A stretch of 53,962 bases of DNA from Candidatus Polarisedimenticolia bacterium (GTDB taxonomy: Bacteria > Chloroflexota > Limnocylindria > Limnocylindrales > CSP1-4). A program made the position numbers and the translations under genes. The number at the start of each line of letters is the position of its first letter. Position 1 is the first letter of the stretch. The notes under the pieces were generated by a model. That model was not told the origin of the DNA. It searched no databases and was given only the letters and a program-made list of their open reading frames with translations. This document shows positions 1-53,962 of this stretch, piece by piece. The stretch lies in NCBI GenBank assembly GCA_035649355.1, contig DASRJS010000056.1, positions 1 to 53,962 of the forward strand, in the 5' to 3' direction.

Positions 1-1
1 G

Positions 2-307
2 GCGGCGCTCCTTGGCGTGCCGGAGACCATGCTCGAGACGCATGGCGCCGTCAGCGCCCAGGTCGCCCGGGCGATGGCGAGTGGCGCCCGCGAGCGATTC
101 GGCGCAGACCTTGCCGTGTCGGCAACGGGGATTGCCGGTCCGGACGGCGGGACGCCGGCGAAGCCGGTCGGGTTGACGTACCTGGGCCTCGCCGATGCCC
201 AGGGCGTCGACGTCCGGCGGCTCAATCTGGACGGTGACCGGGCGGCCAACCGCGAAGCTGCCGCTGCCGCTGCGCTCGCGTGGCTCCTCGAGCGGGCGGA
301 GCGATGA
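2..307 (+). CDS. cinA: CinA-family C-terminal domain (PncC-like nicotinamide-nucleotide amidohydrolase), 5'-truncated by the window edge
   Basis: The frame is open to the window start (codons from nt 2: AALLGVPETMLETHGAVS...). The block HGAVSAQVARAMASGARERFGADLAVSATGIAGPDGG...KPVGLTY is typical of the CinA/PncC C-terminal domain. The stop TGA 305-307 overlaps the next gene's ATG (ATGA). Confidence 0.8.
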   Translation, partial: AALLGVPETMLETHGAVSAQVARAMASGARERFGADLAVSATGIAGPDGGTPAKPVGLTYLGLADAQGVDVRRLNLDGDRAANREAAAAAALAWLLERAER

Positions 308-1869
308 CCCGCTCCGCGGCCGACGTTGGAGCGGGACTCGAGCCACCGCGACCGCCTCGCCCGATCCGCCCAGGTGAGCGGATCCACGTCGTCGGTGCTG
401 CCGGAGCGGGAGCCTCGGCCGCAGCGCTCCACGCGCACTGGGCGGGCGCGGTGGTCAGCGGCTGCGACCCCGGTGGGGCGTCGCCATACAGCGTCGCTCT
501 CAAGAGCGCCGGCATCGAGCTCGCCTGGCGCCATGATCCGGCGCACATCGCCGCTGACCGACCGGAGCGCCTCGCGGTCACAAAGGCGCTGACGGCGATC
601 GCCCCGGATGAGCCGGAGCTCGTGGCGGCCCGCTCGGCCGGCATCCCGGTCCAGGCCTGGCAGCAGGTCGTCGCGGACGCCGCGGTCGGCCGGACGCTGG
701 TCGCCGTCGCCGGCACGCACGGCAAGAGCACCTCGGCGGGCTGGTTGACGCACCTGCTCGTCGATGCCGGACGCGACCCGGCCGCGTTCGTCGGAGCCCT
801 GTTGCCCGTCGCGCTGACCGGTGGGGCCCCGGCAACCGCGCGCCAGGGCAGGGGAGGAGCCTTCGTCGTCGAAGCGGACGAGTACGCCGGGAACTTCGAT
901 GCATTCCTCCCGGAGATCGCGATCGTCACGTCGGTCGACTGGGATCACCCGGACGTCTTCGCGGACCTCGACGGCGTCGTGGAGGCGGTCGCCCGGTGGC
1001 TCGAGCGTGCCGCGGCGGCCGCAACCCAACCCCCGACGCTCGTTGCCAACGTGGCCGACGCCGGCGTCGAGCGGCTCATCGACCGGCTCGCGGCATGGCC
1101 TGGACGACTCATCGCGACCGCGCTCGTCGACGTCGCGCCGCAGCGCCTCGGCGGCTACGGGCGCGGGATCGCAGAGCGCTTCCACACGGCTGGCGGCGCG
1201 ACGCGAACGCTCATCGGCCGACCTCATCGACTTGACCCTGACGGGTCAACCCTGGAGATCCGCGGCCTGGGTGATTCGGAGGAACCGCACGAGGCCCGCG
1301 TCCAGACCGCCGGACGCCACAACGCCGCGAATGCGCTGGGCGTGGCCGGAGCTGCGCTGGCCCTCGGCCTGGAGGCTGACGAGATCGTCCGAGGGCTCGC
1401 AACGTTCGCCGGAGTCGGCCGTCGGCTCGAACGACTCGGAGAGCGTGGCGGGGTCGTCGTCTACGACGACTACGGGCATCACCCCACGGCGATCCACGAG
1501 ACGATCCGGGCGACCCGGCAGCGCGAACCTGGCCGTCGACTGTGGGCGGTCCTCGAGCCACTGACCTATCACCGCACCGCGGCGCTCAAGAACGAGCTCG
1601 GAGCGGCGCTCGCAACGGCGGACGCGGTCGTGGTCGCAGACATCTGGCCGGGCCGCGACCCCGACCGGACGATCGCCTCGCCGCAGGACGTCGCCGGCGC
1701 CGCAGCCCGTGTGAACGCAGGCATCCCGATCGCCACGCCGGGCTCGGTGGAAGCCACCGCGAGCTGGCTGGCGGGCGAGGTCCACCCGAACGACGTGGTG
1801 CTCGTCATGGGTGGCGGCCGCAGCTACAAGATCGCCGAGCTCCTGTTGCACGCGCTCGACACCCGCTGA
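304..1869 (+). CDS. Mur ligase family protein (MurC / Mpl-like UDP-N-acetylmuramate ligase)
   Basis: ATG 304 overlaps the cinA stop; an alternative in-frame ATG lies at 280. Mur-ligase motifs are present: N-terminal VVGAAGAGASAAAL, P-loop AGTHGKSTSAGW, VVEADEY, and C-terminal GVGRRLE...DDYGHHPT. I cannot separate MurC from Mpl by eye. Confidence 0.8.
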   Translation: MTRSAADVGAGLEPPRPPRPIRPGERIHVVGAAGAGASAAALHAHWAGAVVSGCDPGGASPYSVALKSAGIELAWRHDPAHIAADRPERLAVTKALTAIAPDEPELVAARSAGIPVQAWQQVVADAAVGRTLVAVAGTHGKSTSAGWLTHLLVDAGRDPAAFVGALLPVALTGGAPATARQGRGGAFVVEADEYAGNFDAFLPEIAIVTSVDWDHPDVFADLDGVVEAVARWLERAAAAATQPPTLVANVADAGVERLIDRLAAWPGRLIATALVDVAPQRLGGYGRGIAERFHTAGGATRTLIGRPHRLDPDGSTLEIRGLGDSEEPHEARVQTAGRHNAANALGVAGAALALGLEADEIVRGLATFAGVGRRLERLGERGGVVVYDDYGHHPTAIHETIRATRQREPGRRLWAVLEPLTYHRTAALKNELGAALATADAVVVADIWPGRDPDRTIASPQDVAGAAARVNAGIPIATPGSVEATASWLAGEVHPNDVVLVMGGGRSYKIAELLLHALDTR

Positions 1870-1960
1870 GCGTTCGAAGCTCACTCGGTCCTCGACCGGG
1901 TATCATCGCCCGGCGCGACCGCCCGTCGCGCTTCGATATCTCTGGAGGCACACCCCGCCC

Positions 1961-2452
1961 ATGGCCGGTGAGGTCTCGTTCGACGTCGTCAGCGAGTTCG
2001 ATGTCCAGGAGCTCCGGAACGCACTTGACCAGGTGCGCCGGGAGGTCGCTCAGCGCTACGACTTTCGTGGCGCGACGGTCCAGCTCGACCAGGGCAAGGA
2101 CGCCCTCGAGCTGCTGACGGACGATGAGTTCCGGGCGAAGGCCGTCCGCGACCTCCTCGAGTCGAAGGCCGTCCGGCGCGGCCTGTCGCTGAAGATCTTC
2201 GACTGGGGCAAGCTCGAGGAGTCGGGCGGGAACAAGGTTCGCCAGACGATCGGCCTGCGCAAGGGCCTGCCCGAGGACCTCGCGAAGAAGATCGCCAAGC
2301 TGATCCGCGACGAGTTTCCCAAGGCCCACGGCCAGATCCAGGGCGACGCCGTGCGCGTCTCGTCGAAGAGCAAGGACGAGCTCCAGAAGGTCATGGCGCG
2401 GCTGCGCGGGCTGGACGAGGTCGTACCCCTCCAGTTCGGCAACTACCGCTAG
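1961..2452 (+). CDS. yajQ: YajQ / UPF0234 family nucleotide-binding protein
   Basis: ATG 1961 is preceded by GGAGG (1944-1948). The 163-aa protein shows the YajQ pattern along its full length: SFDVVSEFDVQELRNALDQVRREVAQRYDFRG ... QIQGDAVRVSSKSKDELQKV. The longer tracked ORF from 1811 has an Arg/Pro-rich, non-protein-like N-terminus. Confidence 0.9.
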   Translation: MAGEVSFDVVSEFDVQELRNALDQVRREVAQRYDFRGATVQLDQGKDALELLTDDEFRAKAVRDLLESKAVRRGLSLKIFDWGKLEESGGNKVRQTIGLRKGLPEDLAKKIAKLIRDEFPKAHGQIQGDAVRVSSKSKDELQKVMARLRGLDEVVPLQFGNYR

Positions 2453-2464
2453 GCCGCGCGAATC

Positions 2465-4411
2465 GTGGACGAGCTGACTCGCCCCGCATCGAACGAACCG
2501 GACGTCGAGCTCGAAGCCGAAGCCGCTGCCGCCCCGGAAGCCGTCGAGGCATCCGAACCTGAGGCGATCGAAGCCAACGCCGCCGCGGAGCTCGATGAAG
2601 CGCCCGCCGCCGACGACAGCGTCGAATCGGAAGAACCGACCGAGCCCGACGTTGCCACCGAGCCCGACGTTGCCACCGAGCCCGAGGTCGCCACCGAACC
2701 CGAGGTCGCCACCGAACCCGAGCCGGCCCCACCGGCCGGACCCCGAACCGTCGCACAGGCCGTCGCCGCTGCGCTCCGAGCCGCCGGTGTGCGATGGGCC
2801 TACGGCGTCCCCGGAGAGAGCTTCCTGCCCCTTCTCGACGCCCTGGCCGAGGCCGGGATCCACGTCGTCGCGACCCGACACGAAGGCGCCGCGGCCTTCA
2901 TGGCCGACGCCCACGGTCAGCTGACCGGCCGGCCCGCGATCTGCATGGGCACACGCGCAGTTGGCGCGTCAAACCTCGCGATTGGCATTCACACCGCTCG
3001 CGCAAATTCGAGCCCGATGTTCGCCCTGGTCGGGCAGGTCGACTCGAGCCGTCGCGGGCGCGAGGCGTTCCAGGAGGTCGACCTCGCCGGCACGATCGGC
3101 GGCCTTGCCAAGTTCGCCGCCGAGCCGACCGACGCCCGCGAGGCCGCCGATGCCATCGTCGAGGCCGTTCGGCAGGCGCTCGGCGGCCGTCCGGGGCCAG
3201 CGCTCCTCTCGCTGCGCGAAGACCTGCTCGACAGCGAGCTGCCCGAGGGCGTCACTGCCTCACCGCCGCGGATCACGGCGGCTCGCCCCGACGATGCCGA
3301 TGTTCGCGCCGTTCTGCACCTGCTCGCCTCGTCCGAGCGGCCCGTGATCCTTGCCGGCGCCGGGGTGCTGCGGGCGCGAACCTCAAACGACCTCGTCCGC
3401 CTCGCCGAGCTCCTGCGCGTGCCGATCGTCGCCTCGTGGCGTCGCGGCGACGTCATCTCGAACGACCATCCGCTGTATCTCGGGATGAGCGGCTACTACG
3501 CGTCGCCGACCGTCCGGCCACGGCTGGAGGCGGCGGACGCGATGCTCGTCATCGGCTGTCGCCTGAACGAGATCACCTCGTTTGGCTGGACCGTGCCGGG
3601 TCCGGCCACGCGCTGGGCCCACGTGGACGTGGAGCCCGTGCGGCCGAGCGCCGAGCTTCAAGCCGCGGACATCACGGTCGCGGCCGACGCCCGGCTGTTC
3701 GTGAAAGCCGCGGTCGCGAGGCTCGAGGGCAACGGTGTCCTCGACGCTGCGATCGCCGACCGACGTAGCGCCGCGAACGCCGAGGATCGCGCCGCCTTCG
3801 AAGCCGCCACGACGGTCGACGACGCTCCGTGGAGCGGACCGGGCGTCCATCCCGGTCGGGTTATCGCGACCCTTCGGCGCGTGCTGCCCGACGATGCGAT
3901 CGTGGCGACGGACGCCGGCAACTTCAGCGGCTGGCTGTCACGCGGCTTCCGATTCCGAAGGCCCGGGACGTTCCTTGGTCCGACCTCCGGCGCCATGGGG
4001 GCGGGCCTGCCCGCGGCCATTGCGGCCGCGCTTGTCCATCGCGACCGGGCGGTGGTCGCGCTCGTCGGCGACGGTGGGCTCGGGATGGCCCTCGCCGAGC
4101 TCGAGACCGCGGTCCGCGAGCATGCCAAGGTCGTCGTTCTCGTCTTCGACAACGAACGCTACGGGACGATCCGGATGCACCAGGATCGTGAAGGCCACGA
4201 GCCGATCGCAACGGACCTCGGCCCCTTCGACTTCGCGGCCGTGGCGCGTGCCGCCGGAGCGCGTGGAGTTCGTGTCGACGACGACGCGGCATTTGAACCG
4301 GCGCTCCGCCAGGCGCTCGTGTCGGATCGCACGACGCTCATCCATCTCGGCCTCGACCGCGCCTGGGTCGATGCCGACAGCCGTCCCGGAGGGACCTCGG
4401 CCGCGAGCTAG
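2465..4411 (+). CDS. Thiamine-diphosphate-dependent enzyme (acetolactate synthase large-subunit-like) with a ~95-aa acidic repeat N-terminal extension
   Basis: The TPP-enzyme N-terminal core GVRWAYGVPGESFLPLLDAL begins near nt 2750. A TPP-binding GDG block VALVGDGGLGMALAELETA...NNE-type (FDNERYG) is near the C-terminus. The only in-frame starts upstream of the core are GTG 2465 and CTG 2474, because the in-frame TAG 2450-2452 closes the frame. Confidence 0.85.
   Translation: MDELTRPASNEPDVELEAEAAAAPEAVEASEPEAIEANAAAELDEAPAADDSVESEEPTEPDVATEPDVATEPEVATEPEVATEPEPAPPAGPRTVAQAVAAALRAAGVRWAYGVPGESFLPLLDALAEAGIHVVATRHEGAAAFMADAHGQLTGRPAICMGTRAVGASNLAIGIHTARANSSPMFALVGQVDSSRRGREAFQEVDLAGTIGGLAKFAAEPTDAREAADAIVEAVRQALGGRPGPALLSLREDLLDSELPEGVTASPPRITAARPDDADVRAVLHLLASSERPVILAGAGVLRARTSNDLVRLAELLRVPIVASWRRGDVISNDHPLYLGMSGYYASPTVRPRLEAADAMLVIGCRLNEITSFGWTVPGPATRWAHVDVEPVRPSAELQAADITVAADARLFVKAAVARLEGNGVLDAAIADRRSAANAEDRAAFEAATTVDDAPWSGPGVHPGRVIATLRRVLPDDAIVATDAGNFSGWLSRGFRFRRPGTFLGPTSGAMGAGLPAAIAAALVHRDRAVVALVGDGGLGMALAELETAVREHAKVVVLVFDNERYGTIRMHQDREGHEPIATDLGPFDFAAVARAAGARGVRVDDDAAFEPALRQALVSDRTTLIHLGLDRAWVDADSRPGGTSAAS
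2639..2728 (+). repeat. In-frame 18-nt tandem repeat, about 4.5-5 units, encoding TEPDVA/TEPEVA
   Basis: Units 2639-2656 and 2657-2674 are identical (ACCGAGCCCGACGTTGCC). Units 2675-2692 and 2693-2710 differ at 1-3 positions. The fifth unit (2711-2728) is degenerate. Confidence 0.9.
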
Positions 4412-5199
4412 CCGCTCAGCGTCCCGGCGGGCGTCCCGATGAGCCCGAGGCCGCGCTCGCCGTTCGCGACATGGAGCGTGAGCGAATTCGCATCGAGCGA
4501 CCACACCGGATCGCCGTTGAGCGTCGCCATGACGGCCGCCTCGAGCTGCCCGGCATCGCCCTCGCAAGCCCGTTTGGTCATGGCGAGGTCGCTGAAGTGG
4601 ATCAGGGCGCCGTCCACGACGTATCGCCCGCCGCCCTGATTGCAACCCGTGTTGAACGTGATCTGACCGGTGGTGTTGAAGACGAGCGTCGCCGTGACAT
4701 CCGACATGCCCATGCCTGCATCTGATGCAACGAAGACGGTGGTCACGGTCCAGAGCGTGCCCACGAGCGGCAGGTCCGGTTCGGCGATCTCACGGTCGAG
4801 GAGCGTGATCACGGTGTCGCCCGAGCGCAGGATGAGCTCGTTGCCGGCGACGGAGATCGTTGGAGCACCTCCGAGGAAACCGAACAACCAGTCGTCCTGT
4901 GCCATCCGATCCGGGTCACAGCCCATCTCGGTCATCCCGCCGCCGTCGATCCGGAGGACCGCACCGTCGAGACGGTACGTGCCGCCGAAGCTGTTACAGC
5001 CGGCCTGAGCGCCGATCGAGCCGTCCTTGGTGAAGCTCAGGCGGATCTGGGTGCCTGCGACGAGAACCATCGGAGCGCCCGCGACCGTGACACCGGTCGA
5101 GAGGAACGTGCGGCCCTCCACGCTCGATGCGCTGCCGCCGCCGAGGAGACCGCAGCCGGCGAGCGCCAGCCCGAGGGCGACGAGTGAGAGGCGGATCAT
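4408..5199 (-). CDS. META (HslJ-like) domain lipoprotein, two META repeats
   Basis: ATG 5199 gives the lipoprotein signal MIRLSLVALGLALAGC. There are two repeats with GCNSFGGTYRLDG / GCNQGGGRYVVDG motifs. The stop shares the palindrome CTAG (4408-4411) with the convergent TPP gene. The extension to 5283 adds no signal-peptide logic. Confidence 0.8.
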   Translation of the reverse strand: MIRLSLVALGLALAGCGLLGGGSASSVEGRTFLSTGVTVAGAPMVLVAGTQIRLSFTKDGSIGAQAGCNSFGGTYRLDGAVLRIDGGGMTEMGCDPDRMAQDDWLFGFLGGAPTISVAGNELILRSGDTVITLLDREIAEPDLPLVGTLWTVTTVFVASDAGMGMSDVTATLVFNTTGQITFNTGCNQGGGRYVVDGALIHFSDLAMTKRACEGDAGQLEAAVMATLNGDPVWSLDANSLTLHVANGERGLGLIGTPAGTLSG

Positions 5200-5264
5200 C
5201 GTGTTCACGGCCCTCTGACGATCGCCGGGCCCTGTTCGGTTCCACGCCGCCATCCGGCGGCCGC

Positions 5265-6005
5265 ATGCTACGTTCCCCGGCACCGATGGCGCAGCCAGTC
5301 GACCCCGCCAAGCTCAAGCGCGAGAGCGCCGGCCGGTACCGGACCGCCGATGGTCGGTTCGGCATCGAACAGTCCTCCGGCGGCTGGATGGTCGTCGACG
5401 ACGAGCAGACGAACGAGCTCGGCCTCGCGCTCGTTCGAGGCCCGTTCGGCTCGCTCGACCTGGCTCGTGCGGCCATCGAGGACGCTCGAACGGGTCCCGC
5501 GCCGACCTCCAATCTGGCGACGCGCATGGCTGCGCTCCCAAAGACGACGAAGCCCGCCCCGAAGCCCGAGCCGAAGAAGCCGCCCGAGCCGCCGCCGGTC
5601 GAGATCCGGGTCATGCGCGCCGCCGATGGCGACGCTCTTCGAGCGCTCTGGAAGGGGGCCGGCTTCAAGTCCGTCGGCGACGACGACCGGTCGCTGGCAC
5701 GTTTCCTGGAGCGAAACCCACGACTGCTCCTCGTGGCGGCCGCCGGAGACGAGCTCATCGGTTCCGCACTGGGCGCGTGGGACGGCCGTCGTGGCTGGAT
5801 CTACCACGTGGCCACGGCATCGACGCACCGCCGGACCGGGGTCGGGAAGCGCCTCGTCCGGGAGGTTGAGCGGCGCCTCCTCGATCTCGGCGCCCCGCGG
5901 GTCAACGTCATGGTCCGCGACGACGCCCCGGATGCCCCCGAGTTCTGGACCGCGCTCGGCTACAAGGCGGCGCCGACGCAGCAATACGGCAAAGACCTCG
6001 GCTGA
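5265..6005 (+). CDS. GNAT family N-acetyltransferase with an unknown N-terminal domain
   Basis: The C-terminal ~150 aa carry a GNAT acetyl-CoA motif (WIYHVATASTHRRTGVGKRLV). A ~80-aa N-terminal domain is joined by the Lys/Pro-rich linker KTTKPAPKPEPKKPPEPPP. The start is ATG 5265 or 5286, with no clear SD. The tracked start 5127 would overlap the divergent META gene. Confidence 0.75.
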   Translation: MLRSPAPMAQPVDPAKLKRESAGRYRTADGRFGIEQSSGGWMVVDDEQTNELGLALVRGPFGSLDLARAAIEDARTGPAPTSNLATRMAALPKTTKPAPKPEPKKPPEPPPVEIRVMRAADGDALRALWKGAGFKSVGDDDRSLARFLERNPRLLLVAAAGDELIGSALGAWDGRRGWIYHVATASTHRRTGVGKRLVREVERRLLDLGAPRVNVMVRDDAPDAPEFWTALGYKAAPTQQYGKDLG

Positions 6006-6673
6006 TGCTCCGCCGGGCCGCGCCGTGGCTGGCCGCCGGCATCCTGGTCGTCGGCGGCATCGCCTTCCTCGCACCGAAGCTCGGCGGAGTGAGTGGCCTG
6101 CTGCTGGGCTCCTCGCGCCAGTTCTCCTTCGCGGGGATGGCGATGACAATCCCGGCCGAGTGGTCGATAAACTCGACCGGCTGGCCCAGCAGGGGCGGTG
6201 GTTCGATGTGGGCGATCGTTGGGACGCTGCCGTGGGGCCCGTGCGCCGCGTCCGACATCAACTGCCATTACGAGCAGCGCCTGTCGGCCGGCCAGATCGA
6301 GATCGGGTTCGGTTCGGTTGGTGGCATCGAGGACTTCTGCCTCATCGGCGCGACCCGGAGCGATCTTGCGGGTCGGGGCCCGGACGATCCCATCGCAAGC
6401 GGGCGGCTCATGCGGGTCGATGGGCGGCCAACGATCCAGACCGACTATGCCGTCGGCCGGGGCGACTACTACCGCTCGGACGAATGGCGTCGTTGGCTGA
6501 TCGCGAATCCAGATTCGCTCGGTTCCGCATACACGATCGATGCGAAATACCAGGGCCCTGACGTTGTTCGCTTTCGGACCCAGCTCGACGCGATGATCGC
6601 GAGCGTGCACGTCACTGAGCAGACCCGCGCCGGGGATCCGGCGACCGACTGCGGACCGCCGTTCCCGCCATGA
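6005..6673 (+). CDS. Hypothetical membrane-anchored protein
   Basis: ATG 6005 overlaps the GNAT stop (TGATG), and its stop overlaps the amidase start (ATGA 6670-6673). It has one N-terminal TM helix (WLAAGILVVGGIAFLAP), high GC3 and no domain I recognise. Confidence 0.55.
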   Translation: MLRRAAPWLAAGILVVGGIAFLAPKLGGVSGLLLGSSRQFSFAGMAMTIPAEWSINSTGWPSRGGGSMWAIVGTLPWGPCAASDINCHYEQRLSAGQIEIGFGSVGGIEDFCLIGATRSDLAGRGPDDPIASGRLMRVDGRPTIQTDYAVGRGDYYRSDEWRRWLIANPDSLGSAYTIDAKYQGPDVVRFRTQLDAMIASVHVTEQTRAGDPATDCGPPFPP

Positions 6674-8046
6674 GCCACATGCAGATCCACCAACTGACCC
6701 TCATCGAGCTCGCCGGGGCGATCCAACGCCGCGAGCTATCGTCCCGCGAGATCGTCGACGCACTGCTGCGCCGGATCGGTGAGGTCAATCCACGGCTGAA
6801 CGCCGTCGTCACGCTGGCCGACGATGCCCTCGATCGAGCACGCGCGGCGGACGCCGAGCTCGATCACGGCACGGTCCGAGGGCCGCTCCATGGTGTTCCG
6901 ATCACGCTCAAGGACTCGATCGACACGGCCGGCCTTCGAACCACCGCCGGGACGGCGGGCTGGCGCGACCGCGTCCCCGAGCGCGATGCGACCGTGGCTG
7001 CGCGCCTGAAGGCCGCGGGCGCGATCGTGATCGGGAAGACGAACACGCCCGAGTTCACGTGGTCCGATCGCACCGACAACGATGTCTTCGGCCGAACGAA
7101 CAACCCGTGGGACCTCGAGCGCTCACCCGGCGGCAGCAGCGGCGGCTCGGCCGCGATCGTCGCGGCCGGTGGGTCGCCGCTCGACATCGGCAGCGACACG
7201 GCCGACAGCATCCGCATCCCGTCGCACTACTGCGGTGTCGCCGGGATCAAGCCGACGCAGGGACGGGTCTCGCGGTTCGGGCACAATCCGGCGTTCCACG
7301 GGATCGTCGGCTCGTGGACGCAGCTCGGGCCGATCGCCCGGTCCGTGGACGATCTGGTCCTCGCGCTCTCGATCATCGCCGGACCCGACGGCGAGGACCC
7401 GCACCTCCAGCCGATGGAGCTGCGCGACCCGACGAATGTCACCAGCCGCGACCTCCGCGTCGTCTTCTTCACCGACAACGGGATCAGGATTCCAACGCCG
7501 GCGACGATCGAGACCGTTCGTTCGGCCGCGCGCGCGCTTGCGGATGACGGCGCGGCGGTCGCGGAGCGCCTGCCGCCCGGCATCGTCGAGCTCGCGCAGC
7601 TGTGGTGGCCGATCATCCTCGCCGATGGCCACGCCTGGCTGCGGCGCCTGATCACGGCCGCCGGGACGCCGGGCACGGGCTGGTACACGTGGCTCGACGA
7701 CGAGCCGCCAGTCCCGAGCGCGGAGCTCACCGCGATGCTCGAACGGGTCGACGTCACCCGCGCCGCGCTGACGCGCTTCATGCGTGACGTCGACGTGACC
7801 GTGTCGCCCGCCGGGCCGTTGCCGCCGTTCCGCCACGACGAGGCCCACACCGAGAACAACGCCGATTCCTACTGCGAGGCCCACAACGTCAGCGGCTACC
7901 CGTCGGTCGTCGTCCCGGGCGGCGTCGCGGACGGCTTCCCGATCGGCGTCCAGGTCGTCGCCCGGCCCTGGCGCGAGGATCAGGCGTTCGCGGCCGCGAA
8001 GGTCATCGAACACGCGCTCGGCGGCTGGCAGCCACCGCCGATCTGA
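6670..8046 (+). CDS. Amidase (amidase-signature family)
   Basis: The Gly/Ser-rich amidase signature GGSSGGSAAIVAAG is present, with an upstream ITLKDSID block. The length is 458 aa. Confidence 0.9.
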   Translation: MSHMQIHQLTLIELAGAIQRRELSSREIVDALLRRIGEVNPRLNAVVTLADDALDRARAADAELDHGTVRGPLHGVPITLKDSIDTAGLRTTAGTAGWRDRVPERDATVAARLKAAGAIVIGKTNTPEFTWSDRTDNDVFGRTNNPWDLERSPGGSSGGSAAIVAAGGSPLDIGSDTADSIRIPSHYCGVAGIKPTQGRVSRFGHNPAFHGIVGSWTQLGPIARSVDDLVLALSIIAGPDGEDPHLQPMELRDPTNVTSRDLRVVFFTDNGIRIPTPATIETVRSAARALADDGAAVAERLPPGIVELAQLWWPIILADGHAWLRRLITAAGTPGTGWYTWLDDEPPVPSAELTAMLERVDVTRAALTRFMRDVDVTVSPAGPLPPFRHDEAHTENNADSYCEAHNVSGYPSVVVPGGVADGFPIGVQVVARPWREDQAFAAAKVIEHALGGWQPPPI

Positions 8047-8095
8047 GGCTCGCCGCCGTCATGGTCCCGACACAGGCCGCGCCTAGGATTCAGCC

Positions 8096-8509
8096 ATGAC
8101 CGAGACCAAGCCAACCACCACCGTCACGAAGTCCGACGCCGAGTGGCGCGACCAGCTCACGCCGCAGCAGTACCACGTCCTCCGCGAGAAGGGCACCGAG
8201 CGCGCCTTCACCGGCCACCTCTGGAACGAGCACCGGGCGGGGACGTACCGCTGTGCCGGCTGCAGTGCTCCGCTCTTCCGATCCGAGACGAAGTATGAGT
8301 CCGGGACCGGGTGGCCGAGCTTCTACGCCCCGGCCACCCCGGACGCCGTGGCGACCGAGACCGATCGCTCCTGGTTCATGAGCCGGACCGAGGCGATGTG
8401 CGCCGCGTGCGGTGGCCACCTCGGCCACGTCTTCGAGGACGGTCCCGCACCGACGGGCCTCCGCTATTGCATGAACTCCGCGTCGCTGGAGCTCGATCCC
8501 GAGGGCTAG
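8096..8509 (+). CDS. msrB: Peptide-methionine (R)-S-oxide reductase
   Basis: It has two CxxC pairs (CAGC, CAAC), [16 protein letters not shown] and the RYCMNS active-site motif. Confidence 0.95.
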
Positions 8510-8970
8510 AAGAGCCGGATCCGGCGCGGCTGGACACGGAGCGCGACCGAGAAGGCGCGCGCCGTGTCGCCCTCGTCCATGCCCCAGTGCGCGAGCGGAT
8601 CCACGTACTTCGCCCGGTACGCGGGATGAACGTCTGACCGGGCGACGGTCGGGTCCACGACGGCCGTGCCCTCGATGACGAGCGCGTGGTCGCCGTACCC
8701 GTCCGACTGCACGTGAAATCCCACGAGCGGAGATCGGGCGATGTTCCGGAGCTTCGGAGTCTCCGGCTCGCTGTAGATCAAGATCGAGTCACCCTCCCAG
8801 AGGAAGCTCACGACCGACGTCTGAGGCGTTCCGTCGTCGGCCACGGTCGTCAGCCAGCCCACGACGTCACGCTCGAGACGCTCGCGCGCCCACGCTCCGG
8901 TGGCGTCGTGGGGAATCTCGGCGAGGGACTTGATGATCACGCGCTGATCTCGATCTGGGACCGTCTGCAA
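8506..8970 (-). CDS. PNPOx-like split-barrel protein (PPOX-class probable F420-dependent enzyme)
   Basis: The pattern [29 protein letters not shown]...ALVIEGTA is typical of the pyridoxamine 5'-phosphate oxidase-like fold. It converges on msrB with a 4-nt overlap. Confidence 0.65.
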
Positions 8971-9036
8971 GACTCATATCCAGCGCCGACGGTAGGCTCA
9001 CGGTAGCGAAAGCGAGGTGCCCGTGAACGTCCGACG

Positions 9037-10065
9037 ATGGCTCCGCCGGTCCTGTCCCAGCGCGCGCTGAATCGAGCGTTGCTCGAGCGGCAGCTACTGC
9101 TCGAGCGTTCGTCGCTCTCGATCACGGACGCGATCGAGCAGGTCGGTGGGCTGCAGACCCAGTACGCGCCGTCCGGGTACGTCGGGCTCTGGACACGACT
9201 GCGGGACTTCAGGCGAGATGACCTGACGCGCGCGCTGGAGGACCGCAGCGTTGTCCAGGCCACGCTGCTCCGGGGCACGATCCACATGGTCTCGCGGGCC
9301 GACTTCTGGCCGTATGCCGAGGCGATCCGCCGGTCGCGCCAGGAGTGGGCGGCGCGGGCAGCGGTGATGCCACCGGCCGCGGAGCTGCGCGCGAAGGCGG
9401 ACGCGCTCCGGCAGGCCCTCGCCAACGGGCCGAGGACGGTGAAGGAGCTCGGCGAGATGGGTCGCGGGTTCGTCGGGAACCTCGGGCTCTGGGTTGACAT
9501 CGTGCGCGTGCCGCCATCCGGCACCTGGGAACGTCGTCGCGCCGACCGGCTCGCGCTCGCCGAGGCCTGGATCGGCACGGCCGGCGTGACCGAGACCGAG
9601 GGCCTCACGCACATCGTCCGGGCGTACCTGCGCGGCTTCGCGCCCGCGTCATGGAGGGACGTTGCGAGCTGGGCCGGGATCTCCGTGCAGGATGCGAAGC
9701 GGGCAGGGGAGGCCCTCGAGCTCAAGGTCTACCGCGACGACGCGGGCAAGGAGCTCTTCGACCTGGCCGGCCTGTCGATCCCGGATGAGCGCGAGCCCGC
9801 CCCGGTCCGCTTCCTCCCGCACTGGGACAACAACCTGCTCGTCCATGCCCGGCGGACCGGGATCCTGCCGGAGGCGCACCGGGGCAAGGTCTTCTCGACG
9901 AAGAACCCGTTCTCCGTTGGCGTCGCGCTCGTCGACGGGCGGGCCGTCGCCGGCTGGACCCCGCGCGAGGGCCGGATCGAGCTGGAGCCGTACGAGGAGC
10001 TGTCGCCGAAGGACGCCCGCGCCGTCGAACGGGAGCGAGAGGCGCTCGAAGCCTTCCACGCCTGA
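9037..10065 (+). CDS. Winged-helix DNA-binding protein of the YcaQ/AlkZ (DUF1006) family, a putative crosslink-repair DNA glycosylase
   Basis: The N-terminal block LLERQLLLERSSLSITDAIEQVGGLQTQYAPSGYVGLWTRL...VVQATLLRGTIHMV fits the family, as does the length of 342 aa. Confidence 0.7.
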   Translation: MAPPVLSQRALNRALLERQLLLERSSLSITDAIEQVGGLQTQYAPSGYVGLWTRLRDFRRDDLTRALEDRSVVQATLLRGTIHMVSRADFWPYAEAIRRSRQEWAARAAVMPPAAELRAKADALRQALANGPRTVKELGEMGRGFVGNLGLWVDIVRVPPSGTWERRRADRLALAEAWIGTAGVTETEGLTHIVRAYLRGFAPASWRDVASWAGISVQDAKRAGEALELKVYRDDAGKELFDLAGLSIPDEREPAPVRFLPHWDNNLLVHARRTGILPEAHRGKVFSTKNPFSVGVALVDGRAVAGWTPREGRIELEPYEELSPKDARAVEREREALEAFHA

Positions 10066-10142
10066 CCGCGGCGGACCGCTAGGCGCTCACCGGGTCAGCA
10101 AGATCCACGGCCAGTCGAGATTCCCGTCAGCGACATCGCGTC

Positions 10143-10547
10143 ATGATTGTGGGGATGGCGCTCGGATCGCTCGACTTCCTCTATACGCCGAGCCATGACG
10201 TCGCTGGCGACATGCGCTACTTCCGTGACGTCCTCGGTGGCAGCGTCGTGTTCGCGCTCGATCGCGAAGGCATCCGAGTGGCGATGGTGCGCCTCGGCAG
10301 TGGGCCGGCGATCCTGCTGACCGACCATCTCAAGGGGGATCGGCCGATCCTCGTCTACCGCGTGGAGCGTCTCGCCCACGCCCTCGGTGAGCTGCAGGCC
10401 CACGGCTGGACGCGCGAGGCGACGATCGAGCTGCCGCCCGGACCAGCCTGCTCGTTCCGCACCCCGGGCGGCCACCGGATCGCGATCTACGAGCCGACGC
10501 GACCCGGGGTCGTGGACTCGTTCGCCGGCCAGTTCGACTTCGAGTAG
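10143..10547 (+). CDS. VOC (glyoxalase/bleomycin-resistance) family protein
   Basis: It is a 134-aa beta-alpha-beta-beta-beta style sequence (LDFLYTPSHDVAGDMRYFRDVLGG ... FRTPGGHRIAIYE). Family-level call only. Confidence 0.6.
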   Translation: MIVGMALGSLDFLYTPSHDVAGDMRYFRDVLGGSVVFALDREGIRVAMVRLGSGPAILLTDHLKGDRPILVYRVERLAHALGELQAHGWTREATIELPPGPACSFRTPGGHRIAIYEPTRPGVVDSFAGQFDFE

Positions 10548-10572
10548 CCGGCCTCGCTATCGTGGACGTTCA

Positions 10573-11817
10573 ATGGCTGTGACCTACCGAGTCCCAGGCG
10601 CCCTGCTGACCGAGCGCGAGCACACCGTGCCGCTCGATCATGCGAAACCCAAAGGCCCGTCGATCAGCGTCTTCACGCGCGAGGTCACGGCGCCCGACGG
10701 AGACAAGAAGCCCTACCTGCTGTTCCTGCAGGGCGGGCCGGGGTTCGAGGCGACGCGCCCGGTGAGCCCGCCAACAGGTTGGATGAAGCGCGCGCTCGCG
10801 GACTACCGCGTCCTGCTCATCGACCAGCGCGGCACGGGTCGGTCGACGCCGGTCGGCAGCGTCATTCCCGGTGAGACGCCGGCCGACCAGGCGCGCTACC
10901 TGACCCACTTCCGGGCCGACTCGATCGTCCGCGACGCCGAGCTGGTCCGCCAGGAGCTTGGTGGCGGGCCGTGGAGCGTCCTCGGCCAGAGCTTCGGCGG
11001 CTTCACGTCGATGACGTATCTCTCGATCGCGCCCGAGGGTCTCCGCGAGGCCTATCTGACCGGCGGCCTCTCGCCGATCGGTCGCCCGGTCGACGATGTC
11101 TATGCGGCGACGTACCGGCGCGTGATCGCAAAGAACCGCTGGTATTTCGAGCGGTACCCCGACGATCGCGCGCGCGTCGCCGAGATTCACCGCCGACTTG
11201 ACGCGGAGGACGTCCGGCTGCCGTCCGGCGATCGGCTGACCAGCCGGCGCTTCCAGCAGCTCGGGATGTGGCTCGGTGACGACCACGGCTTCGAGCTCCT
11301 GCACCACGTGCTCGAGCTGCCGTTCGGCTCGCTGGCGTTCGTGCACGATGCCCAGGATGCCTCGCGCTTCACGCGCGACCCGATCTACGCAACGCTCCAC
11401 GAGTCCTCCTACGCGGACGGTGTCGCGACCCGCTGGTCCGCGGCGAGGCTCCTGCCGGATGAAGTCGCCTCGGAGCGCCTGTTCGTGGCGGAACACATCT
11501 TCCCCTGGATGTGGGAGGACTACGGGCTGCTCCGCGACCACCGCGAAGCGGCCGAGATCCTCGCCGAGCATCCGTGGCCGCGCCTCTACGACGCGGCGCG
11601 ACTCGCCCATAACGACGTCCCCGTCGTCGCGACGATCTACAGCAACGACCTCTACGTCGAGAGTGCGTTCGCCGAGGAAACCGCTGCAGCGATCCGCGGA
11701 CTGAAGCCATGGATCACGAACGAATACGAGCACAGCGCGCTCCGCTCGGACGGCGAGCGCCTCTTCGGGCGGATGATCGACATCATGCGCGACCGGGTGT
11801 TCATCTCGATGGCCTAA
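10573..11817 (+). CDS. Alpha/beta hydrolase, prolyl aminopeptidase (S33) family
   Basis: The start is ATG 10573. It has the oxyanion block LFLQGGPGFE and the nucleophile elbow GQSFGG. The tracked start 10387 would run through the upstream VOC gene in another frame. Confidence 0.8.
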   Translation: MAVTYRVPGALLTEREHTVPLDHAKPKGPSISVFTREVTAPDGDKKPYLLFLQGGPGFEATRPVSPPTGWMKRALADYRVLLIDQRGTGRSTPVGSVIPGETPADQARYLTHFRADSIVRDAELVRQELGGGPWSVLGQSFGGFTSMTYLSIAPEGLREAYLTGGLSPIGRPVDDVYAATYRRVIAKNRWYFERYPDDRARVAEIHRRLDAEDVRLPSGDRLTSRRFQQLGMWLGDDHGFELLHHVLELPFGSLAFVHDAQDASRFTRDPIYATLHESSYADGVATRWSAARLLPDEVASERLFVAEHIFPWMWEDYGLLRDHREAAEILAEHPWPRLYDAARLAHNDVPVVATIYSNDLYVESAFAEETAAAIRGLKPWITNEYEHSALRSDGERLFGRMIDIMRDRVFISMA

Positions 11818-11827
11818 GCATGACGCC

Positions 11828-12196
11828 GTGAAACCGTCGCCGGAGATCGACGCCTACCTCGCTCCACTGCCCGAGGCACAACGGGCGGCCCTCCAGCACC
11901 TCCGGGAGGTCATCGCAGCGGCCGCGCCCGAGGCTGAGGAGTCCATCAGCTACGCCATGCCGGCCCTCCGCTACCGCGGCCGACCGGTGGTCTCGTACCT
12001 CGCGGCCAGGAAGCACCTCTCGCTCTTCCCGATGGGCTACCACACCGAGCTGGCGAAGGAGCTGGAACCGTTCAAGGCACTGAAGGGCACGCTTCGCTTC
12101 ACGCCGGAGCGACCGATTCCCGACGACGTGCTCACGCGGCTCGTGAAGGGCCGGATCGCGGAGCTCGACCAGAAGCCGGTCGTTCGCCGCCGCTGA
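11828..12196 (+). CDS. DUF1801 (YdhG-like) domain protein
   Basis: The start is GTG 11828. The pattern IDAYLAPLPEAQRAALQHLREVI...ISYAMPALRY fits DUF1801. Confidence 0.7.
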   Translation: MKPSPEIDAYLAPLPEAQRAALQHLREVIAAAAPEAEESISYAMPALRYRGRPVVSYLAARKHLSLFPMGYHTELAKELEPFKALKGTLRFTPERPIPDDVLTRLVKGRIAELDQKPVVRRR

Positions 12197-12261
12197 GGCA
12201 CGGCCCGGCCGCTCGTGGCATAGTTGCGGGTGCAACAACACCGCAGCGGGGAGCGAGCATC

Positions 12262-12696
12262 ATGGCCGACTGGGATCCCGAAGCCTTCGAGAACAGCGTC
12301 CTCGCGGACATGCGAGCCCACGGCGGCCAGGTCACCGAGGGCTGGATGAAGGGCGAGCCGGTCCTGTTCCTGACCTCGACCGGCGCGAAGACCGGACTGG
12401 CGCGCCGCAACATCCTCAATTTCTCGCGCGACGGCGAGGCCTACGTCGTCGCCGGTACCGCCGGAGGCGCGCCCACGGATCCGAAGTGGGTCGCCAACGT
12501 TCGTGCGAATCCGACGGTGTCTGTCGAAGCCGACGGCCGCGTGTTCGAGGGCCAGGCGGCCGTCGCCGAGGGCGATTCGAACCCGGAGCGAGAGCGACTC
12601 TGGGACCAGCACGTCGCGACGATCCCGAGGTTCGCCGGCTATCCCGAGCAGACCGGGCGGGCGATTCCGATGGTGCGGATCACGCCGAAGACCTGA
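12262..12696 (+). CDS. Deazaflavin (F420H2)-dependent nitroreductase family (DDN-like) oxidoreductase
   Basis: The pattern LFLTSTGAKTGLARRNILNFSRDGEAYVVAGTAGGAPTDPKWVANVRANPTVSVE fits the DDN family. Confidence 0.8.
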   Translation: MADWDPEAFENSVLADMRAHGGQVTEGWMKGEPVLFLTSTGAKTGLARRNILNFSRDGEAYVVAGTAGGAPTDPKWVANVRANPTVSVEADGRVFEGQAAVAEGDSNPERERLWDQHVATIPRFAGYPEQTGRAIPMVRITPKT

Positions 12697-12719
12697 CGGC
12701 GCCTCGGCGCCGAATTCGC

Positions 12720-12956
12720 TCAGATCACGCGCTTGAGGATCACGAACCCCAGGAACAGGATGACGACGAGCACGAGCAGCTCGACCGGCGAAAGGGTCGA
12801 GAGCGTGTGGATGCTGTCGTTGACGAAGTGGCCGACCGCGGCGCCGACGTCCGTGTTGCCGTCAGCGAACGGGTTCGTACCGCCTGCCGGCCCACCGCCA
12901 CCGCCGCCAACCTGACCCGCAGGCCCATCGCCGATCCCGACACCGTACTCGCCCAT
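12720..12956 (-). CDS. Small (78 aa) Gly-rich protein with a C-terminal TM helix; hypothetical
   Basis: The sequence runs from ATG 12956, MGEYGVGIGDGPAGQVGGGGGGPAGG...LSPVELLVLVVILFLGFVILKRVI. Most third codon positions are G/C. No SD is seen. The tracked 206-aa ORF (to 13340) overlaps the PNPOx gene out of frame and is Arg-rich upstream of this Met. Confidence 0.4.
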   Translation of the reverse strand: MGEYGVGIGDGPAGQVGGGGGGPAGGTNPFADGNTDVGAAVGHFVNDSIHTLSTLSPVELLVLVVILFLGFVILKRVI

Positions 12957-13066
12957 GGCCGCATCATCGCACCGCGCGCAAGAGCGCGCCGTTGCCCCTG
13001 GAAACGGGAGGCGCCGGCTGCGAGATCTGCCGCAGCCGGCGCCGGGAAGACGGGGGAGGGAGAGGC

Positions 13067-13603
13067 TCAGCCAGCGAACCGCCAGCGCGTTGCGCCATAC
13101 GGCTCTTCGGTGGCGACGCCAAAGACTGTCGAGTAGCGGATCCGCCAGACGTGCCAGGGCGGCGGTCCAGCGCTCGGCGCGCTGAAGGGGGCTATGAACG
13201 CGCCGTTCTCGACCGTGGCGGGCCAGCCACCGCGGTTGAAGATCTTGACGAGCTCGTTGAGGGTCGCCTCGTCGCCAACGAGGTCGGCCGTGCCTTCGAA
13301 GACCAGGTCGATGCCCGGCAGACGCGCCGAGATCGTGCACTCCGGGTTCGCCGCGAGGTGACGCGCCTTCTGTGTGTCGAGATTTGCGGTGAAGTAGAGG
13401 TCACCCTGGAACCAGACGGCACCGACGCCCGCCGCGTGCGGGCGGCCTGACGGCGAGACCGTGCCGAGGAACCACGTGACTTCGGGTCCCTGGGTGCCAC
13501 CCTCGAGGACGCGGTGAGGCCGGCTCCACGGCAGCTCCGGGAACCCGTACCGATCGAGGTTGGTCGTCTCGACCGGCGCGTACTCCGACATCACGTTGTT
13601 CAT
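13067..13603 (-). CDS. Pyridoxamine 5'-phosphate oxidase-like (split-barrel) family protein
   Basis: ATG 13603 gives MNNVMSEY..., 178 aa. The block WFLGTVSPSGRPHAAGVGAVWFQGDLYFTANLDTQKARHLAANP fits the fold. The upstream part of the tracked ORF is Arg/Pro-rich. Confidence 0.7.
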   Translation of the reverse strand: MNNVMSEYAPVETTNLDRYGFPELPWSRPHRVLEGGTQGPEVTWFLGTVSPSGRPHAAGVGAVWFQGDLYFTANLDTQKARHLAANPECTISARLPGIDLVFEGTADLVGDEATLNELVKIFNRGGWPATVENGAFIAPFSAPSAGPPPWHVWRIRYSTVFGVATEEPYGATRWRFAG

Positions 13604-13608
13604 TGCCC

Positions 13609-14097
13609 TCACCGGCCAACAGGAACCGCGAGCTGGGCGAGCAGCTCGTCGAGGCGCTCGTAGCCCTCGTTCACGCCTTCCGCCATGCCGGCCTGGACCA
13701 TCGCATCGCGGGCTTCGACCGACTGGTACACGGAGTGGTTCCGAATCCGCGTTCGACCGTTTCCGAGGTCCTCGAAGACGACCTTCTCGAGCGAGACATG
13801 GCCGGGTGCGCCGTCGAACTCGAAGGTCTGGACCATGTTGTCCGGCGCGATGCTGTGGAAGACGCCGTGGAAGCCGTATGCATTGCCGGCATCGTCGCGA
13901 TGGACGTATCGCCAGGCACCGCCGTCGCGAACGTCCCAGCGGTCGACGACCATCTCGTACTTTCGCGGGCCCAGCCACTGCTTCAGCAGCTCCGGATCGG
14001 TGTACGCGCGGTAGACGAGCGCGCGCGGCGCCGCGACCTCGCGGGTGATCTCAATGAAGGGCGTGCCCTCCGGCACGGTGATCTCGGTCGTACCCAT
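13609..14097 (-). CDS. SRPBCC / AHSA1 (Aha1-like) domain protein
   Basis: The pattern ITREVAAPRALVYRAYTDPELLKQWLGP...GFHGVFHSIAP fits the family, which is a typical partner immediately downstream of an ArsR regulator. The start is ATG 14097; an alternative TTG 14136 would overlap the arsR-type stop. Confidence 0.8.
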   Translation of the reverse strand: MGTTEITVPEGTPFIEITREVAAPRALVYRAYTDPELLKQWLGPRKYEMVVDRWDVRDGGAWRYVHRDDAGNAYGFHGVFHSIAPDNMVQTFEFDGAPGHVSLEKVVFEDLGNGRTRIRNHSVYQSVEARDAMVQAGMAEGVNEGYERLDELLAQLAVPVGR

Positions 14098-14132
14098 CGT
14101 CGATGTCCGTCCTTTCCGTGGTTCCAGAGTCG

Positions 14133-14465
14133 TCAATTCGGGGGCTGCTGGAGGCGCTTGAGGAGCTCGTCGAGCCGGTCGAAGCGCTCGTCCCAGAAGG
14201 CCTTGTAGCGGGCCAGCCAGGTCGTTGCCTCGAGGAGCGGCTCGGCTTCGAGGTGGCTCAGCCGGGCGGTCTTCCGCCTGCTGCGCGAGATGAGGCCGGC
14301 GCTTTCGAGCACCTTGAGGTGGCGCGAGATTGCCGGCTGCGAGACAGTGAAGGGGGCGCGAAGCTCGGACACCGTGAGGTCGCCGTCTGCGAGACGCGCC
14401 AGGATGGCGCGCCGCGTGGGGTCGGCGAGGGCGCCGAACACGTTGCTGAGCTGGTCGACGGTCAT
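14133..14465 (-). CDS. ArsR/SmtB family transcriptional regulator
   Basis: The winged-HTH block is DPTRRAILARLADGDLTVSELRAPFTVSQPAISRHLKVLESAGLI. Confidence 0.9.
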   Translation of the reverse strand: MTVDQLSNVFGALADPTRRAILARLADGDLTVSELRAPFTVSQPAISRHLKVLESAGLISRSRRKTARLSHLEAEPLLEATTWLARYKAFWDERFDRLDELLKRLQQPPN

Positions 14466-14468
14466 GGC

Positions 14469-14500
14469 ATAACCATTACGTTATGAAACAATGTGGTTAT
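14469..14500 (-). promoter_or_regulatory. AT-rich inverted repeat ATAACCA-N18-TGGTTAT directly upstream of the ArsR-type gene; candidate operator/promoter
   Basis: This is the only conspicuously AT-rich stretch I noticed in the window (14466-14505). The perfect 7-nt arms lie at 14469-14475 and 14494-14500, ending 3 nt from the ATG. Confidence 0.4.
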
Positions 14501-14523
14501 TAAAGCCGTCGGTCAGTCGCTTG

Positions 14524-14766
14524 TCAAGCCCCCTTGCGGGCCTTCGAGAAGCTCGACTCCTTGATGACCTTGCCGGAGCGGTCGAAGGTGCGCCAGATCC
14601 CGACCTGCTGGCCCCGTTCGAAGGCCCCGCTCCGCATCAGGCTGCCGTCCTTGCGGAAGAACTGCCAGGCGCCGTGCATCTCGCCGTCGAGGTTCTGGCC
14701 ACGGAAACGAATGTTCCCGTTCTCGTAGTGGTCGAGTGCGGGGACCGGGTCGTTCGGCTTCGTCAT
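14524..14766 (-). CDS. MORN-repeat-variant small protein (YwqK-family-like)
   Basis: The 80-aa protein has the repeating pattern YENGNIRFRGQNLDGEMHGAWQFFRKDGSLMRSGAFERGQQVGIWRTFDRSGKV (G-x-W/G-x-x-x-Y/F-x-x-x-G periodicity). It starts 7 nt after the preceding stop. Confidence 0.65.
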   Translation of the reverse strand: MTKPNDPVPALDHYENGNIRFRGQNLDGEMHGAWQFFRKDGSLMRSGAFERGQQVGIWRTFDRSGKVIKESSFSKARKGA

Positions 14767-14773
14767 CGGCGCG

Positions 14774-15052
14774 CTACCAGGAGTTCGTCACCATCTCGAG
14801 CTTGAGCGACCTGCGAACGGGCTCGGCGACCTTCGCGATCTCGTCCCACGCGACTTCCTTGCGGAGGTACTCGAGATCCGCGTCGGTCAGCCGGATGTGA
14901 AGGTGGGCCGCCGCGTTCTCAGGGTCGTCGCGGAGCCAATTGAAGAACTCGTGATCGACGAGGGCGTGCGACGCGAGCAGCTTGAACGCCAGCTCACGCT
15001 CCATGAACCCGTACGGCTCGTGCTCGCCGGTGTTGCCGTTGTCGTCCTTCAT
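14774..15052 (-). CDS. 92-aa peptide with an NHLP (nitrile-hydratase-leader-like) helical region, ending ...LKLEMVTNSW; candidate RiPP/pheromone precursor
   Basis: ATG 15052 is preceded by AGGAGG (7-nt spacer) and overlaps the upstream stop (ATGA 15049-15052). GC3 is very high. The block RELAFKLLASHALVDHEFFNWLRDDPENAAAHLHIRLTDADLEYL resembles the A..D.eF...L..DP..a....gi.L pattern of NHLP leaders, by memory-based comparison only. Confidence 0.5.
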   Translation of the reverse strand: MKDDNGNTGEHEPYGFMERELAFKLLASHALVDHEFFNWLRDDPENAAAHLHIRLTDADLEYLRKEVAWDEIAKVAEPVRRSLKLEMVTNSW

Positions 15053-15984
15053 GTTCGAACCTCCTGCGTGGGGCGGCCGACAAGGCCACCGAAGAAGATC
15101 TGTGCGGCTGTCGTCGCCGCCATCCGGTAGTGCGCGTCGAGGGCTTCGCCCTGGCGACTCGCACGGGATGCGTAATCCAAGAGGAATGCCGCCAGCGGTG
15201 CGCAGCCGAGCCTCCCGGCCAGGTGGGCGGCGGCGGCCGAATCCGTCGCAACCAGCTCAAGCTCCGTGCGCGCCGCTCCCCGCGTCATGAGCGCCGCCAG
15301 AACGGCCGAGCGATTCGCCGCGCGGTGCTCCGGGTCGTGCGGCCGATCGACCAGCGACGCGACGAACGCGTTCCAGCGACCGGCCTCGAGATCCGCCTCC
15401 CAATCACACACCTGGTCGTAGCGAACGAGGGCGGCCAGGGCGTGATCGAGGCAGGCCTTGAGGCCCGAGCGGGCATACGAGCGACCCGAGAGGAGGCACA
15501 CGGCAAACGCGCCGATCCGTAACGGCGCTGCCCGCCCGCCAAGGCGTCGCGCATGCAGCGCTCGACCGTCGGAGGCGTGGCGGAACTCCGCCATCGCTCG
15601 GTCGAGGAACGGCCAGATCGGCGACGTTGGCTGGAACCGATCGCGATACGCGTCGAGCGCGGCGTCGAACAGCACGGTGCTCACCCGCCGGGCACCCTCA
15701 ACGTCGTCCCTTGGCACCTCGCCGTCGTCGAGGTCGTCGCGAAGGCGGATCGCCACGAGCCCGAGGACGTTTCCGACGACCAGTGCTTCCGCGACCTCGG
15801 GTTCGAGCTCCCAGGCGCGCCCGAGCCACCACGGCAGCTGCCATTCGAGGGCCCAGCGCGCCGGCGGCAGGCGACGCAGGGTTCGGATGGCGAGCGCCAG
15901 GTCATCACCGCAGGTCGCGGCCGCGCGCGCCTCGACGGCGGCGGTGATGGAAGCGACGTCCAGATCGGGCACGTCCATTCGCAT
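15049..15984 (-). CDS. Class-I isoprenoid-synthase-fold protein (polyprenyl/phytoene-synthase-like; possible peptide prenyltransferase)
   Basis: It has a first Asp-rich motif, DDLDD (aa 83-87, nt 15724-15738). A second motif, YDQVCDWEADLEAGRWNAF (aa 189-207), resembles SARM / DLxxGK(R)xT(Y)LP blocks. The protein is all-helical and Ala/Leu-rich, 311 aa. Confidence 0.5.
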   Translation of the reverse strand: MRMDVPDLDVASITAAVEARAAATCGDDLALAIRTLRRLPPARWALEWQLPWWLGRAWELEPEVAEALVVGNVLGLVAIRLRDDLDDGEVPRDDVEGARRVSTVLFDAALDAYRDRFQPTSPIWPFLDRAMAEFRHASDGRALHARRLGGRAAPLRIGAFAVCLLSGRSYARSGLKACLDHALAALVRYDQVCDWEADLEAGRWNAFVASLVDRPHDPEHRAANRSAVLAALMTRGAARTELELVATDSAAAAHLAGRLGCAPLAAFLLDYASRASRQGEALDAHYRMAATTAAQIFFGGLVGRPTQEVRT

Positions 15985-16071
15985 CGAAGCCCGGCCATCG
16001 TAGAGGGTCGGGCGGCGTCGGACGCGGGCTACAATCCGCGCCGAACGAGATCGACCAGCAGGGGAGTGGTC

Positions 16072-17175
16072 GTGGCCGAGTCGTCGATCGGAGAGCCCGC
16101 GAAGCGTGCCGAACGCGGCGGACGCGTGCCCCCCGTGCTTCGGCGCCTCGAATCGCGCTGGTCCGTCGAGAACGCAAACGTCGTCGCAGTCGCTGCGGTC
16201 GTCCTGACGGCGTTGGGCCAGCTCGCCGAGGACCTCGCCGACACCGAGCCCCTCCAGCTCCTGGAGCCGGCTGCCGCTGTCCGACGCTGGACGGTCATCG
16301 CCGCCGTGCTCTACCTCGTCGCGATCTCGCGCTTCGTCGACGTGTTCATCGAGCGTTCGCTCGATGACCTGAAGGCCGTCATGGACATCGACGCTCGGAA
16401 GTTCGGGCGCTACGCGCGGAGGCTCGGTCCGCTCCGGCTGCTGATCGACGCCACGGTGCTTGGCGGGGCGGCGCTCGTCGTCGTCGGCCTGTTCGTGGGC
16501 CTCGGCTCCGAGCTGCCGATCGACGATCCGGTGACCGGGCTCCCGATGCCGCTACCGGGCACGGCGCTTGGTCGAGTCGCTGTCCTGGCCGGTTACACGA
16601 TCGTCGGCTGGGCGGCGGTCAGCCTCGTGGTGTCGACGATCCGCCGCGCGATCGCGCTTGGACGGTTATCGCGCGAGGAGCTGAAGGTCGACGTCTTCGA
16701 CACGACGAACCTGCTGCCGTTCGGCAACATCGCGCTCGCGACCGCGCTCGCGCCGGCCGGTTTGATCGTGATCCTGCTCATCGGCTTCGGACGCCCGAGC
16801 GCGCCGGTCAGCTGGAGCATCCTCCTGCTCGCGACCGCGGCGAGCCTCGTTGCGTTGATCCTGCCCCTGCGCGGCGTCCATCGCCAGATGGAGCGCACGA
16901 AGGAGCAGGTCCTCGCGGGCCTGAACGCCAAGCTCCGCGCCATCTACGAGCGGGACCTGGGCAGCGCCGAGACCAGCGACACCGAGGCGGCCCACTTGAA
17001 CAACCGCGCATCGACGCTGACGGCCCTCCGGAAGGTGGTCGGCGAGATGACGACGTGGCCCTTCCAGGACACGCTCGCGTTCGGCCGAGCGGTCCTGATC
17101 GCCATGGCGCCGCTGATCTATACGATCGCGAGCGAGCTCATCAAAGTCTGGTTCATCAACCCGCTGATCACGTAG
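16072..17175 (+). CDS. Hypothetical multi-pass membrane protein
   Basis: GTG 16072 (or 16066) follows GGGGAG (16061-16066). It has about 6-7 hydrophobic helices and a polar segment [30 protein letters not shown]. The tracked start 15553 lies antisense to the isoprenoid-fold gene and is rejected. Confidence 0.55.
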
Positions 17176-17281
17176 CGCGGCGGCCGATGATGGCATCGGA
17201 AGACCGAATCCGATGACCGGCGTAGGCTGGTCGCGACCCCGCGCCCTGATGCGTCCATCGACTTGTTCGAAGGAGGCTTCG

Positions 17282-18544
17282 ATGAGCGACCCCCAACGCC
17301 CCGCGCTCCGCACCCCCCGGCTGGGACGCCGCACGTTCCTCAAGGGATCGATCGCAACCGGGGCCGCGCTGGCCGGCGGCGGACTGTGGACGACCGCGAT
17401 CCAGCCGCGGCCCGTGAAGGCCGCCGACACGCCGATCGAGCACATCGTCGTCGCGATGCAGGAGAACCGCTCGTTCGACCACTACTTCGGATACGCGCCG
17501 TCCGTCCAGGCCGCCGGTTTCGGGCCGCCGCCCGGCTATAGCCAGCCGAACCCAGGCGGCACGCCGGATCCGGTGGAGCCGTATCGCTTCACCGAGCTCC
17601 AGACGCAGGACGTGCCCCACGACTGGGACTCCGTCCATGGACAGATGAACGGCGGAGCGATGAACGGGTTCATGACCCACTCAGGGATCTGGGCCATGGG
17701 CTACTACACGGACCAGGAGCTGCCGTTCTACTACTCGCTGCTCGAGGACTCGACGCTCTGCGCGAACTTCTTCTGTTCCCTGGCGGGCCCAACGTGGCCG
17801 AACCGCTTCTACCTGATGGCCGGGACATCGGGCGGCATCACGACGAACGGCATGTGGGGCTACGGGATTTTCGACCACCCGATGATCCTCGACCTCCTCG
17901 ACGCCGCCGGCGTGACCTGGAAGATCTACAACCTCGGCTGGGACAGCGTGCCCTACGGCAACACCGATAACGTCGCGGTCTTCTGGAAGAACTACGCCCA
18001 CGACATGCGGACGCGCGGCAGCCGCGGCGCCTACCTGAACGACGTTCGCAAGGGCCGTCTGCCTCAGGTCTCGTTCGTCATCCCGAGCTACGCCCGCGGC
18101 TGGGATGAGCATCCGCCGGCCGACGTCCAGGTCGGCATGAACCTGCAGGCCGACAACGTGAATGCGCTGCGCGAGTCGGAGCTCTGGGACAGCTCGGTCT
18201 ACATCATCACGTACGACGAGCATGGCGGGTATTTCGACCACGTGAGCCCACCGGTCGTGGATGCATTCGGGCTCGGGGTCCGCGTGCCGACCTGGGTGAT
18301 CTCGCCCTGGGCGAAGCCAGGGCACCTCGAGGGCCAGACCTACGAGTTCGCCTCGATCCTGCGGTTCATCGAGAAGACGTTCGGCCTGCCGACGCTGGCT
18401 TCGGTGAACCACGTGTTCGACTCGGGGACGCCGGTCGGCGGCAACTACCAGGCAGCCGCACCCGGCGCGATCGCCGGGCCACCCGCGCCACCGCGCGACG
18501 GCATTGAGTCGCTCGGCGATCTTTCGGAGTGCTTCACGTTCTGA
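17282..18544 (+). CDS. Tat-secreted phosphoesterase family protein (phospholipase C / acid phosphatase AcpA-like)
   Basis: ATG 17282 follows GAAGGAGG. The twin-arginine signal is [18 protein letters not shown]. The phosphoesterase block [17 protein letters not shown] is present. Confidence 0.85.
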
Positions 18545-18600
18545 GCTACGGTCGCCAATCGTGGCCGACCGACGCCTGAATACCGATCGGAGGTGGCGAC

Positions 18601-19101
18601 ATGCCCCGACTCTCGAAGATCAGCCCGTGCCTGTGGTTCGACGGTGACGCAGAAGCCGCCGCGAAGCTCTACACGTCGATCTTCCCGGACAGCCGGATCC
18701 TGAGCGTCGATCGCTCGCCGGCGGAGACGCCGAGCGGCCCGAAGGACATGGTCCTGACCGTGAACTTCGAGCTGTTCGGCCAGTCGTACATCGGCCTGAA
18801 CGGCGGTCCGGACTTCCAGTTCAGCGAGGCGGTCTCGTTCTCGATCGACTGCGAGGACCAGGCCGAGGTCGATCGCTATTGGGACGCGCTCCTGTCCGGC
18901 GGCGGCCAGGAGAGCGTCTGCGGCTGGCTGAAGGACCGCTTCGGTGTCTCCTGGCAGGTCATCCCGCGACAGCTGCCAGAAATGCTCTCGAGCCCTGATC
19001 GCGAAGCCGCCGGCCGCGCGATGGAGGCGATGCTGAAGATGGTCAAGATCGACGTCGCGGAGCTCGAGCGCGCGTTCGGGGCGGTCCCGGCCGGCCGCTG
19101 A
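18601..19101 (+). CDS. VOC family protein (PhnB / 3-demethylubiquinone-9 3-methyltransferase-domain-like)
   Basis: The pattern is ISPCLWFDGDAEAAAKLYTSIF ... IGLNGGPDFQFSEAVSFSIDCEDQAEVDRYWDALL...CGWLKDRFGVSWQV. Confidence 0.8.
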   Translation: MPRLSKISPCLWFDGDAEAAAKLYTSIFPDSRILSVDRSPAETPSGPKDMVLTVNFELFGQSYIGLNGGPDFQFSEAVSFSIDCEDQAEVDRYWDALLSGGGQESVCGWLKDRFGVSWQVIPRQLPEMLSSPDREAAGRAMEAMLKMVKIDVAELERAFGAVPAGR

Positions 19102-19130
19102 TTCCGGCGTACCGGCCGTCGGCTACGCGC

Positions 19131-20108
19131 TCAGAGCGCGAACAGTTGGCGCGCGTTCTCGCTCCGAACCGCGTCTCGCTGGTCGGGCGGCAGCGCGCCC
19201 GTATTCGCGAGTGACCCGGCGACATCGTGAACCTGGTGCGGCCAATCGGTCCCGAAGAGCACGCGTTCGGGGCCGGCGACCGAGATGAGGTAGCGGAGGG
19301 CGCCTGCGTCGTATGTCAGGCAGTCGTACCAGAACCGGCGCAGGTATTCGGTCGGCGACGCGGTCATCCGGCGCCGCTCCGGCAGCTCGACGGCGTCGCC
19401 CTTCTCGAAGCGACCGATGAGATAGGGCAGGGCGCCGCCACCGTGGGCAGCGATGAGCTTCACGTTCGGATGCCGATCGAGGAAGCCGTCGAAGATCATC
19501 CGGGTCAGCGCGAGGGTCGTGTCGAACATGAAGCCCACCGACCAGGAGAGGTCGTAGCTGCCCATGTCCATGAGATCGCTCCCGGGCGGCTCGCCCGGAT
19601 GGACGAGCACCGGCAGGCCGCGCCGGTCGATCTCGGCCCACACGGGTTCGAACCTGGGGTCCGTCAGGCTCATGCCGGCGACGTTGGCGATGACCATGAC
19701 GCCAACCGCGCCCTCGTCGCACGAGCGCGCGAGCTCCGCGATCGCGCGTACGGGGAACTGCCAGGGCAGGGACGCGAGCCACCGTATTCGATCGCCGTGC
19801 GTCGCCTGCGCCGCCGCCATCGAGGCGTTCGAGGAGCGCGCCGCATCGGCGCTGACGGCTTCGCCGCCCCAGTAGACGTTCGGGCACGTTAGCGAGACGA
19901 TCGAGATGTCGATTCCGGCGGCGTGCATGGCCTTCAGCCGCAGGTCGTAGTCGAAATGCCCCGGCTGCGGAAAGACGACGGGTGTGTCGCCTCGGAAGAT
20001 CTCGTCCCGGCCGTCCGGCCGAACCTGGATCCGGTACGGAGCGCCGTGCGCAACGAGCAGCTCCAGCCAGGCCCGCGTGAACATGTGCGTGTGGACGTCG
20101 ATGATCAC
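19131..20108 (-). CDS. Amidohydrolase-2 family protein (ACMSD-like metal-dependent hydrolase/decarboxylase)
   Basis: It has the N-terminal metal motif IIDVHTHMF, plus LIAAHGGGALPY and GTDWPH blocks. Confidence 0.8.
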   Translation of the reverse strand: MIIDVHTHMFTRAWLELLVAHGAPYRIQVRPDGRDEIFRGDTPVVFPQPGHFDYDLRLKAMHAAGIDISIVSLTCPNVYWGGEAVSADAARSSNASMAAAQATHGDRIRWLASLPWQFPVRAIAELARSCDEGAVGVMVIANVAGMSLTDPRFEPVWAEIDRRGLPVLVHPGEPPGSDLMDMGSYDLSWSVGFMFDTTLALTRMIFDGFLDRHPNVKLIAAHGGGALPYLIGRFEKGDAVELPERRRMTASPTEYLRRFWYDCLTYDAGALRYLISVAGPERVLFGTDWPHQVHDVAGSLANTGALPPDQRDAVRSENARQLFAL

Positions 20109-20345
20109 GGCGATCAGCTGCTCCTCATGCGTTGCCGCGATTGTGCGTGAATTCCCCGACGTCTCGGAGTCGCATCCGCCAGGTCATCGCAGTGCGCCTG
20201 TCCCGTAACGAACTGAAACGCGGTTGAAACGTCGCGATCCGGGCCGCTCGGATCCGGCCCATGCGTGCAGGCGTAGGTTCAGGTATCGAACCCGTGCAGG
20301 GCGCCCGGCCCCGGCCGGCGCCTGTCGCCTAGGAGGACCCGCCCC

Positions 20346-21245
20346 ATGCGTCGCTGGCTTTCCCCGTTCGCCGCGCTCATTGCGGTGGCCATCACGGCTG
20401 CGCCGTCCCTCGCGGCAGCCCCGTTCCCTGCGCAGATCGACCTGCCCGACGGCTGGAGCCCCGAAGGGATCACCGTGGGCCGCGGCCTGACCGCATACGT
20501 CGGCTCGCTCGCCGATGGCGGGATCGCGCAGATCAACCTTCGAACGGGCGACGTCAACGAGGACTTCGTCGAGAGTGCATCCGGGCCGGCGGTCGGCATC
20601 GACTACGAGGCCGGGGCGGACCGCCTTTGGGTTGCGGGCGGGCCGAGCGGTCAGGTACGCGCCTACGATGCGTCCAGCGGCCAGCTCCTCGAGACCTACA
20701 TCTTCTCATCGGGCTTCATCAACGACGTGGCGGTGACGAACGACGCCGTGTACGCGACCGACTCGTTCATCCCACAGGTCCTGGTGATCCCGCTGGCTGC
20801 GGGTGGCGGATTGCCGGACCCGGCCGACGCCTTCACGGTCGACATCCAGCCGCCATTCACCTACGTCGGCGGCTTCAACGCGAACGGCATCGTCGCCTTT
20901 GGGGGCTGGCTCATCATCCCGAACTCAACGACCGGCCAGCTCTTCGCCGTGGACCCGACGTCCGGCCGCAGCGTGGAGCTGCTGCCTGCAGGCTCGGTCA
21001 CGTTTGCCGATGGCCTGGAGCTGGTGGGCAGCTCGTTGTTCGTGGTGCGCAACCAGCTTGCCCAGATCGACCTCTACTCGATCCGTGGCGGCGCCGTGCC
21101 GTTCGTGGCGACGCTCGATACGAACGATCTCAACCTCGAAATCCCGACGACCGCGGCGTTTGCGGGCGGTCAGCTGTGGGTCGTCAACGCCCGCTTCGGC
21201 GCCACCGACGGCAAATACTGGATCACGCGGGTGCCGATGGGCTGA
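20346..21245 (+). CDS. Secreted beta-propeller-like protein (SMP-30/gluconolactonase/LRE-like?)
   Basis: AGGAGGA lies at 20331-20337. The signal peptide is MRRWLSPFAALIAVAITAAPSLAAA. Repeated short beta-strand modules (PEGITVG..., GIDYE..., NDVAVT..., NGIVAF...) are present. The fold assignment is tentative. Confidence 0.5.
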   Translation: MRRWLSPFAALIAVAITAAPSLAAAPFPAQIDLPDGWSPEGITVGRGLTAYVGSLADGGIAQINLRTGDVNEDFVESASGPAVGIDYEAGADRLWVAGGPSGQVRAYDASSGQLLETYIFSSGFINDVAVTNDAVYATDSFIPQVLVIPLAAGGGLPDPADAFTVDIQPPFTYVGGFNANGIVAFGGWLIIPNSTTGQLFAVDPTSGRSVELLPAGSVTFADGLELVGSSLFVVRNQLAQIDLYSIRGGAVPFVATLDTNDLNLEIPTTAAFAGGQLWVVNARFGATDGKYWITRVPMG

Positions 21246-22500
21246 GGCCCGCGCCGAGATCATCCAAGGATCTCAGCCGAGTGATCCGGACGGCAAGGTA
21301 GGGGAGGCTGCCGGCGAGCAGGCCGATCCCAGATAGGACGAGCGCCGCACGGAGGCCCAACGCCTCCGCGACGAGTCCGCCGATGACCGTGCCGACGGGG
21401 ATCGCGCCGAAGATCACGAGGCGGAACACGGCCGCAACCCGCGCCCGCAGGTGATCCGGCGTGAGTGTCTGCCGGAGCGTCACCTGGTTGACGTTGTGAA
21501 CGGCGATCCCGAAGCCGTTTGCAAAGAACATCGCGCTGAACGTCCAACCGATGAGGTCTTGCGGGGCGACCGCAAATAGCAGCATCGACGGTCCGAACAA
21601 GCCGACGCCGAGCTGCATCGTGCGCCCCATACCGAGGCGGACTGACATTGCCCGGGCGACAGCAGCGCCGGCGAGGTATCCGGTGCTTCCAACTGCAAAC
21701 GCAAGCCCGACCTCTGCTGGCGACAGCCCGCCGACATCGACCAGGTAGAGGACCGCGATGCCCATCGCGATCGCCCGGGCGAGGTTGTTGATACCCGCGG
21801 TCGCGGTAATCGCGCGAACGATCGGCTGTCTCATGACGAATCGCAGGCCGGCGGCGAGCTCGGTGCGATTCGACCGGCGCGCCTGAGGGCTCGGCTGCGG
21901 GGGTTCGAGCGCCCGGATGGAAGCGACGACCAACGCCGAGAGGACGAAGGACAGGGCATCACCGACAAGCGCGATGGGCGCCGTCAAGGCCGCGACGAGG
22001 GCACCGCCGAGGGCTGGCCCGACGACCAAGGCGGACGAGCGCGCAAGTTCGATCCTCGCATTTGCCCGGTGCAGCGCGTCGCCGGCCAGCAGGCGCGGGA
22101 GCCAGCCTGCGTATGCCAGGTCGAAGAACGTGCCGGCCGCGCTGACGAGCAGGCCAACGAGGGCGAGCAGCGGAATGCTGAGAAGGTCGAGCACGGCCAG
22201 CACCGGGATCGATCCCACCAGCGAGGCCCGCGCGAGATCGGCCGTCACGAGCAACGGCCAGCGCCGGGATTGCCGATCGACCCAAGCTCCGGTCGGAAGG
22301 CTTAGCACAAGAATCGGCAGCGCCTGCGCCGCGCCGATTAGAGCAAGCTCAGCCGGGGACGCGTGAAGGACGAGGACCGCGGTGAGCGGCAACGCGACGA
22401 CCGAAATCGCATCGCCCACGCGGCTGACGGCCTCCGCGAGGAACGTCCGCGAGACGACGCGCTCGGCCGGCCGGTCGCCCTGGGGCGGGGCCGGTTGCAT
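21223..22500 (-). CDS. MFS transporter (EntS/MFS_3-like)
   Basis: It has about 12 TM helices and the N-terminal RTFLAEAVSRVGDAISVVALPL motif shared with the two other MFS genes in the window. Its 3' end overlaps the convergent gene by 23 nt. Confidence 0.85.
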   Translation of the reverse strand: MQPAPPQGDRPAERVVSRTFLAEAVSRVGDAISVVALPLTAVLVLHASPAELALIGAAQALPILVLSLPTGAWVDRQSRRWPLLVTADLARASLVGSIPVLAVLDLLSIPLLALVGLLVSAAGTFFDLAYAGWLPRLLAGDALHRANARIELARSSALVVGPALGGALVAALTAPIALVGDALSFVLSALVVASIRALEPPQPSPQARRSNRTELAAGLRFVMRQPIVRAITATAGINNLARAIAMGIAVLYLVDVGGLSPAEVGLAFAVGSTGYLAGAAVARAMSVRLGMGRTMQLGVGLFGPSMLLFAVAPQDLIGWTFSAMFFANGFGIAVHNVNQVTLRQTLTPDHLRARVAAVFRLVIFGAIPVGTVIGGLVAEALGLRAALVLSGIGLLAGSLPYLAVRITRLRSLDDLGAGLSPSAPA

Positions 22501-22581
22501 TGGCGGCAGCGTACCGCGTCGCTCAGGCTCCGTGACGAACAGAGAGCGCCGGCGCGCGGCGGATCGAACGGCCCGTGAGCC

Positions 22582-23556
22582 TCAGCGCCAGTCCGGAATT
22601 CCGCCCAGCGCCTGGCTGATCCCTTCGGCGTGGAGCTCGAGTCGCCCGGTGCCGTCGACGCGAACGACGAACAGCGCGTGGCCCGAGATCAGGAGGTACC
22701 GGCTGTCGGGCGACCACGCAACGAACTGGCCGATCTCGGGCGTGACTCGGCGCTCGTTGGACCCGTCCGCGTCGATAACCCAGATGTCGTGATGCGGCCC
22801 ATCCCGACCGGCGTCCCAGCACTCCAGGTCCGTCGAGAAGGTGCAATCATCGCGCTCGGTCGTGAACGCGATCATCGAGCCATCGGGTGACCAGGCGGCC
22901 CAGCTGTCGTCACCCGGCGCGTCATTGAGCGACGTGACTGCGCCAGTCGCGATGTCGGCAATGAAGAGCCCGTAGGTCGGGCCGTCCGCGGCCTCGAAGA
23001 CGACGCGCTTGCCGTCAGGCGAGAAGGACGGGTACTCCAGCCAGCCATCGTGGTCGATCTGGCGGAGGTTCGAACCGTCCGGGTCCATCAGGAAGCCGCG
23101 AAGCTTGCCACCGTCGCGATCGGAGTTGAAGGCGATCGTCGAGCCGTCCGGGGACCAGTCCGGGCCCCAGTCGTTGGCCGGGTTGTTCGTGAGGTTCCGC
23201 GCGTCAGTACCGTCCGCGCGAACGACATAGATCTCGTCGTCGACGTTCATCCCCCGAGTCGAGTCGCGATAGACCACCCACTCGCCGTCGGGTGACCAGG
23301 CCCCGTCGAACTCGTCACCCGCGGGATCGCCAGCCACCTTGACGACATTCGAACCATCGACGTCCATGACGTACACGTCTTCGAAGTCGTCGAACACGAT
23401 CTCCCCGGACAGATCCGAGATCTCGATCGGGTCGCCCACGAGGATGCCGGCCTTGCTGAGGTGCTCGATCCGAGTCGGGGACGGCGCCGGCGTCGGTGTC
23501 GGGCCAGAGCAGGCAAGCACGACGAGGGCAAAGAGAGCGCTCACGATCGGTCGCAT
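22582..23556 (-). CDS. TolB-like / PD40 beta-propeller lipoprotein
   Basis: The lipobox signal is LFALVVLACSG. Repeated WSPDG-type blades are present (AWSPDGEWVVY, DWSPDGSTIAF, SFSPDGKRVVF, AWSPDGSMIAF, AWSPDSRYLLI). Confidence 0.8.
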   Translation of the reverse strand: MRPIVSALFALVVLACSGPTPTPAPSPTRIEHLSKAGILVGDPIEISDLSGEIVFDDFEDVYVMDVDGSNVVKVAGDPAGDEFDGAWSPDGEWVVYRDSTRGMNVDDEIYVVRADGTDARNLTNNPANDWGPDWSPDGSTIAFNSDRDGGKLRGFLMDPDGSNLRQIDHDGWLEYPSFSPDGKRVVFEAADGPTYGLFIADIATGAVTSLNDAPGDDSWAAWSPDGSMIAFTTERDDCTFSTDLECWDAGRDGPHHDIWVIDADGSNERRVTPEIGQFVAWSPDSRYLLISGHALFVVRVDGTGRLELHAEGISQALGGIPDWR

Positions 23557-23595
23557 GGGACTTCTACGCCCGTCGACCGGTCGGGGTTCCGCGGC

Positions 23596-24036
23596 CTAGC
23601 GACCGGCCGAACGTGCCTCTGCTTCCGCAAGGCGTCCGAAGTCCTCGAGCTCACCGCGGAAGCTGCCCCTGTACGACCCGCGTGACCAGATCCACGACGT
23701 GATCGCTGGGACGATGCCCTCGGTCTGGAAGACCTGGGTCAGCTTCGTGCCGGTGCCGGTCGGCTCGAGCGTCGCGCGGTTGCGGCCCCGCAGATACCAG
23801 TTCCCGAACTTCGTTGCGAAGACCTTCGGCCGGTCGACCTCGATGACCTCGGTCCAGCTCCTCACGGGCCCGAAGCGGACGAGGTATCGCGACCCGACGG
23901 CGTCTACCGACCCGGTCCGCTCCTCGACGCCGGTCATGCCCTGGATCCACTCCTGCATCCGGTCGAGGTTCGTCCAGAGGTCGAACACAACCTCAGGTGG
24001 GGCGGCGATGTCGATTTCGAACGTGTAGCGGGCCAC
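23596..24036 (-). CDS. SRPBCC family protein (polyketide cyclase/dehydrase-like)
   Basis: The pattern is FEIDIAAPPEVVFDLWTNLDRMQEWIQGM ... ATLEPTGTGTKLT. Confidence 0.75.
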   Translation of the reverse strand: MARYTFEIDIAAPPEVVFDLWTNLDRMQEWIQGMTGVEERTGSVDAVGSRYLVRFGPVRSWTEVIEVDRPKVFATKFGNWYLRGRNRATLEPTGTGTKLTQVFQTEGIVPAITSWIWSRGSYRGSFRGELEDFGRLAEAEARSAGR

Positions 24037-24101
24037 GGCGCAACACTACGCCGCCGAAGATTGAGTCGTCAGGCCCTCATTGACGCCCGTACCGTTCGGA
24101 C

Positions 24102-24650
24102 ATGGATGCCGAACTCGTGATTCGAGCGCAGCGTGGCGATGAGGAGGCCTTCGCGAGCCTCAGCGTCGCGTGCGGCGATCGGCTCCATGCGGTGGCGCAC
24201 AGGATCCTGCGCGACATCGAGCTTGCCGAGGATGCGACGCAGCGGGCGCTGCTGAGCATCTGGCAGGACCTTCCGCAGCTTCGCGACCCGGCGCACTTTG
24301 ACGCCTGGTCGTACCGGCTCCTCGTGCGCGCCTGCTACGCCGAGGCCCGCCGGACCCGGCAATGGACCCCGAACCTCCGACTGCTACCGGACGACGATCC
24401 GTCGGCAGGCGAAGGTCTGAGCGACGTCGTGGATCGCGACCAGCTCGAGCGCGGGTTTCGCCGGCTGTCCATCGACCATCGCGCGGTCGTGGTCCTGCAC
24501 CACTACCTCGACCTTCCGCTCGAGGGGATCGCCGAAGCTCTCGGCGTGCCCCTCGGCACGGTTCGATCACGTCTCCATTACGCGATGCGCGCCCTTCGCG
24601 CGGCCCTCGAGGCCGACGCCAGACCGACAGCTCAAGAGGCGACCCGGTGA
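24102..24650 (+). CDS. ECF-type RNA polymerase sigma-70 factor
   Basis: Region 2 reads QRGDEEAFASL...AEDATQRALLSIWQDLPQL. Region 4 HTH reads LPLEGIAEALGVPLGTVRSRLHYAMRAL. Confidence 0.9.
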   Translation: MDAELVIRAQRGDEEAFASLSVACGDRLHAVAHRILRDIELAEDATQRALLSIWQDLPQLRDPAHFDAWSYRLLVRACYAEARRTRQWTPNLRLLPDDDPSAGEGLSDVVDRDQLERGFRRLSIDHRAVVVLHHYLDLPLEGIAEALGVPLGTVRSRLHYAMRALRAALEADARPTAQEATR

Positions 24651-25972
24651 AGACCGAACGCGAAACGACCCGCATCGTCCGCTCGTGGCTGGAGGTGGGC
24701 GCGGACCGGCTCCCGGACCGCGTCCTCGACTCCGTCCTCGATCAACTGCCGCTCTATCACCAGCGTCGGCGGAAGTCGCCGGTGCGGAGGTTGCCAACAA
24801 TGTTTACGCCATTTCGCGTGGCGGCCGCCGCTGTGGCAGTCGTCCTCCTGACGGCGACCGCGATCGCCACCCTGCGCCCGGAAGACAACGTCGGCAAGAC
24901 GCCGACCCCCTCGACCTCGCTTCTCGCCTCGACATCGACTCCAGCCGCGGCGGCACCAGGGTGGACAAGCACCGGGATCATGAACCAGGCCCGCGCCGAC
25001 CACACGGCCTCGCTGCTCCCCAACGGTCGAGGGCTGGTGGCTGGCGGCGGCGTCTACCTCCGCACGCTTGCGTCCGCAGAGGTCTACGACCCGGACAGCG
25101 GGAATTGGACGGCCACCGACAGCATGATCGAGGACCGCTCCCATCACACGGCCACCCTGCTGCCCGGTGGCACGGTGCTCGTGGCAGGCGGCCGCATGGC
25201 CACCCGCGACGGCCAGCTCTACGGATTTAAGGAGGGCCTCGCTTCCGCGGAGCTGTATGACCCCCGGACCGGGACCTGGTCCGCCACTGAGGGCATGATC
25301 GAGGGCCGCTCCCATCACACGGCCACCCTGCTGCCCAATGGCACGGTGCTCGTGGCCGGCGGTCGCAGCAGCAGCGATGGCGGCCTGGCTTCCGCCGAGC
25401 TGTACGATCCTCGGACCGGCACCTGGGCCGCCACCGGGAGCATGATGGGCGCTCGGGAGGGTCACACCGCCACGCTTCTGCCCGATGGCACCGTGCTCGT
25501 GGCCAGCGGCGATACCGCCGAGCTATACGACCCGAGCACCGGGTCCTGGACCCCCATCGCAAGCATGATCGGGACTCGCTACTCCCACACAGCCACCCTC
25601 CTGGGTAACGGCACGGTCCTGGTGGCGGGCGGCTATCGCGGCAGCGGCCTTCACTCTGATTCATCGTCTTCGGCGGAGCTATACGACCCGGTGAGCCGCC
25701 GCTGGACGACGACCGCGAGCATGCTCGTGCCAGATGCCTACAAGGCAGCCACCCTCCTGGCCGATGGCAGGGTGCTCGTTGTCGGCGGCTTCATGCTCGG
25801 ATATGGGGGATCGGGATCTGGGTCCTCAGCGGAGGTGTATGACCCGCGCACCGGGTCGTGGACCGACGTCGCCTTCGCGTCGGGCAGCGGTACCACGGCC
25901 ACCCTGTTGCTCGACGGCACCGTCCTCGTGGCTGGCGCGAGCTTCCCTAGAGCCCACCTGTACAACCCTTGA
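24647..25972 (+). CDS. Membrane-anchored Kelch-repeat protein in the anti-sigma position
   Basis: GTG 24647 overlaps the sigma stop (GTGA). A ~50-aa cytoplasmic N-terminus is followed by a TM helix (FRVAAAAVAVVLLTATAIA). At least 6 Kelch-like blades each carry SAE(L/V)YDP..G.W...  and HTATLLP.GTVLVAGG. The tracked start 24362 lies inside the sigma gene. Confidence 0.75.
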   Translation: MKTERETTRIVRSWLEVGADRLPDRVLDSVLDQLPLYHQRRRKSPVRRLPTMFTPFRVAAAAVAVVLLTATAIATLRPEDNVGKTPTPSTSLLASTSTPAAAAPGWTSTGIMNQARADHTASLLPNGRGLVAGGGVYLRTLASAEVYDPDSGNWTATDSMIEDRSHHTATLLPGGTVLVAGGRMATRDGQLYGFKEGLASAELYDPRTGTWSATEGMIEGRSHHTATLLPNGTVLVAGGRSSSDGGLASAELYDPRTGTWAATGSMMGAREGHTATLLPDGTVLVASGDTAELYDPSTGSWTPIASMIGTRYSHTATLLGNGTVLVAGGYRGSGLHSDSSSSAELYDPVSRRWTTTASMLVPDAYKAATLLADGRVLVVGGFMLGYGGSGSGSSAEVYDPRTGSWTDVAFASGSGTTATLLLDGTVLVAGASFPRAHLYNP

Positions 25973-26043
25973 TAGCGATCGCATTCACCCTGAGTCCAAC
26001 GCTGCGCGGCTAGGGCGGGGTAACGCTCGCCGTCACCGATCTG

Positions 26044-26072
26044 TCGCCGGCGGGGTCTCGCCTCGCCGGCGA
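26044..26072 (+). terminator. Hairpin (9-bp stem TCGCCGGCG / CGCCGGCGA, 11-nt loop) ~70 nt downstream of the Kelch gene
   Basis: The perfect stems lie at 26044-26052 and 26064-26072. There is no U-tract, so the intrinsic-terminator call is weak. Confidence 0.3.
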
Positions 26073-26184
26073 TCCGCTGCTTCCCGCCCGGGGACCATAC
26101 GCGGCTCCGACGATTGAACGCTCCCGGGGCTCGCCTCCTCTGGAGTAGTGGAACGCGTCCCCGCTGGACGCCACACTTGGGGCG

Positions 26185-26300
26185 GTGGTTGTGGATAGTG
26201 ATCTCGTCGAGCAGGCGCAGCGCGGCGACAGGGAGGCCTTTGCCATCCTGGCTCGCTCGCACGGCGAGCGGCTCATCGGGATCGCACATCGCGGGCGTCC
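26185..26300 (+). pseudogene. Remnant of an ECF sigma factor (N-terminal ~35 codons only)
   Basis: VVDSDLVEQAQRGDREAFAILARSHGERLIGIAHR aligns with the N-termini of the intact sigmas at 24102 (MDAELVIRAQRGDEEAFASL...DRLHAVAHR) and 51986 (VQTELVELARRGDREAFGVL...DRLYGIARL). The region-2 AEDATQ block and region 4 are absent in every frame I read. Confidence 0.55.
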
Positions 26301-26433
26301 GCCGGTCCATGGCGGCCGCTCGACGCCACGGTTTCGACGGCCCCGGGTCGCCGGGGGAGTTCGATCGTTCCCGCATCGAATCGGGTATCTGTCTTCGGAC
26401 GGGCCTGACAGAATCCGGATGAGGGAGAGCCGC

Positions 26434-26817
26434 ATGCCGAAGCCACGCTTCACGATGGTCGTCCTACTCGTGGAGGACATCGCACGTTCGCTGGCGTTCT
26501 ACCGGCGACTCGGAGTCGAGTTCAAGCCGGGCGACGACGAAAAGCGTGACGTGGGCGTGAACATCGGAGACGGCCGAACGATCATCTGGTCGACGACATT
26601 CGACAAGAACGACCCGAATCGCGAGGCGCCCGTCGGTGGATCGCGGATCATGCTCGAGTTCTTCGTCGAGGGCAACGACGCCGTCGACGCGAAGTGGGCC
26701 GAGCTGATCGAGGCCGGGTATCACGGCCGCCGGGCGCCCTGGCTGACGAACTTCGACGCCTACATGTGTCTCGTCGATGATCCGGACGGCAACACCGTGT
26801 TGGTGACCGCCGGCTAG
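26434..26817 (+). CDS. VOC (glyoxalase/bleomycin-resistance) family protein
   Basis: ATG 26434 follows GAGGGAGAG (26421-26429). The pattern is FTMVVLLVEDIARSLAFYRRLGVEF ... MCLVDDPDGNTVLV. Confidence 0.75.
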   Translation: MPKPRFTMVVLLVEDIARSLAFYRRLGVEFKPGDDEKRDVGVNIGDGRTIIWSTTFDKNDPNREAPVGGSRIMLEFFVEGNDAVDAKWAELIEAGYHGRRAPWLTNFDAYMCLVDDPDGNTVLVTAG

Positions 26818-26833
26818 CCCTATCCTCCGGCCG

Positions 26834-28087
26834 GTGCGCTTCCTGCCCGGCCGCATCCTCGACGTCATCGCCCCGCAGCGGCTCGGGCGGAGCTTCCGCT
26901 GGCTGCTCTCCGCCGCGCTGATCAATAACGTCGGCGACGGCGTCGTGATCGCTGCCGGCCCGCTCCTCATCGCCTCACAGACCCGCGACCCGTTCCTCGT
27001 GTCCCTCGCCCTGATGATGGAGTACCTGCCGGTCTTCCTCTTCGGGTTCATCGGTGGGACGTTCGCGGACCGCTTCGATCGCAAGCGGATGGTCATCTTC
27101 TCGAATGCCGGCCGCGCACTCGTGCTCGCAGTCCTCGTCGCGACGATTGCCACCGGCAGCGTCAACATCGTCGTCGTCCTGGTCGCTCTGTTTGCGATGG
27201 GCACGGCCGAAACCTTCGCCGACTCCGCGAGCAGCACGCTCATCCCGGGCCTCGTCGCCAAGAGCGATCTCGGCATCGCGAACTCGCGCATGCAGGGCGC
27301 GTTCCTGCTGACGAACCAGCTGCTGACGCCACCGATCGGGGCCTTCCTGTTCGCCGTCGGGATGGCCCTGCCGTTCGCGACGAACGCCGCGTGCTATGCG
27401 CTCGGCGCCGTGCTGATCTCGCGGGTCGTCACCGCGCCGCGCGAGCCGGCGGGGCAGGGGAGCAGCTTCGTGGCCGACCTCGTCGAAGGGTTCCGCTGGC
27501 TGATGGCCCACCCGCCGATGCGGACGCTGAGCCTGACGATCCTGGCCTTCAACGTCACGTTCGGAGCTGCGTGGTCAGTGCTGGTGCTCTACGCGACGGA
27601 CCGGCTCGGGATGAGCGAGGTCGGGTTCGGTCTCCTGACGACCGCGATCGCGATCGGCGGCGTCGCCGGGACCGTCCTCTACGGCCCGCTCGAGCGGCGA
27701 TTCTCGCTCGCCGACATCATGCGCGTCGGGCTCGTCATCGAAACCTTGACGCACCTGATCCTCGCCCTGACGACGTCGCAAGAGCTCGTCCTGGCCACGT
27801 TCGTCGTCTTCGGTGCCCACGCCTTCATCTGGGGTACGACGTCCACGGTCGTCCGGCAGCGCGCGGTGCCGGATGAGCTCCTTGGACGGGTCGGCGGGGT
27901 CTACCGCGTCGCGATCGTCGGTGGCATGGTCATCGGCACGCCGCTCGGCGGCTTGATCGCGAAGGGCTTCGGCCTCACAACGCCGTTCTGGTTCGGGTTC
28001 GCTGGCTCTGCGCTGCTCGTCATCGTGCTGTGGCGCCAGTTCGAGCACATCGTCCACGCCGGCGACTCGGTGAGCTCAACGTCCTGA
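26834..28087 (+). CDS. MFS transporter (EntS/MFS_3-like)
   Basis: The start is GTG 26834. It has about 12 TM helices and the N-terminal SFRWLLSAALINNVGDGVVIAAGPLLI motif. Confidence 0.85.
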   Translation: MRFLPGRILDVIAPQRLGRSFRWLLSAALINNVGDGVVIAAGPLLIASQTRDPFLVSLALMMEYLPVFLFGFIGGTFADRFDRKRMVIFSNAGRALVLAVLVATIATGSVNIVVVLVALFAMGTAETFADSASSTLIPGLVAKSDLGIANSRMQGAFLLTNQLLTPPIGAFLFAVGMALPFATNAACYALGAVLISRVVTAPREPAGQGSSFVADLVEGFRWLMAHPPMRTLSLTILAFNVTFGAAWSVLVLYATDRLGMSEVGFGLLTTAIAIGGVAGTVLYGPLERRFSLADIMRVGLVIETLTHLILALTTSQELVLATFVVFGAHAFIWGTTSTVVRQRAVPDELLGRVGGVYRVAIVGGMVIGTPLGGLIAKGFGLTTPFWFGFAGSALLVIVLWRQFEHIVHAGDSVSSTS

Positions 28088-28167
28088 CGGCGGTGCCACT
28101 GAGGCCCAATCGAGGGCGACCGGAGTAGGCTTCGAGGTCCAGCGCACGCGTACGCGAGGAGGACGCG

Positions 28168-28392
28168 ATGAGCACACGCCAGACGCTCGCAGAAGCGATG
28201 CACCTCCCAGGCGACAGCGACACGATGTCGTGGCTCCACGAGCATGGCGTCGCGGTCACGGATGAGGACACCATGAGTCGCGCGATCCACGATATCTACT
28301 GCGGGATCACCGCCGACCACCTCGAGCCGAACGAGAAGGACCGGAACCAGGCACGCGACATGATCGCGGCCCTGCAGAAGCACTCGACCTAG
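28168..28392 (+). CDS. Hypothetical small protein (74 aa)
   Basis: ATG 28168 follows GAGGAGGA (28156-28163). The composition is acidic and non-shadow-like. I recognise no domain. Confidence 0.45.
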   Translation: MSTRQTLAEAMHLPGDSDTMSWLHEHGVAVTDEDTMSRAIHDIYCGITADHLEPNEKDRNQARDMIAALQKHST

Positions 28393-28426
28393 GCAAACCC
28401 AGCTCTGAACCGTCGCCGGCGCGGGC

Positions 28427-29155
28427 CTACTCAGCCTGGCCGCGATCGTCGCCGCGGACCGTCTGACGGAGGGTGGTTGCGCGTGACCGGAGGTCGCGGA
28501 AGAAGTCCGTGTCCGTGATCTCGGACACGCGCTTGGCCTGGCGCGCCTGGTCGATCTCGATCCGCAGCTCTCGAACCTCGGCCTTGAGCCGCTCCTCGCG
28601 GGCCTTGACCTCGGCGGCCATCGTGGCGAAGCGCCGGGCGAGCACGCCGAGCGCGTCCGTGCGCGCGGCAACCTCGGCCAGCCCATCGGCGGCGAAGGTG
28701 CCGGCTTCGAGGGCCTCCGCGGCGCCCGTCACTCGCGACACCTGCTCGAGGTACTCGAGCTCGAGGTCCCGCAGCCGCTTCGCCGCAAGCGACGACTCCA
28801 GGCGCGCGCGGAGGATCGCGGGTTCGAACGGCTTCGTGAGGTAGTCCGTCGCGCCCATCTCAATGCAGCGCACGACGCTCTCGAGCTCGTCGACGCCCGA
28901 GATGATGATGACCGGGATATGGTCGAGCGCGGGATCGGCCTTGATCGCAGCCAGGGTGGCGTAGCCGTCGAGCTCGGGCATCACGATGTCGAGGAGCACG
29001 ACGTCGTACGGCTCCTCGCGGAGCCGGCCCAGGGCGGCCCGGCCGTCCGGAGCCTCGCTGACGTCGCGACCCTCAGCCTCCAGCGCCCGCCGCAGCAGCA
29101 TCCGATTGAGCCGCTCGTCGTCGACGACAAGGACCCGCCCGGCACCGTCGGTCAT
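28427..29155 (-). CDS. Response regulator: receiver domain plus a HAMP-like/coiled-coil C-terminal tail, with no DNA-binding domain
   Basis: Receiver motifs are VLVVDDE, the phospho-acceptor VVLLDIVMPELDG and DYLTKPF. The tail reads ...DALGVLARRFATMAAEVKAREERLKAEVRELRIEIDQARQAKRVSEITDTDFFRDLRSRA. ATG 29155 overlaps the Hpt stop (ATGA). Confidence 0.85.
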   Translation of the reverse strand: MTDGAGRVLVVDDERLNRMLLRRALEAEGRDVSEAPDGRAALGRLREEPYDVVLLDIVMPELDGYATLAAIKADPALDHIPVIIISGVDELESVVRCIEMGATDYLTKPFEPAILRARLESSLAAKRLRDLELEYLEQVSRVTGAAEALEAGTFAADGLAEVAARTDALGVLARRFATMAAEVKAREERLKAEVRELRIEIDQARQAKRVSEITDTDFFRDLRSRATTLRQTVRGDDRGQAE

Positions 29156-29514
29156 CGCGCCGCCTGCAGCGCGGCGAGCTCGGCTCGGACTCGATCGAAC
29201 TCCCGCGCCGCCTCGGCGACACGGTCAGCCGCCGCGTCCACGACTCCGCCGCGGGCGTCGGTCTCGAGGCTCCGGCACAGCTCGGCCAGCCGCTCCGCGC
29301 CCATGTTGGCGCTGTTGCTCTTGAGCGAGTGCGCGGGCCGGACGAGGTCCTCGACCGCGCCGCTTCCAGCAGCGGCGCGCATCGCGTCGAGCTGCACGAC
29401 CGCGTCCTCGAGGAAGGTCTGCACCAGCTCATCGAGGAACTCGGGATCGCCGCCGGTCATGTCGAGGAGACGATCGAGAGCGGCTGGGTCCACCGACCGA
29501 ACGTTGTCTGTCAC
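29152..29514 (-). CDS. Hpt (histidine phosphotransfer) domain protein
   Basis: The 120-aa four-helix-type sequence carries the phospho-His motif AHSLKSNSANMGA. GTG 29514 overlaps the kinase stop (GTGA). Confidence 0.85.
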   Translation of the reverse strand: MTDNVRSVDPAALDRLLDMTGGDPEFLDELVQTFLEDAVVQLDAMRAAAGSGAVEDLVRPAHSLKSNSANMGAERLAELCRSLETDARGGVVDAAADRVAEAAREFDRVRAELAALQAAR

Positions 29515-32500
29515 GCGCCGCCCTCCGTCGCGCCTGTCAGCGCCGGCGTCGCCGCGAGGGCCGCGGCCAGCAGGTCCGGCCGGATGGGCTTCGAGAGGTA
29601 GTCATTCATGCCCGCCGCAAGACACGTTTCCCGGTCGCCCTCCATCGCATTCGCGGTCATGGCGACGATCCTGACGGGACGCTCGGGCATCTGCTGGCGG
29701 ATCCGACGCGTCGCCTCGAGCCCGTCCATGTCCGGCATCTGGACGTCCATCAAGACGAGGTCGTAGGTCTGCCGCTCGAGCGCCTCGAGCACCTTGAACC
29801 CGTCAATTGCGAGGTCGGCCTCGTAGCCCATGCCCTTCAGGAGGCGCAGCGCGAGCTTCTGATTGACGGCGTTATCCTCCGCGAGCAGCACTCGAAGTGG
29901 ATGTCGAAGGCCAAGGTCGGCGTCCGCAACGAACTTCGTCGTGGCGGTCCTCGACCGACCGTCGCGTTCGCCCAGGACGCGGACCAGCATCTCGCGCAAC
30001 GCGGCCGGCTTGACGGGCTTGGCGAGCCACGCACCGGCGGATTCGGCCTCGTGCTCGCGATGTCCCAGCGAGGACACGATGATCACGCGCGGCGGGTCGT
30101 CGGGACGGGCTGCCCGGATCGCCGCGGCAAGCTCGATGCCGTCCAGCGCCGGCATCTGGAGATCGGTCAGCAGGACGTCGTAGTGACGCTGCGCGGCCAG
30201 GTCACGCGCCTCGGTCGGTGACGTCGTTGCGGTCACGTCGAGCTCCAGCCGCTCGAGGAGCGCGACGAGGATTCGCAGGTTCGTGGCGTTGTCGTCCACG
30301 GCCAACGCGGTGCGGCCGGCCAGCACCACCTCCGCAGCTCGAGCGCCGCTGCCGTCCCCTTCGGACTCGGGCGCCTGACTCTCGGGCAGACGGAGCGTCA
30401 ACGTGAATGTGCTTCCCTCGCCGGGCAACCCGCTGCTCTCGGCCACGAGGCTCCCGCCCATGAGCTCGGCCAGGCGACGGCTGATCGCGAGCCCGAGGCC
30501 GGTGCCGCCATAGCGGCGCGAGATCGACGCGTCGGCCTGGCTGAACGAGCGGAACAGCCGGTCCATTTGATCGCCCGGAATGCCGATCCCGGAGTCGGCG
30601 ATCGACAGCGACAGGTCCCAGCTCGGCGAGCCGCCGCCGCGAACACGCTGACCGCCGATGGCAACGCCGATCTCGCCGGCGTCTGTGAACTTCATGGCGT
30701 TCGACAGGAGGTTCAGCATGATCTGACGCAGCCGTCCGGCATCACCCATGAACCAGCGCGGCAGGTCCGGCTCGATCGAGTAGGTGAGCTCGAGGCCCTT
30801 GCCGGCGGCGATCGGCTCCACGACGTCAAGGGCGCCCTCGATCGTTGCCGCCAGATCGAAGCGGTGGATGTCGAGGTCCAGGCGACCAGCTTCGATCTTC
30901 GAGAAGTCGAGGATGTCGTTGATGATCGTGAGCAGTGCCTCGCCGGATGTGCGGATCGTCTCGGCGAAGTCGCGCTGCTCGTCATTGAGGTCCGTGTCCA
31001 CCAGCAGGCCGCTCATGCCGATGATCGCGTTCATCGGCGTCCGGATCTCGTGGCTCATCGACGCGAGGAACGTGCTCTTCGCCGCATTCGCCGCATCCGC
31101 CTCGCGGCGCGCCGCCTGGAGCTCTGTGATGTCGTGGTAGATCGCGTAGTAGCCGGTGTGGACGCCGTCGACGATCAGGGGCACGATCACGATCTCGACG
31201 TCGACGGCCGCGCCGTCCTTACGACGACGCTGCCCGATCAGCTGGGCTCGGCCGGTCTCGTCAGCCAGTCGCGTGGGCGCTTCGCCTTCATCGCGCTCTT
31301 CGGGCAGGAACAGGAGGTCGTAGATCGAGCGCCCGATCGCCTCCTCGGCGCGGTAGCCGAAGAGCCGGGCTGCTGCGGGGTTCCAGTCTGAGACGACCTC
31401 GTTTCGGTCCATCGTTACGATCGCCACCGGGCTGATCTCGATGAGCGCCTCGAGGTATTGCTTGCGGCGCCGGATCTCCGCAGCGGCCTCAACCTGCGCG
31501 GTGATGTCCAGCATGAAGCCCTGCACATGCATCGGCTTCCCGTCCTCATCTCGCACGATCCACGAGTCGTCACGAATCCAGACGATCCGACCATCGGCGG
31601 CGATCATCCGGTACTCGTAGGACGACTTCTGGTCGCCTCCGACGAGATTCGATCGCACCTCCCTGACGATCGCATCGCGGTCGTCGGGATGAATGACCTT
31701 CGTGAAGAAGGCCGGCTCGAGCCACTGTTCGATCGAGTAGCCGAACATCCCGACAATTCCGGGGCTGACGTACTTCGAGGTCGAGCTCTCATCCGGGTAG
31801 TCGGTGTAGATCGCGAGCGGCAGCTCCTCGACGAGCCGGCGGTATTGCTCCTCGCTCTCCTTCTGGGCAAGCACGAGGCGCGCGTTTTCGATGCCGACAC
31901 CGAGGCTCGAGGCGAGCGTCGACAGGAAGCGGCGATGGCCCTCGTCGAACGCACGCGGGTCGCTCGAGCCGATCGCGAAGACACCGATCGCGCGATCGCC
32001 CGACGGGATCGGCACGCCGAGGTACGACTCGGTGCCGCCAACGGCGTACGGCATGCCTTGCCGTGCCGCCTCGTCGGCGGACTGGATAAGGAGGGGCTTG
32101 TTCGTCCGGAGGATCTCGGTGGAAAGCGGGTCGCTGAGGAGCGAGCCCTCCATGGCTGAGTTCCGGATGCCGCCATCGATCCAGTACAGGAAGCGGAACT
32201 CGCCCGTCTTCGGGTCGAGGAGGCAGATCGACAGGCCGCGCACGCCGAGCGCCTCGACGGCCCGGTCGCCAACCGCCTCGACGACGCCCTGCAGGTCCCG
32301 CTGCGTGACGAGCGAGTTGCTGATCTCGTTGACGACCGCGAGCTCGGCGTTGCGCTGCGCTGTCTCGGAAAGGAGGCGCTTCGCTTCGTCGAAGAGCCGG
32401 GCGTTCTCGAGTGCGACGCCCATGCTCGAGGCGAGGGTCGACAGGAAGCGGACATGGCCCTCGTCGAACGCGTTCTTTTCGGTCGAACCGATGGCGAACA

Positions 32501-34001
32501 CACCGATCGCGCGATCGCCCGCTGGAATCGGGACGCCGAGGTAGGCCTCTGTGCCCCCGACCGCGAATGGCGTCCCCCGCGCGGCGGCCTCTTCCGCGGA
32601 CCTGAGGAGCAGCGGCTCCTTGGTCCTGAGGATCTGGGCGGAAAGAGGGTCGCCGAGGACCATGCCTTCGCGGCTCGAGTTCCGGACACCCTCGTCGATC
32701 CAGTACAGGAATCGGAGCTCGTCGGTCTTCGGGTCGATGAGGCAGATCGAGAGGCCGCGCACCCCCAGCGCCTCGACGGCCCGGTCGCCCACGGCCTCGA
32801 GGACGCCCTGCAGGTCGCGCTGCATGACGAGCGCGGTGCCGATTTCGTTGACGACCGCGAGCTCGGCGTTGCGCTGCTCGGTCTCGGCCAGGAGGCGCTT
32901 CGTATCGTCGAACAGCCGCGCGTTGTCGAGCGCCACCCCCATGCTCTGGGCGAGCGTCGAGAGCAGGCGAGCGTCTCCGCCGTCGAACGCGTGGCGCTCG
33001 AGGCTCTCGAGGTCGATGACGCCGATGACCTTGTCGGCGGCGAAGATCGGCACGCCAAGGAACGATTCGTGCTTCACGTCGCCGAGGAAGACCACGCCCT
33101 TGGTCTCGCTCTCCGCGAGCGTCCCGACGATGACGGGCCCGCGAGTCTCGTAGACCAGCCGCGTGAGGCCGGTGTCGATCGGCTGCGGGTCGCTGTAGAT
33201 CCGCCGGCCCTCCTCGAGCGCGAAGGCCCAGTCCGTCAGCCGAGCGGCCGGATCGAGCAGGCCGATCGAGATCGAACGGACGTCGAAGATGTCGCGGATC
33301 TTCCGGCCAACGAGCTCGAGGATGGCTTCGAAGTCGAGCTGCTTCGAGAGCGCGAGACCGATCTCGCTGATCACCGCGAGCTCGGCGTTCCGCTGGCGAA
33401 CCTCGTCGATGCCGCGGAACCGGATCAGCGCGGTGGCGACGTGCTGGCCCACGAAGTTGAGCAGTCGGAGATCGTCGTCCGAATAGCGCTCGCCAGCCCG
33501 ATAGGTCTGGACGACGAGCACGCCGAGCACGCGGCCCTCGGCCCTGAGCGGGATCCCAAGCCAGTCCTCGCCCTGCGACCCGACGAGCTGGATCTCGCCG
33601 GCCTGGATGAGCTGGTTCCAGCGTTCGACCGGCACGTGCTGGGGCTGGCCGGTTCGGAGGACGTAGCCGGTGAGGCCGCTGCCGAAGTGTGTGCCGAGCG
33701 GGTCCCACTGCGATGGCTCCGGCCAGTCGGTATCGACTGAATCGCGGTAGTACGGGAAGCTCAGCATGCTGCGCTCGTCGTCATAGAGTGCGATGTAGAA
33801 GTTCTCGCCGGACATCAAGCTCGAAACGATCTCGTGGATCGTCGCGTAGAAGGCGTCGATATCCGGGACGGCGCTGGCCGCGTCCGCGATCCGGTACAGC
33901 GCGGCCTGGACCTGCTGACTGCGCCTGAGGCGCTCCTGGTCGGCCTCGAGCTCGATGATCCTCTTCTGGGCGGCTTCGAACTCCGCCCGCGGATCGGTCA
34001 C
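29511..34001 (-). CDS. Cytoplasmic hybrid sensor histidine kinase: 4x GAF, 2x PAS, HisKA, HATPase_c, 2x receiver (1496 aa)
   Basis: No TM segment is seen. GAF-like modules lie at about aa 30-195, 205-360, 378-533 and 551-706. PAS domains lie at about aa 720-835 and 845-960. The H-box is SMSHEIRTPMN (His984). N/G boxes are LLSNAMKFT, DSGIGI and GGTGLGL. Receivers lie at about aa 1230-1345 (VLLTDLQMP) and 1368-1480 (LVLMDVQMPDMDG...SKP). GTG 34001 overlaps the upstream kinase stop (GTGA). Confidence 0.9.
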   Translation of the reverse strand: MTDPRAEFEAAQKRIIELEADQERLRRSQQVQAALYRIADAASAVPDIDAFYATIHEIVSSLMSGENFYIALYDDERSMLSFPYYRDSVDTDWPEPSQWDPLGTHFGSGLTGYVLRTGQPQHVPVERWNQLIQAGEIQLVGSQGEDWLGIPLRAEGRVLGVLVVQTYRAGERYSDDDLRLLNFVGQHVATALIRFRGIDEVRQRNAELAVISEIGLALSKQLDFEAILELVGRKIRDIFDVRSISIGLLDPAARLTDWAFALEEGRRIYSDPQPIDTGLTRLVYETRGPVIVGTLAESETKGVVFLGDVKHESFLGVPIFAADKVIGVIDLESLERHAFDGGDARLLSTLAQSMGVALDNARLFDDTKRLLAETEQRNAELAVVNEIGTALVMQRDLQGVLEAVGDRAVEALGVRGLSICLIDPKTDELRFLYWIDEGVRNSSREGMVLGDPLSAQILRTKEPLLLRSAEEAAARGTPFAVGGTEAYLGVPIPAGDRAIGVFAIGSTEKNAFDEGHVRFLSTLASSMGVALENARLFDEAKRLLSETAQRNAELAVVNEISNSLVTQRDLQGVVEAVGDRAVEALGVRGLSICLLDPKTGEFRFLYWIDGGIRNSAMEGSLLSDPLSTEILRTNKPLLIQSADEAARQGMPYAVGGTESYLGVPIPSGDRAIGVFAIGSSDPRAFDEGHRRFLSTLASSLGVGIENARLVLAQKESEEQYRRLVEELPLAIYTDYPDESSTSKYVSPGIVGMFGYSIEQWLEPAFFTKVIHPDDRDAIVREVRSNLVGGDQKSSYEYRMIAADGRIVWIRDDSWIVRDEDGKPMHVQGFMLDITAQVEAAAEIRRRKQYLEALIEISPVAIVTMDRNEVVSDWNPAAARLFGYRAEEAIGRSIYDLLFLPEERDEGEAPTRLADETGRAQLIGQRRRKDGAAVDVEIVIVPLIVDGVHTGYYAIYHDITELQAARREADAANAAKSTFLASMSHEIRTPMNAIIGMSGLLVDTDLNDEQRDFAETIRTSGEALLTIINDILDFSKIEAGRLDLDIHRFDLAATIEGALDVVEPIAAGKGLELTYSIEPDLPRWFMGDAGRLRQIMLNLLSNAMKFTDAGEIGVAIGGQRVRGGGSPSWDLSLSIADSGIGIPGDQMDRLFRSFSQADASISRRYGGTGLGLAISRRLAELMGGSLVAESSGLPGEGSTFTLTLRLPESQAPESEGDGSGARAAEVVLAGRTALAVDDNATNLRILVALLERLELDVTATTSPTEARDLAAQRHYDVLLTDLQMPALDGIELAAAIRAARPDDPPRVIIVSSLGHREHEAESAGAWLAKPVKPAALREMLVRVLGERDGRSRTATTKFVADADLGLRHPLRVLLAEDNAVNQKLALRLLKGMGYEADLAIDGFKVLEALERQTYDLVLMDVQMPDMDGLEATRRIRQQMPERPVRIVAMTANAMEGDRETCLAAGMNDYLSKPIRPDLLAAALAATPALTGATEGGA
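31869..32906 (-). repeat. Intragenic tandem duplication of a ~519-nt (173-aa) GAF module
   Basis: Protein units at aa ~366-538 and ~539-711 are identical at most positions (e.g. QRNAELAVVNEI..., AVGDRAVEALGVRGLSICL(I/L)DPKT, YLGVPIP.GDRAIGVFAIGS, FLSTLASS.GV..ENARL). The DNA is clearly alignable with a 519-nt period (e.g. ~32190-32320 vs ~32708-32835). Confidence 0.8.
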
Positions 34002-36700
34002 GCGGTCGCCGTCGTTTCATGCTGCGCCGCTGCCCCACCGAGCGCGGTCGCAAGCGCCTCGGGCCGGATCGGCTTGCTGAGGTAGTCGTCCATGCCGGCC
34101 GCGAGGCAGGCTTCGCGATCGCCTTCCATCGCATTCGCGGTCATGGCAATGATCCGCGGCCGATGGGCGGGTCCGGCCGCCCGGATCTGGCGCGTGGCTT
34201 CCAGGCCGTCCATCTCGGGCATCTGGACGTCCATGAGGATCACGTCGTATGGCGTGCGCTCAACCGCGGCGAGGGCCTCCAGTCCATTGACGGCCAGGTC
34301 CGCGCTGAGCCCCATCTTCTCGAGCAGGCGCATCGCCAGCTTCTGGTTCATCGCGTTGTCCTCGGCGAGGAGGATCCTCATCGGCCGACCACCGTTGACG
34401 GCCGCGGCAACCTGACGCCCGTCACCGGCGCTTGCGGCCTTGAGCGTTTCCGCCGCGGCGGCATCCGCGGCGAACGACAGGTCGAAGCGGCTGCCCTCGC
34501 CGGGAATCCCGGCACTCTCCGCCGTGAGCGAGCCGCCCATCAGCTCGGCCAGCCGCCGGCTGATCACGAGGCCGAGCCCGGTTCCGCCATAACGCCGCGC
34601 GATCGACGCGTCGGCCTGGCTGAACGACTGGAACAGGCGGCCCATCCCGCCGGGCGTGATGCCGATGCCGGTGTCCTTCACCGAGATGCTCACCTGCCAG
34701 CGGCCGTCGAGCGGCGTCGCCTCGATCGTCAGATCGATCCGCCCATGCTCCGTGAACTTGAGGGCGTTCGACAGGAGGTTGAGGACGATCTGCCGGATGC
34801 GGCCGGCATCACCGAGGAGCTGCGGCGGAGCCTCGCCGAGCTCGTGGATCTGCAGCTCGAGCCCTTTCGTCGCGGCGTTCGGACGGATCAGGTCAGCAGC
34901 CGCCCGGACGGTTCGACGGAGGTCGAATGGGACCGATTCGAGCTCGAATCGGCCGGCCTCGATCTTCGAGAAGTCGAGGATGTCATTGATGATCGTGAGC
35001 AGCGCCTCGCCCGAGATGCTGATGCTCTCGGCGTAGTCACGCTGCTCCTCGTTCAGTGTCGTGTCGAGGAGCAGGCCGCTCATGCCGATGACCGCGTTCA
35101 TCGGGGTCCGGATCTCGTGGCTCATCGCCGCCAGGAACGCGCTCTTCGCCTGGTTCGCCGAGTCCGCTTCGCGACGCGCGGCCTGCAGCTCCGTGATGTC
35201 GTGGTAGATCGCATAGAAGCCGATGTGCTCGCCGTCCACGATCAGCGGGACCATGACGATCTCGACGTCCATCGCCGATCCTTCCTTGCGCATCCGCTGG
35301 CTGATCAGGTGCGAGCGGCCGGTCTCCGTCGCCGCACGGCTGAGGTCGTGGCCTTCCTGACGAAGCTCGTCCGAGCCGAGGATGAGGTCATCGATCGTCT
35401 TGCCGATCGCCTCCGTCGGCGTGTAGCCGAAGAGCGTCGTCGCGGCCGGATTCCAGGCGGAAACGCGTTCATCGCGGTCCATCGTCACGATCGCGACCGG
35501 GCTGACCTCGACGAGCGCCTCGAAATACTGCTTCTGGCGACTGATCTCGGCCGTCCGCTCGACGACCCGTCGCTCGAGGGTCGCGACGTTCTCGCGCAGC
35601 TCGGCGGTCATGTCGTCGAACGCCGTGGCGAGCACGCCGACCTCGTCGTCCGAGCGGAAGCCTGACGTTGCCTCGAGATCGCCGCCCTGGACGCGGCTCG
35701 CGGTTGCAGCCAGCGACAGGATCGGCCGCGTGACGCGCCGCGCGACGACCCAGATGCCGGCCGCCAGGAGCAGCGCCGATGCGAGCCCCACGATGCCGAT
35801 GACGAGCGCGAGCTGGCGCGCCGAACCGAACGCCTCGTCCTGGCTCATCTCGGCGATCAGCCCGGCGTTCCGGTCCTCGATCCACGAGTAGACCCCGATG
35901 ACGGGCGTGCCGTCCGGGTTCGTGTAGAGGCCGCGGCCGCTCTGACCGGCAACGATCGCGTCCACGGCCGTCGAGTGAAGCGGCCCGGTCACGCCACCGG
36001 TTCCCTGGATGGGCACGCCGTCGGTGCCCACGAGGTAGGCCTGGCCAGTCGCCCCGAGCCCCGTGCGGTCCAGCACGATCCGATCGACCCGCTGGAGGCT
36101 GAGGTGTGCCGCGACGATCGCCACCCGCTGGCCCTTGCCGTCCTGGTCGAAGAGCGGTGTCGCGACAGTGATCGTCGGCCGTCCGGTCAGGCTCGAGCGA
36201 TAGGCGTTCTGGACGTTCGTGTGCGATGAACCGGTGATGAAGAAGTCTTCGTCGGCGAGCGAGAGCCCTTCGTGGTCGGCCAGCGTGGACATGCGGATCG
36301 TGCCGTCGAGGTCGAGGATCAGGATCTCCTCGGCATCGGCCGTCTGCGACACGACGGTCGCGAGGATCTCGCGGAGGCTCGCCTCGGCCGCCGTGCGAGC
36401 CGCGGCGCCGGATGTCGAGTCGAGGAACACGCGGGCGTCATCGCCGACGCCGGGCATGACCCCGACGAACACGACGTTCCGGCTCTGCTCGTCGATCCAG
36501 CGGTCGAGCGCGTCGGCTTTCAGACCGGCGACGGCGTCGAGGCGCTCGTAGACGGACGCCGTGAGGTCACCCGTCGCTCGCCAGTAGACGATGGCGCCGA
36601 CGACAAGAACGGTGATCGTCGAGAGCGCGAGGAAATAGCCGACGAGCCGGGCCCGGAGGCTGCGGCGGAATGGCCCGAGGACCCGGCTCGTGAGGCTCAT
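33998..36700 (-). CDS. Membrane hybrid sensor histidine kinase: TM, Cache-like extracytoplasmic domain, TM, HAMP, PAS, HisKA, HATPase_c, receiver
   Basis: ATG 36700 gives MSLTSRVLGPFRRSLRARLVGYFLALSTITVLVVGAIVYW. A ~255-aa extracytoplasmic region carries a Cache-like YLVGTDG segment. The second TM is LALVIGIVGLASALLLAAGIWVV. HAMP reads RPILSLAATASRVQGGDLE...DEVGVLATAFDDM. The H-box is AMSHEIRTPMN, and the receiver reads ILMDVQMPEMDG...SKP. The tracked start 36847 overlaps the upstream SBP gene and is Arg/Ser-rich. Confidence 0.9.
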   Translation of the reverse strand: MSLTSRVLGPFRRSLRARLVGYFLALSTITVLVVGAIVYWRATGDLTASVYERLDAVAGLKADALDRWIDEQSRNVVFVGVMPGVGDDARVFLDSTSGAAARTAAEASLREILATVVSQTADAEEILILDLDGTIRMSTLADHEGLSLADEDFFITGSSHTNVQNAYRSSLTGRPTITVATPLFDQDGKGQRVAIVAAHLSLQRVDRIVLDRTGLGATGQAYLVGTDGVPIQGTGGVTGPLHSTAVDAIVAGQSGRGLYTNPDGTPVIGVYSWIEDRNAGLIAEMSQDEAFGSARQLALVIGIVGLASALLLAAGIWVVARRVTRPILSLAATASRVQGGDLEATSGFRSDDEVGVLATAFDDMTAELRENVATLERRVVERTAEISRQKQYFEALVEVSPVAIVTMDRDERVSAWNPAATTLFGYTPTEAIGKTIDDLILGSDELRQEGHDLSRAATETGRSHLISQRMRKEGSAMDVEIVMVPLIVDGEHIGFYAIYHDITELQAARREADSANQAKSAFLAAMSHEIRTPMNAVIGMSGLLLDTTLNEEQRDYAESISISGEALLTIINDILDFSKIEAGRFELESVPFDLRRTVRAAADLIRPNAATKGLELQIHELGEAPPQLLGDAGRIRQIVLNLLSNALKFTEHGRIDLTIEATPLDGRWQVSISVKDTGIGITPGGMGRLFQSFSQADASIARRYGGTGLGLVISRRLAELMGGSLTAESAGIPGEGSRFDLSFAADAAAAETLKAASAGDGRQVAAAVNGGRPMRILLAEDNAMNQKLAMRLLEKMGLSADLAVNGLEALAAVERTPYDVILMDVQMPEMDGLEATRQIRAAGPAHRPRIIAMTANAMEGDREACLAAGMDDYLSKPIRPEALATALGGAAAQHETTATA

Positions 36701-36707
36701 CGGCGCT

Positions 36708-37646
36708 CTACGGCACCACCTGCCCGACCGCAGACAGGTCAAACGCTGCGGCCGGCGTCGTGTAGTCCGCGTCGAAGAACTGCAGCGAGAGCGCCTTGAG
36801 CTTGCCGTTCGCGTGGAGATCCTTGACCGCGGCGTCGATCGCCGCAAGGAAGGCCTTCGGCTCGAGCGTCAGGTCGCGATCGACGTAGCCCGTCTTCTGG
36901 GTGAAGTAGGCGACCTCCTCGAGCTCGCGTAGCGGATCGCCGTTCGCGATCGCCGCCCGGCCCACGGTCGCGCTGCACAGGAACGCGTCGATGTCTCCGG
37001 CAACGACGGCCTCGAGGCCCGGCACCTCGGTGTTGAACGTGACGATCACGGGATCGTCGACGAGCCAGACCATGTCGACGCCGGGCAGCTCGAGCTCTCG
37101 CTTGAGGTATGACTCGTGGGTGCAGCCGGCGCAGGACCCGATCTCCTTGCCGCTGAGCTCGGACGGCTTCGTGATCGCCGAATCCTCCCGGACGAAGAAC
37201 GACGCAGGCGTGGAGTAATACGGCTGCGTGACGTACAGCTTCTCCATCCGGCCGACCGTCAGCGCGCCGGACGCCCAGGCGACGTCGTAGCGATCGCCCC
37301 AGCTGCCCGCGATCATCGAATCGAATGGCGTCGCGACGAAGCACGGCTCAACGCCGAGCGCCGCGGCCACGAGCTTGCCGGTCTCCGCGTCGTAGCCCGA
37401 GATCTCCGGCGCCGTCATCTCGTTCGGCGCGCACTTCGAGCCGGCGAGACGCGTTGCACCCTCGACAGCGAACGACTGCGGGGCGTAGTCCGGATCGGTC
37501 CACAGGACAAGCGTCCCGCGCGCCTGGACCTGGGCCAGCTTGTCCGTCGAAGGATTGAGGCTCGGCGACTGCGAGGCGGCCGGGCCCGAGCAGGCCGCGA
37601 TGAGGACCGCGATCGCGGCGCCAGCGACGCGACGAGAGACGTTCAC
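36708..37646 (-). CDS. Family-3 (polar amino acid type) solute-binding lipoprotein, copy B
   Basis: GTG 37646 lies 8 nt after AGGAG. The lipobox signal is VNVSRRVAGAAIAVLIAACSG. The SBP_bac_3-like pattern is GTLVLWTDPDYAPQSF...GYDAETGKLVAAALGVEP. It is clearly paralogous to copy A. The tracked 528-aa ORF extension is rejected. Confidence 0.85.
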   Translation of the reverse strand: MNVSRRVAGAAIAVLIAACSGPAASQSPSLNPSTDKLAQVQARGTLVLWTDPDYAPQSFAVEGATRLAGSKCAPNEMTAPEISGYDAETGKLVAAALGVEPCFVATPFDSMIAGSWGDRYDVAWASGALTVGRMEKLYVTQPYYSTPASFFVREDSAITKPSELSGKEIGSCAGCTHESYLKRELELPGVDMVWLVDDPVIVTFNTEVPGLEAVVAGDIDAFLCSATVGRAAIANGDPLRELEEVAYFTQKTGYVDRDLTLEPKAFLAAIDAAVKDLHANGKLKALSLQFFDADYTTPAAAFDLSAVGQVVP

Positions 37647-37657
37647 GTGATGCACTC

Positions 37658-38638
37658 CTACTCGACGTGCTGTTCGAGCAGGTCGAGATCGAATTCGCCT
37701 GCCGGGGTGGTGTAATCGGTCTTGAACCATTCCATCGAGAGCGCCTTCATTCGGCCGTCCGCGTGCGCCGCCTCGATGATCGCGTTGACGCGGTCGTAGA
37801 ACGCCTTCGTCGATAGCCCCGATCCCTTGTCCACGAAGCCAGTCGGGTACATCGAGAAGGCAGGCTCTTCGAGAATTCGGAGGGCGAGGCCCTGGGCGAT
37901 CGCCTCCTTCGCGACCGGCTCGGCGACGAGGAACGCGTCGATCTTGCCCGCGGCGAGCTCTTCGATGCCCGGAAACTCGGTCTCGTAACCGGCGAGGACC
38001 GGGTCCTTGACCTTCTGGATCAGCTCGACGCCCGGAATCACGAGCGTGCCCTGCAGGTAGGCCTCGACCGTGCAGCTCGTGCACGTCCCGATCGTCTTCC
38101 CGTCCAGATCCGATGGAACCTGCGCCGTCGAGTCCTTCGGGACGAGGAAGACCTGCGGGATGTAGTAGTACGGCTGCGTCATCCAGAGGACTTCCATCCG
38201 CCGGGCGTTGATCGCGCCGGAGGCGTAGGCGATGTCCCAGCGGTCGCCCCAGTTGCCTGCGGTGACCTCGCCGAACGTCGGCGACACGAAGCACGGTTCA
38301 ACGCCGAGCTCCTTCGCGACAAGCTTGTGCGTCTCGATGTCGAAGCCGGTGACCTCGGCCCCGGTCATTTGGTTGCTGAGGCACTTCGTCGGGTTCGTTC
38401 GCGTTGCGCCCTCGACCTTGACCGACTGCGGCGGGTAGTCCAGCTCTGCGTAGCCCACGAGCGTGCCGCGAGCCAGAATCTGGGCAAGCTTGTCGGTCGT
38501 CGGATTGGCACTCGGGGTCGGCGAGGCGCCACCCGGCGTCGCTCCACAGCCGACCAGGATCGCGATGACGGCGGCGAGCGCGCCGAGTCTGCCCACGCGG
38601 CGAGCGCCTCGCGCAGCCCTCCCGTTCGTCCCGTCCAA
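37658..38638 (-). CDS. Family-3 (polar amino acid type) solute-binding lipoprotein, copy A
   Basis: The start is TTG 38638, downstream of GGGAGAGGGAGG. The lipobox signal is LGALAAVIAILVGCG. The pattern is GTLVGYAELDYPPQSV...GFDIETHKLVAKELGVEP...GKIDAFLVAEPVAKEAI. Confidence 0.85.
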   Translation of the reverse strand: MDGTNGRAARGARRVGRLGALAAVIAILVGCGATPGGASPTPSANPTTDKLAQILARGTLVGYAELDYPPQSVKVEGATRTNPTKCLSNQMTGAEVTGFDIETHKLVAKELGVEPCFVSPTFGEVTAGNWGDRWDIAYASGAINARRMEVLWMTQPYYYIPQVFLVPKDSTAQVPSDLDGKTIGTCTSCTVEAYLQGTLVIPGVELIQKVKDPVLAGYETEFPGIEELAAGKIDAFLVAEPVAKEAIAQGLALRILEEPAFSMYPTGFVDKGSGLSTKAFYDRVNAIIEAAHADGRMKALSMEWFKTDYTTPAGEFDLDLLEQHVE

Positions 38639-38658
38639 CTCCGGCCTCCCTCTCCCCG

Positions 38659-40899
38659 CTACGTGCTGACTGAGCCTGGTGACATCGAAAGTGTCAGCGT
38701 GGTCGGATTGTCAGCGGCCGGGACGATGAGCTCGTCGACCGTGCCAACGAAACGAATGGCAGGCTCCGCACCAACGGCGACGTCGATCGCGCCGTTTGTC
38801 GCGGTGGAGCTGCCGTCCGGCGTCACCGCGTGGAGCCACAGCGTCAGCTCTGGGGCCACGGACGGCGGCAGGTCCACCCGCAGGCTCCGCAATCCCGTGG
38901 GCGACGCGACGAGGCCAATGGGTCCACTGAGGGTCCGCTCACCCGCGAAATCCGACGCCCGAATCGCGGTCGGAACCGCCTTGCCGGCGGAAACCACGGA
39001 GACGACGCCCAGCTCCGGCGGACCGGACTCGACGCGATACTCCACGACGGTGCGCGGCGTGAACGCGCCGCGACGCACGCTGACGATCGTGAGGACGACG
39101 ATCGACACGCCGATCCCGATGGCTGCGGCTCTCTCCAGCGGACCCTCCCAGATCCACAGCCCGAAGACGACGACGCCGGCCAGGAAGAGGCCGCCCACGA
39201 CGAGGGCGACGATGGGCCAGCCGATCGGCCCGAGCACCAGCGCCGGGACGCGCTCGCCGCGCCGCCGCGCCGCGACGAGGATGAGCATCGGAAAGACGCC
39301 CCCGAGCAACGGCAGCGTCAGCGCGCCGATGATCGCGAGCGGGTCGGTGAACGAGATTGAGCCGGACGTCAGGAGGACGACCACGATGGCGAAGATCACG
39401 ACGAGCGGAGCGCCCCGGAAGAGAAACTCCGCGAGGTGGCCGCCGCGATGGAGGGCACCGCGCAGCGTCGACGAGGCGTGGGCCAGCTCGCCCATCTGGT
39501 TGTAGATCCCGAACGCGACGTACGTCGAGCCGAGGCCGACCGTCAGCAGGAGGTAGATCGTGCCGATCACGTCTGCCGCGGGACCGGCGCGCTCGGCAAG
39601 CGGCGTCAGTGCGGTGCCCTCGTAGCCGGACAGGGCGTCGCCCCCCACCGCGGTCGTCACCGCGACGACGAACAGCACGTACAGGGCCATCGCGCTGAGC
39701 ATTGCGGCGACGTTGCCGGCGAGGAACTGCCGGCCGCCGGGATCGCGGGTCAGCACGACCTTCGCGGCATGGCCGGCTGAGGTGTGGCCGAAGTAGGCGA
39801 CGAGCGCGACGCCGAAGATCAGCTCGAGGACCGATGCGTTCAGCGCAAGCTCGATCGGCGGGTGGGTGGGGGCGGGGGCCCGGACCGACATCGCGATGAG
39901 CGAGAGCACGATCAGCAGGACCAGGTTGACCAGCCCGATCATGACCGCGAGGGCGACCGTCACGTTGAGCGAGTCACGCCAGATCAGCAGGGCATTGACC
40001 GCAAACAGTGCTGCCGCGCAGGCAACGACCGGAAGGCCCGTCGCCGCCGCGATCGTCGTGCCGAAGCCGACCAGCAGGATGCAGAAGCCAACGGCATCGA
40101 GGGCGAAGAGGGCCGGCATCGCGACGGCGTTTCCAGGTCGGCCGAGGTAGTCGCCGATGAGGCGGCCGAAGAACGCCGTGCCGTAGCGCATGTTCCCGTT
40201 GCGGGTGATCGCTTCGACGAGCGCAGCGATCGTCAGCGTGTTGACGAGGCCGAACACGACGAGCAGCACGGTCGCGCCAACGGGTCCGAAGCCCGCGAAG
40301 GCGATCGGCAGCGCCAGGACACCGCCGCCGACGGTCTCGGTCAGCGTCAGCGCATAGGCGAGCCAGAACGGCGGCAGCGACTCGATCCGCCTCGAGAGCG
40401 ACGCGCGCAGCCAGCGCAGGCGCTCGCGGCGGGGCAGCGGAGCAACCCCGAGATCCGTGATCACCCGGCCCGTCTGTCGTTGAAAGGCATCCATGACCTC
40501 CGGGTCCTCGGCGCCGAGCGCCGCCCGGATCGCGCGCGCCTGCGGCGGCAGGCCGTACTTCTCGTCGATCCGGCCGATGAGCGCCGCCCGCAGGCCGGGG
40601 TCGGGCGGGACGAGGTCGCGCCATTCGCTGGCGTGCCGGTCGATGTCCTGGATCGTGGCCTTCGCCGGCACCGCGCGGCCCTCAGCCAATGCGCCGAGGA
40701 ACAGCTGCTCGCGCTCCGCGACCGTCCGCTCGGTCTCCCAGCGCGCCATCGCCTTGCGGGCGCGGGCCGCCAGCAGTGCGCTCCGATTCTCGATCGCGAA
40801 GAGCAGCGTGCTGGCGCGCCGGGCCGGCATTCCGGCCATGACGCCTTCGCGTGTGAACGCCGGGGGCGGCGAGGGTGGTCGCTCGTCCTCAGGCGGCAT
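38659..40899 (-). CDS. APC-superfamily (amino-acid/auxin- or aromatic-amino-acid-permease-like) membrane protein with a ~170-aa cytoplasmic N-domain and a ~150-aa C-terminal soluble domain
   Basis: It has about 11-12 TM helices. The first carries the permease-type Gly-rich motif TETVGGGVLALPIAFAGFG. The N-terminal region is helical and Arg/Ala-rich. The C-terminal tail after the last TM is beta-rich (TVVEYRVESGPPELGVVSVV...TLTLSMSPGSVST). ATG 40899 overlaps the ParA-like gene by 11 nt. An alternative ATG 40839 has a GAAGG SD-like element. Confidence 0.6.
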   Translation of the reverse strand: MPPEDERPPSPPPAFTREGVMAGMPARRASTLLFAIENRSALLAARARKAMARWETERTVAEREQLFLGALAEGRAVPAKATIQDIDRHASEWRDLVPPDPGLRAALIGRIDEKYGLPPQARAIRAALGAEDPEVMDAFQRQTGRVITDLGVAPLPRRERLRWLRASLSRRIESLPPFWLAYALTLTETVGGGVLALPIAFAGFGPVGATVLLVVFGLVNTLTIAALVEAITRNGNMRYGTAFFGRLIGDYLGRPGNAVAMPALFALDAVGFCILLVGFGTTIAAATGLPVVACAAALFAVNALLIWRDSLNVTVALAVMIGLVNLVLLIVLSLIAMSVRAPAPTHPPIELALNASVLELIFGVALVAYFGHTSAGHAAKVVLTRDPGGRQFLAGNVAAMLSAMALYVLFVVAVTTAVGGDALSGYEGTALTPLAERAGPAADVIGTIYLLLTVGLGSTYVAFGIYNQMGELAHASSTLRGALHRGGHLAEFLFRGAPLVVIFAIVVVLLTSGSISFTDPLAIIGALTLPLLGGVFPMLILVAARRRGERVPALVLGPIGWPIVALVVGGLFLAGVVVFGLWIWEGPLERAAAIGIGVSIVVLTIVSVRRGAFTPRTVVEYRVESGPPELGVVSVVSAGKAVPTAIRASDFAGERTLSGPIGLVASPTGLRSLRVDLPPSVAPELTLWLHAVTPDGSSTATNGAIDVAVGAEPAIRFVGTVDELIVPAADNPTTLTLSMSPGSVST

Positions 40900-41653
40900 C
40901 GTCGACCAGGCTGGTCGCGATCTGGGCGTAGAGGCCGGACAGCTCGTGGTCCGGGTATCGAGCGACGAAGATGCCCTCGCTCGCGAGACGCATCAGCTCG
41001 TCGGAGTGGGGGAGCACGGCCGCCACCGGGCAGCCGTAGGTCTCCGCGACCCGTTTCGCGACCGCGTCGCGATCGAGGCTGTCGGGGCACTTGTTCACGG
41101 CGATCCGGATCCGGGGCACCTGGAGCTCCTGGGCGACGCGCGCGGTGATCCCCGTGCCCTCGTAGTCCTGGCGGTCCGGGCGCATGACGATCAGCAGGCT
41201 GTCGGACAGCACCAGCGAGAGGAGCGTCTCCTCGTTGAGACCCGGGTGGGTGTCGATGAGGAGCACATCCAGCGAAAGCTCATCAACGAGCTGGCGCAGG
41301 CCCTCGGTGAGCCGTTGCGCGTCATAGCCCTCGCGCAGGATTCGGGCGATCTCGCCCGGCTGCATGCTCGACGGGATCAGGTGGATCCGGCCCGGCACGT
41401 CGATCCCGATCCCGCCCGTGACGTCCTGGGCGACCTCGGCGATGGCACGGCCGTGCCACAGGAAGTCGTTCAGCGAGGCGGTGACCTCGTCGCCGGCAAG
41501 CCCGAACAGGACGTGGATGCCGGGCGACTGGATATCCGTGTCGATGACGCCGACGCGCTTCCCGCGTTGGGCGTAGATGACAGCGAGATTCGCCGTGGTG
41601 TTCGACTTTCCGGTTCCACCACGGAACGAGTGGACGCTGAGAATCGTCGCCAC
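40889..41653 (-). CDS. ParA/MinD-family P-loop ATPase
   Basis: The deviant Walker A is ILSVHSFRGGTGKSNTTANLA, with Arg where the signature Lys usually sits. Walker A' reads VGVIDTDIQ and Walker B reads VLLIDTHPG. The length is 254 aa. Confidence 0.85.
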   Translation of the reverse strand: MATILSVHSFRGGTGKSNTTANLAVIYAQRGKRVGVIDTDIQSPGIHVLFGLAGDEVTASLNDFLWHGRAIAEVAQDVTGGIGIDVPGRIHLIPSSMQPGEIARILREGYDAQRLTEGLRQLVDELSLDVLLIDTHPGLNEETLLSLVLSDSLLIVMRPDRQDYEGTGITARVAQELQVPRIRIAVNKCPDSLDRDAVAKRVAETYGCPVAAVLPHSDELMRLASEGIFVARYPDHELSGLYAQIATSLVDDAA

Positions 41654-41838
41654 GGCCCCTCCGGCCCCGCCAGCCCACTCCGCTCGGTCGAATCAACTCG
41701 GCAAGGCCATCGCCGCGCGGACAGAGCGACGAGTGCGGCCGAACCGGTTGCGCACTCGCGCAGTCCCTCGTATGCGCGAACCTCTCGGCTCCGGCGGGCA
41801 GCATCATACGTGACGCATCAGCGTCGGCGGCCGAAAAC

Positions 41839-43113
41839 GTGACACGGACTGGCCCGCCCAGACCTCACACTCTGCGGGTGAATCGCTATCTCGCCCTGCT
41901 CCGGAAGCGCGACTTCGCGCTGCTCTGGACCGGCGCCACGGTGTCCGCGCTCGGCGACGGGATGTCGTTCGTCGCGCTGCTGTGGCTGCTCATCGAGCGC
42001 GGCGGCACACCGACGGAGGTCGGCTGGCTCGCGGCCATCCACACGGCGCCGGTGATCATCGGCGGCATCGCCGCCGGCGTCATCCTCGACCAGTACGACC
42101 CGCGCAAGGTCATTGCGGCGGACAACGTGATCCGTGGCCTGGCCGTCGCGAGCGTTCCGATCGCGTCCGCGCTCGGCGTGCTCTCTACGGCCCAGCTCTT
42201 CGTCGTCGCCGCGATCTACGGCCTGCTCTTCATGACGAGCGCGGCCGGCATCCCGAGCATGATCACGCGGCTCGTCCCGAAGGAGGACCTGACGACGGCG
42301 AATGCGATGGAGTCCTTGTCGTTCGGCATCTCGGGGCTCATCGGACCCGGGCTCGCGGGCCTGATCATCGCCGGCTTCGATGCGCCCCTCGTGCTCGCGA
42401 TCGATGCGGTCACCTACTTCGTGTTCGTCGGCTGCCTCCTCGGGATCCGCGAGGGCCGGGGAGCGGGCGTCGACCAGGTCGACCGGTCGGCGGTTCCGCC
42501 GTCCACGTCGCGCGGCCTCGGGCCGGCCATCCGGTTCATCCTCGGCGCGCCGGCGATCGTGGCGATCACGCTGTTCTACATGTCGGTGAACATCGCGGGC
42601 GGCATCGTCACGGTTGTCATCCCGCTCTACGTGCGCGACGTTCTCCATGCGGGTTCCGAGACGTTCGGCCTCCTGCTCAGCGTCCTGACGGCGGGCGACC
42701 TCGCCGGACTGCTCATCGTCGGCGCCGTCAACTGGCGCTGGCCGCTGGGGCGCTCGATCGCGTGGTCACTGCTCTCGAGCGGCCTGGTCTTGCTCCTCTG
42801 GTTGCTCGAGCCGCCGGTCGTCGCGCTCTGCGTCATCCTTGCGGTCTGGGGCGCGCTGTCCTCGTCACTGACGCCGTGGGCGCAGACGATCCGGATGCGC
42901 CTCATCCCGCCAGAGATGCGCGGCCGCGTGTTCGCACTCCTCCGAACGAGCATGCAGTCGACGCGCCCGATCGGCGCGGTCGTCGCCGGTCTCCTCCTCG
43001 CGAACGGCAGCCTGACGATCGCGATCGTGGCGATGGCGCTGCTGTTCGGGATCCCGGGCCTGATCGGAGTCTGGCTGCCGGCGCTGGGTCGCGGACCGAC
43101 CGCGGAGCCCTAG
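41839..43113 (+). CDS. MFS transporter (EntS/MFS_3-like)
   Basis: The start is GTG 41839. The N-terminal motif is RDFALLWTGATVSALGDGMSFVALLWLL. It has about 12 TM helices. Confidence 0.85.
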   Translation: MTRTGPPRPHTLRVNRYLALLRKRDFALLWTGATVSALGDGMSFVALLWLLIERGGTPTEVGWLAAIHTAPVIIGGIAAGVILDQYDPRKVIAADNVIRGLAVASVPIASALGVLSTAQLFVVAAIYGLLFMTSAAGIPSMITRLVPKEDLTTANAMESLSFGISGLIGPGLAGLIIAGFDAPLVLAIDAVTYFVFVGCLLGIREGRGAGVDQVDRSAVPPSTSRGLGPAIRFILGAPAIVAITLFYMSVNIAGGIVTVVIPLYVRDVLHAGSETFGLLLSVLTAGDLAGLLIVGAVNWRWPLGRSIAWSLLSSGLVLLLWLLEPPVVALCVILAVWGALSSSLTPWAQTIRMRLIPPEMRGRVFALLRTSMQSTRPIGAVVAGLLLANGSLTIAIVAMALLFGIPGLIGVWLPALGRGPTAEP

Positions 43114-43126
43114 GCCGAGGCGCGGA

Positions 43127-43711
43127 TCACGAATGACCCGGCACAAGACGTTCGCCGGCCTCGACCCGAACCGGCAGCCGATTCTCGGCCGGCGTCAGCG
43201 GGCATGAGAACTTCGGGTCGTACACGCAGAGCGGGTGGTAGGCAAGGTTGAAGTCGAGCGCATACGTGCCGTCGTGCTCGCGCTCGAGATCGAGATAGCG
43301 GCCGGCACCATAAGTCTCGGTCCCGGAGGTGCGATCGAGGAACGGCACGAACACTGAGCTCTTGTCGAACCCGTCAGCTTCGAAGACGTACGCCGTAAGG
43401 CTGGCGGGCGTCCCGTCGAGCTCGAAGTGGAAGGCGCCCGCGCGTCGAGCACTGCGGAGCTGGCCGGTTGTCGTCGGGATCTCGAAGTCGGCCGGCTCGT
43501 CGCCGCTGTATGGCTCCAGCGCCAAGCCCTCGAAACGCAGTGCCTCATCGACCTCGAAGTAGGGCAGGCCCGTGAACGCGGCTCGGTCGCCGACGGGGAT
43601 CGGACTGCCGGCATTGCTCCGGAACATCTCGTCCCGGTCTGCCCGGTAGTTGCGAACCGCATCGGGATAGCTGACGTGCTCGTGATGGTGATGCTCGTGT
43701 TCGTCGGTCAT
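43127..43711 (-). CDS. DUF1684 domain protein with a His-rich N-terminus
   Basis: ATG 43711 gives MTDEHEHHHHEHVSYPDAV.... The DUF1684-like pattern is FTGLPYFEVDEALRFEG ... GAGRYLDLE...LDFNLAYHPLCVYDPKFSCPLTPAENRL. Confidence 0.8.
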   Translation of the reverse strand: MTDEHEHHHHEHVSYPDAVRNYRADRDEMFRSNAGSPIPVGDRAAFTGLPYFEVDEALRFEGLALEPYSGDEPADFEIPTTTGQLRSARRAGAFHFELDGTPASLTAYVFEADGFDKSSVFVPFLDRTSGTETYGAGRYLDLEREHDGTYALDFNLAYHPLCVYDPKFSCPLTPAENRLPVRVEAGERLVPGHS

Positions 43712-43775
43712 GTCGTGCCAAGGGTAACCTCGGCACGAGGACCCACGATCTGGCCCTGGAGGGAGATGGCCCGTC

Positions 43776-45167
43776 ATGACCCAGACCGCCGCCCTGGCAC
43801 GCCACCACCTCGATCGTTTCCGTGACGCGTTTGGCGGCGAGGTCATCGGCCCCGCCGACGACGGCTACGACGACGCGCGACGCGTCTGGAATGCCGTCTT
43901 CGACCGCCGCCCGGCGGCGATCGCTCGCCCGGACAGCGTCGGGAGTGTCGCGAGCGCAATCCGTTTCGGCCGCGAGCGTGACCTCGAGATCGCGGTTCGC
44001 GGCGGCGGCCACAGCGCCTCTGGGCACTCGACCTGCGACGGCGGCCTCGTCATCGACCTCTCGGCGATGCCGGGCGTCACGGTTGACCCGGAGCGGCGCA
44101 GCGCTCGGGCGAATGGTGGCGCGCTCCTCGGCGAGCTCGACATCGCCGCCCAGGCGCACGGCCTCGTGTGCCCTGTCGGCGTCATCGGCCACACCGGCGT
44201 CGCCGGGCTGACGCTCGGCGGTGGCGTCGGCCGGCTCCAGCGGAACTTCGGGCTGACGATCGACAGTCTTCGAGCCGTCGAGCTGGTCACGGCCGACGGA
44301 CGGACCGTCCGGGCCAGCGCGATCGAGGAACCCGAGCTGTTCTGGGGGATCCGCGGCGCGGGCTGGAACTTCGGGCTCGCGACGGCGTTCGAATTCGGGC
44401 TCCACGAGTTTGGGCCGCTGCTCCATCGGAGCGCGCGGATCTACCCTGCCTCACAGGCGCACGACGTCTGGGCGACGTTCCGCGACTTCGCGGACTCCGC
44501 GCCCGATGCGGTCTCGATGATCTACACGATCGGGCGCGCGGTCCCCGAGGGCGACTATCCCGATTCGGTGGCCGGCCAGCCGATCGTGATCGTGTCCTAC
44601 AACCACAGTGGCCGTGCCGAGGATGTCGATCGCGACGTCGCGCCGCTGACCGCGGGACCCGCGCCCGTCTCCGTGACGTCGGGCAGCGCGAAGTATCTCG
44701 AGGTCCAGACCTCGAACGACCTCGCGATGGCCTGGGGCGGTCGCTCGTTCATCCTGAGCGGTTATGCGAATGACCTCTCGGCCGCCGTCCTCGACGCGCT
44801 GATCGAGCACGTCCGCGGAGGGCCGGACGAGGGATCGGTCTCGGTGACGGCGCAGGGCGGTGCGATCCGCAGGGTCCCGGCAGAGTCGACGGCCTTCGTC
44901 GGTCGGCAGGCGAGATTCGACGTCAGCGCCGATGTCGGCTGGCCCGACGCGACCGGCGATGAAGCTGGCCCTGCCTGGGTTCGGCGGGCGATGGCCATCG
45001 TCTCACCGGACGCGCTTCCCGGTGGCTATTCGAACGGCAACTCCGATGCCGGACCGGCGCAGACCCGAGCGCTCTACGGCGACGAAACGGTCGGCCGCCT
45101 GGCCGCGTTGAAACGGGTTTGGGACCCCGACAACGTCTTCCATCTGAACCACAACGTTGCGCCGTAG
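43776..45167 (+). CDS. FAD-binding oxidoreductase (FAD_binding_4 / berberine-bridge-enzyme-like)
   Basis: The pattern is PAAIARPDSVGSVASAIRFGRERDLEIAVRGGGHSASGHS, with the C-terminal BBE-like tail LAALKRVWDPDNVFHLNHNV. Confidence 0.85.
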   Translation: MTQTAALARHHLDRFRDAFGGEVIGPADDGYDDARRVWNAVFDRRPAAIARPDSVGSVASAIRFGRERDLEIAVRGGGHSASGHSTCDGGLVIDLSAMPGVTVDPERRSARANGGALLGELDIAAQAHGLVCPVGVIGHTGVAGLTLGGGVGRLQRNFGLTIDSLRAVELVTADGRTVRASAIEEPELFWGIRGAGWNFGLATAFEFGLHEFGPLLHRSARIYPASQAHDVWATFRDFADSAPDAVSMIYTIGRAVPEGDYPDSVAGQPIVIVSYNHSGRAEDVDRDVAPLTAGPAPVSVTSGSAKYLEVQTSNDLAMAWGGRSFILSGYANDLSAAVLDALIEHVRGGPDEGSVSVTAQGGAIRRVPAESTAFVGRQARFDVSADVGWPDATGDEAGPAWVRRAMAIVSPDALPGGYSNGNSDAGPAQTRALYGDETVGRLAALKRVWDPDNVFHLNHNVAP

Positions 45168-45185
45168 CGCGCCCGAGAAGCCGCC

Positions 45186-46667
45186 CTACGAGCCCGCGAT
45201 CATCCGCGCCGCGATGGTCTCCGCAAGCGCGATCGTGATGATGTGCGGGAACCCGGCCGTCGGCTGCGGGATGATCGAGGCGTCGACGACGTAGAGCCCA
45301 TCAACGCCGTGGACCCGGGCGGCGGCGTTCACGACGGCACCAGCGTCGCCTGCCGGCCCCATGGCGCACGTCCCAACCACGTGCGGCACCGAATACGAGT
45401 TCGAGGCGACGTACGACCGCAGCTCGCCGTCGATGCCCGGCAGAGGCGACGACGGCCGGGCACCCCTCCGCCGCAGGGCATCACCGTTCATGACATCCCA
45501 GCCGCGCCGGTAGGCCTCGGACAGGCGCGCGACGTCCCGGGCGTCACTCAGTCCGGGAAGCTCGATTCGCGGCGCGGCTGCGGGATCGGCCGAGCGCAGG
45601 CGCACGCGTCCACGCGAGCGCGGCTTGAGGAGGAGGGCGTCGATTTCGAAGCTTGCGGGATCACCGCGTGGATCTGTGGTCCAGAGCATGAGATCCGGCG
45701 GATCGGAGGCCTCCGCGCTCTCACTGCGGAAGGTCGCCATCGAGTGGAGGAGTGGCGCGTCCCGGGCGACACCCTGCCAGTCGGTCGTGACGTCGACGCT
45801 GGGGTGATCGGCCAGGTTCGCACCCACGCCGGCCAGATCGACGAGCACCGGGATACCCAGCTCGCGGAGGTGCTGGGCCGGGCCAACGCCCGAGCGCATG
45901 AGGATCGCCGGGCTGCCGTACGTGCCGGACGCGAGAATGACCCGCTCGGAAGGGATGGAGGTGCCATCGGCGAGTCGGACGCCAATCGCGCGGCCGCGTT
46001 CGACCTCGACCTTCGCCACGGGCGAGTCACTCCGCATCGAGAGGTAGCCTGCGGGTGCGAGAGGCAGGTAGGCATCCGCGGTGCTGGCCCGGACGCCACT
46101 CCGCGAGCTCATCGGGATCCGTCCGATGCCGACCGCGGCGGGCGCGTTGTGATCGTCCACCGCCTCGAACCCCACCGCGATCGCGGCCTCGACCGACGCG
46201 GCGTGGATGTCTGCGAGCTCATGCTCGGGATATCGGGTGATCGGGATCGGTCCGGACGCCCCATGCCACGGACGGTCACCGAAGTCGAGGTCGGATTCGA
46301 GCTGCCGGAATGACGGCAGGAGCTCGTCAAACGACCAGCCAACGTTTCCGGCGGCTGCCCAGGCGTCGAAATCGGCGGCCGCACCACGGACGGCGAAGCG
46401 CGTCAGCCACGACGAACCACCGACGCCGCGGCCACGCCGCAGCGGTTCGGTGTTGCCCGCAGCGTCAGCCTCGGACTCGAAGCCCCAATCCGGCGGCTTG
46501 GGCAGCGTCCAGCCGGCGCGGAGTTCTGCGCCCGACGCGCGGAGGTCTGGGCCAGCCTCGAGCAGCACGACGGACCGCCCGGCCTGGGCCAGCCGGGTCG
46601 CGAGGACGCACCCGGCAGCGCCGGCGCCGACGATCAGGAACTCGGCGCCATCGGATCGATGAGCCAC
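45186..46667 (-). CDS. GMC family oxidoreductase (choline dehydrogenase-like)
   Basis: The N-terminal FAD fold is EFLIVGAGAAGCVLATRLAQ. GMC signatures include GGSSWL. C-terminal HVVGTCAMG and VVDASIIP blocks are present. Confidence 0.9.
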   Translation of the reverse strand: MAHRSDGAEFLIVGAGAAGCVLATRLAQAGRSVVLLEAGPDLRASGAELRAGWTLPKPPDWGFESEADAAGNTEPLRRGRGVGGSSWLTRFAVRGAAADFDAWAAAGNVGWSFDELLPSFRQLESDLDFGDRPWHGASGPIPITRYPEHELADIHAASVEAAIAVGFEAVDDHNAPAAVGIGRIPMSSRSGVRASTADAYLPLAPAGYLSMRSDSPVAKVEVERGRAIGVRLADGTSIPSERVILASGTYGSPAILMRSGVGPAQHLRELGIPVLVDLAGVGANLADHPSVDVTTDWQGVARDAPLLHSMATFRSESAEASDPPDLMLWTTDPRGDPASFEIDALLLKPRSRGRVRLRSADPAAAPRIELPGLSDARDVARLSEAYRRGWDVMNGDALRRRGARPSSPLPGIDGELRSYVASNSYSVPHVVGTCAMGPAGDAGAVVNAAARVHGVDGLYVVDASIIPQPTAGFPHIITIALAETIAARMIAGS

Positions 46668-46676
46668 GGGCGCGCT

Positions 46677-47042
46677 TCAGCCTTGCGGCTGCATGGGCGT
46701 CGTGAGCTGGAAGTAGTTGCCGTCGGGATCGGCGAGGGTCGCAATCAGGTAGCCGGGCGCCTCTTCGAAGCTGTACGGCTCCCGGATCACGACCGCTCCG
46801 GCGGCCTTGAACCGGTCGAAGTCAGCCTGGACGTCGTCCGTCTCGACGTTCCAGATCAGGCGCCCGGGTTGCGTGTTGCTGCCGTGGACCTCGCTGTGCG
46901 GTCCGACGTTGACCGCTCCAGAACCGAGCATCCAGCCCGTGTAGCCGCCCTCGATCCAGGTCGGCTCGCCGAACAGCCCTGTGTAGAACGCGGCCAGACG
47001 CTCGGCGTTGTCCGAGCCGATGAGAATGTTGTTGAAGTTCAT
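46677..47042 (-). CDS. VOC (glyoxalase) family protein
   Basis: ATG 47042 follows AAGGAG. The pattern is MNFNNILIGSDNAERLAAFYTGLFG ... LADPDGNYFQL. It lies 9 nt upstream of the GMC gene on the same strand. Confidence 0.75.
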   Translation of the reverse strand: MNFNNILIGSDNAERLAAFYTGLFGEPTWIEGGYTGWMLGSGAVNVGPHSEVHGSNTQPGRLIWNVETDDVQADFDRFKAAGAVVIREPYSFEEAPGYLIATLADPDGNYFQLTTPMQPQG

Positions 47043-47106
47043 GGCATCTCCTTTCCCGCGATTCTGACCCAATCGGCGCCCGATCGCCGCAGCCTAGGAT
47101 TCGGCG

Positions 47107-47772
47107 ATGCCGTGGCCACTGAGCGACGTCGTCGAGATCCAGCTGACACGGGTCAAGGCCGACCTGATCGTCGAGCCCGAGCTGTCGCTCATCGACTGCG
47201 GCCACCCCGGCTCGAGCCCGAGAATCAACCGCGCAATCAGCGCGGCCGGCCGCCAACCCGGGGAGCTGCGCCGCGTCGTCATCACGCACGGCCACCCCGA
47301 TCACGCCGGCAGCGCTCGCGAGCTCGCAGAAGCCGGCGCCACGATCCTCATCCATCCTGCCGACGCCGCCTCTCTCCGAACGACCTGGCGAGATGTCGTC
47401 CAGCAGCCCACGAGGGGCAAGGTCTTCGCCGCGATGACGCCGGAGCCGCCAGCGTTCGAGCCGATCGAGGACGGCGATGTCCTGCCGCTGCTCGGCGGAC
47501 TGCGCGTCATCCACACGCCGGGCCACACACCGGGCAGCATCTGCCTCTACGGCGCCCGTGACCGGGTCCTGTTCGTCGGCGATTCGCTCCAGCGGCGCTT
47601 CGGACGAGTCTCGTACGCGAGCGGTCTCTACAGCGACGATCATGCGGCCGCAAAGCGATCGATGAAACAGCTGGCCCAGCTGGACGTCGAAACGGTAGTG
47701 TTCAGCCACTTCGCCGCACTCACGGAGGGGGCGACGGAGATCCTCGGAGCGCTCGCAAGCCGAGCTGGCTGA
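47107..47772 (+). CDS. MBL-fold metallo-hydrolase
   Basis: The metal motif is VVITHGHPDHAGSA, with a later HTPGHTPGS. Confidence 0.85.
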   Translation: MPWPLSDVVEIQLTRVKADLIVEPELSLIDCGHPGSSPRINRAISAAGRQPGELRRVVITHGHPDHAGSARELAEAGATILIHPADAASLRTTWRDVVQQPTRGKVFAAMTPEPPAFEPIEDGDVLPLLGGLRVIHTPGHTPGSICLYGARDRVLFVGDSLQRRFGRVSYASGLYSDDHAAAKRSMKQLAQLDVETVVFSHFAALTEGATEILGALASRAG

Positions 47773-47797
47773 ACGCGCTCGAGAGAGGCGCCCGCGC

Positions 47798-50299
47798 ATG
47801 GAAACACTGGTCGACCTCGTCCAGACCGGGGCAACACGTTTCGACAAACTGCCCGCCCTGATGATCCGGCCGTTCTTCCGCTCGCGCGTGTGGCGCTATC
47901 GCGACATCGGACGCGTCGTCCCGCGCGCGGCGAGCCTGCTGCGCGACGCCGGCGTGGGGGAAGGCGACCGCGTCATCCTCTGGGCGGTCAACCGGCCGGA
48001 GTGGGGGATCGCCTTCTTCGCGGTTGCGCATCGGGGCGCGGTCAGCGTCCCGCTTGACGTCCGCCACACGGTCGACTTCGGCAAGAAGATCGTTGCCCAG
48101 ACCGAGGCGAAGCTCGTCATCGCCAGCCGCCAGACCGAGGCCTCGGCGCGGGAGCTCGGCCTGCCGATCCTCTTCGTGGAGACGCTGCCGGACCTCGCCC
48201 GGCGAGCCCAACCGATCGAACCCGCGCCGGTCACGAAGGACAGCCTCGCGGAGATCGTCTTCACGAGCGGCACGACCGGCGAGCCGAAGGGCGCGATGCT
48301 GAGTCACGGCAACCTGCTCGCCAGCGCGCTGACGATGATGGGCGTGCTCCAGTTCGGCCCGAAGGACCGGCTCCTCTCCGTCCTGCCGCTCTCTCACCTC
48401 TACGAACAGGTCCTCGGGTTCATGGCGCCCCTGAGCGTCGGCGCGAGCGTCGTCTACCCCGTGAGCCGCCAACCCGCGGTCCTCATCCGAACGTTCAAGG
48501 ACTTCAAGGTCACGGTGCTCCTTATCGTCCCGCAGGGTCTCCGACTCCTGAACGGTGCGATCGAGCGCAAGGTCGACCAGGCCGGACGCCGCGAGATCTT
48601 CGAACGCCTGCATCGGATCGCGAAGCGCGTCCCGCGGCCGATCAAGCGGCTCCTCTTCGGGTCCGTCCTGCGTGAGTTCGGCGGCAGGCTGCACACGATC
48701 GGCGTCGGCGCGTCAGCCCTTGACGTCGACGTCGCCGAGCGCTGGACCGACATGGGCGTCCAGATCCTGCAGGGCTACGGCGCGACCGAGATGGGTCCTG
48801 TCGTCAGCTTCACGCGTCCGGACCGGAACATCCTCGGAACCGTGGGCGAGCCGATCCCCGGCGTCGAGGTGAAGATCGCCGAGGACGCCGAGATCTTCGC
48901 GCGTGGGCCGGGCCGCTTCGCCGGCTATTGGAAGAACGCCGAGGCGACCGCGGCCGCGATCGATGCCGAGGGCTGGTACCACACCGGCGACCTCGGAGCC
49001 TTCACCAAAGAGGGCATGCTGACCTTCAGGGGGCGGAAGAAGGACATGCTCGCGCTGCCCGACGGGCAGAAGGTCTACGCCGAGGACGTCGAGAACGCGA
49101 TCAAGGAGGACAAGCGGGTCAAGGACGCCGCCGTCGTTGGCTGGCCCCTCGGCGCCAACCTCCGCGTCCACGCGGTGCTCCTGCTCGATGATCCGACCCT
49201 CGAGGAAACGATCATTCGCGAGGCCAACACCCGGCTCGCGCCGCATCAGCAGATCCGCGGCTCCACCGTCTGGCCGGACGAGGACCTGCCACGGACCCAC
49301 ACGCTGAAGGTTCGAAAGCCCGACATCCTCGCCCGCCTGGACGATCTGGAACGCCCGGCATCGGGGTCGATCCCCGCCGCAGCCTCGAAGCTCACCGCCG
49401 GCTTCCTCGACGCCGACATCGACCCGATCACGGTCATCATCGCCGGACTCGCGAACCGCCAGCCGTCAACGGTCGCAACGACCGCCCGGCTCTCGACCGA
49501 CCTTGACCTCGACTCGCTCCAGCGGGTCGAGCTGCTGGGCGTTATCGAGGAAGAGACCGGGGTCTTTCTCGACGACGATGCGCTCCTGCCCGACACGACC
49601 GTCAGCGAGCTCATCGAGATGGTCGAAGCGGCCCGAAACGCGAAGCGCGGTGAGCGGGCCTGGAAGTGGCCGCTGTCGCCGCTCGTTCGAGCGGTGGGCC
49701 TCACGATCCAGGTGCTGCTGATCTACCCCTTCGTCCATCTCTTCTACAGGGTCCGCGTCACCGGCCTCGAGCGGCTCAACCCAGACGACGGGCCGTACCT
49801 GCTGACGCCGAACCACTGCCTCCATCTCGACAACGGGATCATCCTCACGCGGCTGCCGCTCGGGTTCCGCTGGAAGCTCTCGGTCGCCGCGGCAGCGGAC
49901 ACGATCTACGACAACCTGCTCCAGGGGATCCTCGCGTCCGTGCTCGCGAACGCGTTCCCGCTCCAGCGCGAGGGCGGCGTCCGCAAGAGCCTTGAGCTCC
50001 TCGGCTCGCGGATGGACAAGGGTTACAACATCCTCATCTACCCGGAGGGCAAGCTCACCGTCGGCGGACCGCTCCAGCCGTTCAAGGCCGGCGCCGGGCT
50101 CATCGCCGTCGAGGGCGGCTCACCGATCGTGCCGCTGAAGATCAAGATCCACTCGATGTCGATCATCGACCGGCGCCGCCTCCCGTCGGCCCTCCGCGGT
50201 GACGTCGAGCTCGTCGTTGGCGAGCCCATCTGGTTCGATTCGACGATGGACCACAACGCCGCCACCACGCAGCTCGAGGCCGCCGTCGCTGCCCTCTGA
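47798..50299 (+). CDS. Tri-domain fusion: acyl-AMP/acyl-CoA ligase (AMP-binding), phosphopantetheine carrier domain, and PlsC-type (LPLAT) acyltransferase
   Basis: AMP-binding motifs are IVFTSGTTGEPKGAMLSH, QGYGATE, YHTGDLG and GRKKDML. The carrier motif DLDLDSLQRVELLGVIEE lies at about aa 568-585. The acyltransferase has HX4D (NHCLHLD) and the YPEGK motif. Confidence 0.85.
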   Translation: METLVDLVQTGATRFDKLPALMIRPFFRSRVWRYRDIGRVVPRAASLLRDAGVGEGDRVILWAVNRPEWGIAFFAVAHRGAVSVPLDVRHTVDFGKKIVAQTEAKLVIASRQTEASARELGLPILFVETLPDLARRAQPIEPAPVTKDSLAEIVFTSGTTGEPKGAMLSHGNLLASALTMMGVLQFGPKDRLLSVLPLSHLYEQVLGFMAPLSVGASVVYPVSRQPAVLIRTFKDFKVTVLLIVPQGLRLLNGAIERKVDQAGRREIFERLHRIAKRVPRPIKRLLFGSVLREFGGRLHTIGVGASALDVDVAERWTDMGVQILQGYGATEMGPVVSFTRPDRNILGTVGEPIPGVEVKIAEDAEIFARGPGRFAGYWKNAEATAAAIDAEGWYHTGDLGAFTKEGMLTFRGRKKDMLALPDGQKVYAEDVENAIKEDKRVKDAAVVGWPLGANLRVHAVLLLDDPTLEETIIREANTRLAPHQQIRGSTVWPDEDLPRTHTLKVRKPDILARLDDLERPASGSIPAAASKLTAGFLDADIDPITVIIAGLANRQPSTVATTARLSTDLDLDSLQRVELLGVIEEETGVFLDDDALLPDTTVSELIEMVEAARNAKRGERAWKWPLSPLVRAVGLTIQVLLIYPFVHLFYRVRVTGLERLNPDDGPYLLTPNHCLHLDNGIILTRLPLGFRWKLSVAAAADTIYDNLLQGILASVLANAFPLQREGGVRKSLELLGSRMDKGYNILIYPEGKLTVGGPLQPFKAGAGLIAVEGGSPIVPLKIKIHSMSIIDRRRLPSALRGDVELVVGEPIWFDSTMDHNAATTQLEAAVAAL

Positions 50300-50350
50300 A
50301 CGCGCTCACGGCGCGATCGCCATGACCAGCGAACGCGCAGAATTGACGTC

Positions 50351-50866
50351 ATGGCCGACGACGCGAACCCGATTTCCGAAGCGGTCGCGAAGGCGAGTGC
50401 CTATCTGACCGAGCACCCGGAAGAGGCCCACTACCGCGACTCGTTCGCTCGGGCACACCTGGAGTCGGGTCTCGTGGTCGAGGTGACCGGCCCGGGCGGC
50501 GAGCGCCTCACGACGGACATGCCGCGCGGGATCGGAGGGTCAGCGAGCGCCACGAGCCCGGGTTGGCTGTTTCGGGCCGCAACAGCCTCGTGCGTGGCAT
50601 CACTGATCGCGATCCGGGCCGCGGCGACGGGCGCGACCCTGCGCTCGGCCGACGTCGAGGTGGACAGCGAGTCGGACGACCGCGGGATCCTCGGGCTGGA
50701 TTCGAGCATCCCGGCGGGCGCGCTCTCGATGAAGGTCGTTGTCGCGATTGACGCGCCCGGCCTGGGTCGTGCCGCGGTCGAAGCGCTCGCCACCTGGGCC
50801 TTCGAGCATTGCCCGGTCACGGATACGATCGGCCGAGCGGTTCCGATCTCGCTCGAGGTCCGCTAG
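50351..50866 (+). CDS. OsmC family protein (peroxiredoxin-like)
   Basis: The length is 171 aa. Conserved Cys contexts are LFRAATASCVAS and FEHCPVTDTI. Confidence 0.8.
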   Translation: MADDANPISEAVAKASAYLTEHPEEAHYRDSFARAHLESGLVVEVTGPGGERLTTDMPRGIGGSASATSPGWLFRAATASCVASLIAIRAAATGATLRSADVEVDSESDDRGILGLDSSIPAGALSMKVVVAIDAPGLGRAAVEALATWAFEHCPVTDTIGRAVPISLEVR

Positions 50867-50913
50867 CGCCGAATTCATCGCTGCTTCACAACCGGGCAGT
50901 AGGCTTCGGATGC

Positions 50914-51894
50914 ATGAAGGCCGCGCTCCGATTCGGTTATGGATCGCCGGACGTCGTGGAGCTCCGGGACATCGAGAAACCCGCGCCGGGGCCCGGGCGC
51001 GTGCTCGTGCGCGTCGTGGCCGCATCCGTCAACCGTGGCGACCTCGACGGGATCATCGGCCGGCCGCGGTTCGTGCGCCTGTTCAGCGGTTGGCGGACGC
51101 CCCGCGATCCTCGGCTTGGGATCGACATGGCGGGCGTCGTCGAAGCCGTCGGCGAGGGGACGACCCGGTTCAAGCCCGGCGATCAGGTGTTCGGAGACGG
51201 CTTCCGGTTCGGGACCACCGCGTTCTCGGAGTACGTCACGCCGCGCGAGACCGTCATCGAGACGATCCCTGCCGGGATGTCGCTCGAGGAGGCGTCAACG
51301 CTGCCGCACGGTGCGGTTCTCGCCCTCCAGGGCCTCCGCCATCGCGACGGCCGCACGTTCGGGCCGGGCGCGAAGGTCCTGATCGACGGCGCATCCGGCA
51401 GCGTCGGGCCGTTCGCGGTCCAGATCGCGAAGTCGAGGGGCGCCGAGGTGACCGGTGTCTGCCGAACCGAAAAGGTCGAGTTCGTTCGCTCGCTCGGCGC
51501 GGACCACGTCATCGACTACACGAAGGTCGACTACACGAAGGCGAACGAGCGCTACGACTGGATCGTCGACACCGATTCGCACCATTCGATCTTCGCTGTC
51601 CGCCGTGCGCTCACGAAGAACGGGACCTACGTCACGCTTGGTGGCTGGGACTCGGCGATCTTCGCCGGCCTCCTGCTCGGGCCGCTGATCTCGCGATTCA
51701 GCAGCAAGTGGAGCGGCCTGATGCTGTGGTGGAAGCCATTCGACAAACCCGACGTGGACGAGATCAAGGCCCTGATTGCCGCCGGCAAGCTCAAGCCGGC
51801 GATCGACCGGCGGTTCCAGCTCAGCGAGATCGTTGAAGCCCTGCGCTACGTCGATGACGGCCACGCGAAGGGCAAGGTCATCATCACGATCTGA
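50914..51894 (+). CDS. Zinc-type/quinone NAD(P)-dependent oxidoreductase (MDR superfamily)
   Basis: ATG 50914 gives MKAALRFGYGSPDVVELRDIEKPAPGPGRVLVRVVAASVNRGD. The nucleotide-binding block is VLIDGASGSVGPFAVQIAK. The C-terminus reads GHAKGKVIITI. Confidence 0.85.
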   Translation: MKAALRFGYGSPDVVELRDIEKPAPGPGRVLVRVVAASVNRGDLDGIIGRPRFVRLFSGWRTPRDPRLGIDMAGVVEAVGEGTTRFKPGDQVFGDGFRFGTTAFSEYVTPRETVIETIPAGMSLEEASTLPHGAVLALQGLRHRDGRTFGPGAKVLIDGASGSVGPFAVQIAKSRGAEVTGVCRTEKVEFVRSLGADHVIDYTKVDYTKANERYDWIVDTDSHHSIFAVRRALTKNGTYVTLGGWDSAIFAGLLLGPLISRFSSKWSGLMLWWKPFDKPDVDEIKALIAAGKLKPAIDRRFQLSEIVEALRYVDDGHAKGKVIITI

Positions 51895-51985
51895 GTGCGG
51901 AACCGAAGAATGAACCGCTGAGCCCTGCTCTCCGCCGTAGCGTGTAGGTGACCAGATCGGTCGCCTCCACGCTGGGGAGCGAATC

Positions 51986-52543
51986 GTGCAGACGGAGCTC
52001 GTCGAGCTTGCGCGACGCGGAGACCGAGAGGCCTTCGGCGTGCTTGCGAACGGCGCCGTCGATCGGTTGTACGGGATCGCTCGCCTCATCCTTCGCGACA
52101 CCGAACTCGCGGAAGATGCGACCCAGGATGCCCTGGTCCGGGCATGGCGCGACCTGCCGTCGCTGCGAGACGTCGAGCGCTTTGACGCCTGGCTGTATCG
52201 GCTGGTCGTCCGAGCCTGTGCCGACGTCGGACGCGACCGGCGGCGCTGGCGGACCGAGATGATCGTCCTGCCGAAGGAGCCGTCCGAACCCGATCGCACG
52301 TCGGAGCTCGCCGACCGCGACCAGCTCGAACGCGGGCTCCGTCGCCTGACGAACGCCCAACGCACGATTCTCGTCCTGAGCTTCCATCTCGGTCTGTCTC
52401 CGAGCGAGACGGCCGATGCCCTCGCGATCCCGGTCGGGACGGCGAAGTCCCGGCTGCACTACGCGATCGAAGCCCTTCGGGCGGCGCTGGCCGCCGACGA
52501 GCGGCCTTCGGTCGGCGCCCAGCGGAAGGACCGTCCGGCATGA
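51986..52543 (+). CDS. ECF-type RNA polymerase sigma-70 factor
   Basis: The start is GTG 51986. Region 2 reads RRGDREAFGVL...AEDATQDALVRAWRDLPSL. Region 4 reads LSPSETADALAIPVGTAKSRLHYAIEAL. Confidence 0.9.
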   Translation: MQTELVELARRGDREAFGVLANGAVDRLYGIARLILRDTELAEDATQDALVRAWRDLPSLRDVERFDAWLYRLVVRACADVGRDRRRWRTEMIVLPKEPSEPDRTSELADRDQLERGLRRLTNAQRTILVLSFHLGLSPSETADALAIPVGTAKSRLHYAIEALRAALAADERPSVGAQRKDRPA

Positions 52544-53400
52544 CTGCCAACCACGATCTCGAACGCCGGGTCGCCGATTACTACGCGAACGAATCGCCTC
52601 AGCGAGCCCCTGACCGGGTGCTCGTCGACGCGCTCAACACCATCGAATCCATTCCACAGCGGCGCGTGCTCGCGCTCGTGCCGTGGAGGTTCCGACCCAT
52701 GAACATGTACGCGAAGCTGGCGATCGCAGCCGCGGCTGTCGTCGTCGTCGCGATCGTCGGCTACAACCTGCTGCCCGGACGTGGCGATGTCGGCGGCCCC
52801 TCGCCTTCGCCCACACAAACACCCGTGCCGATCGTTCTCGCGAACGTTGGTCATCTTCTCCAGAAGGACACGACCTACCGCGTCGGCATACCTTATGACC
52901 TGCCCTTCACGATTAGGTTTCCAGAGGCCTATCAGCTGCATCGTTTGGAGATCGGCGAAGTTCAATTCGAAAGCGTTACCGTGGGCAACGGTGCGGTCAC
53001 GGTCGATCTCGTCGACGGCGTGTTCAGCGATCCGTGCCACACCGAGGGTGGCCCTCAGAAGGCGCCCGACCTGCCGATGACCGTCGACGGCGTCGTTGAC
53101 GCCCTCACGAACCTGGTCGACTTCGACGCCGGGCCTGTGACCGACGCTACCATCGGCGGCCGCACCGGCAAGGCCGTGACGATCTCGAACTCGATCGACA
53201 CCGAGACGGCCGCCTGCTCGGGCGGACCGATGCTCCCGTTGTGGACGTTCCGGAGCAACCCGGAGGGTTCGGCCACGAACGGTGGAACGACGCAATACCT
53301 CTGGGTCCTCGATGTCGACGGGACGGTCGTCATCGTGGCCGGCGAGGCGGCCCAGGTCGGGGACCTCGAGCCCGTTATCAAGGCGATCGTCTTCGAGTAG
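52540..53400 (+). CDS. Membrane-anchored protein in the anti-sigma position, with an unknown ~200-aa extracytoplasmic domain
   Basis: ATG 52540 overlaps the sigma stop (ATGA). The N-terminal cytoplasmic motif APDRVLVDALNTIESIPQRR parallels LPDRVLDSVLDQLPLYHQRRR of the 24647 protein. The TM helix is AKLAIAAAAVVVVAIVGYNLL. Confidence 0.6.
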   Translation: MTANHDLERRVADYYANESPQRAPDRVLVDALNTIESIPQRRVLALVPWRFRPMNMYAKLAIAAAAVVVVAIVGYNLLPGRGDVGGPSPSPTQTPVPIVLANVGHLLQKDTTYRVGIPYDLPFTIRFPEAYQLHRLEIGEVQFESVTVGNGAVTVDLVDGVFSDPCHTEGGPQKAPDLPMTVDGVVDALTNLVDFDAGPVTDATIGGRTGKAVTISNSIDTETAACSGGPMLPLWTFRSNPEGSATNGGTTQYLWVLDVDGTVVIVAGEAAQVGDLEPVIKAIVFE

Positions 53401-53429
53401 CCCGGCCTCCGGTAGTCGAACATCCAACG

Positions 53430-53462
53430 GACGCGGCGAGCCCGCCTCGGGCTCGCCGCGTC
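53430..53462 (+). terminator. Perfect 15-bp GC-rich hairpin (GACGCGGCGAGCCCG-CCT-CGGGCTCGCCGCGTC) 30 nt after the stop of the 52540-53400 gene
   Basis: The stem was read directly from the sequence. The 3' tail (GATTCC) is only weakly T-rich. Confidence 0.6.
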
Positions 53463-53682
53463 GATTCCTACCGCAGCGGGGAGCGTAGGATGTCGGCGCG
53501 ATGAACGAGCACCCGGGTCAGCGTCCCGAGGACGACTGGGCCGCCACGATCTCCAACAAGAACGGCTGATCGGCCCCTTCCACAACAAGCGTCGAGGGAA
53601 GGGGCGGGACAGACGCGTGCCGCTGCAGCGAGGCTGAGCCTGCGCGCGCCGCGTCGACCCGCGTGATCACAAGGAGATCGCG

Positions 53683-53962
53683 ATGCCGATGCCGCATCGA
53701 ACCTTCGCCCAGCTGGCGAAGCGACGGCTCATAGGGAAAGAGGGCAGGGAACGGGTCCGCGAGGTCAATGCGCTGCTCGCGGAGCTGCCGGACTACAAGA
53801 ACGGCCCGTATGCCGACCTGCGCAAGTCGCTCATGGCGGAGGTCGAGGAGTCGAGACAGCGTTCGAACGCCGTCCATCGCGATTCGATTGCCGTCCGTCG
53901 CGAGGGTGCCGCCCAGATCGCGCTCGTCGGGCCACCGAACGTCGGCAAGTCGTCGCTGCTCC
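53683..53962 (+). CDS. OBG/DRG-like GTP-binding protein, 3'-truncated by the window edge
   Basis: This gene is not in the ORF track because it is open to the window end. ATG 53683 lies 6 nt after AAGGAG (53671-53676). My translation is MPMPHRTFAQLAKRRLIGKEGRERVREVNALLAELPDYKNGPYADLRKSLMAEVEE...AQIALVGPPNVGKSSLL, with the G1 P-loop GPPNVGKS. The antisense ORF 53518-53877 is a shadow. Confidence 0.8.
   Translation, partial: MPMPHRTFAQLAKRRLIGKEGRERVREVNALLAELPDYKNGPYADLRKSLMAEVEESRQRSNAVHRDSIAVRREGAAQIALVGPPNVGKSSLL

Follow-up and report, generated by a model that had tools for sequence, protein, structure and literature searches.

Does the window (the whole stretch of DNA analyzed here, 53,962 nucleotides) encode an enzyme that prenylates the last residue of the small protein encoded next to it? 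A preliminary description, made from the letters alone, proposed that a 311-aa protein with two Asp-rich blocks and a 92-aa, Trp-terminated peptide constitute a ComQ/ComX-like or novel pair for C-terminal Trp prenylation. In Bacillus, ComQ, an enzyme with an isoprenoid-synthase fold, prenylates a Trp of ComX, the peptide encoded next downstream (PMC10853753, PMC13290415). The present study suggests that the two genes and a divergent membrane-protein gene probably form a three-gene module, consisting of a PalQ-like peptide prenyltransferase, its substrate from the NHLP clan and a dedicated partner with about seven transmembrane segments (7-TM), and that the cassette most likely attaches a prenyl group to the final Trp of the small protein.

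The layout is as first described (Table 1). The TGA of the enzyme gene overlaps the ATG of the small ORF (ATGA, 15049 to 15052), and an AGGAGG at 15060 to 15065 precedes that ATG by 7 nt. The last codons of the small ORF encode ...RRSLKLEMVTNSW, followed by a TAG stop, and 7 nt separate it from the 80-aa MORN ORF. The very high GC3 ascribed to the small ORF is correct as a value (0.91), but its neighbors range from 0.81 to 0.91; it therefore indicates a coding sequence and nothing unusual locally. Taken together, the sequence features of the cassette are far beyond chance. The 540-aa membrane ORF that begins mechanically at 15553 is an over-extension, its homologues being 365 to 380 aa long. 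No sigma-70-like consensus promoter and no intrinsic terminator were found between 14000 and 17400, in a scan that is uninformative for the 68% GC genome of a soil bacterium, probably from Chloroflexota. An Rfam scan of the window and a tRNA gene search were both empty.

Table 1. Features of the cassette, with their positions in the window and the basis of each assignment
Feature	Position	Strand	Basis
Enzyme gene, 311 aa, PalQ-like, trans-IDS-fold, predicted peptide C-terminal-Trp prenyltransferase	15049..15984	-	ORF read from sequence; model, homology
FARM, D83-D84-L-D-D87 within RLxDDLxDG(E/D), DDLDD	15724..15738	-	invariance, PalQ alignment
SARM region, D190-x3-D194-W-x2-D198-L-x-A-G-R203-W204-N205	15370..15417	-	invariance, PalQ alignment
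Small-protein gene, 92 aa, NHLP clan, predicted prenyl acceptor	14774..15052	-	NF038399, linkage
NHLP-type helical domain, residues 28-79 of the small protein	14816..14971	-	span matched to NF038399
W92 codon, C-terminal Trp in tail VTNSW, predicted modification site	14777..14779	-	conservation
Membrane protein, ~7 TM, 367 aa, divergent, third core component	16072..17175	+	linkage, conservation
Divergent intergenic region, 87 bp, presumed shared promoter region	15985..16071	.	read from sequence
MORN-repeat protein, 80 aa, peripheral lineage-specific neighbor	14524..14766	-	MORN_2 match, synteny

The enzyme as a remote relative of PalQ

The enzyme sequence matched nothing in Pfam, NCBIfam or the PDB sequences. 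Likewise, no polyprenyl_synt, SQS_PSY, terpene-synthase or other Pfam match was obtained for 46 of its relatives at E ≤ 1, nor any NCBIfam match, and the family profile found nothing among the PDB sequences. Since neither the enzyme nor these 46 relatives match polyprenyl_synt, it is not a housekeeping isoprenoid synthase. Its relatives form 312 clusters at 50% identity. Kinship to known enzymes shows solely in the fold and when profiles are compared with that of PalQ, which is the enzyme of the PalQ/PalX/PalP system of Paenibacillus alvei (Miyata, Ito & Fujinami 2023, PMC10853753).

An AlphaFold2 model built with a 47-sequence alignment was all-alpha (pLDDT 93.2, pTM 0.89; single-sequence prediction gave pLDDT 46). 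The best 50 Foldseek matches of this model in the PDB were all class-I isoprenoid-synthase-fold enzymes, headed by polyprenyl diphosphate synthases at TM 0.65 to 0.69. The model thus gives the enzyme a class-I isoprenoid-synthase fold, in agreement with the identity suggested from its two Asp-rich signatures. Also among these 50 were MoeN5 and Ord1, noncanonical all-alpha prenyltransferases that use nonisoprenoid acceptors; Ord1, for instance, farnesylates free Trp (PMC13290415). However, their acceptors are small molecules, and their TM scores of about 0.5 to 0.6 are no better than those of ordinary polyprenyl synthases.

The sequence comparison with PalQ was more specific. The PalQ sequence came from a locus of P. 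alvei DSM 29 (L012) that was located by a PalX-derived DNA pattern. BLASTP of the enzyme against PalQ gave E 6e-12, and hhalign of the enzyme profile against PalQ gave 98.8% and E 9e-17. When the enzyme family was compared with a 64-member PalQ family, hhalign returned 99.9% and E 1e-32 over 285 columns, and a distant enzyme subfamily reached E 1.6e-41 for its homology to PalQ. By these alignments, the enzyme is remotely homologous to PalQ over its full length, and the relationship is statistically solid. The two proteins are of nearly the same size (311 and 312 aa), have the all-alpha isoprenoid-synthase fold in common and are both without a Pfam or NCBIfam model. They also agree in the order and spacing of the motifs LP(Y/W)W, (Q/R)DDxxD, YRxxFxxxSP(F/I)W, AAP(V/L)(K/R) and DxxxDWxxDLxxGx(Y/W)N. 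Nevertheless, identity to PalQ and its family is 16 to 22%, which places the enzyme outside the PalQ network cluster, for which about 32% is needed (PMC13290415). It belongs to a separate clade with a motif signature of its own.

The motif residues are strictly kept within this clade. D83, D87, D190, D194, D198, R203, W204 and N205 were invariant in 47 diverse members, and D84 of the FARM was present in 46 of the 47. D83 and D87 align to D89 and D93 of PalQ, the FARM residues that its authors modeled as the Mg2+/prenyl-diphosphate site (PMC10853753). The second acidic block lies within residues 189 to 207 (YDQVCDWEADLEAGRWNAF), where D190, D194, D198 and N205 align to D200, D204, D208 and N215 of PalQ, and only H, Q or D occurs at residue 191. 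With its SARM aspartates intact in an invariant DxxxDWxxD, the clade differs from ComQ (IPR033965), which carries the pseudo-SARM NDxxx and targets an internal Trp (PMC10853753; the StheQ preprint cited below for the pseudo-SARM).

One feature of PalQ was not found. A Gln upstream of the SARM (Q197 in PalQ, Q216 in Ord1) has been proposed to recognize the Trp indole (PMC13290415), and it is invariant within the LQ(M/L)xDD of more than 60 Paenibacillaceae PalQs. The equivalent enzyme residue is V187 (Val in 39, Ala in 5 and Ile in 3 of the 47 members), flanked by L/M/W at position 186, L/R at 188 and Y/F at 189. Thus, the proposed Gln determinant is absent from the enzyme, which departs in this respect from both PalQ and Ord1.

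The small protein and its terminal tryptophan

The peptide had been likened to nitrile-hydratase-like leader peptides, and this likeness held for the family more firmly than for the copy in the window. Against NF038399 (Os1348 family NHLP clan), that copy scored 28.4 bits (E 1.2e-6), under the 40-bit cutoff; it did not match TIGR03793, the leader model that had been suggested for it, and reached only E 0.048 with PF14407. In contrast, all 31 family members tested, the PalX control included, matched NF038399, with a best E of 7e-20. Subsets of the family further matched TIGR04509 (9 members), TIGR03793 (8), NHase_alpha (9) and Frankia_peptide (14). These profile matches place the small-protein family in the NHLP clan, as is PalX.

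Small protein and PalX are alike in length (80 to 92 aa), in the position of the gene directly downstream of that of the enzyme, and in ending on Trp. They have the pattern L..xA(L/M)xDxxFxxxLxxDPxxAA in common, and P44 and W92 are the sole columns invariant across both small-protein subfamilies and PalX. The alignment of the two families by hhalign was weak (29%, E 6e-4, 31 columns), and the VIPPxP linker of PalX is missing from the small protein.

The terminal Trp was retained throughout. A census of neighborhoods around the enzyme's homologues, in which the preliminary description proposed to look for an adjoining short ORF with a conserved C-terminal Trp, bore this out. Among the matches listed from 185 relatives, all 120 small-protein homologues were Trp-terminated; their tails were VTNSW (106), VTHSW (8), VTSSW (5) and ITNSW (1), each variant differing from VTNSW by one residue. 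Beside the enzyme homologues of 88 metagenome loci, 51 of 53 distinct complete small ORFs ended in W, and the two exceptions carried it at position -3 or -5. Counted as pentapeptides, 26 of 28 distinct tails ended in W, and one locus (L004) encoded an extra precursor copy that ended in ...QASW. In vitro, PalQ prenylates Trp in an NHLP-type precursor only when it is strictly C-terminal (PMC10853753). The nearest precedent of the cassette is therefore PalQ/PalX rather than ComQ/ComX; of the earlier comparison, the reading as a Trp-prenylation pair is supported. ComX is a short precursor outside the NHLP proteins, and its system goes with the two-component pair ComP/ComA, whereas the clade is without two-component genes.

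Neither is the chemistry previously undescribed, as had been supposed: it is precedented by PalQ/PalX in 2023 and by StheQ/StheX in 2026, and the cassette is a distant, uncharacterized relative of PalQ/PalX. Nor would it be the first case outside the Firmicutes. Trp prenylation has since been proven experimentally for StheQ/StheX of Sphaerobacter thermophilus, a Chloroflexota enzyme/peptide pair in which the enzyme has the IPPS-superfamily fold (bioRxiv 10.64898/2026.08.29.745113). That pair represents a different, ComQ-type branch. Judged solely from the motifs that the preprint describes, StheQ has a FARM and the pseudo-SARM NDxxx where the clade has DxxxDWxxD, and StheX (69 aa) carries Trp at -3 and -2 and is modified at -2, whereas the clade Trp is terminal.

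The membrane protein and the neighborhood

The preliminary description named the divergent membrane protein and the MORN protein as candidates for further parts of the system. The former has been upgraded to a core component. At every judgeable close locus (23 of 23), the small ORF immediately followed the enzyme gene. The 7-TM gene was present in 8 of 8 judgeable close loci and in 7 of 9 judgeable distant loci. Its place has shifted in the distant subfamily, where it comes right after the small ORF but on the other strand. Since the enzyme/small-protein/7-TM linkage is kept despite the rearranged gene order, the 7-TM protein is the third core component of the cassette, in place of the PalP kinase.

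Its sequence gives little hint of function. The protein has about seven hydrophobic segments, and the family shows the strongly conserved polar motifs QLxEDLxDSxP, RWT, DDPVT, VDVFDTT, LRGxHxQM and MTTWPFxD. None of its 306 homologues carries a Pfam domain, and searches of the family against Pfam, NCBIfam and PDB sequences gave no match. The acidic motifs raised the idea of an ICMT/Rce1-like or UbiA-like role, which proved unsupported: the lack of Pfam matches extends to the Rce1/CPBP and ICMT families, and of 29 members a single one gave a UbiA-family match, at E 0.22.

The MORN protein, in contrast, is not part of the module. Its ORF does match MORN_2 (E 2.4e-7, 30.6 bits, cutoff 29.6). Only in the closest relatives (L179 to L181) is the cassette followed by a MORN gene, along with an ArsR gene, and the MORN gene is absent from the related loci L001 to L008. 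As this is synteny at the level of the lineage, the MORN protein, considered as a maturation factor, was rejected as a core part.

As first described, no protease, ABC exporter or kinase adjoins the cassette. No kinase was found within 6 kb of it in the window, no linked protease or ABC exporter in the related loci, and no response regulator consistently near the cassette in these loci. A single kinase-like ORF occurred in the 88 related loci (365 kb), as against a PalP-like kinase in 72 of 74 Paenibacillaceae pal loci. For the PalP histidine kinase, the division was clean (72/74 against 0). The pal hosts are Paenibacillaceae; the clade hosts are high-GC, Chloroflexota-type bacteria of soil and freshwater, almost all uncultured. 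Two source names (Chloroflexota; Candidatus Limnocylindrales), GC content and sample types are the basis of this assignment.

Proposed mechanism, alternatives and significance

We infer the prenyl transfer itself, along with donor length, regiochemistry, the fate of the NHLP part (cleaved or not) and what the membrane protein does. Through translational coupling, enzyme and substrate would be co-produced. The 92-aa protein would dock on the enzyme by its NHLP helical domain, D83/D87 and D190/D194 would bind Mg2+ and an allylic prenyl diphosphate (C5 to C20), and the free C-terminal W92 would enter the active site, where its indole would be alkylated. By analogy with PalQ and ComQ, the alkylation may occur at C3 with closure of a pyrroloindoline ring. 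The lipidated product may then be passed to the 7-TM protein, most likely for maturation and/or export and less likely for sensing. Since no relative of known function could be detected for the 7-TM protein, all events after the modification step are conjecture.

Our preference for this mechanism draws on the PalQ homology, the fold, the NHLP clan, a terminal Trp kept across at least 26 tails and the linkage of the triad. Counted against it are the low PalQ identity, the absent Gln, the weak PalX match, the sub-cutoff NHLP score, the want of a linked protease, ABC exporter or kinase, and a precursor whose tail is near-fixed and whose conservation exceeds that of its enzyme.

The last two points would speak for a lipid anchor rather than for a ribosomally synthesized and posttranslationally modified peptide (RiPP). 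Typical NHLP precursors have a leader that is cut off at a Gly-Gly-type site and a variable core. The window's small protein has no such GG motif, its 13-residue tail shows conservation instead of variability, and it is conserved over its full length, including the N-terminal EPYGFMERE. Furthermore, it was more conserved than the enzyme in 21 of 21 locus pairs (mean identity 58% versus 48%), unlike PalX- and ComX-type pheromones. W92 might thus be prenylated in a protein that stays uncleaved, is tethered to the membrane and works with the 7-TM protein, a bacterial analogue of eukaryotic C-terminal prenylation; the near-invariance of VTNSW and an obligate partner that is itself a highly conserved integral membrane protein would suit it. 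The eukaryotic CaaX pathway (FTase/GGTase, Rce1, ICMT) likewise combines a C-terminal lipid with membrane-protein partners, as a functional analogy only, for it uses Cys-S chemistry and unrelated heterodimeric alpha-alpha-barrel enzymes. On the other hand, PalX undergoes cleavage 8 residues before its end (PMC10853753), characterized NHLP-domain proteins are leaders that get removed, and the tails of the distant subfamily are short and variable, as in RiPP cores or pheromones. We regard an anchor as a minority possibility, with perhaps one chance in a few. The wider proposal, that Chloroflexota-type bacteria may use C-terminal Trp prenylation as a protein lipid anchor, with an intact NHLP-fold protein docking to a new-family 7-TM protein as a CaaX counterpart assembled from unrelated parts, is more tentative still.

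Quorum sensing of the ComX/PalX type appears improbable, and more so than an anchor. Here the prenylated peptide would be cleaved and released, and the 7-TM protein would be a kinase-less receptor that signals through a cytoplasmic helical segment of about 65 residues to an unlinked partner. Both ComQXPA and PalQXP add a multi-TM sensor to enzyme and precursor (PMC10853753), and the 7-TM gene sits exactly where the pal loci have their kinase gene; moreover, its conserved acidic motifs lie on the predicted outer face and its conserved helical segment on the predicted inner one, a topology derived from hydropathy and charge. However, the 7-TM protein is devoid of output domains, be they kinase, GGDEF, HTH or other, hhalign of its family against PalP returned nothing, so that the two are unrelated, no response regulator accompanies it consistently, and the fixed tail lacks the pherotype diversification typical of ComX. 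Finally, that no peptide is modified, the enzyme being a small-molecule terpene synthase or prenyl-diphosphate user and the NHLP-like protein an unrelated or regulatory neighbor, is very improbable. In its favor, fold alone does not discriminate, polyprenyl diphosphate synthases head the structural matches, and the Trp-recognizing Gln is missing. Against it, the significant full-length homology is specifically to PalQ, the polyprenyl_synt, terpene-synthase and SQS_PSY models do not match, the Trp-terminated NHLP-clan ORF is linked near-universally across deep divergence and rearrangement, and the window's two genes are translationally coupled.

Characterized all-alpha Trp prenyltransferases are a handful, namely ComQ, PalQ, ChrPC-P, Ord1 and now StheQ. 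The clade holds about 300 sequence clusters. If the favored mechanism is true, the known phylogenetic range of terminal-Trp prenylation would be much wider. Enzymes without the supposedly essential Gln would provide a test of the Trp-recognition model, and they may show other regiochemistry or donor length. PalQ is already under development as a tool to lipidate peptides and proteins site-specifically at the C-terminus (PMC13290415), and the cassette would offer a fixed, transplantable acceptor tag (…VTNSW). It would also connect this chemistry with a new membrane protein that is strictly co-inherited. To our knowledge, no exporter of prenylated peptides such as ComX has been identified, and the ComX processing protease, too, has been called unknown (PMC10853753). 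The dedicated 7-TM partner would be an obvious candidate for the missing processing or export step of prenylated peptides.

Layout of the cassette and fold of its enzyme

The 311-aa enzyme gene, the 92-aa small-protein gene and the divergent gene for a seven-transmembrane (7-TM) protein form a cassette. The coordinates, gene overlap, motifs and tail that the preliminary description had read from the sequence all proved correct on rechecking. The TGA of the enzyme gene overlaps the ATG of the small ORF as ATGA, with AGGAGG 7 nt 5′ of that ATG. The enzyme carries DDLDD at residues 83-87 (nt 15724-15738) and YDQVCDWEADLEAGRWNAF at residues 189-207, and the small protein ends in ...RRSLKLEMVTNSW. 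GC3 is 0.91 in the small ORF and 0.81-0.91 in neighbouring ORFs. A 540-aa ORF from a mechanical list (15553-17175, + strand), antisense to the enzyme gene, was rejected; its homologues are 365-380 aa long and the window protein itself has 367 aa in the database, which places the true start of the 7-TM gene at the GTG at 16072.

Cassette genes and their neighbours in the window
Feature	Coordinates	Strand	Remark
ArsR-family (ArsR/SmtB) regulator	14133-14465	-	comes after the MORN ORF
80-aa MORN-repeat ORF	14524-14766	-	starts 7 nt past the TAG of the small ORF
92-aa small ORF	14774-15052	-	sequence reading
311-aa enzyme ORF	15049-15984	-	sequence reading
367-aa membrane ORF	16072-17175	+	divergent from the enzyme gene, gap 87 bp
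TAT-signal phosphoesterase (PF04185, phospholipase C/acid phosphatase family)	17213-18544	+	directly downstream of the 7-TM gene

No Pfam or NCBIfam family matched the enzyme or any of 46 relatives scanned individually, and the enzyme-family profile found no match among PDB sequences. Its relatives (111 by word-indexed search; 312 clusters at 50% identity by exhaustive search) are annotated "hypothetical" throughout and come almost entirely from metagenomes. Among 47 diverse members, D83 and D87 are invariant within RLxDDLxDG, as are D190, D194, D198, R203, W204 and N205 within YDxxxDWxxDLxAGRWNAF. AlphaFold gave a poor model from the single sequence and, with an alignment, a confident all-helical one (pLDDT 93.2, pTM 0.89). 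The best 50 Foldseek matches of this model in the PDB were all class-I isoprenoid-synthase-fold enzymes; among them, at 12-19% identity, are MoeN5 and Ord1, both prenyltransferases, as well as synthases of polyprenyl, octaprenyl and GGPP type (best TM 0.65-0.69). Thus, the isoprenoid-synthase fold guessed earlier from the two acidic blocks is right, as judged from the predicted structure. Sub-threshold matches to Pfam DUF5685 (E 0.0055, 0.055 and 0.17) occurred in two enzyme homologues (L143:1598-2407 and L131:2863-3876), around the second Asp-rich motif (SARM) in both, and in one member of alignment A1; this domain family may represent a further uncharacterised branch of the superfamily.

Relationship to PalQ/PalX

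Previously, PalX of Paenibacillus alvei has been described as an NHLP-type precursor of 80 aa whose C-terminal Trp is conserved, and PalQ as an isoprene-synthase-superfamily enzyme that puts a C5, C10 or C15 prenyl group on the Trp indole C3, yielding a pyrroloindoline; PalQ acts only on a Trp that is the last residue, and PalP is a histidine kinase (PMC10853753). The P. alvei locus and about 70 more Paenibacillus and Cohnella loci were retrieved through a PalX-derived DNA pattern. The window enzyme matched PalQ by BLASTP (E 6e-12, 22% over 166 residues), the enzyme-family profile matched PalQ at 98.8% probability (E 9e-17), and it matched a 64-member PalQ-family profile at 99.9% (E 1e-32, 285 columns). 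Specifically, D89/D93 in the first Asp-rich motif of PalQ align exactly with the invariant D83/D87, its SARM residues D200/D204 with D190/D194, and its D208 and N215 with D198 and N205. Pfam and NCBIfam have no model that matches PalQ itself, and this accounts for the lack of hits in the profile scans of the window enzyme.

The window small protein matched NF038399 (Os1348 family NHLP clan protein) with an E value of 1.2e-6 (28.4 bits, below the 40-bit cutoff), and PF14407 faintly. With PalX as positive control, all 31 family members tested matched NF038399 (best 7e-20), and subsets matched TIGR03793, TIGR04509, NHase_alpha and Frankia_peptide. Thus, from profile matches, the NHLP-like nature proposed earlier is firm at the family level, the window copy alone lying below the cutoff. 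The small-protein and PalX family profiles matched weakly (29%, E 6e-4, 31 columns across the NHLP helices), and the joint alignment has just two invariant columns, one holding the DP-motif Pro and the other the terminal Trp. In the draft genome of P. alvei DSM 29 (NZ_AMBZ01000001.1), the palX frame (L012:2271-2558) has five T (2501-2505), reads ...DNVRRFSGNPFF... and runs 16 codons longer. The published PalX ends in ...DNVRRFFW-stop, needing six T, and a sister locus (L093) encodes ...DNVRRFFW; the five-T run may be a homopolymer sequencing error or a real type-strain frameshift.

Conservation of the cassette and its 7-TM partner

The same trio of divergent membrane protein (about 370 aa), enzyme and 91-104-aa ORF recurs on eight long contigs whose enzymes are 42-51% identical to one another (one pair, 79%); beyond the trio, gene content differs. 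The proposed census found that enzyme homologues do adjoin a short ORF with a conserved C-terminal Trp. All 120 small-protein homologues listed end in Trp (VTNSW 106, VTHSW 8, VTSSW 5, ITNSW 1), as do 51 of 53 distinct complete small ORFs adjoining an enzyme homologue in 80 further metagenome loci; overall, 26 of 28 distinct pentapeptide tails do so. The two exceptions, L148 (...HSVWHEPV, Trp 5 from the end) and L150 (...VTPCWRG, Trp 3 from the end), resemble internal-Trp substrates of the ComX/StheX type, or tails with a short follower sequence.

A distant enzyme subfamily (26-39% identity) has small proteins of about 77 aa that are more classically NHLP, with variable tails (...HGISFW, ...RKLGGW, ...HPGVLW, ...QSFSFW), and its 7-TM homologue, instead of sitting divergently upstream, directly follows the small ORF and is encoded on the opposite strand. 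Counting only loci with sufficient flanking DNA, the small ORF and the 7-TM gene are present in 23/23 and 8/8 loci of the close subfamily, and in 26/32 (by HMM) and 7/9 of the distant one, where at least two additional small ORFs were recognised by eye. This linkage persists through gene-order rearrangement and thereby speaks for a joint action of the three genes. Next to the most distant enzyme homologue (L173:2851-3939, + strand; 27% identity), no NHLP-type small ORF or 7-TM gene lies within 3 kb; the ORF that follows it includes ...TDWSCCITNQ..., ends in a residue other than Trp and may represent a different substrate class. Locus L004 has a second, divergent 87-aa precursor copy (7258-7521, + strand; ending ...MQPTQASW) directly after the first, and a CvpA (Colicin_V)-trypsin fusion gene (3611-4744, + strand) adjoining its 7-TM gene, which could encode a lineage-specific maturation protease.

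The membrane protein has about seven hydrophobic segments and conserved polar motifs (QLxEDLxDSxP, RWT, DDPVT, VDVFDTT, GNIALAxxLAPxG, LRGxHxQM, MTTWPFxD). From hydropathy and charge distribution we infer an inside N-terminus, outward acidic motifs and, on the inner face, a helical segment of about 65 residues that precedes the last TM. None of 306 homologues has a Pfam domain; searches of Pfam, NCBIfam and PDB sequences gave no match for the family, which also showed no relationship to PalP. A PalP-like kinase occurs in 72 of 74 Paenibacillaceae pal loci and the 7-TM family in none, whereas 88 loci of the window's clade (365 kb) hold a single ORF resembling a kinase, located about 2.8 kb away from the cassette; the split is clean.

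Downstream of the cassette, the MORN and ArsR genes recur in L179-L181, the forest-soil loci most closely related to the window (7-12 nt spacing after the small ORF), and are absent next to it in L001-L008 and more distant members; by gene order, their adjacency is therefore lineage-level synteny. The tight spacing suggests co-transcription with the cassette in this lineage, with no evident function. Other window neighbours (DUF1801, F420H2-dependent quinone reductase, AHSA1/SRPBCC, the TAT-signal phosphoesterase and a 3-dmu-9_3-mt-like protein) have no evident connection to it. Two PF04185 genes lie within about 2 kb of one other cassette (L002:2790-4043 and 8047-9075) and none in the remaining loci; this adjacency is probably synteny without functional meaning.

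A distinct, putatively Trp-modifying clade

The window clade is 16-22% identical to PalQ, below the level of about 32% that defines the PalQ cluster, and a Gln upstream of the SARM has been proposed to be central to how PalQ and Ord1 recognise Trp (PMC13290415). This Gln is invariant in the Paenibacillaceae enzymes as LQ(M/L)xDD, whereas the window clade has Val, Ala or Ile there, both subfamilies carrying AV(L/Y)D(H/Q/D)xxDWxxDLxAGR(Y/W)NAF in place of the Gln motif. The partner also differs (PalP kinase versus 7-TM protein), as do the hosts: Paenibacillaceae for pal, and solely Chloroflexota and Candidatus Limnocylindrales MAGs among the window-clade source names. Window GC is uniformly 68-72%, and the nearest relatives come from forest-soil assemblies. 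ComQ/ComX is different again: the enzyme has a pseudo-SARM, the precursor is non-NHLP with an internal Trp, and the system is linked to ComP/ComA. For StheQ/StheX of Sphaerobacter thermophilus (Chloroflexota), peptide Trp-prenylation was shown in a 2026 preprint (bioRxiv 10.64898/2026.08.29.745113); the preprint describes this pair as ComQ-type (pseudo-SARM NDxxx; Trp in the penultimate position), and on that description it differs from the window clade. Thus, sequence comparison supports the earlier proposal of an enzyme/precursor pair for C-terminal Trp prenylation, which, with PalQ/PalX and StheQ/StheX known, is less unprecedented than was believed.

The most likely reading, which we hold to be reasonably probable, is that a PalQ-like enzyme would use Mg2+ and a prenyl diphosphate to alkylate the C-terminal Trp of the NHLP-clan protein, and that the lipidated product would pass to the 7-TM partner for handling. 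This product may be cleaved and released, as a RiPP or pheromone, or it may remain intact as a lipid-anchored protein. RiPP precursors are in general not known to be more conserved than their enzymes or to have fixed tails. Unlike these and pheromone precursors, the small protein of the window type shows higher conservation than its enzyme (58% versus 48% identity; higher in 21 of 21 locus pairs), with an almost fixed tail. Conservation is strong along the full length of the small protein, so the more novel possibility, that the alkylated protein may serve intact as a lipid-anchored protein, retains some probability.

Follow-up and report, generated by a model that had tools for sequence, protein, structure and literature searches.

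The gene cluster analyzed here forms a genuine unit that is widely conserved among uncultured Chloroflexota of soil; in it, a multistep phosphorelay is encoded together with a MinD-like ATPase and a permease-like membrane protein. Judging by genomic context, it is somewhat more probable than otherwise that this phosphorelay ends in the post-translational control of a membrane carrier, the permease probably being under direct control of the pathway, rather than genes being switched on. Across the loci compared, the conserved core is made of the C-terminal (CT) domain of the terminal receiver, the ATPase, and the permease, reduced in one lineage to CT and permease. The inputs are replaceable, which holds for the binding proteins and for the Cache and GAF kinases and extends to the phosphorelay as a whole.

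A conserved cluster and its core

The cluster lies on contig DASRJS010000056.1 of the Candidatus Polarisedimenticolia bacterium assembly GCA_035649355.1, within a stretch of 53,962 nucleotides (positions 1–53,962, forward strand) that was analyzed as a whole and is hereafter called the window. It consists of eight co-directional, tightly packed ORFs on the minus strand (28427–41653; coordinates and translations checked), which encode, in this order, the ATPase, the permease, two solute-binding proteins (SBP1 and SBP2), two hybrid kinases (HK1 and HK2), an Hpt protein, and the receiver. The junctions, recomputed from the ATPase to the receiver gene, are −11, +20, +11, +7, −4 (GTGA), −4 (GTGA), and −4 (ATGA) nt, and terminator-like and promoter-like matches within it do not exceed the number expected from shuffled sequence, which agrees with the single-operon layout proposed in an earlier note on this DNA. 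The genes, domains, and junctions listed there were all recovered, with Pfam assignments on the eight proteins matching the domains it had named. Upstream, a divergent intergenic region of 185 nt (41654–41838) that borders an MFS gene is likely the promoter region of the cluster; it holds no sigma-70-type consensus, a search that is uninformative for this phylum. Downstream lies a convergent ORF of 74 aa (28168–28392). As the earlier note had it for the cluster and its flanks, the scanned ORFs of the window include no ABC permease or ATPase (ABC_tran, BPD_transp), no DNA-binding output, and no che or CheW gene.

The neighborhood of these genes is a conserved unit rather than a chance mosaic, since seeding a census on the permease, on CT, or on the ATPase recovers the same surroundings each time. 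The permease retrieved 55 loci from GTDB genomes, and further loci come from metagenomes, so that synteny extends well beyond one genome. Of the 49 permease-seeded loci having upstream sequence, 46 contain the ATPase, and of the 32 flanked by 8 kb or more in both directions, 31 contain CT. Among 80 metagenome loci seeded on CT, 36 have the ATPase or the permease, with the ATPase directly after CT in 23, and the ATPase–permease pair occurs in eight of the 11 CT-seeded loci that have 3 kb or more of flanking sequence at each end. Neither partner is found near CT in the three other well-flanked loci (L082, L112, and L128), so CT might also work with different partners or in trans. All homologs come from uncultured MAGs, and many of the contigs are short. 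The link from CT to the ATPase–permease pair is one of guilt by association.

Clustering the ORFs of the related loci yielded as recurrent families the permease, the ATPase, REC-CT, the hybrid kinase, SBP3, Hpt, SBP5, and 4HB-HAMP-CT, and no others, hence no recurrent che, CheW-like, or ABC family. Some relatives carry HAMP-CT, GAF-CT, or cNMP-CT proteins instead of the phosphorelay, and in locus L050, on a complete MAG chromosome, a cNMP-CT gene lies 8 nt upstream of a full-length permease gene, with no ATPase within 10 kb. The earlier idea of an integrated eight-gene system is therefore upheld in its broad synteny but not in its extent, the conserved core comprising only CT, ATPase, and permease. 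A search of the published literature found no description of this gene combination, in keeping with the view that the system is undescribed.

The MinD-like ATPase and the permease

The first gene (40889–41653, minus strand) encodes an ATPase of 254 aa with the overall ParA/MinD fold, as indicated by Pfam (a full-length ParA match of 64 bits, besides CbiA and AAA_31), by best PDB matches to archaeal MinD (1hyq and 1g3q), and by the Walker A′ and B aspartates (DTD and IDTHPG). Its deviant Walker A, HSFRGGTGKSN, retains the P-loop Lys-Ser and has an arginine where the signature lysine of xKGGxxGK[ST] is expected, in 37 of 37 family sequences; HSFRGGTGKSN, DTDIQSPGIH, and IDTHPG are invariant in this set and RPDxQDYEGT nearly so. 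On the sequences compared, the RGGTGKS variant appears specific to this ATPase family, and the arginine could alter the dimer-dependent ATPase cycle. The C-terminal 14 residues are poorly conserved, and a membrane-targeting helix is not obvious. Relatives make up at least 8,000 clusters, the best 120 being 72–100% identical. Matches to BcsQ are weak (18 bits in Pfam and 36 bits in NCBIfam, both below cutoff), and ArsA models are missing from the 25 best NCBIfam matches listed. Homologs are annotated by JGI as “septum site-determining protein MinD.” The earlier note had likened the ATPase to the array positioners ParC and PpfA; nothing supports this role, as che genes with a CheW-like or receptor partner neither occur among the scanned window ORFs nor recur in the related loci, and as the closest solved relatives are archaeal MinD, ParC and PpfA not being among the PDB matches.

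The permease gene (38659–40899, minus strand), whose start is overlapped by the ATPase stop by 11 nt, encodes 746 aa with a weak Aa_trans match in Pfam, just above threshold (28.8 bits vs. a cutoff of 25.6). In the AF2 model (pLDDT 77), a 12-TM APC/LeuT-fold core is extended by additional N- and C-terminal domains. The LeuT-type inverted-repeat fold with broken TM1 and TM6 is further indicated by Foldseek, in which the best matches are LAX3/AUX1, BasC, and ApcT (target-normalized TM-score up to 0.70); LAX3, AUX1, BasC, ApcT, and AdiC match at probability 1.00, and KimA is also among the matches. The protein has 546 homologs of ∼745 aa, and JGI annotations of homologs read “amino acid permease.” The transmembrane core (residues 176–610; 39070–40374, minus strand), delimited by alignment invariants and the AF2 model, has helix breaks at 189–192 and 370–374 in that model, and the invariant residues cluster at the TM1 break (TETVGGG) and the TM6 break (FGHTSAG), a conservation that makes the protein a candidate carrier for an amino acid or related solute.

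Of the two conserved extra domains, which together add 310 residues, the N-terminal one (residues 1–175; 40375–40899, minus strand) carries the motif G-x-P-A-R-R-A-S-T-L-L-F-A-I-E, is conserved in an alignment of 18 diverse homologs, is helical over residues 80–175 (pLDDT 78–92 in the AF2 model), and is kept in the ATPase-less L050; neither Pfam nor a PDB sequence search gave a match. The C-terminal one (residues 611–746; 38662–39069, minus strand) comes after the RRGAF basic cluster behind TM12 and is modeled by AF2 as a beta-sandwich of eleven strands, with no Pfam match. Given a predicted 12-TM, N-in topology with basic clusters all on the cytoplasmic side, both domains are predicted to be cytoplasmic. 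This corrects the extracytoplasmic placement that the C-terminal domain had been given and, if the AF2 model and the topology hold, makes contact between it and a binding protein unlikely.

An ATPase encoded next to a carrier-like protein is reminiscent of ArsA–ArsB, in which a P-loop ATPase of the SIMIBI class, akin to MinD and NifH, turns a polytopic protein of the secondary-carrier type into an ATP-driven transporter. The pair could accordingly be an ArsAB-like pump switched by CT proteins, an interpretation that we hold unlikely. It is in line with the overlap of the two genes here and their adjacency in most loci, with the invariance of the ATPase catalytic motifs, with the higher conservation of the ATPase (64–87% identity) than of the permease (38–63%), and with the presence of two permease cytoplasmic domains on which an ATPase dimer could dock. 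However, the L050 lineage keeps a full-length permease and CT with no adjacent ATPase, so that the carrier probably works without it. Moreover, ArsA has tandem domains and is activated by metalloids, and ArsB lacks the APC fold, whereas here a single-domain ATPase of the MinD type accompanies an APC-fold carrier; we know of no APC-fold carrier that is ATP-driven; and ArsA–ArsB, unlike this cluster, has no two-component input or CT-like regulator.

Sensory inputs and the C-terminal domain of the receiver

SBP1 (37658–38638, minus strand; start at TTG 38638 or GTG 38596) and SBP2 (36708–37646, minus strand; start at GTG 37646 or 37655) are paralogous family-3 binding proteins (Pfam SBP_bac_3) that are 50% identical to each other. 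Each has an N-terminal hydrophobic segment (residues 14–40 in SBP1) followed by a lipobox-like motif (the Cys motif LVGC in SBP1, IAAC in SBP2), and both score four- to fivefold below the cutoffs of the NCBIfam amino-acid/uptake SBP models. SBP2 lies directly upstream of the Cache kinase HK1, a position that an SBP2-type gene also holds in the closest relatives; across the related loci, the gene directly upstream of the membrane sensor encodes a binding protein of family 3 in 18 cases and of family 5 in seven, never with an ABC partner among the genes within 10 kb. No importer of the SBP-dependent ABC type was found among the scanned window ORFs, and no such family recurs in the 55 related loci. 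This position and this lack of ABC genes fit the role of kinase co-sensors that had been suggested for the SBPs, and from the same gene order and absence of ABC genes within 10 kb, we infer that they may dock on HK1.

These observations also bear on the reading under which nothing unusual is encoded here, namely that the SBPs serve a distant ABC importer, the permease is a plain one, the ATPase acts in division or partition, and the kinases work via an unlinked transcription regulator. The JGI annotation names of the permease and ATPase homologs speak for it, but this already disfavored reading is very improbable: 55 genomes and numerous metagenome contigs share the arrangement at permease identities of 38–63%, two conserved domains add 310 residues to the permease, the ATPase has a family-specific Walker A variant, ABC genes occur in none of the related loci, and the SBPs fall far under the uptake-model cutoffs.

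HK1 (33998–36700, minus strand) has the architecture TM-dCache_1-TM-HAMP-PAS-HisKA-HATPase_c-REC according to Pfam and hydrophobicity, with TM segments at residues 17–43 and 293–322 flanking a Cache ectodomain that has no R-x-W-Y/F motif. HK2 (29511–34001, minus strand) is cytoplasmic, with no TM segment, and comprises four GAF, two PAS, HisKA, HATPase_c, and two REC domains in Pfam. In both kinases, HisKA, HATPase_c, and REC score above the Pfam cutoffs and the translations contain SHEIRTPMN H-boxes; their transmitter halves are paralogous (57% identity over 513 aa), and the second REC of HK2 is 71% identical to that of HK1. HK2 is found in only some of the related loci and is fused with Cache in L038, L040, L041, L044, and L045. 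The nearest named kinases in NCBIfam are TorS, LuxQ, and BarA, all below cutoff. The Hpt protein (29152–29514, minus strand; 120 aa) scores 55.8 bits in Pfam, contains the motif AHSLKSNSANMG as well as AHSLKS, and is encoded directly upstream of REC-CT, an order that is conserved in related loci. In the receiver (28427–29155, minus strand), the REC domain (residues 6–120; 28796–29140; Response_reg at 106.8 bits) displays all of the DD, D(IVMP), S, and K(PF) motifs, and its AF2 model matches CheY, RR468, and PleD in Foldseek. The complete H1-D1-H2-D2 domain set that had been announced for this cluster is thus present with canonical motifs, phosphotransfer itself being predicted.

The receiver had been described as lacking an output, yet its residues ∼126–238 (28442–28780, minus strand) form a conserved helical domain of ∼110 aa, CT, marked by a HAMP-AS2-like motif (R-x-D-A-L-G-x-L-A-R-x-F-x-x-M-A-x-E-V), a long helix, and then IEID...V-x-EIT-x-TD(F/Y)F. 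In the AF2 model, residues 121–210 have a pLDDT of 89–97 and REC alpha-5 is continuous with the first CT helix. Searches of Pfam and PDB gave no match to CT, and neither Pfam nor NCBIfam has a name for it. CT matches 2,639 protein clusters, always in C-terminal position, and its partners in the 111 top matches are REC (49), HAMP (40), HisKA (28), GAF (16), cNMP_binding (10), dCache (7), and PAS (6); several proteins consist of a sensor domain and CT and nothing else. Placement behind REC, HAMP, GAF, cNMP-binding, PAS, or HisKA-REC reads as the signature of an output domain, and this constant position behind sensors and receivers implies that information most likely flows into the ATPase–permease pair. 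With thousands of members still unnamed, giving CT a name would lead to better annotation of many proteins that are currently listed as “response regulator” or “hypothetical.”

Alternatively, CT could be a generic dimerization tail, with the receiver serving as a phosphate sink or acting with other partners and the ATPase–permease pair forming a separate uptake system. CT is indeed purely helical with a HAMP-like motif, three well-flanked CT loci have no ATPase–permease pair, and source annotations label CT fragments as PspA- or RecN-like coiled coils. The resemblance to HAMP covers only 21 columns of the profile, those of the AS2 motif, in hhalign (probability 36%); Pfam HAMP is sub-threshold inside CT of four homologs (20–26 bits, with no stretch passing the E-value alone) and has no match in CT of the window receiver. 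Such a tail is nonetheless quite improbable, because about 14–19 invariant positions and identities of 53–88% among the homologs listed, or of 48–80% in GTDB loci where the permease is at 38–63%, denote far more constraint than expected of a generic coiled coil. In addition, CT is the sole non-sensor part of many proteins, and its reciprocal linkage with the pair survives full replacement of the input modules.

A candidate output module acting on the permease

Transporters can serve as co-sensors, as in LysP–CadC and DctA–DcuS, and the earlier note had accordingly grouped the permease with the SBPs and the Cache domain as inputs, with the permease as a trigger transporter, the ATPase positioning the complex, and an output-less receiver acting by localization. 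Besides these precedents, the presence of a ParA/MinD-family ATPase within a signaling operon and the finding of neither DNA-binding nor enzymatic output are compatible with such a scheme, and the conserved ligand-site region of the permease leaves room for a transceptor role. We assign it a low probability, however, since the CT of the receiver also ends HAMP-, GAF-, and cNMP-only proteins, which marks CT as output and its conserved neighbors as targets; che or CheW-like adaptor genes are not recurrent in related loci; the PDB matches of the ATPase are led by archaeal MinD and do not include ParC or PpfA; and the minimal L050 keeps CT and permease without the ATPase. Published lists of ParA/MinD cargos include no transporter (PMC10241942), which establishes no more than the lack of a described transporter partner and does not decide between co-sensing and control of the permease. 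Altogether, the permease is most likely the effector or target of the pathway, not a ligand-handling co-sensor.

If the pathway does control the permease, SBP1 and SBP2 would signal the presence of an amino-acid-like solute outside the cell to the HK1 ectodomain (dCache), and HK2 would contribute cytoplasmic cues via its GAF and PAS domains; because the transmitter halves are paralogous, both kinases may feed the same Hpt, which would then phosphorylate the receiver. The effect of phosphorylation would travel via the continuous alpha-5/CT helix and shift the packing or dimerization of CT, which may in turn dock on the cytoplasmic domains of the permease, on the ATPase dimer, or on both. The MinD-like ATPase would thereby act as a permease-bound, ATP-dependent switch setting transport or ligand-dependent signaling. 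Direct control is made probable by the genetic tie of the CT output domain to the ATPase and the permease, and the non-transcriptional output that had been foreseen is borne out in that no DNA-binding domain accompanies the cluster. As relatives drive the CT–ATPase–permease core by HAMP, GAF, or cNMP sensors, the phosphorelay would here be one interchangeable input. We tentatively propose that CT, the RGGTGKS ATPase, and the 12-TM APC-fold protein constitute an unrecognized output module, through which a phosphorelay or a HAMP, GAF, or cNMP sensor would quite possibly, if short of probably, gate a secondary carrier or transceptor directly, with the MinD-type ATPase as the ATP-dependent switch.

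On the input side, the cluster recalls LuxP/LuxQ–LuxU–LuxO and TorT/TorS–TorR, where the gene of a periplasmic or lipoprotein binding protein without ABC partner likewise lies beside that of a membrane hybrid kinase and an Hpt step leads to a terminal receiver. It differs from them in that the binding proteins belong to family 3, or to family 5 in a sister variant, and the sensor is a dCache domain, that a second, cytoplasmic GAF/PAS kinase would feed in, and that the terminal regulator has CT instead of a DNA-binding or sigma-54 domain. With ParC/ParP of Vibrio and PpfA/TlpT of Rhodobacter, it shares a ParA/MinD-family ATPase co-encoded with signaling proteins and a dedicated partner domain expected to link the ATPase to its client, but it has no che genes or CheW-like adaptor, its ATPase is nearest to archaeal MinD with RGGTGKS instead of KGGxGKT, and its invariant neighbor is a permease, a client type absent from the published list (PMC10241942). 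The BcsQ–BcsE–BcsA cellulose synthase system similarly associates a MinD-like ATPase with a polytopic membrane machine and a second-messenger-sensing regulator; its client is, however, a glycosyltransferase and not a carrier, and BcsQ models match the present ATPase weakly.

On the side of the carrier, SLC38A9, of the Aa_trans family, binds a P-loop NTPase pair, the Rag GTPases, through its N-terminal cytosolic domain, and SLC38A9–Rag, KimA/c-di-AMP, GlnK–AmtB, and LysP–CadC all feature an APC-fold or related carrier with cytoplasmic domains that bind a regulator or nucleotide. For neither terminal domain of the permease was a sequence relationship found, and here the regulator would be a MinD-type ATPase with CT and signaling would run towards the carrier. 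If the proposal is correct, the clients of the ParA/MinD family would for the first time include a transporter and extend beyond DNA, the divisome, organelles, flagella, and receptor arrays, and the cluster would provide, by analogy only, a bacterial counterpart of the SLC38A9–Rag arrangement. Two-component systems usually act through transcription factors, cyclases, or motor switches; the module would thus open a new route from signals to an immediate change of solute flux in bacteria. The Chloroflexota of soil and groundwater (Limnocylindria and their relatives) form a major group of uncultured bacteria; the system is abundant among them and may on that account bear on how they acquire nutrients.

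The gene cluster and its sensory half

The eight minus-strand genes at 28427–41653, which encode in order a MinD-like ATPase, a permease, two solute-binding proteins (SBP1 and SBP2), a membrane Cache hybrid kinase (HK1), a GAF/PAS hybrid kinase (HK2), an Hpt protein, and a receiver, were all found as ORFs where the earlier note had placed them, and all eight have the high third-position G+C that real genes should have (window G+C being 68–70%). Their junctions, once recomputed, proved the same as described before, with an 11-nt overlap between the ATPase and permease genes, then three gaps (20, 11, and 7 nt) and three overlaps of 4 nt each (GTGA, GTGA, and ATGA); so did the 185-nt divergent spacer on the 5' side, which borders an MFS gene, and the convergent ORF on the 3' side, which encodes 74 aa without a family match. 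A Pfam domain scan bore out every domain assignment, and ABC, DNA-binding, and che genes, reported earlier as absent from the cluster and its flanks, are lacking among the scanned ORFs of the whole window. Within the cluster, promoter-like and terminator-like matches do not rise above shuffle expectation, and promoter, terminator, Rfam, and tRNA scans gave nothing relevant.

Every feature of a phosphorelay that is visible from sequence is present in the cluster. HK1 has two hydrophobic segments, one on each side of its dCache domain, and HK2, which has none, is cytoplasmic. The transmitter halves of the two kinases are paralogous (57% identity over 513 aa of PAS-HisKA-HATPase-REC), and the REC domain of HK1 is 71% identical to the second one of HK2, a likeness which suggests that a kinase gene was duplicated locally and the sensor part then exchanged, and which fits two inputs into one Hpt. 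SBP1 and SBP2 are paralogues as well (50% identical), and each has a hydrophobic segment at the N-terminus and, after it, a Cys motif resembling a lipobox. Amino-acid-binding dCache_1 domains are marked by an R-x-W-Y/F motif, which was not found in the HK1 ectodomain (residues 44–292 of the product of 33998–36700); this would fit a ligand brought by binding proteins rather than bound directly. The sensory half of the cluster would work like LuxPQ–LuxU or TorT/TorS.

Around the cluster, the window holds three paralogous MFS_3 transporters (“transmembrane secretion effector”, EntS-like) at 21223–22581 (−), 26834–28087 (+), and 41839–43113 (+), two of which adjoin the cluster directly and none of which recurs in related loci. 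Three ORFs have gene-like codon bias and no Pfam match, at 15523–17175 (+; 550 aa), 20277–21245 (+; 322 aa), and 28168–28392 (+), the last being the convergent neighbor of the cluster. Farther on, 47699–50299 (+) encodes a fusion protein of 866 aa that combines an AMP-binding enzyme with a phosphopantetheine carrier and an acyltransferase and is of the type known from Aas-like lysophospholipid acylation, with a metallo-beta-lactamase-fold gene just 5' of it (47098–47772) and glyoxalase and GMC oxidoreductase genes beyond.

The C-terminal domain of the receiver

Contrary to the earlier note, the receiver is not output-less, in that it ends in a conserved C-terminal output domain (hereafter CT). 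CT has no significant match in Pfam, NCBIfam, or PDB sequence searches, its best Pfam matches being the non-significant PspA_IM30 (E = 0.012) and HalX (E = 8.3). In the AF2 model of the receiver (mean pLDDT 86, and 89–97 across residues 121–210 of CT), alpha-5 of REC runs unbroken into a long helix (residues 112–150), followed by a short helix (156–163), a 47-residue helix (168–214), and a terminal helix (217–238); Foldseek with this REC-CT model returned receiver domains only. Invariant residues of CT include R165, D167, L169, and G170. The first half of CT contains a HAMP AS2-like motif, R-x-D-A-L-G-x-L-A-R-x-F-x-x-M-A-x-E-V, for which hhalign against the HAMP profile gave a weak match (21 columns, probability 36%) and Pfam HAMP gave sub-threshold matches only, in four homologues.

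An exhaustive search of 1.84 billion representative proteins with a CT HMM yielded 2,639 clusters at E ≤ 0.001 and 1,333 at ≤ 1e-10, and the match always lay at the C-terminus; it was used instead of a word-index search with CT alone, which had returned only 155 candidates, mostly fragments. Among the 111 full-length top matches, the N-terminal partners were REC (49), HAMP (40), HisKA (28), GAF (16), cNMP_binding (10), dCache (7), PAS (6), and WD40 (2). They form architectures such as REC-CT, 4HB/CHASE3-TM-HAMP-CT, several GAF then CT, PAS-PAS-CT, cNMP-CT, and a complete hybrid kinase with REC-CT at its end. The predicted long helices could also be read as a generic coiled coil; a conserved C-terminal module that follows so many types of sensor or receiver domain has the distribution of an output domain, and the only constant neighbors of CT are the ATPase and the permease.

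HisKA-x-REC-CT proteins of ∼400–440 aa occur where no Hpt gene precedes. They belong to a large class in which HisKA is followed by ∼100 aa, REC, and CT, without HATPase_c (loci L090, L103, and L128; proteins P0187, P0188, P0194, and P0204), and whose members, where context is visible, come after a hybrid kinase in the absence of an Hpt gene. Their HisKA-like module may be a Spo0B-like phosphotransfer step in place of Hpt.

Genomic linkage of CT, ATPase, and permease

Scanning GTDB species representatives with the permease alignment as seed gave 55 loci, all from metagenome-assembled or uncultured-isolate genomes, mostly of Chloroflexota (Limnocylindria/Limnocylindrales, with some Anaerolineales and Caldilineaceae) and a few binned as Actinomycetota; 546 permease homologues are detectable, the near-full-length ones almost all being ∼745 aa long. 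When these loci were searched by tblastn with the proteins and domains of the window, the ATPase was present in 46 of the 49 having upstream sequence, mostly abutting the permease, and CT (the C-terminal 115 receiver residues) in 31 of the 32 flanked on both sides by 8 kb or more. Clustering all ORFs of the related loci without prior assumptions recovered the permease (51 loci), the ATPase (44), REC-CT (29), hybrid kinases (26), family-3 SBPs (18), Hpt (9, an undercount since Hpt is short), family-5 SBPs (7), and a 4HB/CHASE3-TM-HAMP-CT sensor (7); beyond these eight families none recurs, and ABC transporter subunits are not among the recurring ones. Across related loci the ATPase is 64–87% and the permease 38–63% identical, the ATPase thus being the more conserved.

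The reverse censuses point the same way. Among CT-seeded metagenome contigs, the ATPase or permease was seen in 36 of the 80 loci kept, and in 23 the ATPase gene begins directly after CT (order REC-CT, ATPase, permease). Where each flank was 3 kb or longer, 8 of 11 loci had the pair; it was not found in the well-flanked L082, L112 (where a cNMP-CT protein adjoins uvrB), and L128 (a HisKA-x-REC-CT protein), and some CT proteins are therefore orphans or work in trans. When ATPase homologues served as seeds, two contexts had once more the order ATPase, permease, kinase, Hpt, receiver, and a 9-kb metagenome contig (L056) encodes a CT 99% identical to that of the window in the same HK1-HK2-Hpt-receiver order.

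The synteny is thus not limited to one genome, extending over the 55 GTDB loci and metagenome contigs, but the conserved unit is not the eight genes: it is CT and the permease, usually with the ATPase. No description of this gene combination was found in the literature. The finding is thus genuine and conserved, and it appears not to have been described before.

The sensory genes vary around this core. The nearest relatives have only the Cache kinase and others only a GAF kinase, while in L038, L040, L041, L044, and L045 Cache and GAF are fused within one kinase. Seven loci, L020 and six like it, have the gene order ATPase, permease, family-5 SBP, and 4HB/CHASE3-TM-HAMP-CT membrane sensor, and no kinase gene was found in them. 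Two unrelated SBP families thus occupy one slot, directly 5' of the membrane sensor and with no ABC genes close by, which supports the co-sensor role first suggested for the binding proteins. A minimal variant is found in L050 (CP070764.1, a complete MAG chromosome), where a cNMP_binding-CT gene stops 8 nt before a permease gene whose product retains the conserved N-terminal domain and where the ATPase was not found within 10 kb; at its most basic, then, the pairing is that of sensor-CT with permease, and the ATPase is a third part, nearly but not strictly universal. Just upstream, L050 also encodes another cNMP-binding protein, which stands alone, and a DegV-family protein (7331–7714 and 9211–9978).

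In several MAGs (L014, L015, L027/L043, and L024/L049/L052) there are two or three paralogous systems of this kind, some of them in tandem. Every permease there has a CT protein and sensors of its own, which implies that CT pairs specifically with its permease or ATPase. In loci from MFD long-read MAGs (L027, L051, L054, and L055), many genes are split in tblastn or joined via seemingly out-of-frame stretches, an apparent assembly indel noise that can mimic fusions or pseudogenes. A 977-aa “permease-REC-CT” ORF in L027, with an Arg/Pro/Gly-rich, apparently out-of-frame stretch between its parts, is such a frameshift artefact. P0126, a 156-aa protein joining ATPase residues 1–46 straight to CT, was likewise rejected as a true fusion; it lies on a 1.7-kb Logan contig (1678 nt) and may reflect either chimeric assembly or a deletion of all that lies between the first and last genes of the cluster.

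The ATPase–permease pair and the predicted signal path

The ATPase can be aligned over its full length with archaeal MinD structures and has the ParA/MinD family fold, but its signature Lys is replaced by Arg in 37 of 37 sequences. Its family invariants are HSFRGGTGKSN, DTDIQSPGIH, and IDTHPG, with RPDxQDYEGT nearly so. Roles as an Fe-S carrier (Mrp/NBP35) or a BY-kinase were ruled out, the sequence having no CxxC motif and no C-terminal Tyr cluster, respectively. The genomic context is not of the ParC/PpfA type, the precedent for the positioning role first proposed. The sequence has no conserved C-terminal amphipathic helix. Transporters are absent from a published list of ParA/MinD cargos (PMC10241942).

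The AF2 model of the permease (mean pLDDT 77) divides into a helical N-terminal domain (residues 17–173), a 12-helix core (177–609), and an 11-strand beta-sandwich (616–739), of which the two terminal domains have no significant Pfam, NCBIfam, or PDB sequence match. The core has the APC/LeuT fold and dominates the Foldseek matches of the whole model, the best being the AAAP auxin carriers LAX3 and AUX1, then BasC, ApcT, AdiC, and LAT transporters; the protein belongs to the APC fold, and to Aa_trans weakly. The breaks of TM1 and TM6 are the substrate-binding place of LeuT-fold carriers. Invariant permease residues concentrate at these breaks (TETVGGG-x-LALP and FGHTSAG), so that selection seems to be acting on a ligand site. 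In an N-in, 12-TM topology all basic clusters fall inside (e.g., AARRRGER after TM10 and RRGAF after TM12), so that both extra domains are predicted to be cytoplasmic, which argues against the suggested contact of a binding protein with the C-terminal domain. The permease, taken in the earlier note for a sensor (a transceptor model, to which a selected ligand site would lend itself), is more likely the target of the pathway.

Beyond the cluster anatomy and the three-way genomic linkage, which are directly observed, we infer a path in which the binding proteins would signal to HK1, with HK2 adding cytoplasmic cues, and from there through Hpt and REC to CT and the ATPase–permease pair. The system would then be a pathway, two-component or one-component, whose output is protein–protein. 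CT might dock on the cytoplasmic domains of the permease and/or on the ATPase dimer, and the ATPase could be an ATP-dependent switch acting on the carrier; less probably, it would energize the carrier in an ArsAB-like manner. The least likely reading is that of ordinary uptake. There is a substantial chance that the CT–ATPase–carrier module represents a new class of output; the evidence comes from genomic context and structure prediction, and the homologues are all from uncultured organisms. The nearest functional analogies to it, rather than memberships, are offered by ArsAB, BcsQ with cellulose synthase, SLC38A9 with Rag GTPases, KimA with c-di-AMP, and GlnK with AmtB.
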